Source: Yuukianura sp. NJ FZ-2021 (lineage: Eukaryota). Taken from it: DNA of 64,000 bases. A program made the position numbers and the translations under genes. This document shows positions 1-64,000 of the stretch, piece by piece. Below the pieces are notes generated by a model. It was not told the origin of the DNA. It did not search any database and saw only the letters and a program-made list of their open reading frames with translations. The first letter of the stretch is position 1. Each line of letters opens with the position of its first letter. The stretch covers positions 2,976,001-3,040,000 of the forward strand of contig CM102286.1 in the NCBI GenBank assembly GCA_046563655.1, read 5' to 3'.

Positions 1-12192: not shown

Positions 12193-15100
12193 ATGGGAAG
12201 GATGGTAGATGTGTTCCGAGAATTTAAAGAATCACTTTGTTTTTATTAAACTCCAAGCAAAGGAAGCTCATCTAACTAACTATTACAACCTCCCTAACTA
12301 ACTAACTGACTACATCATTAGGTTAACTTTGGTATGTACTAACTTAAGTACAATTTGAGTTGTCGACCATTAGATAATTCTTCTCATCACTACTAGGAAA
12401 AACTTTAAGACATAAGGAGAGAAAGTTTGTAATGGCAATATTTTATTCTCGTACTAAACAAATTAGGCCAATATTGAACAATTCCACTCCTTTTTTTGAA
12501 CTAAAGCTAAACAAGGTACTGCTCAAAATTCAATTTGCAAATAGATTAACAAAAACTTGGAAATTTTCAGATTTTGGGTATGATTAGGATTAGTGAGGTA
12601 CTTACTATTGAAGCGGCATTGTAATTGTTGGTATGAAAACGGCGGAAAGAGCATTTTGACGCCTTGCTATTGAAAAATACAATGGAACAAGGGCGACGAC
12701 AGAATCCTGTTGACATTTCCAGATGAAAGGAAGTTCTTTGAAGTTTTCTTGCAGAATTACAAATGCTACACGCCATGGCCACATAACACCCACCTCTCAT
12801 CTTTTGAACCAGGGTACTTAAGTGTAAATTCATGACATCTTTCTGGAGGGGTTGGTTTTAGTTCTACAAGTTTAACAAAGAAAATGAATTTGTTTAAGGG
12901 GTGAAGACAACCCTTGACTTAAACCTTTATTAAAATCCGTTCAAACGCCTCAACACCTCTCACAACAATGACATTCTTCTCTGTTGTTCACATTTTCAAG
13001 TTCAAGTACAACTAACTACTTCGCACAACGAGAAATTTGTCATCCAACTATCAAGAAATTCACCGCCGTAACCTTAACCTCAACCTAAATTTATATTTGT
13101 TCAATCTGTTTTTTTTTATTTTTTAAATCTAGGTAAACTGTTAATTTAATTCATTTTTTTGGCTCAGGATTTTTTATGTTTCTGTTTTTGGTCTAATTCT
13201 GAAGTTTGTAAAAGCGAATCTGAAAATGTAATAAATTTTGAAAATGTAGTAGCAGGTGGAGAGATATCATCTAAATGTTCATCGTGAAACTCAATTCCAA
13301 AATCCCATTGAGCTCAATTAGCTACATTTCTAAATCATGAAAATGGTCCATAATTCATCATTAGCTCCCCCATGTACAACCCAATGCAAACTATAAAACA
13401 AATTCATCCATACAATGATGCACTGGTTGCATTTGAGTTAATAATCATGAACATCATTGTGCGTGATTTCAAGATCTGAGATGATTGATCAGTGATGTTT
13501 GTTTGGTAAAGATCGCACATTGGCACACTAACATAAAACTAATTTTTTCAACATGTGTATTAAAATCTGCTCAATTTGGTTAATTCAAGCACAAAAAAAT
13601 ATAAATTAGGCAAATTCATGATTATCCTAATAAAATTGCTAACTGTAATACCGCTACACAAAAAAAAACGGAAGAAAGAGATGAACACCGAAAAATTTTG
13701 AGTCACCTCGTTTTTACCTGTAGAGACTGGATCGCTGCTACCAAAACTTTGCATGGCGTAACGTCCAGATTTTGCTGGGGGACAGTTGGGAGATTTACGG
13801 TACAACGGTTGTTACTGTAAGTTCAAAAGAACGTGGTAAATGATTAACTGAGACTTTTAAGGGCTTTGTATATTTACTAATTAAAGGCTCTCTGAATCCC
13901 ATTGTTCCCAAGGACTAATTCCAAGTCCCCTTCCATAGTAAGGGCTGTTGGAGAAGTACATGTAGAGGACACAGGATAAATCCGAGACACAAATCATATT
14001 AAATTGGGATACCTGACACCCACTCCAGGGACAAAACGAGTCCCTCGCTCCTCAAAATCAAGCCAAAAACGCCCGGGTTCCAAACCCGGGAGAGAATTTG
14101 TTCTTCTCTTTTGGAAAGGGAGCGGAGCAAGGCAGCTGCCTTGTATTCTACGAAAAACCGATTGAAATCTGATCTCACTTTTCGCACTCCTTTCTTTTCC
14201 AAAAATCTTTGGAACGAAGGAAGAGAGAATTACTGAAAAACCTCATTTTCAAGATACGAATGAAATGTTTAACTTAAGTCTATTTTCTTCAGAATTTCTT
14301 AAAACTTGAAAGTAGAACAGAACACCTCACTTCTTTTTTAAGTTCAAAACTTACAACTTTTTGGTGTAAAATTACACAATTTATTTAACTTCCCATGCTA
14401 TTCTGGCAGCAGTTATCTCAAAATGTGACACACTCAAAATAATGTTTTTACAACATTTTTTATTATTTCTTCAATTTTTTTCATATCTTCTCCTCAAACT
14501 CGTTTTCGTAATGGTCGATTTTTTTTTGTTTTTCTTTTTTGCATGGAAATTTGAAAAACGAAAAACCGTTGAGCAGCAGCGGTAGTTTATGAATTTTGGT
14601 TGGTCTGCCTAAACGTAACAATGGGGATTATGATGTGGGTGATTGTCGTTCATTGCATAGTTTGTACAATAGGAAGTGGAAAAGAACATCTTTTTGGACA
14701 ATTGACACAAAGGGCAGGGGGCCCTTGGGTGACAATGAACTTGTCTCCCTTTAAGACCCTTGTTGACATTTCCTCTTCAATGGGCCCTTAGCACAGGATT
14801 AACATTTCAAAGTGTGAACAAACTGTTCAATGAAGGACTACAATACGTGTAATCTAAATTTCCATCTTGCTTAGAAAATTGAAAAAAAAATATACTTTTT
14901 TCAAACTAGTTTTTAATATTCAAAAACGCTTTAACTTTTCATATATAAAAATGTATCAACTAACATTTTAGCAAGGTTTTATTGTTGATGTTGAATAATA
15001 CTTTCACCGTACTTTCTCTTACCTTAATGCAAATACTTTTGCAAAAATCCCGCTCGGGTGCCCATTTATGAAAAAAATTGAATTTTCACACACTTGGATT

Positions 15101-15684
15101 GTGTCAATTTTTTCAAAAAGAAAGTTTCGTTTTTTTAGATTAAAAAATTTGGATGAGAATGAAAGAGAAATTTGATGCTGGTTGAAAAGTCCTTTGAAGA
15201 TGAAGTAGGTGTAGGGAAGATGGGGAGCCCTTGGCAACGAACTTGATTCCTCCCGAATTTTCATTTTCTCCAACCAAAACCCGCCTTAAAGCTCCGCCCT
15301 CCTTTACGCCCCGCCAATTTCAAATCCAAGCGTCCCTTTCCCCAGCTTCTGGTTGAATCCAAAGTCTAAATGGCACAGAAGACGCAAGTGTCACCTCCCT
15401 ATGTCTTTGGACTTCCGAATTTGATCTGGAACTACGAATTTGAAGCGCTCATTACTCTTCCAAGTCGGATCCGGTCAACAAGTGGGTGTTTAGTTACTTT
15501 ACTCAAAACTAGAACACAAAAAAAGTTGATTCAAAATTGAAAAGTTTAGGAGAAAGCAAAAGGGAAAGTCCAATTTTAAAAAAAAACTGAATTTCAATCC
15601 CGGATTTTTTTAAATTGATTTGAACCACTTTTCAATCAAAGTGTCAGCTTTTGCAAATTAAAAAAAAACTGTTGCCTAGTAACA

Positions 15685-18600
15685 ATGGACGGATCTTCTC
15701 CGGAAGCTTTGTCGTCAGGAGAAAGTACAAGTTCTGAACACATTTCTGGCAGCAGAACGAATCGACTCGTTTCACCCGTTCCGCAGATTAGAGTAGGCTA
15801 CGACCACTTGGGACATGGACATGGCCATGTCCAGAACCACGTTTCGTCACCCCCGATCCACCCTTTGACCTCACGTTATGTCAATGCTCTGTCTGCTCTG
15901 GACTATGACACTTCACCCTACAATTGCACACTCCAACTTCAAAATTTACCTCCAATTAAGTACGAGCAAAATGCACATAGAAGTGGCTTTCAAAGAGCAG
16001 AAGTTGGACCTACTGTGCTGAAGAGGTTGGACAACTTTGACGATGCTAACCAACGACTCCCCATTCGTGACGGTAAAAGTTCGCTTTCTCTTGCGCAGGT
16101 AAGATCTCATAAATTGAAGTATATAAAATTAATAATCATTGATTATGAAATAATTACTACCGTAATTACCGAGATATCTCCAGATTTAAACTTGTTAGCT
16201 AAGAGTGCATGAACTAAATCAAAACTAAGAACAAATATCTCCCGGCGTGACTACTTTCTCTTCAGTAAAAAACTAAAAACTGCATTTCAAAATAATTTTG
16301 AAAAGTGGAAGTTGCGCGTGACCTCACGTTGCTTTGAAACCAATTTCAAGCGTTGCTAACATTAGTTAGTGACGTCATATTGTGACAATACGTGCTTGAG
16401 TTGCTTTAAAGTTTAGTTTCAGAAGAATGTAGAGGTCAAAGGTGATGGAATAGGCGTGAGAAGTAAACTTTTGAGAAGCAGTTATTGAGTCTAGTCTTCC
16501 AGACACATTATGATCTGGATAAGACTTGTCATTGTCAGACAGTTCATCGCCCAAACAACGATTAAAGAGTTGAGCAACCCCGATGCATTTAACTTAAATG
16601 TCAGTTCCATTATCATGGATTCAAATGGGGACACGGACACCTTAGTCATAGCATCCTGAAAATAAGTTACAAATTTTAATGCTATTTAATGCTAATGTTA
16701 ACTAAAGTTCCTCTTAACTACAAATTAACTGACGAGGATAACAAAAATTGGTTTGAAAGCATAAAAGGCAGGTGCAAATGATTTTTTGCAATGAAATTTT
16801 GGCGTTCTGCCAAACGATGTTTTGAATGTTTTGGCAACTAAAGTCTGCGTCACGATTAAAAAATTCCAATAAAATTTTGTTAATCGATTAACCCAGATCA
16901 AGTTGCGTTCATATTTCTGTTCCTTATCGTCACTATATGTGTGTTATGATGACGTAACTTGTGAACCTAAGTTTCTTAGAATTTACATTGAATTCAAAAA
17001 TTTAAATTTTGCAACTAAATTTTAACAAGAATTTTTATTGTTGATTTTTAGATTGAGTGCGTGTGTGAGGCAATGCTTCAAAGAAAAGATATAAAACGAC
17101 TTGATGAATTTTTGAAACCAATTTTGCCGCAACTTCAAACTCCATCTGAACCTGTCTACAGAGCTAGAATTCACGTTTTATTTCATGGCCAACACTTCAT
17201 AGAAATGTACAAAGTTATGGAATCTTTTAATTACTCTTCCAGGTAAGATAATTTTTCAAAAATTTTGAAAAAAAAATTTCATTTTCGTTTTTGATTTTTT
17301 GGACTGCATTAGATATCATTCCGAACTACAAAATCTGTGGTACCAAGCCCATTACAAGGAACAAGAAAATATTCGCGGAAGACCGTTAGGCGCAGTTGAC
17401 AAATACCGAATTCGGAATAAATATAATTTGCCAAGATCAATTTGGGATGGAGAGAAAACGACGTACTGTTTTAAAGATCGTGCAAGAGAGGCACTCAAAG
17501 ACTGTTTTGAAAGATGCAAATATCCAACACCGAGTGAGAAAAAAGCACTTTCGGAAATTACTGGATTGACCTCTGTCCAAGTCAGCAACTGGTTCAAAAA
17601 TAAGCGCCAAAGAGAGCGGACGCCACAGCAAAGGTACAGTTTTTTAAATTTTGAAGAAAAAAAAAGTTACTCAAATTAAAGTTTCACAAAAGTTTCAAAG
17701 TTTTCATAAAGTTGTAGTTAAAAATTAAAAAAAAATTGGAGGATAGACATTTTTTTTTTCTGGAACTTTTGTTGACCTTTTGAAAAGCTTTACCACATTT
17801 CACTTTTTTGGAAATGATCGTCGTGGTTAGAAGACGGTGGTCGTCAATTTTGAAGATGACTTATGAGCTGACCATATTTTCACCATGTTCACTTTCCATC
17901 GAGCCGACTTTGGTGTTCTAGTTAGAAGAGGGCCCTTGAAGGGTCCCTTACACTAGTTGTTAAATCACAGTCCAAAGATACAGTTACAAGAAGCCGAAAG
18001 AGGTGATTTTCTTGGGAGTGAGCAACTAACATGAAAAGTGCAACTACTGCGGCACGTCTACGCCGTTTTCTATAAATCCCAAGGGCCCCGACATCGCTGT
18101 TTTCAGTGTACAGGGGGCCCTTAAGGCGACACTGGTACCCTTTGGACTTAACATCTGCATCCCATATAGTTTTCGTGGGTTAAGGGATGAGACAACGATG
18201 TGAGAATGATTAATGGGCCTTCACATCCCGTCCCTTCTCCCTTGATTACCTATTAAGACACTTACGCCCACAAAATAAGTTCGGAGTCTCTGGTTATTCA
18301 ATTCACTTTCTCGGAAATTTTCAAAAAAAAGCAAAACAAAATTTTTGAAGAATTTACATCAATTTTTTATAAGTTTTTGTTTTAAATTTTACAGAGAAGG
18401 AAGTGAATTGGACATTGGCGGTTCCTTTGGATTGCAGCAGTCATGTGGACAAGGAAAAGGAGGAGACGATTCCAGCAATGACCTCAAACCTCTGGTCACT
18501 TTCCGGTCACACAAAAAAATTAAAATGCCCAAGGCGTTCTGCGCAGGTCCTGCAGGATTGAATATGCTTGACCTTGGATTTCCCCTGCCCCTGACCCGTA

Positions 18601-18923
18601 AAGACTCAACAGTGAGTTCCAATAGTTCAATTTACCCCGTTCTACCAAATGTCGCCATCACATCCAAGGCCAGTCACATTCCAGCCAACCACAATCTGTC
18701 TGAAGGTCAAGGTCAAGCGTCAATTTCACACTCCGGGGGAACCGGAGGATCAAGCAATTCAATCAGCGTTATCCAGTCACTGTCTGGAAGTCAGTTTTAT
18801 TCACAATCAGCGCAGACGCATTACGAATCGCTGCTGCATCATCAGTCGTCGTCTGGACATCATCCATATTCATCACACCATCCTTCTACAGCCACTTCTC
18901 CTCATATTTTATCTTATGGTTAA
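15685..18923 (+). CDS. SIX-family homeobox transcription factor, divergent Six4/5-like
   Basis: Exons 15685-16098, 17052-17242, 17313-17633, 18395-18923. SIX domain (LWYQAHY...[14 protein letters not shown]) and homeodomain [11 protein letters not shown]...YPTPSEK...[19 protein letters not shown]. Confidence 0.9.
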
Positions 18924-19561
18924 AAAGTTATCTTTACTTAACAACTTTTTTTAATGTAAAATCTACAACTTCGTCACAACTTATTTGAAATTGACTTATG
19001 GAATAACCTTTTAGTTTCCATTGAATGAACTTAACTTGTTTTATTGGTTAGTGTTTTGTCCAGACCACAATAAAAACTTGTTTATGGACTTTTGATCAAT
19101 CAATTTTTCATGGAAAACTTTATAGGAAAATAGCTTTTGAGTCTTCCTGACCTTCGCTTGTCATTTTCTACAGGAAGACTTTCATTAACAAAACTGTGAC
19201 TATTGTACATGATTGCGTACATTAGTCGAAGCATTTTTATGGTTTTTGGTAAAACGGTAATAGAAAAAAATAGAATTTTAAACACTTTTGTTATGTAAAT
19301 GACAGGTTTACCTCAAATAATCTTTTAAACAACGTTTGACTTTTGATTCAACAGAAGAAGACGACTCACAAAACAAGTTTTTTGAATTGATAAAGTCTAA
19401 AAATCAAATAACAAATTTCAGGCCTATTTCTAAGAAACTCAAGTCAACAATAGTTTTTGGAAATTTATAAAAGGAACCAATTCCAGGGAGGAGTCTTCAG
19501 TCTAGCCAGAACCACCGACTTTTTTTTCCTGATTGGTCGATTCTCCTGTTCAACAGCAGAA

Positions 19562-20740
19562 ATGGCAACTACTGCTGCTGCTGCTTTCAAATCACCAATT
19601 GCAACTCGAAAATTTGCAGAATTGTACGAATCTAAAAGTCAAACGGATGTTTTGGACAAAGAAACGGATCAACTGTTGGTTCCACTTTTGAAAGAACTCA
19701 AGTACAAATTTCGTGAAAACATCATGGACCATGGATGTGGAACTGGAAGAATTGGACTCAAATATTTTGCACCAGTAGCTGAACAAACGGCATCCAGAAT
19801 TTACGCTGTTGATCATTCAGATGACATGATTGAATACGCTAAAGAACACTATGTTCATCCAAACGTTTCTTACTGGAAAACGGATTTGCTTGATCCCGAT
19901 TTCCCGCTTGGTCACATCCGATTTCACAAGATCTTCTCCATTCATGTCTTTTGCGTTATTGAAAAGTGGCGGTAAGTTTAAAAATGTTAAACAAAACAAT
20001 TTAAAACTAAATTTCAACCATTAATTTTAATTCGTTTTTGTTTGTTCACACAGTGAAACGCTTCAAAAAATGTACGACCTTCTGAGACCCGGTGGAACTC
20101 TGATTGCAATGACAGTTGTGCAGTCCTCGGATTTTTTTCAAGTTCTGGATTACATGAAGAAACATTCAAAATGGGCTTCTACAATTGGACATGTAAGTCA
20201 AAATTAAAATTCTTGGTTACCTAATTTTTTGTTTTCAAAAAATCAAAGTTTGTCCTTACAAATTTTTTAGGCAATTTCAATACCGGAGTGGATTGTTCAT
20301 CTTAAAGATCCAGAAGAAATAGTGGAATTGGCTTTGAAAGAACTTGGATTCAAAGTGAATCACATCTTCACGCATACTCGAACGCACACTTTTAATTCCA
20401 TTGAGGAATGCATTGGTATGAAACTCGTTTTCACTAACAATTCTAAAGCTAATTGTAAGCAATTCAATTTTCGCTTTTTGAGCTCAAACCAAGTTTCTGC
20501 GTAAAAATTTCTTCAATTTTGAGCATAACTGGTTCTTTTTTTGCAGAACTTTACATGGCAGCATATCCAGGTCCTCATGAAAAGCACTTGAGAGACAACG
20601 ATCACAAGTTGGAGTTACACACTGACCTGCGCAATCACGCCATGGAGCTTCGAAAGGACTGTAAACACAACAAAGGCAAGGAAACCCACCAAGTTTTCTA
20701 CGAAACACTCATCTTTTCTGCAGAAAAGCCCCGAGAGTAA
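19562..20740 (+). CDS. Class I SAM-dependent methyltransferase (JHAMT-like family)
   Basis: Exons 19562-19971, 20054-20192, 20271-20415, 20547-20740. Motifs IMDHGCGTG, IYAVDHSDDMIEYA, FHKIFS, MYDLLRPGG. Confidence 0.85.
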
Positions 20741-21351
20741 ACTATGGCTGCATTTCATAGCAATGTATACTTCAAAAATTCCTGATTGCTTGCAATTACT
20801 TCAAAACAGAAGAAAACTGATTAATTTAGATCAAACTTACTTTAGATTAGACGGATTAAGCATTTAGTCTAAGTTTAACCTACTTAAACTGCAATGTAAA
20901 AAAAATAACCCCAATTTATTCTGAAATAAATGCCAAACCATGTGGAACCTTTGCATTATACCCAGTTTTACATAATTTCAATAGAATTGGGTTTGTTGCT
21001 GCTTTCAAATTTTCGTTCCCAATTTATATGGAAATGTCAAGTGTTGCATTCACATATTACGCCCACAGTCATACGCAAGGTCAAAGGTTTAAACAAGTAT
21101 AGATGTTGACATCATTCCGTTATTAGGGGAATCTAATCAACAAAACTTGAAGGATGATGTCATAGGTTATTTCAGCAAGCAAAGCACGACAATCCACATA
21201 TTCCTGTAAATGGAACAAAAATATTAAAGAGAAGGTTCAAGTAACACAAGTGTAGTTCCGTTCTGTGAGTAGGCGATAGTACTTTTGAATCCACTTTCAC
21301 AAGGGACAAAGCGAAAAAATCAAAATTCTAATCAAGACTAAAAAAGTCAAA

Positions 21352-22084
21352 ATGACAAAGTTTTTGGAAGGAATCATTTTGGTGCTTTCTGTGATTGCGC
21401 TTTTCAACGCTGCTGTAAAGTGTTACAATGCTGAACCAATTCTGGACGAAATTCATGGTTACCACTTTCATACGTACTTTTTCCAAACGAATCCAGACAG
21501 CACTGATGAAGCAATCGCCTTCAGGTATTTTAGAAATTTTCAAAATTTCAAAAATGGGAACAATTTTTTTTACATTTCATGTGTATTTGTTAGGGAGCAA
21601 ATCCAGTTACGCATTGACGAAGGCGTTCTGGCAGGATGTCGCCTCAACACATTAAATATGGTCCCGCGAGGTGAAACTTTCAAATCAATTTTCAAATTTT
21701 CGTGAAACTTTAGATACTGTTTAACAAGAGTTATAATTGATTTTAAAAAACTTAAACCTCTGATTTTGTATTATTATAGGTCCGCATCCAATTGGAAGTT
21801 ATGAAACTTGTTGCAACAAAACAGCCATGTCTCCAGCCATTTCCTGGTTTATGCAAAACCGCGGGAATTTGTCCATTCTTCTACATCCACTAACGCGGTG
21901 GGAAGTGGAAGATCACACTACTCGGGCCATGTTCCTTGGACAGTCCTTCAAGCTTGACATTTCTGCTCTAAGGGTTGACCTCGGCGATGATGTTGACATG
22001 TGTGAACCTTTGCCAGAGAGTTCAACATTTCATACGTCTGATGAATCACAACATCATCAGGATACGAACAACATCATAAACTGA
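21352..22084 (+). CDS. DOPA 4,5-dioxygenase family protein (fungal/bacterial type) with N-terminal signal peptide
   Basis: Exons 21352-21524, 21594-21670, 21780-22084 join in frame. Motifs YHFHTYF, GPHPIGSYE, WFMQNRGNLSILLHPLT, EDHTTRAMFLG. Confidence 0.85.
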
Positions 22085-22603
22085 CTCATCATGGTGCAAA
22101 TAGTCACATACTTAATTGTTATGATATTCATAGTTAATTTCAACCAATAACAAGTTCTGGCAGCTAGATATTGAAAGCCTTTTCTTGAAGAAAGGCGGCC
22201 TACTTTGAATTCGATCTCTGTCAACAAAACAATTAGTTCAATACCACAAATCCGCCTAAAACCTAACTTTATGTCTACTGAAATAGTGATGTCAAGTTAA
22301 TATTTCGTGGCAAGGTGAGTCAATTGACAAAAGATTAATGTTCACCTCAATAAGGAAGCGTCTCGCCACAACTAGCTATGATTACATAATTCTGTTCACC
22401 GCCTAACCTCTAATGAAAATCGATTCAAAATAATTTTGTGGTTTCAAAAAACCTGAGATTACTGCATAATCGACAAATTTTAGTTAATTTTCTTCAACCA
22501 CAAAATGATTACCGGCCTACTACAAATAGTCGATGGAAAAACTAGTACGGACAACAGCATCCTCAACCATCAAAATTATTTTGATAAAAAAAATCTCAAA
22601 AAT

Positions 22604-23402
22604 ATGAATCGCTTCACGTTCGTTTTGGCCTTCATCTGCCTCTGCGTCGCAAACGTAAGCACTTACTTGAAAATTATGCAGTTTTTAACTGTTTTTGTCA
22701 ACTTTTTAAATCAAAACTGCAATTCTACTGGTAATATGAAATTGTTTAGGCAAATGGCAGAGCCCTTCAAAAGAGGGGGTTCACTTCCTTTCTTGGTGAG
22801 TTGTGCACTACTCAAGCGTCGTTTTACTCATTTTTAATATTTAGTGATCCTGAGTAATAATATTTGTTAATGCAATTTGTTAAACAGTGAATCCCTTTGC
22901 TGCTGCGTGGGACACCGTGGCACCGGAAAAGTCCAAGCAAACGTGCAGAGCTCTCGGATGGGTAGACAAGTACCCGCAGAAACCAAAGGAGAACGGAGTT
23001 CTGGACTACGTTAGTAAGTCAAAATTTATGAAAATATTAAAACGCTTGGTTTTGTATAACATTTTAGTATTTTCCAATCAACTTATTGTCGAAAATAAAT
23101 GTTTTAATTTCAATTGTATTTTCACATTCCAGTTCCTGACGCTTTGGCAAATGTTTGGGGCGGTGCACATGGAGCCTTGTTTCCGGAAGGAATGCAAGAG
23201 GAGTTTTGTACCTACAACGACATGGTCAGGCCTGGTCAACAAGTACAACCGCAACAACAACCTCAGCAACAGCTTAACGTGGGTGGTTACAATCCGGCAG
23301 CAACCACAACAACAGGTTACACGAACCTCCACCACCATCTACTGTGGCAGGAATTATCCTCCAGATTCACGCTGCCCCCCGCCGTATAATAAGCCACAGT
23401 AG
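22604..23402 (+). CDS. Secreted Gln-rich precursor protein, copy 1 (apparent +1 frameshift in last exon)
   Basis: Exons 22604-22654, 22750-22795, 22888-23013, 23133-end: MNRFTFVLAFICLCVANANGRALQKR-GFTSFLVNPFAAAW... The paralogue-like tail TTIYCGRNYPPDSRCPP lies in a shifted frame after about 23297. Confidence 0.75.
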
Positions 23403-24252
23403 CCAGCATTTATTGTCCTGGATAATAATGCTTTTGCTTTCACTTGAAATAAAATCGGCTCATCTATAAAAAATGGAGCAAAACTAATTGTGCAATTCAC
23501 TCTGCAAACAGTGTAAATACTTTGAATGTGTGTATTTTCATTGTCTTTTGTTTTTCGTGACACTTGAACATTGTAACAATTTGCTGGCAACTCTTGTATC
23601 CGGTGTGCCCACGAAATGTAACCACGGCTCTTTGTATTTTTGTGTCCACTGAGAGTATGTAGTGGGTTGTTACAATCTGGACATTTTTTAATTTTGTTAC
23701 CACAGGGTTGTAACTACTGGGTGGTTAAAGAAAGCTGGGTGGCAGTTACACTGTGTGGGTACAAGGGATTGAGGTTCAGTTCACTCACACAAATAGGACA
23801 AAGTCATCAAAGTTTTCATGTGAATTCCAACATTAGATTTGTTACACAAAGTGTGTTGGTAGTCCTCAAGTTTTGACACGTCGCATTATTGAATTCGAGA
23901 CAAGTCGATCTTGTCAAGTCGCCTAAAGTCTAGCCTTATGCCTACTGAAATAGTGATGTCAAGTTATTTCCTGGCAGGGTGAGTTAATTGACAAATTAAG
24001 ATTAAGTGTCCCCACAATTAGCTATGATTACATAATTATGTTCACCACCGCCTAACGTCTTATGCAAATAGAGTTCAAAATAATTTTGTGGATTCAAAAA
24101 TCTTGAGATTACTGCATAGTTACAGATTTTAGTTAATTTTCTTCAACCACAAAATGATTACCGGCTTACTACAAATAGTCGATGGAAAAACTAGTACGGA
24201 CAACAGCAGCCTCAACCATCAAAATTATTTTCATAAAAAAAATCTCAAAAAT

Positions 24253-25365
24253 ATGAATCGCTTCACGGTCCTTTTGGCTTTCATTTGCCTGTTCGTCGCA
24301 AACGTAAGCACTTACTTGAAAATTATGCAGTTTTTAACTGCTTTTGTCAATTTTTTAAATCAAAACTGGAATTCTACTGGCAATATGAAATTATTTAGGT
24401 AAATGGCAGAGCCGTTCAGAAGAGGGGGTTGGCATCCTATCTTGGTGAGTTTTGTGCACTGCTCAAGCGTCGTTTTGCTCATTTTTAATATTCATTGATC
24501 CTGTAATATTTGTTAATGCTAAACAGCGAGTAAGGAGAACGCAGTGCTGGACAACTCTAGTAAGTCAAAAGTTATGAAAATATTAAAACGCTTCGTTTTG
24601 TATAATATTTTACTATTTTCCATTCAACTCATTGTCGAAAATAAATGTTTTAATTTCAACTGTATTTTCACATTCCAGTTCCTGACGCTTTGGCAATGGT
24701 AAATGTTAGAGCTCTTCAAAAGAGGGGTTTGACATCGTTTATTGGTGAGTTAAACTTATAACTCCAGTTTTGTTTTTACTCAATTAAACAAAAATATTTT
24801 GAAATATTTTACATATTTATTTTCAAATTTGTGTGTTTGTTAATGCTTACCAGTGAATCCCTTTGCTGCTGCATGGGACGCCGTGGCACCCGAAAAATCC
24901 AAGCAAACGTGCAGAGCTCTCGGATGGGTAGACAAGTACCCGCAGAAACCAAAGGAGAACGGAGTTCTGGACTACGTTAGTAAGTCAGAATTTATGAAAA
25001 TATTAAAAAGCCACGCTTAGTTTTGTCCTACTTTATGTTTTTTCTACTAAACTGACGCTAAAGGTTTTTAATTTCAACTGCATTTTCACATTCCAGTTCC
25101 TGACGCTTTGGCAAATGTTTGGGGCGGTGCTCATGGAGCCTTGTTTCCGGAAGGAATGCAAGAAGAGTTTTGTACTTACAACGACATGGTCAGGCCTGGT
25201 CAACAAGTACTGCCGCAACAACAACAACCTCAGCAACAGTTTAACGTGGGTGGCTACTATCCACAACAACAACAACAACCAGGACAGGTTACAACCACCA
25301 CCACCACCATCTACTGTGGCGCTAATTATCCTCCAGATCCACGCTGCCCACCGCGACAAGGCTAA
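24253..25365 (+). CDS. Secreted Gln-rich precursor protein, copy 2 (two extra chimeric exons)
   Basis: Exons 24253-24303, 24399-24444, 24527-24559, 24679-24744, 24854-24979, 25097-25365 all join in frame via GT-AG; ends TTTTTTIYCGANYPPDPRCPPRQG*. Confidence 0.75.
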
Positions 25366-26643
25366 GCTGAAGTCGTCAACAGTATTGTTGTATTTAACAA
25401 CACTGTTTTGGTTTCATTCAAATGAAATAAAAATTGGCTGATCTTCAAAAAATTGAGAACTACTAATTGTGAAAAATTCACTTCCCAAACAGTGTAAATA
25501 CTTTGACCGTGTCTATTCTCGTTGTATTATATTTCTCGTGGCATTTGAACAATATAACATTGTATTGGAACATTCCAACACCGTTGCTCCACAAAATTTT
25601 TTTCGTATTGCTCCAAATTTTAGCATGTCGCATATTATTGAATTCGAGACAAGTCGATGTTAGCAATCAGTGCAATATCACAAATACGAATACAAAATAC
25701 AACCTAGCATGGTTGTGATATTTATACCTGGCTATGTTTGTGCACAAATTTTGCAAATGTGCCATTGCAATTAAGCACACCTTATCCATATGTAACTCAA
25801 GTGGCTTACTGTAAAACGAAATGTAAAACGAATGTGAAAGGAAAGAAAGGAAACAAAAGAAAACAAAAAGTGCACGAACAAAATTCAAGGCTCTTTGAAT
25901 ATAAAGATTTGGAAAAGAACTTAATCACTGTCTACTTCAATATTTTTGAAAAGTTAGAATACTTTTTCCTGCGTTTATGGTTTGAGCTGTTGTGCTTGTT
26001 ATAAGTTCAAAACCTGAATTGCCAATTCAAACTTTTGAACAATCATCAGTAGAAATTTCTCCCAACATTATGACGGTCAATACGACGGCAGACAAAGCGC
26101 ATTCCAAGTCCGACTTTTCCTCAATAAAGATACTATTTTTAGTGGCACTAAAAAATTAAATCTTTAAGAAAAGCAATTGTGAATAGTAATTCATCAATGA
26201 CATACGGTTTTGTGCATCCGGGGCCAGAGGGACTCAAATGACCAATTATTGGCACAGGATCCTAATCATAAAAAGTAAATAAAGGTAGAGTTGCAAGGAT
26301 TGAAATTGAACGCTCATGTCAAAATTTAATTTGCTTTGAATTGAACTGTTTTCGAAATTGAGCACCCCTAAAAATACCCCCTCCCGAGGCAGTTTTTATG
26401 GTGAGAATTTTTTAATAGTTTTCAGTACAATTCAAGAGGAAAATTAAGATCCATTCCCGTAGTGACTCAATGAGGTCAACATGATGGAACTTTACAAACG
26501 ATGACGAGTAGAACGGCACACACTTTTTAAGTTCAATCTGTCATTTGACTTTCAGTTAGACCAAATAAGCAAAGTTTGTCAATAAATGTCAACTCAAGTG
26601 ACTACTGCAAACTTAGTCTGGCTGGTCAGTTGCCACTAAAAAC

Positions 26644-27555
26644 ATGGGGAAAGTTGGAAGTCAAAGATTCAACTGCAGTGTCACAGTGACAATTGTGAAT
26701 TTAGTATTTTTCGTTATTTGTGGTGCCGCCAAAATTCAAAATCCGCCATTACTGTATTCATGTCAAACTGGGTTCAACTGTAAAGTAAGTCCGTTTTCAC
26801 AGCGGACAATTAACACCAATTTGGAACTTACGCCAAATCACTTACAACATTTTCAAAACATTCCTCGTCCCAGGTGAGTCGAAAATTTCAAATTACATTT
26901 ATTTTTAAAATTTTAGAAAAAAAAAAAAACTTCTTTTTTTTTAAACATTTTTAGTATCAATGCAAGGCAGCCCGTTTTCAACAACAAATCTGGAAAACGG
27001 AGGAAAACCAATTTAGCACAAATCGGTTCCCATGAAATTGCGCGCGTTGAAAAATGTGACGGCTATGAGAATTTTATGCACGACATTGAAATTGTGGCCG
27101 TGATTTTGACGTCAATTAGTTACTTCAAAGGCATTGTTGGGCTAATTCTGCACATTTTGAACCAAGCTTACATCTTCTTCAGTGTTTTCATGGTGGGCGG
27201 ACCAGAACGTCTTACATGGCTAATTGAACAAATTCGAGAACACACAATTGATCCAAATTTGCACAGAGTGATTGAATGGATTGGATTTCTGGACTATTTG
27301 GTGATCAAATTAGCGTCATTTCCTACTGGAAATGTTATTATTATACTTGGAGTTATTTCGCATGCGCTTGGTGGAATTTCACTTGGAATTGACTGGATGG
27401 TATCCTTCAAAGGGGAATTTAGAGACATGGTCCTTGGGGTCAGTGGGGTTGACCTTGAACGTGTTTTTGAAGGCTATGGATGCAATAACCCACTGGAACC
27501 AACGATCATTAGTGCATTTCAAAATATAATTAACTTGGTATCATCAGCGCTGTAG
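26644..27555 (+). CDS. Uncharacterised secreted or membrane protein, 2 exons
   Basis: Exons 26644-26873 and 26955-27555 join in frame. N-terminal hydrophobic segment, basic KRRK site, then hydrophobic/amphipathic helices. No family recognised. Confidence 0.65.
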
Positions 27556-27997
27556 TTTGTGCCAAAATTTAATATTAATACTTACTTAGCTTACAATAAA
27601 TTATACTTAAAATTATTTAAATAAATCATACTTTAATAAAAATTTCAAACCATTATTATTGTGTAAGTTGTTAGATGGTGCAGTGCAACCTCTAATATTT
27701 TCGGAACAACTTTTTTAATTTGCGGTTAAGTTTTGCGGTAATTGTTAATTGAGACCAAATTGATTAACTTTCGTTATGTACGGCGTGACTTTAATGAGGC
27801 TTTAAAGATGTCTCAAAAGCTATCTCCATGGTTGGCAAATTCATTTGGTCAGTATCGACGTTTCGTCTGAAATTGGATCACGTAAGCTGTATTTTCAAAT
27901 TGCTTTTACATATTTTGAAATAAACTGTCCATTCTTTGTTTTTTTGGAATTGTCAACTTTTTAAGTTTGAATTTTTAACAATTTTCGATTTCGTAGA

Positions 27998-28444
27998 ATG
28001 GCTACATTGACTGCAGCACAGAAAAAGGAGTTCTCAGAAGCGTTTTTGCTTTTCGACAAAGATGGAGATCACAAAATCAGTTCCAAGGAATTGGGCAGTG
28101 TCATGAAGTCACTGGGCCTCACACCTACAGACAAAGATTTGCTAGACATGATCAACGAAGTAGATGCAAATGCATCTGGAACGATTGAAGAACCAGAATT
28201 TCTGGAACTTATGGCCAAACACGTTGCGGCAACTGACACTGAAGAGGAAATGAAACAAGTTTTCAAAGTATTTGACGTTGGTAATGTCGGATACATTACG
28301 GCTGCAGAACTGCGTCACGTCATGGCCAATCTGGGAGAGAAAATGAGTCCGAGCGAACTCGATGAAATGATTGCTGCTGCAGATACAAGTGGAACGGGCA
28401 GAGTGAGCTACGAAGACTTTGTAACCATGGTAACGACAAAGTAA
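27998..28444 (+). CDS. Calmodulin-like protein (divergent, intronless CDS)
   Basis: 148 aa, four EF-hand repeats collinear with calmodulin ([45 protein letters not shown]). Confidence 0.92.
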
Positions 28445-29155
28445 ATTTTTCAAAAATCACATATCACAAAATTAATTTTATCCAAAAAATTGAAAATAAA
28501 CCAAATGCGAGAGACTTTACAAAAACTGAAACAAAAACACGACGTTTCAATTTCTTTGTATTTTTGGAACAGAAATGTGTGCTAAATAATTAATGCCGGG
28601 CGGTAGTTTATTTACTTACATTGTACATGTGTGCATACTTAATTTGTGAAATTAATATAAATTTAGGTTTTATGATATAAGTTAGTATTACTATTTTAAC
28701 CCCGTAGATTCAACATTTTATTGTAATGTTGAAATTGTTGGACAGGTTACGTGACAGGCCAATTGCATATGATCCAAGTAGGCTGTAAATGTTCATTTAT
28801 ACGGACAGGTCTTCCTTGTGAAAGATTATTACTCCAGAAAATCAAGAAATTAACAGTGTAAAAGTTAACTTCTAAACCTCCAAATACATAATCGACACAA
28901 CCAAATAAACGTAAAAAGCTGATGCATTTTTCGCAGTGTAACTGCAGAATTAGTACCCTGTGAAGCAAGACTTACATCACAACCTTTTTTTCTGCGTAGC
29001 ATATTGTTTTAAAAAGTTACTTTTCGCGTAATTTGGTTAAATTGAAACTGTTAATTATCGCTTGGCGCAACAATTTAATGCAACAGCACACTTCCAATGT
29101 GATATATTAATTAATATGGAATTGAGTATTACTTCAGCATGCTAACAATAATGTT

Positions 29156-30435
29156 TTAACTTATTTGAGTTGTCGGTACAGGGTGATTGCGGAAAGTAAG
29201 AAGTAAATTAATTGTAGTCATCATAATGACAGTGATGAAAGTGTTTAAACAAAATGCTCTGTCTTGAATTCTAAATAGAGGACCAACGCAAAACGAAACT
29301 TTTTTAAAAGACTTGAGTCTCTTTCGCTGCCATTTAGTTTGTTCTGATTGGATACGCTTTGCGCATGCGTAAAATCGCTCCGAGTTGACTGAAATATTTA
29401 CACAAAGTTGCAGAACAATAAAATTTATCAAAGTAAGGCCAATGTCAACTACAACAAAAATGAGTAAAATGATTGGGTTCATTTTAAATAAAAATTTGAT
29501 GACTGCAAATGAAAGTGAAATGGTAAAGACTAAAATGCCAAAGTAGACCAGAACCATCCAGGAGTATATGAACTCGGAAAAGGCGGCCATGAATACCTGA
29601 ATATGTCGGTACAGCATGAGCAGTTTAGCTCGTTCAAGTCTACTTTCGCCGAACAATTTGTGATGATTTGTCATGCGCTTGAACCAGGTTGAGAGAGCAA
29701 AGAATGTGAAAATGGCTGTCATGAATGCTACTCCACTCCAAAAAATCGTGACGTTGAATACGGTAACGGTAAGAGTAAGTCCGAGCCAAAGACCAATTCT
29801 GTCTATTGGAAATACGGTTGATGCAAATACTTTCAGGAAACGGATTAAGAAAAAGTCCAGAAATGTTGTCAACCACATGCAAAAAGGCTGAAGAACAAAA
29901 AATATTTTCCACTGTAGCACGCCTGCGTCAACTACTTTTTTCATTAACGCATCAGTTTCAGCGGAGGGATTCCCCAGTATCTCTCCTGTAAGTGCGGAAA
30001 GTCTAATGTTTGTTCTAATTTCGATTTTTGTTCAAAATTTTCTGAACACGAATTGTAGTGCACTCAAAAAATAAAATTTCACTTACGTGACCTTTGACCC
30101 AACCGGAAAAGTTCGTCGATGAGCCTAATGTTTCCTTTGATGGTAAGTCCGTACATGTACTGAGAGTGGCCACAGAATACCATCATTTCGAAGAAAGCCA
30201 AATCAAACAAAAAGTAAACAATGTTGTGGGCATCAGCAACTAATTGGAGAAAAAAAAGTAGTAACAGCAAGGAAAAAAATAAGGCGCTGACAACATTTGA
30301 GCACAGAACAGCCTTGTCTTGCGTTGTTACCAACTCCATTACCCAAGTTGACGTGCTCCATGTCAACTTGTAGCTCGATATTTTGAGCTTTTGACCCAGC
30401 TCCAAATACTTGGCGTACTCCTGTAGATACGACAT
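29156..30435 (-). CDS. Multi-pass chemoreceptor-like (GR superfamily) protein, 2 exons
   Basis: Exons 30435-30087 and 29985-29156 join in frame. About 7 hydrophobic helices; C-terminal KRLKSFKKVSFCVGPLF...TTINLLLTF. Confidence 0.65.
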
Positions 30436-31547
30436 TTTCAAAAAGTCAGTTTGTCAAGCTCAAATTTATCCGAGTATAGACTGAAAACTTTTTTTGAACT
30501 AGAAAGCTTATTTAACAAAAATCAATTCCAACGGGTACTGAAGCCTTTATTTTTTTACAGCGGGTTTTAGGGAATAGCTGGTGAATACCTGTTGACAACA
30601 AGTAATGAGTTTTAACTTATTTTACAGAACCAATTTTATTTAGTCAATTTTTTCGTCTTAATTTCATTCTAATTCCTCCCATTTCAAGTTTTTTGAAAAC
30701 TGTTTTTTTTTATTAAAAAGCATTCCTTAGCAATAATTTCAAAATAAGGTAAATTATTAAATGCAAATTTGGACCTTGAACGTTCATAGTTTACCCTGGA
30801 AATGACGTCTTTGCGGTTTCCAATAAAGCAGATTAGTAGAGGTTGTCGCCATGCACGGTGAACAGGTAAAAGTATAATAATAATCGGACCAACTACCACA
30901 ATTAACTAATTGTGGGTACGACAGTTTGACTACGGAAATGATTAACTTTTCACGTGAAGTAAATTTTAAGTTACGTTTTAGTTCTTTATTCACTTTTTTT
31001 CGAATTTGTGCGAGAAAGCTTGCTCGCATCGAATGATGGCTAATCAGCATACCTGCCATAAATATTTAGCTTCCATAGCTGTAATGCTAACAAAATCAAT
31101 ATTTCTGGCCTATTTGTCACTAAATATGTTCTATTTACCCATTCTCTTAATGTTAAACTCGTAAATATTTCGAGCTTTTCAGCAGTTATTGTATTTATTT
31201 ATTTAAATATGTCGCTAGTTTTTAGTAAATATTTTGAAAGGCCTGCTAATTAGTCAAAAAATCATAAATTTCGAAAAGAAAAAGCTGCAATTTCTTTCAC
31301 ATTTTTAGATTTACAATTCTCCAAACGTTTCTACGACGTGAATTGCAATTGACGGGATTTGCATTGTTGGTTACGGTTATGATAGGTACATGCCACTAAT
31401 GCACTTAATTCAATTCAAAAACGCTGATAAAAGTGGTTTCATGCACAGCGGTTGATATTTAAACCATGTTCCAAAAAATACTTTCAAAGTTTTACCTGTT
31501 AGACTTTGCCTCCTTACACAACAGACTTAAGACACACAGGGAAAAAA

Positions 31548-32391
31548 ATGAATTTCTTTTTGCTACTTTCTCTAGTGGCTTGTGTGAGAAGTCAAGTGCA
31601 AACTCAGAGTTACACGGTAAAGGTTTTAATACAAATAAATTGCAGTAATTTGACAATTTAAATTTAATTTTGATAATAATAAAGGCATTTACAATTCGTT
31701 TGTTGTAGATGACCACTAAGGAAATTCAACTTCCAGCACAAGTTCAATATCAACCAGTTACTGTCGTAAGTTTCGAAATGTTCAAAAACTTACGTTTACG
31801 AACTGCATGTTTCAAGCTTATAATCTTTCAAATTTTGTTTAGACACGAACCGTCGAGACTGTACCCTCTGGAACCATCCGGGTCGTGGTTAAGAATTTTG
31901 AGTTTTGAGTTTCACTAAAATTTTAAAAGAAAAGTGCCGTTGAAAAAATTGTGACTTTAAATTCGCAGGTAAATGGACAAGGTCAGCAACAGCAAACGGG
32001 AGGTAATGGTGTCCTGATTGGAACAACTGTGACGGAAAACAACGACGCCAACGCACAACTTGAACTGCAAATCCAACAGGAAAAACAAAGACAACAACAA
32101 CTCGCGCTACAACTTGAGCAGCAAAAGCTGCAACAGGAGCAGCTCCAACTTCAACTGCAAAAGGATCAACTTCAAAATGAACAACTCAAAGAAACAGTTG
32201 CTGCCGACAGTGAACAAGGAAACTGCATTAAGCTTCATGGTCGATGCAACGCAGTTGCTGCCGTCAATATTTTTGCAAAAGATCAATGCTGCAAACCATA
32301 TCACTGCGAATTGTCTCTCTTCGAAGGCATCCTCTGGCCAACTTTTGCATGCACCAACATTGCAACGAAACTAGGAATTGCAGGGCAATAA
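31548..32391 (+). CDS. Secreted Gln-rich protein with C-terminal six-Cys knottin-like domain, paralogue A
   Basis: Exons 31548-31616, 31709-31765, 31843-31887, 31969-32391 (all phase 0). MNFFLLLSLVACVRS signal, Q/L/E coiled coil, then CIKLHGRCNAVAAVNIFAKDQCCKPYHCELSLFEGILWPTFAC. Confidence 0.8.
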
Positions 32392-32815
32392 ACTGATCTG
32401 GTTTCTGCGTTCCTATTAGAATAATATTTTTTTAAATTTTGGTTCGCATTCTTTTCAACATTTCGCTCGAGACAATTAGTTCTAAATTTTGTTTTGATAA
32501 AAATTTGTGAAAATCCTGCAAACCTAGCAGCTATTTTGCAAACGTTTTCACTTTCACGGACGAAACTTCCGGAACTCTTCCAGAGATAACCTGAAAAATT
32601 TCATAAATGAATCATTAGTGGTTGGAATTTGACCTATTCAATTAATTTAGTTAATTTTTCAATACCGCAATTGGCAAGTCAATTAACAAATTTAATTTGT
32701 AGATTTGATTAAAAAGAGGTTATATACTAAGGGATAAATTTCTTAGAAAATTATACTTAACACTTTCGTTGCTGCATCGTTGTGAGCCACTGAAAAGTTA
32801 CTTTCCATTCCAACA

Positions 32816-33626
32816 ATGCATTCAATTTGTATTTTGCTCTTGACGGCTTGCGCTGCCACTTCAGCTACCACTACAATTTACACGGTAAAGAAATTTGCAT
32901 AATTTTGTTGGCACAATTAATAACACGTTTTATTCGAAGCGCACCGAGCAATTCACATTGCATGTTTGTTTAACCTTCTTCTAAAGAAGGAATTACAGAA
33001 CTATTTAACGAATTACTTTAAACTTGTTTGTTTTAAATGTTAACAAATTAACATTGGAACAATGATTGTAGACAAAGGAGACGCACACGCACACGGTGCC
33101 TGCTGGCCAAATTCAAGTCACGGTATGTGCTAGGTTATGACTTTAATTCTTTCAATGGACTCTGATTTCTGATAAAAGTTTTTGCCTGATACAGATTGAC
33201 TCTCAAAACAACGGTGGAAACTGGATTGGCGGCACTCAAACGACCATTAATAGCCAGCAACAACAACTTCTCCAACTGCAACTTGAAGCGGAACGACAAA
33301 GACAATTACAATTGGAAAGCCAAAAACAAAATCCCCAACAGAGTCAATTCGAACTGCACCTCCAGAAACAAAACCAAAATAGTAAGTTGACTGGCGGCGG
33401 AAGTGGCGATGGCAATTTCCTCTCTGAAAATCCCGGTAAAGATGAAGATGGTGGCAACTGCATTAAACTACACGGGCGATGCAACGCTGTAGCTGCCGTC
33501 AATGTTTTTGCGAAAGGTCAATGCTGCAAACCATACCACTGCGAATTGTCTCTCTTCGAAGGCATCCTCTGGCCCACTTTTGCATGCACCAACATTGCAA
33601 CCAAATTGGGAATGGCAGGACAGTAA
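32816..33626 (+). CDS. Secreted Gln-rich protein with C-terminal six-Cys knottin-like domain, paralogue B
   Basis: Exons 32816-32884 (MHSICILLLTACAATSA...), 33072-33122, 33195-33626. Cys domain nearly identical to paralogue A. Confidence 0.8.
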
Positions 33627-34303
33627 AAAGAATTGCACAAAATTTGAGTCGGAAATTTCAACGGGGTTACATATTCGGGACGCCTCAAAAATTTTCATTT
33701 GTAAAAAGCATATTTAACTCGCAGTACAATAAATTCGACTTTGAATTCCAAATTCACACGATGTACCACACTTCAGAGAAGACGTTTTTAAGCAGGATTA
33801 CTTAACAAAAATTAATAACACCAAATTAAATTTTTGTATAAATTGATCCTTGAAGTTGGCAATGCATTCGGGGACGACGCATTTTAAAATTTTCATTTTT
33901 CAAGATTAATTGGCCGTTGCAATTTTTTTGGAATGACATCATAAAACTCCAATTGCGCCAAACTAAATCTCACCAAAGTTTTGCACAAGAGTGTGAAATG
34001 TTGGTGAAAACTTTTTTGTCTTTGGTGGAAGGTTATAAGCATTAAGGTCGAAACTGCTATTGTTGAGATGGTAAAACAATCTGTGCTTTATGGCTAATCT
34101 TGAAGGAAATCTAAACCCTATTTTTCCTTCAGGATTTAAAAACAATGAGAACCTAATTTTTTTTTACAAAAATTTGCGAATGCGCATTGATATTTCGCAT
34201 GGTTTCAGAGTTTTCTTTACAATGAAAACTTACAATTCATTTTTGACCAAAAAGGAATACGCTTGTTAAGTTTTAGTAATTAATTGTTAACTGAAAAGGC
34301 AAC

Positions 34304-35802
34304 ATGGGTTCTACTTTCAAGTTGATATTTTTAGCCGCAAGTGCGATAATTTGTTTTCTGTCAGAAGTAGTCTATGCACAAGATACTTACACAGCCAAGG
34401 AACTCGAACTACTTCCAAAAGTAATTTGTATTTGAAATATTTTTAAACATTTAAAGAAACTTAATACAAAGCTTTTTTTGTTAGTTTCGAGAATTGGTTG
34501 GACATGCTATTACGCAGGAATACATGAAGGAGAATAAATATCTAATTCGATTTTTGAGAGGTACATTTTACATTTTAATTTTACTTAAGATATTTACCAG
34601 TTTTGGAATTCATTTACAAAAGTCTTGCCTAGCTCGACATCTAAATTTGAAAGAAGCGGAACAAATGATACTTGAGGTGAGAAGTGGCAATTACAGCATG
34701 AATGCTAATCAACTACTGAAAACTACATATATTTTACTCTGTTGCTTTTTACTTTAACTTCCAGCATTTTCAACATCGAAAGGAATATGACATTGACAAT
34801 ATTTTGAAGCGTGATTTTTCATACTACGAGAAGCGCTACCCCTTACTCTTTTCTGTAGACAAGCTAGGACGTCCAGGTTACAAGCATAATGTGCAAAATT
34901 TTCGGAATTTTTATAAGTTCGAATTGTGATAAAAATTCGTTAAATCGGCAAATTTGTAGCGTCCTCTTCGGCCATTGGACTACTCGATCCACGCAAACTT
35001 CTTTTGAATGGAAAATATGATGACTTGCGTGACTACTTCACATATCTGTTCGAAATTGGTAAGGTTTTAAACATATTTTTGGAACTTAGAAAAAAAACGT
35101 TATTATTTAAAACTTTTTCGAATTACAATAGTAGAGATTTGTTTCTAGGTATTCAACGGTTACATAAAGTTTCCAATGAAACTGGAAAGGAATTTATTTC
35201 AGCGTACTTGGTTGCTGACATGTCAGGATTCAACATTCGCACTCATGGCTGCTTGCCTTGTACAATATGAACAAATGTTACAATTTGCATGAACATGATG
35301 TTTTTAGGCATGTTTTTATCTATGCATTTATGTGTTGAATTTCTCAATTTACAGGTATTGCAGGATGGATTGAAATTGCACAAGGGTATGAACGCAACTA
35401 TCCGCAACTTGCACATAAAATAATTGTCGTCAACAGTAAGAAACAAAAGCTCTTATTCTAAAGCAGTTTAACTTAAGTTCATATTTGGAATGCTAATTCT
35501 GAAACAATTGTTTTTTCTTAAACAGCTCCAAGGCTATTTGAAACGTAAACTTTCCAATTTATGAATTTTCAAAAATTGAAAAGAGTTTTGTTTTAAATTT
35601 AAAGTCATTTCTTATTGTTATTAGGGTATTCCAAATCCTCCGACCGCTTATTTCAGGCCACACAGTTGACGCCATTTTGTTGTTTGGTTATGATCGAGGC
35701 GAATGGGAAAAAGTTTTGTTCAAACTGTTTGACCGGAATCAGTTACTACCCGAACTGGGCGGAACAGCCCGTTTCTCAAGTGTGAAATCCACAAAGCAAT
35801 AA
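34304..35802 (+). CDS. SEC14/CRAL-TRIO lipid-binding protein with signal peptide, multi-exon
   Basis: YLIRFLRAR..NLKEAEQMI, VDKLGRP, VADMSGFN, YERNYPQLAHKIIVVN, FQILRPLIS, LLPELGG; N-terminus MGSTFKLIFLAASAIICFLSEVVYA. Confidence 0.85.
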
Positions 35803-36076
35803 AAATGTGTTTTTCTCTGCAATTTTGTATTTAAACCTTAAAAAACATGTAGCTTAAAAACAGCTAAAAATATTAAAATATTTCATCATAGTGGTACCAA
35901 ACCTCACGAGTACACAGCTACCTTCAGATGACAATTTATTGAATTACTATGCATAACGTGTGAATTGAATAAACTGCTTTTCTGAAATTTTATTTTTAAT
36001 AAGCCGTTGTATGCTGTATTGACCTTGCAACTTTAAATTTTAAACTCTATTCCAAACTACGACGTTGGGCAGCTGT

Positions 36077-37478
36077 TTACTGTGTTCCCATAAGTACAAA
36101 TGCAATACCGCGTACAATGTTGTCCATTAAGGTCAACTTGGCTTCTGCTTCCATGTGATAAAACCCGCCAATCTGACATTTCAAGACTGGTTGACTCTTC
36201 ACCAATTTACGCATGTATTGGCGTTTCTCGCGTAAGCAGATATGAGTCTCCAAGGCTACTGATGCATTTCGTCGGAAATTTACACTCGTGTTGTACACTG
36301 CGGACATCATAATTGCTCCCGGCGGAACAATGGCCATTACAAAACCAAAGAACAAAATAAATGCCACGTAAAGAAATGGTGAGATTCGATTGCGCAAACG
36401 CACAATACAGTACGCTGCAACGTAAAATGTGGCAAAAGCCCCCAACTTAACTGTTGGAATGAAAACGGAGCCGTAGACGGTGTTGTGCAAGTCCGTCAGT
36501 ACACGCATGATGCTGTAAACCTTTGCATTGTCCTGAAGCTTCAGTCGCTTCTGCGAAGAATGGTTTTGAAAATCCGCGGATGCGCGTGAAAATTTCAACG
36601 GCCACTCCAAACTAAACAAAAATTGCATGTTTAAGTTACAAATATAAGAAATTTTTAAATTATATTAACTTTACATATTCCAAGTATGTACCAGCACTTA
36701 AGCTAGCATTACCAGTGTGCTGTAAGTATGTGCCACATATATACCAACATTACCAGTATAGTGTAAGTATACACCAACGTACATGCCAGCATTATAATGG
36801 TAAGTACACATACCAGCATTTTTTGAGCCAAAATGTTATGACCAATAGGGAAGGAACAAACGTAGCCATGAAAATGATTGTATCATGGCCAAGGTACAAT
36901 ACCGAGAAGACGACGCATGGTCCGTAGACGCTCAGTTCTTTTGCATTCAAAATTTGGAAACTTGGAGCTAAGTTTGCTACCACGTGTGCAAGTGCAGTCG
37001 GTGGCAAAATGGCAATAAAGGCGGCAAAGAAGTGTTCCCGTCCTTTAGTTTTTGGTTTTTCTCCAAACTCGTATTCTCCTTTAAAAAAACGTTTGCTGTC
37101 ATAGCTTTAAAAAAGAATGTATGGCGTTAGCATTGACTTACTCATGAACACGTTGACCTGAAGAAGGTTGTTAACCAGACTAACAAGTTCAGCGGAGTAG
37201 CGAAGCATAGCAATTCGAAATATAATGCCAGTATATCCAGCAAATAGTAGGAATGAGAAGATTATTTGTGTTTGGATTTCGGAATTTTGAATTTGGGTCA
37301 AGAAAAACAAACTGTTTGAAATTTGAATTGCAAATACCAATACATTGCACATCCAAATTTTCATACTTGGTAAAGCCTTTATAACTTTGTTGTCACGATA
37401 TGCAATTGGGCCCAAATTAAAATCACTGACAATTTGAAGAACTTTTTTCAAAATTTTGACCTCCATTGACGACAGCAT
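36077..37478 (-). CDS. Multi-pass chemoreceptor-like (GR superfamily) protein, about 3 exons
   Basis: Hydrophobic ORFs 37478-37107, 37007-36792 and 36628-36077 are bounded by splice sites. C-terminal KLVKSQPVLKCQIGGFY... resembles the 29-30 kb gene. Confidence 0.65.
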
Positions 37479-38253
37479 TATTTAAAGTGTTCGTAACAAA
37501 ATTTTTACTTTTTTTTTATTTTGAAACGCTTGGTGAGGCAATCGAAACTCTTCTAACAAATTTAAAATCATTTCCACTTTCTTTATTCTTAAAAAAAGAA
37601 AAAACATGTTCAAAATATATGCCTTCTTGCATGTTTTTTTTTTCGATTCCACACTTTCTATGTCTAAATTCAAAAATAATTTTCATACCCCCATCTTAAT
37701 TTTGAAATTACAGAAAATTTGGGTGGAAATTTAAACTGGAAGGTAAAAAAAACTACGAATCAAATATTCACGCAATTCATAACAACGGTCACAAACCGCC
37801 AATTTCTTAGTTTGAAAAAAGTGTTGTTTTTTCCAAAACAATTTTGAAATTATGGATATAATAATTCTGAGCTCGGTTTGCGAAACCATTATTTAAACTT
37901 TTTGTAACAAAATTTTAGTTTTTTTTTTAATTTTGAAATGCTTCGTGAGGCAATGTAAACACACCTACAAAATCAAAATCGTCTTCGCCTTATTCTTGTT
38001 TAAGGAGGAAAAAAGAATATTTCTAGTTTTTTTTTTTTAGTTTCCACACTTTCTGTGTCTAAATCCAGAAATAATTTTGATAACCCAACCTTAGTTTTTA
38101 AATTACGGAAAATTTAGGTGGAAAGTAAAACTGGAAGGTGAGAAAGTTCGAATCGAACACTAGTGAAATTCATAATAATGGTCACAAACCGCCAATTTCG
38201 TAATTTGAAAAAAGGTGTTGTTTTTTTCCACAACACTTTTGAAATTTTAGATA
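37476..38253. repeat. Diverged tandem direct repeat (2 copies of about 370-385 bp) immediately upstream of the chemoreceptor-like gene
   Basis: CATTATTTAAA, GTGAGGCAAT, TTCCACACTTTCT..GTCTAAAT, GGTGGAAA...ACTGGAAGGT and GGTCACAAACCGCCAATTTC each recur about 410 bp apart. Confidence 0.85.
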
Positions 38254-38629
38254 ATTGTTAGTTTAGTTTGTGCTACAATTAATACTAAATGCATTAAAGC
38301 GCGTTGGTGTTACCTAGCCTAACTGAAGCTACACATGTATTTCAAACGATAGCAAGGAATAAGTTAAGAACAAGAAGTAGGTATGAATTTTCAAACAATC
38401 AAAATACTGATTCAAGTTTGGTTGTCGCCGTTGTCGTTTGGAATTTGTAAACAACTCTTCTCCGACTCCTTACTTTAATTTTTTGTTTAAAACTATACAA
38501 TTTGATTATTTTTTGATTTTGTAGGAATGACTTTCTTAGACACTCAAAGGTTTACTTAAACTTGTTTTTTCACAGGCGATTTGTATACCCCACGCCGTAG
38601 AATGAACTATGTGTACTGAATTTGATTCC

Positions 38630-40079
38630 TTAAGTCCAAGGAAACTCCGGATGTTTGTCAACCCTGAAAGTGAAAGGCAAAAATGCATCACTTGGCACCA
38701 AGTCAGAGTTGTTTGGTTATTAAAAAATTTAGCCAGAGCTTACCCAGAAAATATCTCAGAAAGAATCGCTCTACTCATGTGTGTTTTTGTTGGATCGTCC
38801 AATTTCTGTAGAAGAGTCATATCTTCTGGATCCAAATTAAAAAAGCACGACTAAAAAAAAGTTAAATGTTTCTGTGTTGTTAAATGCCCGACTAAAAATG
38901 TTTGCAAACTCAAGTAAAAGTTATTCTTAAGTTGAAAATTTTCTAGCATACCTTGATGGACGTTTTGATATCATACGGGTTTAGACATTTAGGAATAGCA
39001 ATAATTCCAGATTGAATCAAAAAGCGGAGTACAATTTGTGTCGGCGTCTTGCCGTATTTTCGGCCAATTTCCTGCACGACTGGATCTTTTGTGACTTTGT
39101 GTTGATTGTGCTCCCTAAAATCAAAAATTAAAAGCTAAGCAATAATGCAATGCAATCTAAAAAATGCATCAAATTTTGTTTGTTTTAACTAACTCTGCCG
39201 AAGTGTCCAATTCCGTCATGTCAAGGAGTCCGAGAGGTCCGTAGGCACAAATTGCGATTCCTTTCTTTTTGCAATAGTTTTGAATTTTCTCTTGTTGGAA
39301 GTAAATGTTAATTTCTGTTTGAAGTAACGCTGGTGGAATTGTGGCACAATTTAAAATTCGATCTAGCTGTTCTTCGTTGAAGTCACAAACACCAATGGAC
39401 CGAGTGCGTCCTACTTTCACTTCCTTTTCCATAGCTTTCCAAATTGGTTCGAGATGTGTTTTGTCCAAAAGTACTCGTCCATCGGCATCTCGTGGTAGAG
39501 AAGTGGCATCAGCTGAGGACTGAATTCCTACTGGAAACTGAATGAGGTACAGGTCAATGTACTCCATTTCAAGTGACTTAAGGGCCTCTCGGAGGTATTC
39601 GTTCACACGGTAAGGCCACATAGCCGTTAAGGGTAACTAGGAAAAAATAGTTTTCTGAAATTAATACTTTTTTAATTCATCTTAAATGTTTACAATTTTG
39701 AACGCATTTTAACATTTACTAACCTTTGACACAATAAAGAGTTCTTCTCTCTTGACCTTCCCACTCTGAATCCACGATTTGAGGGCTCTGCCAATTGCTT
39801 TGTCATTGTGTGGCGTTGTGTCAAAATGACGATACCCCGCTGCTAAACCAATTTCCACTGCGGCTTCAATTGTACTAGCATCGTCACTCACCTTTCAATT
39901 TATAAAAGAGCAATTTCGAGTTTTTCAAAAAAATAGAACTTCATAAAATTTGACAAAAAAATATAATTGCAACAATTTGATTTGTATCTGAAACTCACCT
40001 GCCAAGCGCCCAGGCCAAGACCAATCACAGGAATTGAGGCACCGCAAGACAATTGTTGCGTTGGGACATTTCCATCCAT
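38630..40079 (-). CDS. Aldo-keto reductase family protein with altered catalytic tetrad, multi-exon
   Basis: IPVIGLG, GYRHFDT, VKREELFIVSK, SLEMEYIDLYLIQFP, GRTRSIGVCDF, YGKTPTQIVLRFLIQ, terminal HPEFPW*. Confidence 0.9.
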
Positions 40080-40880
40080 TCTTGTTTAATTTTTTTTTTA
40101 AATCAAACTAGATTTCAAAAACTCACCTTGACTGAAATGATTAAATTGTTCTAGAATTGCTTTCACTAGCAAGCGTGTTCATTTAATCCGTTAAGCTATT
40201 AGCAAAATAAGTCGAATTGAAATTACTATTTATGTGAATCTGTCACGATAAAACTGGAGATAATCCTTGAGAGTGGCTTAATTCCGTATACTTATACTAG
40301 AAACACGTGAAATACTTTCAGCATGATGTCAATTTGCACTTTTGTGGACTGCAGTACTTGAGGAAAAGGCAAATCGATCATGCGCTACTTCAAGCCTTTT
40401 TTGTTGGTTTTTCTCTGGAGTTGTCTGATGTAACTTTAGTCGTGCAAATGGAATATTTGGAAAACGAAATTTTGGAAAAGTGCGTTTTGATTTAGGATGA
40501 TACCGCTTTCCTAATCTCCATCACGGTGTGAATCAGTTTGTCCGGACGAGCATCCACATTTGTCCTGCTCATGAAGTGACAAGTTGCGTTGTTGATTTTT
40601 GGATTTCACACAGAGATTAAGTTGTTTGACAAAAGATCGATAACGCAATTAGTGTTGCTGTCATTCTGTGCTAAAAACGTGTCCTGCTGCTGACTAAAAA
40701 GTGGGAGATTTTGCAACTCCAACAAAAGTTGTGTTGGACGAAATGAGATTTTTATTTAGAATCGTTTTTGTAGAATTGTAAATTATGGCATTTATTAAGT
40801 ACAGCCAGAGTGAAAGTGTTGTGCGATTATGAAGCGAAAATAAGTTTCGAAGATGACTAGATTCTCCCAAAAAGGCGATG

Positions 40881-43800
40881 TTAATCGTCAATTTCGCAAT
40901 CTGAGGCTATCCGAGGAGTATATGAGCCGCTGAATTGTTGATTCCACATTGAGGCATAAACGCCATCTTTGTCCAACAAACCTTCGTGGCTGAAATATTT
41001 AAATAAAAATAATTTGAAACGTAATTGAATGTGAATTGAAATGTATTTGAAGCATCTTTGAATATTTTCTGGTTCTTACGATCCGGATTCAACAACAGAT
41101 CCTTCGTCAAGTACAAAGATTGTATCAACATTGACAATAGTTGACAAGCGATGGGCAATGATAATCGTAGTTCTGTTTTCATAAAGTGATTCCAACGTTC
41201 CCTGAATTTGTTTTTCCGTTTCAGTGTCCAGTGATGAAGTGGCTTCATCCAGAACCATAATTGGTGGATTTCTTAAAATCGCCCGCGCAATTGCGACTCT
41301 TTGTTTTTCACCGCCACTGAGCTTCAGCCCACGATTTCCGACTTCAGTTTCATATTTCTCTGGAAACGAAGTTATGCGATCGTGAAGCGACGCTGCTTTG
41401 GCGGCTTCTTCAATTTCTTCATCCGTGGCGTCCATTTTTGCATACTGAATGTTAGTTCTAACAAAAAATTTTAAGTTTAAAAAAAAATCAGCGAAGTGAG
41501 CTCGGCTTTTCGAAAATTTCGTTTTTAGTTACGACTTACTTGATTGTGTCTGAGAACAAAACGACTTCTTGTGGCACAACGCCAATTGCCTTACGCAAAG
41601 ACAAAGACTTCACTTTTTTGATTGGTTGTCCATTGACCAAAATGTCTCCAGAAGTCGTATCGTAAAACCGAAAGAGAAGTTTGGTCAATGTAGATTTTCC
41701 AGAACCAGATCGACCCACCTAAATTGTGAAATAGAAGTTTGAAATTTTTCAAAATTTTGAATTTTGAAATGATAGACTTACAAAAGCAACAGTGTTTCCC
41801 GCTGGAATGAATATGGTAAGATCTTTTATCACTTCTCGTTCAGGGACATACGAAAACCGGACATTTCTGAACTCAATGGATCCTCCGGTGTTACTAATTT
41901 CCAAATCAGTGGCGTCAGGATCATCAGTCACTTCTGGTTCAAGGTTCAATACGGCTGCAATTTTTTCTACTTCAATGGCATTCTCTTGCAGTCTTCTAAA
42001 AATTTCAAAAAACACGTTTTCATAGTCAGATTTTCAAAATTTGAAATTATAATTTAATTTTACTTGTAAAATTGAATGAACGAGTCCACTGGCCAAAGAA
42101 TCGAAGTAAAAACACTTCTAAAGTAGAGGTAGTCTCCAGCAGTAAGTCCATCTCCACCCAGTACTGACTTGACTACAATCAGAATCACAAGTACTTCTGC
42201 GCCGACGCGAACAAACTCCCGGGCAACTTGAAAAACGTGTGAAAAGACCATTTCAGATATTGCTTTGTCCTTTTCTTCAAAATACGCTTGCTCGTACTTC
42301 TTCTTTTCATATTCTTCGTTTGTAAAGTACTTCATGGTTTCATAATTTTCAAAAGTAGAACTCCGAGAGGTCCTTGTGTTACTTTCTGCTTCTTTCATTT
42401 CTTCCAAAGCTCTATCCTGACGTCGGACAACAAAAAAATCGATCATGCATGACAAAACACCGGTCAAAATGACGACAGACGACAATGAAAAGTTGTAGTA
42501 GCGAAGCATGTAGGCCATTGCTACAAACATATTGATAGTTTCAGGAATTAACCATGATGCAGTACTGATGATGTCTTGTAAAATGTAGGGAGATGAAGTC
42601 ATCATGCTAAAAATTTCGCTGCTTTGGTTTTCCAAGTGCCAGCGGAGACTCAGGTTTTGCAATTTTGAAAACATTGCCAACTGTGTGTCCCAAAATTAAA
42701 TCAAGTTTAACTAACTTGTTGCAAATTTAGTGCTCAATTTTTAAAAAATTCTAAAAAGTTTGTTCTTTTTTGAAAATTTACCTGTAGTTTACTGCAAGAT
42801 TCATTTTGGGTTTGTTCTTCCAAGTAATATTTGACTACCCACAGTATGCTGGAGTCAAAAAATTTCAGTGCATAGAAAATCAAAATAAAATCCCAACGAA
42901 ATTCAAGACGAACGGTGCCAAATTGATTCAGAATTCCTCCGCCAGTGTTAGCATTTGAGCCAGTACTGCTCGTGTTTGAAGAATTTCCAACTTCGAGATT
43001 CAAACTGTCAACTGAAATTGAATTCAGTTACTAAAATTGCGAATTTAAAAACACCATTTTCAAAAAATATAGCAAAAAAATTACCGATTTTCATCGAGTA
43101 CATGTCCTGATAAAAGCTTGTTGCTGATCCAAGCAAAGTTGAAATTAAAAACAATACTCCGCAAACTATGCCTTTTGTAGAAGTGGGCACCAAATATTCA
43201 CGAAGCGGGTAAAATTTTTCGATTGTTGACAAAATTCCTTTTGGTTTTTGCTTTTCTTTCTCCTCGTCTTCATCATTTGCTTTCTCTTTGTTGTTGTCTT
43301 TATCTTTTTCTTTCTTTTCCAAAGGTTTCATCGGTTCGTAAATGAAAACCAGCAGGATGATGAGGCGTAGAATGAAAAATTTCAAATCTCCCGCCCAGTC
43401 TAGGCCCCATAACAGTTCTTGAGTAAATTTTAAAGTCGTGGCGATTAGCAATGTAGCTGGATAAATGTACGTGGAGTAGATGCTTGTAACTTCCTGATTG
43501 AGTGACAACTTGTAGTTGGCCTTGACATAGGTCATCATTCCCGCCAGTGGAATCATGACCATTGAAATCATGACGCCTAAGTGGGAAACGTTCCAACCAC
43601 TTGCAATTTCTTTTAGCCCCAACAGTGCCAAAATGATAAGGCACGACATCTAGCAAAAGCAAAGTGTTTGGTAAAACGTGGTATTTTTAGCCTAGTTCAA
43701 AAAAAAAAAAAAAAATAGCACGAATTTTTGGTTCCAAAAAATTTTACCTTCCGAGTGTACCCAAGTTTCCCTTCTTGTAGCTCATGAGGAGCCAAATGAA

Positions 43801-43918
43801 TTCCATAGCGACAAAATTGCACCAATTTTTTGGTTTCGATGGTAACGATGATGCCGAGTATCAGACTGGACACTGGCCAAAGCAATGCCGATGTGGAAAG
43901 CCATGCGGAGAAGATCAT
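40881..43918 (-). CDS. ABCB6/HMT-1-like ABC half-transporter, multi-exon
   Basis: N-terminal extra TM region, ABC TM domain (NYETMKYF), Walker [23 protein letters not shown], signature [14 protein letters not shown], Walker [19 protein letters not shown]. Confidence 0.9.
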
Positions 43919-44181
43919 TTTGATCTTCTCTAGTCTTTAGTTACTCGCCCTTGAACATACAACTTTTGATGTCAAAATTTGAGGTTTAAATACTAGAAAA
44001 CAAGAAAGGACGACTTTGACGTAAGTTCCATCGTTGTTCACCAGAACGATTAAGTTCGTCACACAGAAAACGTTTTTGGATGAGTTGGACTCCACTGTGC
44101 ATGTTACAGTTGTTGAGAATGGAGTGGACCAAAACTTTTAGACGTAAGAGCATAACTCTGCCGGCTTTGGTAGGTTTTCGT

Positions 44182-44801
44182 CGTAGCAACCCATAATCGC
44201 CGAACCAAAAACCGCCGCTCCAATAACCGCCGCTCAATAATCGCCGAAAAAATAACCGCCGCCATGCAAAAACCGCCGCCAGGAAAAATCGCCGCTACAA
44301 TAACCGCCGCCACCCAAAAACCGCCGCCATTCAGAAACCGCGGCCACTCAGAAAGGGTTCAAAGGACCAGTTGGTTCAATGCCGATTAGTTTGGCACAAA
44401 ATTGTTTTATTTTCCCGCGCCGAAGGCGCGGTGTTAGGTTTGGTAAAAACCCGCAATACTGATTACGTCTGTAGGTTCTATTGTCTGGTTAAAATAGTTG
44501 GCGTGTTGCTTTTGATGTTGGTGGGTACAAATGTACTACCGGTCCGATGGGTACAATTGGTGGGTTCAATTCCATCATCGGCAGAAAAATTTGGACTGGT
44601 GGGTACTGTCTGGTCGCCCAAGTTTAATTCGACCGATTTTTCAATATATGAATCCTGGTGGCGATTTTCATGGCGGCGATTATTGCAGCGGCGGTTCTGC
44701 CTAGCGGCGGTTTTTGCATGGCGGCGGTTATTTTTTCGGCGATTATTGAGCGGCGGTTATTGGAACGGCGGTTTTTGGTTCGGCGGTTATGACATGGAAC
44801 C
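44182..44801. mobile_element. Non-autonomous foldback element: minisatellite-built subterminal inverted arms, asymmetric tips, 8-bp TSD
   Basis: Arms at about 44192-44350 and 44657-44791 built from ~15-16 bp AAYCGCCG units; direct repeat GTTTTCGT at 44174-44181 and 44802-44809; internal CGCGCCGAAGGCGCG hairpin. Confidence 0.85.
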
Positions 44802-45986
44802 GTTTTCGTGACTCAACTTCTACTTTTGCCAAAAAAAGAGAGCAGTTCAAGGTTAGTATTGATTTGCCAAATGCGCATAGTTTTGCACAAGGAAAAAGCA
44901 CAGGTTTTCTCTCAATCCGGATTCTGAGCATCACACGCAACATGCGCGTAGGCAGCTTCAAAAACTCTGCAAAGTTTTGTGTACGCAATATGTTTTACAG
45001 AGATACCACATCTTTTTTCAGCATTTTGACACTACATTACTAAAAAATTTGTGTTAAAAAACTAATACTTTTTTATCGAGTATATTTATAAAAAGCGCTC
45101 ATTTAAAATACCCACCGATTTTTCTTTGTGTTTTTTCATAAAGTCTTTTTCAAAAAACTTGTTTCCATTCCGTGTTGGTATTGTGTTCCCAAGTGTGTAT
45201 GAACCTGGTAAAATTTGAATGTTTTTTAGTAAACAAAGTAGCAACTTACGATAAAGTCAATTATAATTCCCAAGATACACTTTTCTAGCCCGATTTAAAC
45301 TATTTAAACTGTACCGTTCTTTGGTTTTCTAAAACGCATGATAAAATTAGGAAATCATGATCATGAAAAGGATCATGAAAATAATTAGGCACATATAGTA
45401 AAGATTTATTATTTTTAATATTATAATGCAATTTACTACTGTATCGGTTAATTCCCGCTGACGAGTAACAATCCAAGTTGAAATGCTACCATAAAAAGTG
45501 TTATATCTTTGGAATGGTAGCACAAAAAATAAAAAATATTTTTAGTAGTACCTACATATATGATTTTAGGTTAAACATAATTGATTTCGGCATATTTTTT
45601 TTCGCATTTACTGCGTCTTATGCCGTCTTCAAATCGAAAGGTTTTGGTTTTTGCTCCAAATTCAAACTGTAGTATTTGAAAATCAACTACCCTTTAGTTC
45701 CACATGCAAAATATCCATAAATGTACAATGTCTAAGGACTATGAATATGCTTAACATTCACAAAATAAATATCATGAGCAAAGTCCCTATAGACCACATG
45801 TATTTAATCTCTACTCGATTACTCGTTCGAACTGAAAAACAATCAAAATAAAATTTCCCAAGAGAAATGTGCTTATCCTCGGAGAAAAAAGAAACTTTTA
45901 AAAAATATTTTGCCAAAAGCACCAGAATTTTCCAACTTCGCCTCAGTTTTGAAGGCAAAACACTGCGAGCAGTATTTTTACATGAA

Positions 45987-48406
45987 ATGTTAAAGAACTT
46001 CGCACGCCTTATTCTGTTGACACTCTCCAGAGTCAGCGGTTACTTCATTTACCTTGACCCATTCTTAACCCACACGACTTCCTGTTATACCCACCTTATC
46101 GTCCACGACGACCGTTTGGATTTTGTGGCACACGCTTACCCAATTGCAATTTCATCCAAAGATGGTCCACTTTCTCATAGGATTGATGCTGCTTGTAGGC
46201 CACACATCAGTAATGTTTGTACCTATGAAGGTTGTCGACGGTACTTGCTTGGAACTATGGATGATACAAACGACGGACTATGTGAACCGGTGAAACTGAA
46301 TTTTTTTCAAAAACAAATCACATGCTTGTCTGTCAGTTTGGTTCTGCCCAACTCAAACACCGACAGACAACAGATCAGTGATTACATCAGTAAGCACTGG
46401 AGTAACTACGGATGGCAAGACGAGGGAGTTGCTGTTAAACCTCATGAAGTGGGTGCAGACGAAAACATACAACGAGTCGTACACCGTGACAATATGGACT
46501 TGTTTCCGGACAAAATTTTTGTACAAGTATTTTTTCTCCCTGAACAAACAAGAATTGGTAAGTTTTTTCACAAATTTTGTGCTGCGACATAGATTAAAGC
46601 GGAAAGAACGCGCAGTTACTATGTTCTCTGCGACTCTAGAACCGTTTTGTTTAAAAACGAGCGAAGTAGACGAAAAGCTGTTTGGAAGTCTACCTACACT
46701 TGTGTACTATCTAAAAGCTCAAAATTCTGAACATGGGGACCAAGAATTAAGAATGAAGAGCATTTTCCTTCAACTGGGATGCAAATTATTTCAAGCCGCA
46801 AAACAAACAACAGCATCCTGTAAGTTGCTAAAACTAAAGTATAACTAAATCTAAAAAATCTTATGTCAAAGTATTGCGATTTGTAGTGGAGATGGCGCCG
46901 CTTACGAAGACAATCATTGAAAAAACAAATAGGAAGCTGTTTGTGGAAAACGTTAACATTTTATTTCGAATCAGCACAAGTTTGAAGGAGCACAAAAATG
47001 GAATATCTTTTGGAAAATTTGTAGCATCCTACTTTAATCGATCCTGGTATGATCGAAAACATAAAAGCCGCAAGTCGAAGAAGCCATATTTTGAATTCAA
47101 AGTCAAGTACAGTCCAATCAACATGAATTACGTGGGAGACTCTGTTCATATTTTCCAATTTGCAGAAGAATTGACACAGTCGATTTTAAGTTGCTCTGGA
47201 CTTCGTATCAACTCTAACTTTGATGATCTGACAAAACCATATGAAACTTCAGTTTGGATCGCAGGAATTTGCTGTTTTGTTACAATTTCAATTTTTATGA
47301 AATTTCTTTGTCCTTCTCCGGATTCAGTGTGGCTTGTAATTGTTTCACTTTTATTGGAACAATCTTTGCCAATTTCACAAAAGTTGGAAAAGTTGATCAA
47401 GTTTCGATACTTTTTTGGCGCGTTTTTGTTGGTGGTTGTTGTTTTGACAGAGGGTTACGAAGGAGTCATTACAACTTCAATTGTCAAACCATTCCCAAAA
47501 GTTGGATACCAATTTCCAGATGACATAATTCCTCTAAAAGTTCGAGTTTATTTTGAAATACAATCGAATTGGTTGGAACGCGAGTTGCGTAGTTCTTGCA
47601 AGACAAGGTTCAACACACCAATGTTACCTCGATTACAAGATGACGTCATTTACAAGCTTTTTATGTATGTATCTAACTTTTTTGCTTACACAACTGTTGG
47701 TATGTTTGATATAGAGAGAAAAGTCAATTTTATGAACGAAATTCAACGAGTAAAACAGCGCTTTCGAAACATTGATGCGAACAAGGTCAAGGGTCAGTTC
47801 ACTAAGGGTCAAAGGAAGTTAATGAAACTTTTAACACTTTTAGAACTACCTAATTGTCCAAAAGAGAATGGTCCTTTTGTGTTTGATCCGATCCCACTTT
47901 TACTAAAATGCAACAATAGCGTTTCTATTCTTAACACTGTTGAAGCAAACGAGTTGCTCTTTGAAGCGGAACGAAATCCAGCAACTTACAAAAACTTGTA
48001 CAAGTTGCCTGATAAAAATGTTTTGGAAATTATACCTCCTGTACTTTATGGGTACAGTGTCAGTGGGATGCAATTTTTAAAACAAATTTTCAAACCACCA
48101 ATGGCAACTTACGTAGAATGTGGATTCCAGAAGTACTGGAAGGCCGACGAGTTGAGAAAGCTAAGGTTTGAAAGTATTAAAAAAGTAAGAAATGCTGATC
48201 GTACGCAGCAAACTTTTGAAAAAGGTCCTGAAATTTTATCATTTAGTACTAAAGCCAGCGTTGTATTTGCTGTTCAGGGAATCGGATTGGCATTGGCGTC
48301 TACTTTGTTTATTATTGAGCTATTGAAGTTTTACAACACAGCACCGAGGTCAATGTGGAAAACATTTAAATATATGAGAGTACGAATCATAATTATCGAC
48401 CATTGA
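45987..48406 (+). CDS. Divergent ionotropic receptor (IR)-like protein
   Basis: Signal-like N-terminus; LTKPYETSVW plus M1, LLLEQS, M2 ending VLTEGYEGVITTSIVKP, YVECGF, terminal TM. Intron 46821-46886 joins in frame; proposed first intron 46558-46615 has a weak acceptor. Confidence 0.75.
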
Positions 48407-48655
48407 GTTCAAAATTGCCGTAGTTAGATTAGTATAAATAGCATTTAGTGTGAACAGAATCATAGAATAAGTAAAATATTTAAAAAGTTTACTTCTTTAC
48501 TACGGTTTAACTTTAAAGAATTAAATGATTTAACGCCACTTTTATCCTGAGTTTTTAAAATTTGATTTATTTTTTGTTCCAATGTAAGTATCACTATCAA
48601 TTCAAACTTTCGAATAAAGACAAATGTTTTCCCCACTTTCAATTTTTGAAAAAGA

Positions 48656-49463
48656 TTATCGGCGCCGCGTGACCATTCGTTGTCTGACAATCTCCAGTGC
48701 TTTCACATCTTCTTCACTTTCATTTTCATCGCTATCGACTGCTGTACATCCAATCCGTGCTGATTTTGCGGTGGAAATGTCCCAGGAAGATTCGACTTCA
48801 TAGAAATTCCATACCACACAAATCCCACCATAGCAAAATTCTTCTGGTTGAAGACAGATGGAGTCTCCAGTGTAATTTCCACCCTTAAAAAACTCAACAT
48901 TTGTGTTAATTGTGATCATTCCAGCCAGATCGAAGTTAATTTCAGGAAATCCAGTCTCCATCAAATGATCTTCTCCTTGTAAAGATTCGGTAGAGTAAAA
49001 AGTAGCTGAAGGGAGACTGTTATTCACAGTATTTCCAACCGGGCGTGCAGAAAGAATCAAGTCAACGTCATCAATTGATTGCGTCCGAGTACAATCTGTG
49101 TCTTGTAAAGTAACGCCAACGGAACCCATGCCATCTTCCATGCCGAATTTGTAATTTATTCCGTCATAGAAAACCCACCTTAAGATCAAAAGTACTTCAA
49201 ATTTACTTCACTGAATTCTTATGTTGTGAATGTTTGTGTAAAATTTCTTAGTTTGTGTAATCAACATAAAAGTAATGAAAGTTTACTTACACTCCCTTGT
49301 TGCATTGGAAAGCTGCAGGATTTGGAGGTAAACTGGAATTGGCGGATGTCAGCGTCAAGCTAAGACCGTCATAGTAGATCAGAGTAAACTCCGATGGAGA
49401 TGCGTAGCTCGTGCCAAAAAATCCAAAACTAAAAGTTACGAAAAGAACAAATATTTTCATCAT
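48656..49463 (-). CDS. Secreted beta/gamma-crystallin-like protein, 2 exons
   Basis: Exons 49463-49291 and 49178-48656. Signal MMKIFVLFVTFSFGFFGTSYA; Greek-key-like motifs GVWVFYDGINY, SARPVG, TFYSTESLQGE, FFKGGNYTGDSICL, SARIGC. Confidence 0.65.
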
Positions 49464-52400
49464 TTTGAAATTGAGGTAAAAAAAAAGTTTACAGCAAATG
49501 AGTAAAAATGGTTTTCAAATTCCGAATCCACTGTTTTTAAAACGAAAAAGATAGATTTTTGAAGCTATGTTGAAGAATAAGAAATAGAGGCTAATGTTAT
49601 TTCAAATTAACAAAAATCGTGATGATTTGCTTTGAACTAATTAGCCTCAATTTCAGCTAGATAACTCATAAATTAGAAATTCTCGTCGCGCTCAATTCGT
49701 AACATCAAAATCTAGTTTCTAGAATTACTTAAGTTTAAGTTACAATTTGTTCCTACAAATTTCTTCCAGTTTTGTGACTTACTAAAGTAGACAGTTTCTT
49801 TTTTCGTGAAGCTGTTGATTACATAAAGCCATCTTCCTTTTTTTTTGTAATTTCACATGGGTTCACAATTTTGTTTTCAAACGCGATGCTTGGTAATACC
49901 TTCAAAGCGGGATCATCATCCAGTTAATTTTAGCAGCAGATTTTCATTAGAGCACAAAATGAGTGGAATTATCCAAAGCTCAAGCATAATTTTGAAATTT
50001 GAAAGCCCATTTAAATTTAGAACTCTCCAAATAAAATTCAGGCTCATCCTATTACTAACTAGAGTTTTAAGCTCAAAGTAGGCCAAAAAATCTACTTTTA
50101 CTTTTGAAGTTTTGTTTTAACCACCGTAATAGCAGAGGGTTTTTGGACTTCGATGTTACTTTGAAAGCCTCTTCCAGTGTTTTGTGGAACAAAGACGCCC
50201 TGGAGTTAATGATGAGCCTGAAGTCCTAATCGCTGATTCTGACTCCGCCCTCCCTTTGTTTTGGTCCTAAATCCCTTTGTCCTTATGGACATTTCCTAAA
50301 TCTCTTCAAAGGGAATTCAATTCCTCTCTGCATTGGGAAGAGCAAGAGAAAGTAGTTGGACTCAAATCTGTTTTCTTCCTTGCATCCAGCACTACTGATG
50401 ACTGGCTTCCAGTAAGCAGTAGTAGATTGGACATGAAGAGAAAGTAAAAAGCTTCCAGTGGGAAATTCAAACAGAACGGAGGAGAAAGCGCATGAGTTTC
50501 ATATTTGCCTGGCATTTAAAGAACTTTCACCGGGAATCACATGCCAGTATTTCCCGGCATTTGGAAGAAGAAACTACCAACCCCTTTGCAGGCTCTTGAA
50601 CTGCATTTACTTCCACGTGCTTCAAACCTTTTAAGCTTAAAAGCATTTCAGAAGATCAAAAAATTCAGGAGCTGAGGAAGAAATCATTCACTCCGAGGTA
50701 AGGTTTTCATAAATTCAACTTCATGCATCATGCATCACACATTTTTCCTGTTTGCTTATAGTGGTTGAATGTAGTTTCATAAAAAAGCGGATGTAGGCGT
50801 AGACTACAAATCATAAAAACAGAAATCAATCAACTTGAACAGAGTGTAATAAAAATAATAGCACCACTCGCATTTCATGCATTTTTAATTTCGGTATTTG
50901 GAATACGCTTGTTTCGACATAAACTACGTTGGTTTTATTCATTTCCATTAACTATTTCCTTTGACTTAACCCTTTAAATAAAACATTTCATCTGACTTTC
51001 ACTCATCCAGAAGAAGCTGCGAAGTTGCTAATGCACCACGCATAAATTTTAGAACAGTTTTTAAAAATTTTACATTGATTCTTTTTCATTTTACACCTCA
51101 TATTAAAACTCTGAGAATATTCTGAGAGCGGAGAATATTTTGCACACACAAATTAAAGAAAATGTTAGAAATATATTTTAGAATTTGAAAACAACATTTT
51201 TTTAAATTGACATTGATTATCTTGAGCTCTGAGAAAATTAAGTAATCAAGAACAGATTAATTTGAATACACATGTTAAGAAAAAACGTGAAAACTTTGTA
51301 TTTAAAGAAAATTATAATTTTGAAAGGTAGATCTGGATTAGATTTCAACGTTGCAGAAAGTTTCCCAATTTCCTTTTGTGTAAATTTCAAATGTCGCAAC
51401 AATTTTGGTGTTAATTTATCTGTGGTAACGAACTCAGAAACTATCTATGGTGTAAGTCTGCCGATTTGATTGAATTAACACTAATGCTCCCTGGGATACG
51501 GAGACGAAGTAAGAATGGATTTTTGATTAGGCTTTAGTTAATTTGGAACCAATCTCACCATGAGTCAATTACGAAAATTGGGTCTTACGTATGCTACCAA
51601 AGTTTTTGCGGAGAAAGGCGAGGATTTTGTTGATGAGGCGTAGCAAACGGGCCCTTGTCACTTCTTGTTAGCAAACTCTCGACCTTCGTTTGCCCCCGGG
51701 ATCTAAGGTCAAAAGAACAGGAAACTGTACGCCTACAATTCACTGTACGCAGTAACTTCCCAGGAAATCTATTTTCTCCACAGCTACACCTACGCTTTCT
51801 ACATTTCTGTACATTTCTGTACCAACAAAAATGTATACTAACTGTCCATCTCACATAAAAGGAGAAAAACTTTCACCAAAACAAAAAAAAAGTTAAAAAC
51901 TGGAGAAATTTTTGTCATAATTTTCGTGTTTTAATTATTTTTTCTTTTGATCCGAACGTGCCATTATCTTATAAGCATCAAATTAAAAATTTATGTTGAT
52001 TAAAAAATATTCCCTGATTTTTCTTATACATTTGTTTTAGTTCTCACGCCTGCCGTGTTTGCTAGTTTTTTTGAAATCATAGGCTAGGAAAGCATTAAAA
52101 TTTACAAAAAGTGTGTAGCCCAGCGAGACGCCAAAGGAGTTTTCCGAGTGTGTTCCATTCCTTTTAGGAAATTATTGGTTTCCAGTCACGTTCCAATTTC
52201 TTGGCACCTTAAGGAAAGAGAAGCCTGAATTTCATTTGGTGACTTCAATTGCTGGAATCTCCATCCCGTCTGTTTGTACTTCCCTAAATCTGGACCTCCT
52301 AAGTCTTCTTGATCCAACTTCAGCACACGACAGAACTTCCAATGAAGGCGAAGTGGCTGGACACTCCGAAGGTGTCTCTGGAGTGACTGGAAAAGTTGAC

Positions 52401-64000: not shown

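Follow-up and report, generated by a model that had tools for sequence, protein, structure and literature searches.

The gene at positions 21352-22084 of the window, by which is meant the whole 64,000-nt stretch of Yuukianura sp. DNA analysed here, probably encodes a secreted member of the PF08883 (DOPA_dioxygen) family. The protein would act as an extracellular extradiol catechol dioxygenase, and it belongs to an animal subclade, so far encountered only in panarthropods, that appears to be long established in animal genomes. This secreted panarthropod subclade is a group defined in the present analysis and is called Cys-type below. The activity, metal, substrate, product and tissue put forward for the window protein are inferred from sequence.

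Gene structure, family membership and fold

The gene is located on the forward strand, as are all of its features given below, and comprises three exons, which together form a 555-nt CDS for a protein of 184 aa. The reading frame is intact, running from the ATG at 21352 to the TGA at 22082-22084 with no internal stop in the spliced CDS, and the open frame that starts at 21289 contains no in-frame ATG upstream of 21352. Exon 1 (21352-21524) encodes aa 1-57 and two bases of the R58 codon, and thus includes, besides the start codon, the hydrophobic leader and the beginning of the DOPA_dioxygen domain; it ends at the donor CAG/GTATTT. Intron 1 (21525-21593; 69 nt, GT...AG) is inserted in phase 2 within the Arg codon following F57, and is itself in frame and stop-free. 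Exon 2 (21594-21670; acceptor TTGTTAG/GGA, donor GAG/GTGAAA) encodes aa 58-84 in part, including the clade-specific Cys73 within a CRLN motif. Intron 2 (21671-21779; 109 nt, GT...AG) lies in phase 1 within the Gly codon of PR-G-PHP. Exon 3 (21780-22084) supplies aa 84-184 and the stop, with most of the domain and a C-terminal extension of ~40 aa.

The exon model is independently supported by the alignment with homologues (A1). Reading through intron 1 would add 23 residues, which form an insertion relative to all seven homologues, and joining exons 2 and 3 restores the conserved PRGPHP. A three-exon gene with the outer coordinates 21352-22084 had been proposed in the preliminary description, and the start, the stop, the GT-AG introns and the 184-aa CDS bear this out.

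Exon 3 alone matches PF08883 with 63.3 bits (E 2.9e-17, profile positions 45-105 of 106) at a cut-off of 25 bits, the gathering score, and the match is far beyond chance. Profile positions 1-23 fall on aa 37-59 in exon 1, a segment that scores 15.9 bits and stays under the cut-off when taken alone. No match of the window protein to LigB/extradiol class III was found in the Pfam scan at E values up to 1. The earlier assignment to the DOPA_dioxygen family, and not to LigB, was therefore correct. The one other entry in the Pfam scan was a weak DUF1883 match, located on intron read-through.

The His motifs that had been claimed (YHFHTYF, GPHP, LLHPLT and EDH) are each found in the spliced protein, which retains all five His and the one Asp that are conserved family-wide. 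The YHFHTYF motif (aa 37-43; 21460-21480) carries His38 and His40, each present in 23/23 Cys-type rows and 12/12 bacterial rows of the alignment. GPHP (aa 84-87) straddles the joint of exons 2 and 3, and its His86 (21785-21787) is kept in 22/23 Cys-type, 12/12 bacterial and 50/50 other rows. His119 (21884-21886) of LLHPLT (aa 117-122) is kept in 22 of the 23 Cys-type rows, in all 12 bacterial rows and in 48 of the 50 others. In EDH (aa 127-129), both Asp128 and His129 (21911-21916) are invariant in the Cys-type (23/23) and bacterial (12/12) rows, and are kept in 49/50 and 46/50 of the other rows, respectively. Retention of the five His and the Asp argues for a kept metal-dependent catalysis.

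At the structural level, a profile built from six animal homologues matches PDB entries 2nyh/2p8i (E 1.3e-16) and 2peb (E 1.7e-14). The fold was compared by proxy, through the AlphaFold model (mean pLDDT 88.2) of the Hypsibius homologue P0004, whose domain shares 67% identity with that of the window protein. Superposition of this model with 2peb, 2nyh and 2p8i gives target TM values of 0.87-0.89 and an rmsd of 1.5-2.1 Å. These structures are from Burkholderia xenovorans (2NYH/2P8I) and Nostoc punctiforme (2PEB), and are entitled 'putative dioxygenases', although such entry titles establish no function. Unlike the window protein, these bacterial proteins of 115-122 aa have no leader, Cys marks or tail.

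The gene is surrounded by animal genes. An exon with SIX1_SD and homeodomain matches is located at 17269-17679, 3.7 kb upstream, and nearby exons encode methyltransferase, EF-hand, ABC-transporter and aldo-keto-reductase sequences. A protein search with the ABC-transporter exon returned no match at E <= 1e-10. For an ionotropic-receptor-like ORF of the window, the closest Atlas clusters are Arthropoda (score 0.96). GC is ~0.36, even over the gene and its flanks. In a DNA run from a different study, an 1812-nt contig covers 20970-22566 and so extends beyond the gene by 380 nt on the upstream side and 480 nt on the downstream side. Scans for Rfam families and tRNAs gave no matches in the window. 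The view that this is an intron-bearing gene among animal genes is thus upheld by the splice-site and homology model as well as by the flanking genes.

Secretory marks and relatives of the Cys-type clade

A signal-peptide-like leader occupies about aa 1-24 (21352-21423) and reaches a maximal Kyte-Doolittle mean of 3.06 over 12 aa. Such a leader, assigned by hydropathy alone, is found in 19 of the 21 Cys-type relatives that have a Met start and the HxH motif, compared with 25 of 79 other family members. At the other end of the protein, a few relatives, P0005 and P0009 among them, finish in a hydrophobic tail. The window protein has Cys at positions 24, 73, 94, 95 and 158, and sequons at 96 (NKT) and 113 (NLS). 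The segment Cys94-Cys95-Asn96-Lys-Thr98 (21809-21823) combines a clade-specific Cys pair with a sequon immediately after it. C94, C95 and N96 are each present in 23/23 Cys-type rows, as is T/S at +2; in the remaining eukaryotic rows, W, V/I and P predominate in the columns of the pair and sequon. The residue at position 94, Cys in the clade, is W in 35/50 other rows, and the neighbouring residues are altered too. Cys73 is kept in 22/23 Cys-type rows and is replaced elsewhere by V/I/L. The fourth clade-specific Cys, Cys158 (22001-22003), stands in a C-x-P in the C-terminal extension and occurs in all 12 Cys-type rows reaching this column, which the bacterial rows lack.

The same pattern is seen in a wider set of 165 scored proteins, 55 of them Cys-type as defined by the Cys pair. 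There, Cys158 is present in 32/32, the third Cys in 47/47 filled columns, the sequon N in 54/55 and its S/T in 53/55. In the bacterial rows of the alignment, all four positions are devoid of Cys. The clade is thus set apart from the microbial enzymes by a hydrophobic leader at the N-terminus, by four additional Cys with an N-x-S/T sequon next to the Cys pair, and by a C-terminal tail. The leader, the four further Cys and the sequons NKT and NLS had been noted before and are present; the leader, the four clade-specific Cys and the NKT sequon are now also seen to be conserved in the clade. The four extra Cys probably form two disulfides, the sequon beside the Cys pair would be glycosylated, and the window protein is predicted to be secreted.

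Relationships were determined by a careful maximum-likelihood (ML) analysis of 86 rows and 134 alignment columns. An earlier quick tree of 98 rows was poorly resolved, with a support of only 89 for the clade. The 86-row tree drops 31 of those 98 rows (23/57 eukaryote-like, 8/23 far-side), and adds 12 of 25 bacterial loci and seven metagenome loci. The window protein falls in a clade of 24 rows with a support of 99/97. Eleven of the 24 carry an organism label, and all 11 are panarthropod (tardigrade, springtails, acariform mites and a sciarid fly). Within the clade, the window pairs with the metagenome locus L007 at 93/96 and branches near springtail sequences with weak support (91/66). The next group, of 35 rows, joins at 94/94 (node unstarred); six of these rows are labelled, all six as eukaryotes. 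Among the nearest outgroups, those with a label comprise fungi (Diversispora, Cladochytrium, Pyronema), Amoebozoa (Ceratiomyxa), Rhizaria and a protein of the tardigrade Paramacrobiotus that is devoid of the Cys marks. The 12 proteobacterial rows sit on the far side of the tree.

In bacteria, PF08883 is found in 39 of 301 sampled genomes, all of a single phylum. Against the animal profile, all 25 bacterial domains score 36.9-69.1 bits and the labelled eukaryotic relatives P0048, P0049, P0056 and P0039 score 121-161 bits. One presumed bacterial relative, L001, was dropped: its similarity amounts to 35% over 68 residues, and its genome has no PF08883 match.

The homologues from Hypsibius, Allacma, Orchesella dallaii and Bradysia share 60-72% identity with the window protein over exon 3, in a search of a collection that did not include the window's own protein. 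Automatic annotation as 'DOPA 4,5-dioxygenase' is found within the same 99/97 clade for Hypsibius exemplaris, Allacma fusca, Orchesella dallaii, O. cincta, Bradysia coprophila, Halotydeus destructor, Dinothrombium, Leptotrombidium and Medioppia. These homologues differ from the window protein in species, and have the leader, the Cys pattern and the sequon in common with it. The only insect among the named matches is one sciarid fly, and the named carriers are all small animals of soil, moss or fungus association. The Atlas cluster closest to the Hypsibius protein consists mostly of rotifers, and PF08883 is listed among HGT candidates of longidorid nematodes in PMC5664137; the animal range may therefore exceed Panarthropoda.

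Within the clade, the branching order departs from the species tree, with Hypsibius, Bradysia and Dinothrombium forming a group at 98/92 and with distantly placed copies in each of Allacma, Halotydeus and Orchesella. Under any scenario, this branching requires hidden paralogy or animal-to-animal transfer.

Both introns are shared with relatives on metagenome contigs. The site and phase of intron 1 recur in L002, L003, L004 and L007, and those of intron 2 in L006 and L007; intron 2 is missing in L002-L005, L008 and L009, and the domain is without an intron in L005, L008 and L009. Between the window gene and related loci, dN is 0.19-0.32 and synonymous sites are saturated in all ten pairs, so that no dN/dS ratio is given. 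No flanking genes shared between the window and the nine metagenome loci L002-L010 were found by tblastx and blastn.

Origin of the gene

The gene has the character of an old resident of animal genomes, because its introns are shared and its clade spans several arthropod orders and tardigrades. As to how it arrived there, we lean slightly towards a single ancient uptake from a soil eukaryote, fungus-like or otherwise, with descent and many losses thereafter, in preference to retention from the animal ancestor. This question is viewed through the organism labels of 6/35 rows of the sister group and 11/24 rows of the clade, with bacteria from one phylum only.

The 'patchily retained gene' of the preliminary description remains a live option, and the descent of an ancestral animal or opisthokont gene by vertical inheritance and repeated loss, with zero horizontal transfer, is a serious if somewhat less probable explanation. 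It agrees with nearest labelled outgroups made up of fungi, Amoebozoa and a Paramacrobiotus protein without the Cys marks, as well as with the coverage of tardigrades, chelicerates and hexapods by the clade. When a single clade is imposed on all animal rows, that of Paramacrobiotus among them, the AU test does not reject the tree (p = 0.395), although an AU p > 0.05 does not demonstrate a clade. Such descent would, however, require very numerous independent losses, as the sciarid fly is the sole insect among the named matches. The ecology of the carriers, linked to soil, moss and fungi, is more typical of transfer, and the branching within the clade is also at odds with the species tree.

The leading idea before this analysis was a recent transfer from a bacterium or fungus, private to the host lineage and followed by domestication. 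This is very improbable and is largely refuted, despite a family that is mainly microbial (39/301 genomes, one bacterial phylum), characterised members that are fungal and bacterial (PMC9097196), and the scoring of PF08883 as an HGT candidate in nematodes (PMC5664137). Proteins from other animals are the nearest to that of the window, at 60-72% identity, and the 24-row clade (99/97) has panarthropods in 11/11 labelled rows. The leader, the four Cys and the sequon are common to this clade, and both introns occupy the sites and phases of the relatives. In addition, the GC of the gene is the same as that of its flanks, and the bacterial domains remain below 70 bits against the animal profile. A transfer peculiar to the host genome is not borne out by the animal clade, the shared introns and the eukaryotic labelled outgroups. 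In the phylogeny, these labelled outgroups take the nearest place instead of the 12 sampled proteobacteria.

A contaminant or assembly artefact, in which microbial DNA was fused to an animal contig, has nothing in its favour beyond the microbial flavour of the family and is refuted by the spliceosomal GT-AG introns that break up the frame and by the flanking animal genes, with the SIX homeobox exon 3.7 kb upstream, the even GC and the contig of the other study's DNA run spanning gene and flanks also speaking against it.

Proposed function and comparison with known systems

The protein is predicted to enter the secretory pathway, where the leader would be removed and the chain glycosylated and disulfide-bonded. 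It would then work outside the cell, in the gut lumen, the cuticle or the haemolymph. There, the conserved His cluster would bind a metal for extradiol cleavage, in which O2 is added across a bond adjoining the two hydroxyls of a catechol. With L-DOPA as the substrate, the products would be 4,5- and 2,3-seco-DOPA, closing spontaneously to betalamic acid and muscaflavin. Catechols met outside the cell, for example phenolics of the diet or of fungi, or cuticular catecholamines, are equally plausible substrates. Pigment formation, diversion of DOPA and detoxification, the roles put forward in the preliminary description, are thus candidate functions.

It is unlikely, though worth considering, that the fold is kept for another role, either binding or a non-catechol substrate, or a betalain-type antioxidant pigment enzyme of a secretory organelle as reported for tardigrade DODA1. 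The change from Trp to Cys at position 94, with those of its neighbours, could alter the pocket. Papers citing the tardigrade enzyme also tie DODA1 to betalains and radiotolerance (PMC13389832, PMC13263728, bioRxiv 10.64898/2026.10.27.762089). The retained family-wide five His and Asp nevertheless argue for metal-dependent catalysis.

The characterised L-DOPA extradiol dioxygenases of the family are AmDODA, the DodA of Amanita muscaria, and the bacterial GdDODA and AcDODA. They contribute to the formation of muscaflavin and betalains, and are similar to 2P8I and to the structure from Nostoc (PMC9097196). They are like the window protein in their Pfam family and, through the bacterial rows rather than a direct alignment, in the His/Asp positions; the window protein is extended by a hydrophobic leader and by ~40 aa of C-terminal tail. 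AmDODA, GdDODA and AcDODA are taken to work intracellularly. To our knowledge, no assay has been published for any member of the Cys-type clade, the named homologues included.

Among animals, DODA1 of Hypsibius henanensis (Li et al. 2024) is reported to make betalains and to aid radiotolerance, and is described as putatively horizontally acquired, as cited in PMC13389832, PMC13263728 and bioRxiv 10.64898/2026.10.27.762089. It resembles the window gene as an animal DOPA dioxygenase, and may be of the PF08883 or the LigB type. For springtails, mites, rotifers and tardigrades, a full-text literature search on enzymes of the PF08883 type gave only the nematode HGT list and the DODA1 citations, a weak negative, since the enzyme name may be missed in its printed comma form. 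The preliminary description had spoken of an undescribed system. At the sequence level this does not hold, as the homologues of Orchesella, Allacma, Halotydeus and Hypsibius are named 'DOPA 4,5-dioxygenase' in NCBI/UniProt; the PF08883 entry in the longidorid HGT list (PMC5664137) and the published tardigrade DODA1 also count against it. The window gene by itself is thus a further member of a family already named by annotation pipelines.

The broader picture lies in the clade, with one origin, a refit for secretion, shared introns, a patchy range among soil microfauna and nearest relatives that are eukaryotic rather than proteobacterial. This picture bears on the claimed bacterial source of the tardigrade gene, and makes the clade a concrete, testable case of how an enzyme of microbial type was adapted to secretion in animals. 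In arthropods, melanisation and the hardening of the cuticle draw on DOPA and related catechols, and an extracellular ring-opening enzyme, if confirmed, would represent an unrecognised branch of arthropod catechol chemistry. It would also be a possible animal source of betalain-like pigments or antioxidants, reported to date in one tardigrade only.

The data also allow a more tentative reading, to which we give somewhat less than an even chance. Springtails, acariform mites, tardigrades and some flies would share an undescribed extracellular enzyme, disulfide-bonded and glycosylated, that is an offshoot of DodA. It would have been taken up long ago from a fungus-like soil eukaryote and later passed on, perhaps exchanged, among soil microfauna. 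Its task would be to form extracellular pigments and antioxidants of the betalain/muscaflavin type, or to destroy dietary or fungal catechols in the gut. If true, this would constitute a second arthropod ring-cleavage system for detoxification or pigments beside the intradiol DOGs of spider mites.

Similar chemistry is also known from unrelated proteins. The LigB-type enzymes (plant DODA, E. coli YgiD and, probably, Bombyx mori BmDODA1) carry out the same overall reaction on L-DOPA and belong to an unrelated family. BmDODA1 has been published as a horizontally transferred insect gene, going by a title cited in PMC9097196. We infer that it is of the LigB type from its conserved His175, which that paper lists beside His175 (Beta vulgaris) and His177 (E. 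coli, Portulaca). A 'horizontally acquired gene' of Samia ricini, considered as another DODA case, was set aside, as it concerns kynureninase.

The best functional analogue for an extracellular role of the window protein would be the spider-mite DOGs, secreted intradiol catechol-cleaving enzymes of fungal origin that are expressed in the gut and serve detoxification (PMC9167512). In contrast to the window gene, they are intradiol enzymes from another protein family with no sequence relation to it. The DOGs have also proliferated to 17 genes, whereas tblastn identified a single copy of the present gene within the window.

Structure and family of the dioxygenase gene

The dioxygenase gene is genuine: an intact animal gene with spliced exons that encodes a member of the DOPA_dioxygen family. 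Read from the sequence, it extends on the + strand from an ATG at 21352 to a TGA at 22082-22084, and the splice model contains three exons (21352-21524, 21594-21670 and 21780-22084, all +). The spliced coding sequence of 555 nt (184 codons) has no internal stops. Both introns, 69 and 109 nt in length, start with GT and end with AG after a pyrimidine-rich run. Because intron 1 (21525-21593, 69 nt) keeps the frame and contains no stop codon, straight translation of 21352-21669 runs on through it. In an alignment with seven homologues, this read-through is a 23-residue insertion unique to the window, and the joining of exons 2 and 3 restores the conserved PRGPHP. The intact frame, the GT...AG introns and the insertion pattern thus bear out the intron-containing, three-exon gene of the preliminary description. 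A transcript retaining intron 1 would code for a protein with 23 additional residues, and the gene models of two database relatives (P0008 and P0006) seem to include comparable read-through inserts.

The motifs YHFHTYF, GPHP, LLHPLT and EDH, a hydrophobic N-terminus, Cys residues (at 24, 73, 94, 95 and 158) and the sequons NKT and NLS, all named in that description, are found in the protein. Its assignment to DOPA_dioxygen also holds: exon 3 alone matches PF08883 with 63.3 bits (cut-off 25, E 2.9e-17), aligning to positions 45-105 of the 106 in the profile, positions 1-23 are matched by exon 1, and the Pfam scan matched the gene to none of the models of LigB, an unrelated DOPA dioxygenase family.

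The Hypsibius homologue was modelled from a 44-row alignment as a stand-in for the window protein (mean pLDDT 88.2, pTM 0.79), the tail beyond about residue 150 being of low confidence. The top Foldseek matches of this model are 2peb, 2nyh and 2p8i (E 1.6e-10 to 1.4e-09, target TM 0.87-0.89, rmsd 1.5-2.1 Å), with no other match below E 0.001. The same three entries are matched at the sequence level by the animal profile described below.

A panarthropod subclade with secretory-type marks and shared introns

Word-indexed protein searches with exon 3 as the query (E <= 0.001) kept seven of 29 longer candidates and 19 of 20 of similar length. Identity to exon 3 is 72% in Hypsibius exemplaris, 67% in Allacma fusca, 65% in Orchesella dallaii and 60% in Bradysia coprophila. 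When 1.84 billion representatives were searched with a profile built from six full-length animal homologues, 1041 proteins matched at E <= 0.001; of these, 273 passed E <= 1e-10 and 30 passed E <= 1e-30. Exact look-up added a second Allacma copy, Orchesella cincta and the mites Halotydeus destructor, Dinothrombium tinctorium, Leptotrombidium deliense and Medioppia subpectinata. The next-best matches that could be named are a second Halotydeus copy, Paramacrobiotus metropolitanus (leader absent), Diversispora, Cladochytrium tenue, Pyronema, Ceratiomyxa, Paulinella and Riccia. As a lead only, a 176-member Atlas cluster made up mostly of rotifer proteins comes closest in features to the Hypsibius protein (score 0.86). 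PMC5664137 lists PF08883 among the Pfam domains that, in Xiphinema index and Longidorus elongatus, are confined to HGT candidates.

The window gene belongs to a subclade of panarthropod genes that have conserved secretory-type marks of their own and introns in common. Marks were scored on the profile-aligned stored matches and the window protein, 165 of which have both Cys-pair columns filled. The Cys pair of the window protein (aa 94-95) is present in 55 of them, here called Cys-type. Among these, every filled column has the third Cys (CRLN, 47/47) and the fourth (C-x-P, in the tail, 32/32). The sequon following the pair has its Asn in 54 and Ser/Thr two places on in 53 of the 55; the other 110 proteins mostly carry Pro and Glu at these positions. 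A hydrophobic 10-mer precedes the domain in 19 of 21 Cys-type proteins with a Met start and HxH, versus 25 of 79 other family members. The two lacking it are mite models with short N-termini. The window protein has all five His and the one Asp found family-wide; each of these residues occurs in 22 or 23 of the 23 clade rows and in all 12 bacterial rows. The Allacma and Bradysia homologues (P0005 and P0009) have hydrophobic C-terminal tails resembling GPI-anchor or membrane signals, unlike the polar, His/Asn-rich C-terminus of the window protein.

Introns in nine metagenome loci encoding relatives (L002-L010) were read from HSP breaks and frame-preserving GT/AG pairs. Intron 1 (phase 2, 68-107 nt), inside the Arg codon after a conserved Phe, is shared by L002, L003, L004, L007 and the window, and intron 2 (phase 1), inside the Gly codon of PR-G-PHP, by L006, L007 and the window. 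L010 has an HSP break at the first of these sites, and this check revealed no introns in the domain of L005, L008 and L009. Several Bradysia-like database proteins start at the intron 1 site or have an in-frame insert there (e.g., P0008), which suggests, at the protein level, that they share this intron. Synonymous changes have reached saturation between the window gene and the metagenome loci (dN 0.19-0.32), whose flanks show no synteny with the window.

An initial, quickly built tree (98 rows) gave poor resolution. The careful IQ-TREE tree (86 rows, 134 columns) combines 67 of those rows with 12 bacterial domains and seven metagenome loci. The bacterial rows are 12 of 25 domains from 39 PF08883-positive genomes, out of 301 sampled in one phylum (that of a gammaproteobacterial MAG); all 25 score 36.9-69.1 bits against the animal profile. 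In this tree, with its short alignment, bacteria from a single phylum and most rows lacking an organism name, the window falls in a 24-row clade (support 99/97) whose labelled rows are all panarthropod (11/11). Its closest partner is L007 (93/96, 71% identity), and a nine-row group (91/66) unites it with Allacma and Orchesella dallaii proteins.

Origin and predicted function

Two origins are plausible: a single ancient acquisition from a fungus-like or other soil eukaryote, or a gene kept since an early animal and lost many times. We lean slightly towards ancient transfer, perhaps followed by exchange between animals, because the carriers are biased to soil microfauna and the branching within the clade departs from the species tree. 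Hypsibius (a tardigrade), Bradysia (a fly) and Dinothrombium (a mite) group together at 98/92, which suggests hidden paralogy or animal-to-animal transfer; the clade also holds widely separated copies from each of Allacma, Halotydeus and Orchesella. Retention is still alive. The 24-row clade joins a 35-row group at 94/94 whose six labelled rows are all eukaryotic (Paulinella, Ceratiomyxa, Paramacrobiotus, Pyronema, Diversispora and Cladochytrium), and forcing a clade of all animal rows, including the Paramacrobiotus protein devoid of the clade marks, lowers the log-likelihood by 6.5 units, a constraint that the AU test does not reject (p = 0.395). All 12 bacterial rows, from the one phylum sampled, are on the opposite side of the tree; the nearest labelled outgroups are eukaryotes, fungi included. 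A recent or private transfer, peculiar to this genome, is largely refuted by the panarthropod labels of the clade and by the introns at the same sites in relatives. The tardigrade DODA1 is reportedly of bacterial origin, which would clash with the present tree if DODA1 belongs to the 24-row clade.

At the sequence level, the system is not undescribed, as had been supposed: annotation pipelines have already named homologues, and a DOPA dioxygenase from one animal has been published. What appears to be unpublished is the clade-level picture of a panarthropod branch of putatively secreted, Cys-marked proteins whose genes share introns, of which the literature search found no account.

The protein would be secreted, disulfide-bonded and glycosylated, and is predicted to act extracellularly as a metal-dependent extradiol dioxygenase on L-DOPA or other catechols. 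The chemistry of the family is known from the fungal and bacterial enzymes AmDODA, GdDODA and AcDODA (PMC9097196). The best functional analogue for such an extracellular role is the group of spider-mite intradiol dioxygenases, secreted, fungus-derived enzymes that detoxify plant catechols in the gut (PMC9167512). The main alternative is that it serves in pigment formation or as an antioxidant enzyme, the role attributed to tardigrade DODA1 in papers citing the original study (PMC13389832, PMC13263728, bioRxiv 10.64898/2026.10.27.762089). Silkworm BmDODA1, published as horizontally transferred (title cited in PMC9097196), appears to be of the LigB type judging by the residue numbering there, and thus no relative of the window protein.

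Genomic setting

The location among ordinary animal genes is confirmed by the Pfam scan of the neighbours: a SIX1_SD and homeodomain exon (17269-17679), a methyltransferase (19454-19975), an EF-hand protein (27971-28444), an aldo-keto reductase (39169-39636) and an ABC transporter (41076-42695). GC is about 0.36 throughout the gene and its surroundings, and the 64-kb window holds one copy of the gene. A 1812-nt contig in a DNA run of a different study covers 20970-22566 with 61 differing letters (37 and 24, in two pieces); the locus is therefore present in an independent sample.

Immediately downstream lies another gene (22604-25441, +) with a signal-peptide-like start at about 22604. Its ORFs 22884-23402 (no match in the Pfam scan) and 25007-25441 (+) have a long near-identical stretch in common, indicating a tandem duplication. 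The 1812-nt contig jumps from 22566 to 24217, as though it had one copy of the duplicated ORF fewer.

An intron-less ORF of 504 aa (46892-48406, +) is likely a divergent ionotropic receptor: its nearest Atlas clusters, "hypothetical" and ionotropic-receptor, are in Arthropoda (score 0.96), and the Pfam scan gave no match. Long ORFs on the - strand (1-1528, 29156-30453 and 36077-37481) have many hydrophobic segments, like multi-pass, gustatory-receptor-like chemoreceptors; the two scanned against Pfam (1-948 and 29156-30031) had no match. Two tandem ORFs (31927-32391 and 33147-33626, +), the second of which was scanned against Pfam and had no match, combine Gln-rich repeats with a Cys-rich C-terminus that is almost the same in both. 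The six Cys of this C-terminus follow the C-C-CC-C-C spacing typical of inhibitor-cystine-knot peptides, and the two ORFs may encode secreted knottin-like peptides.
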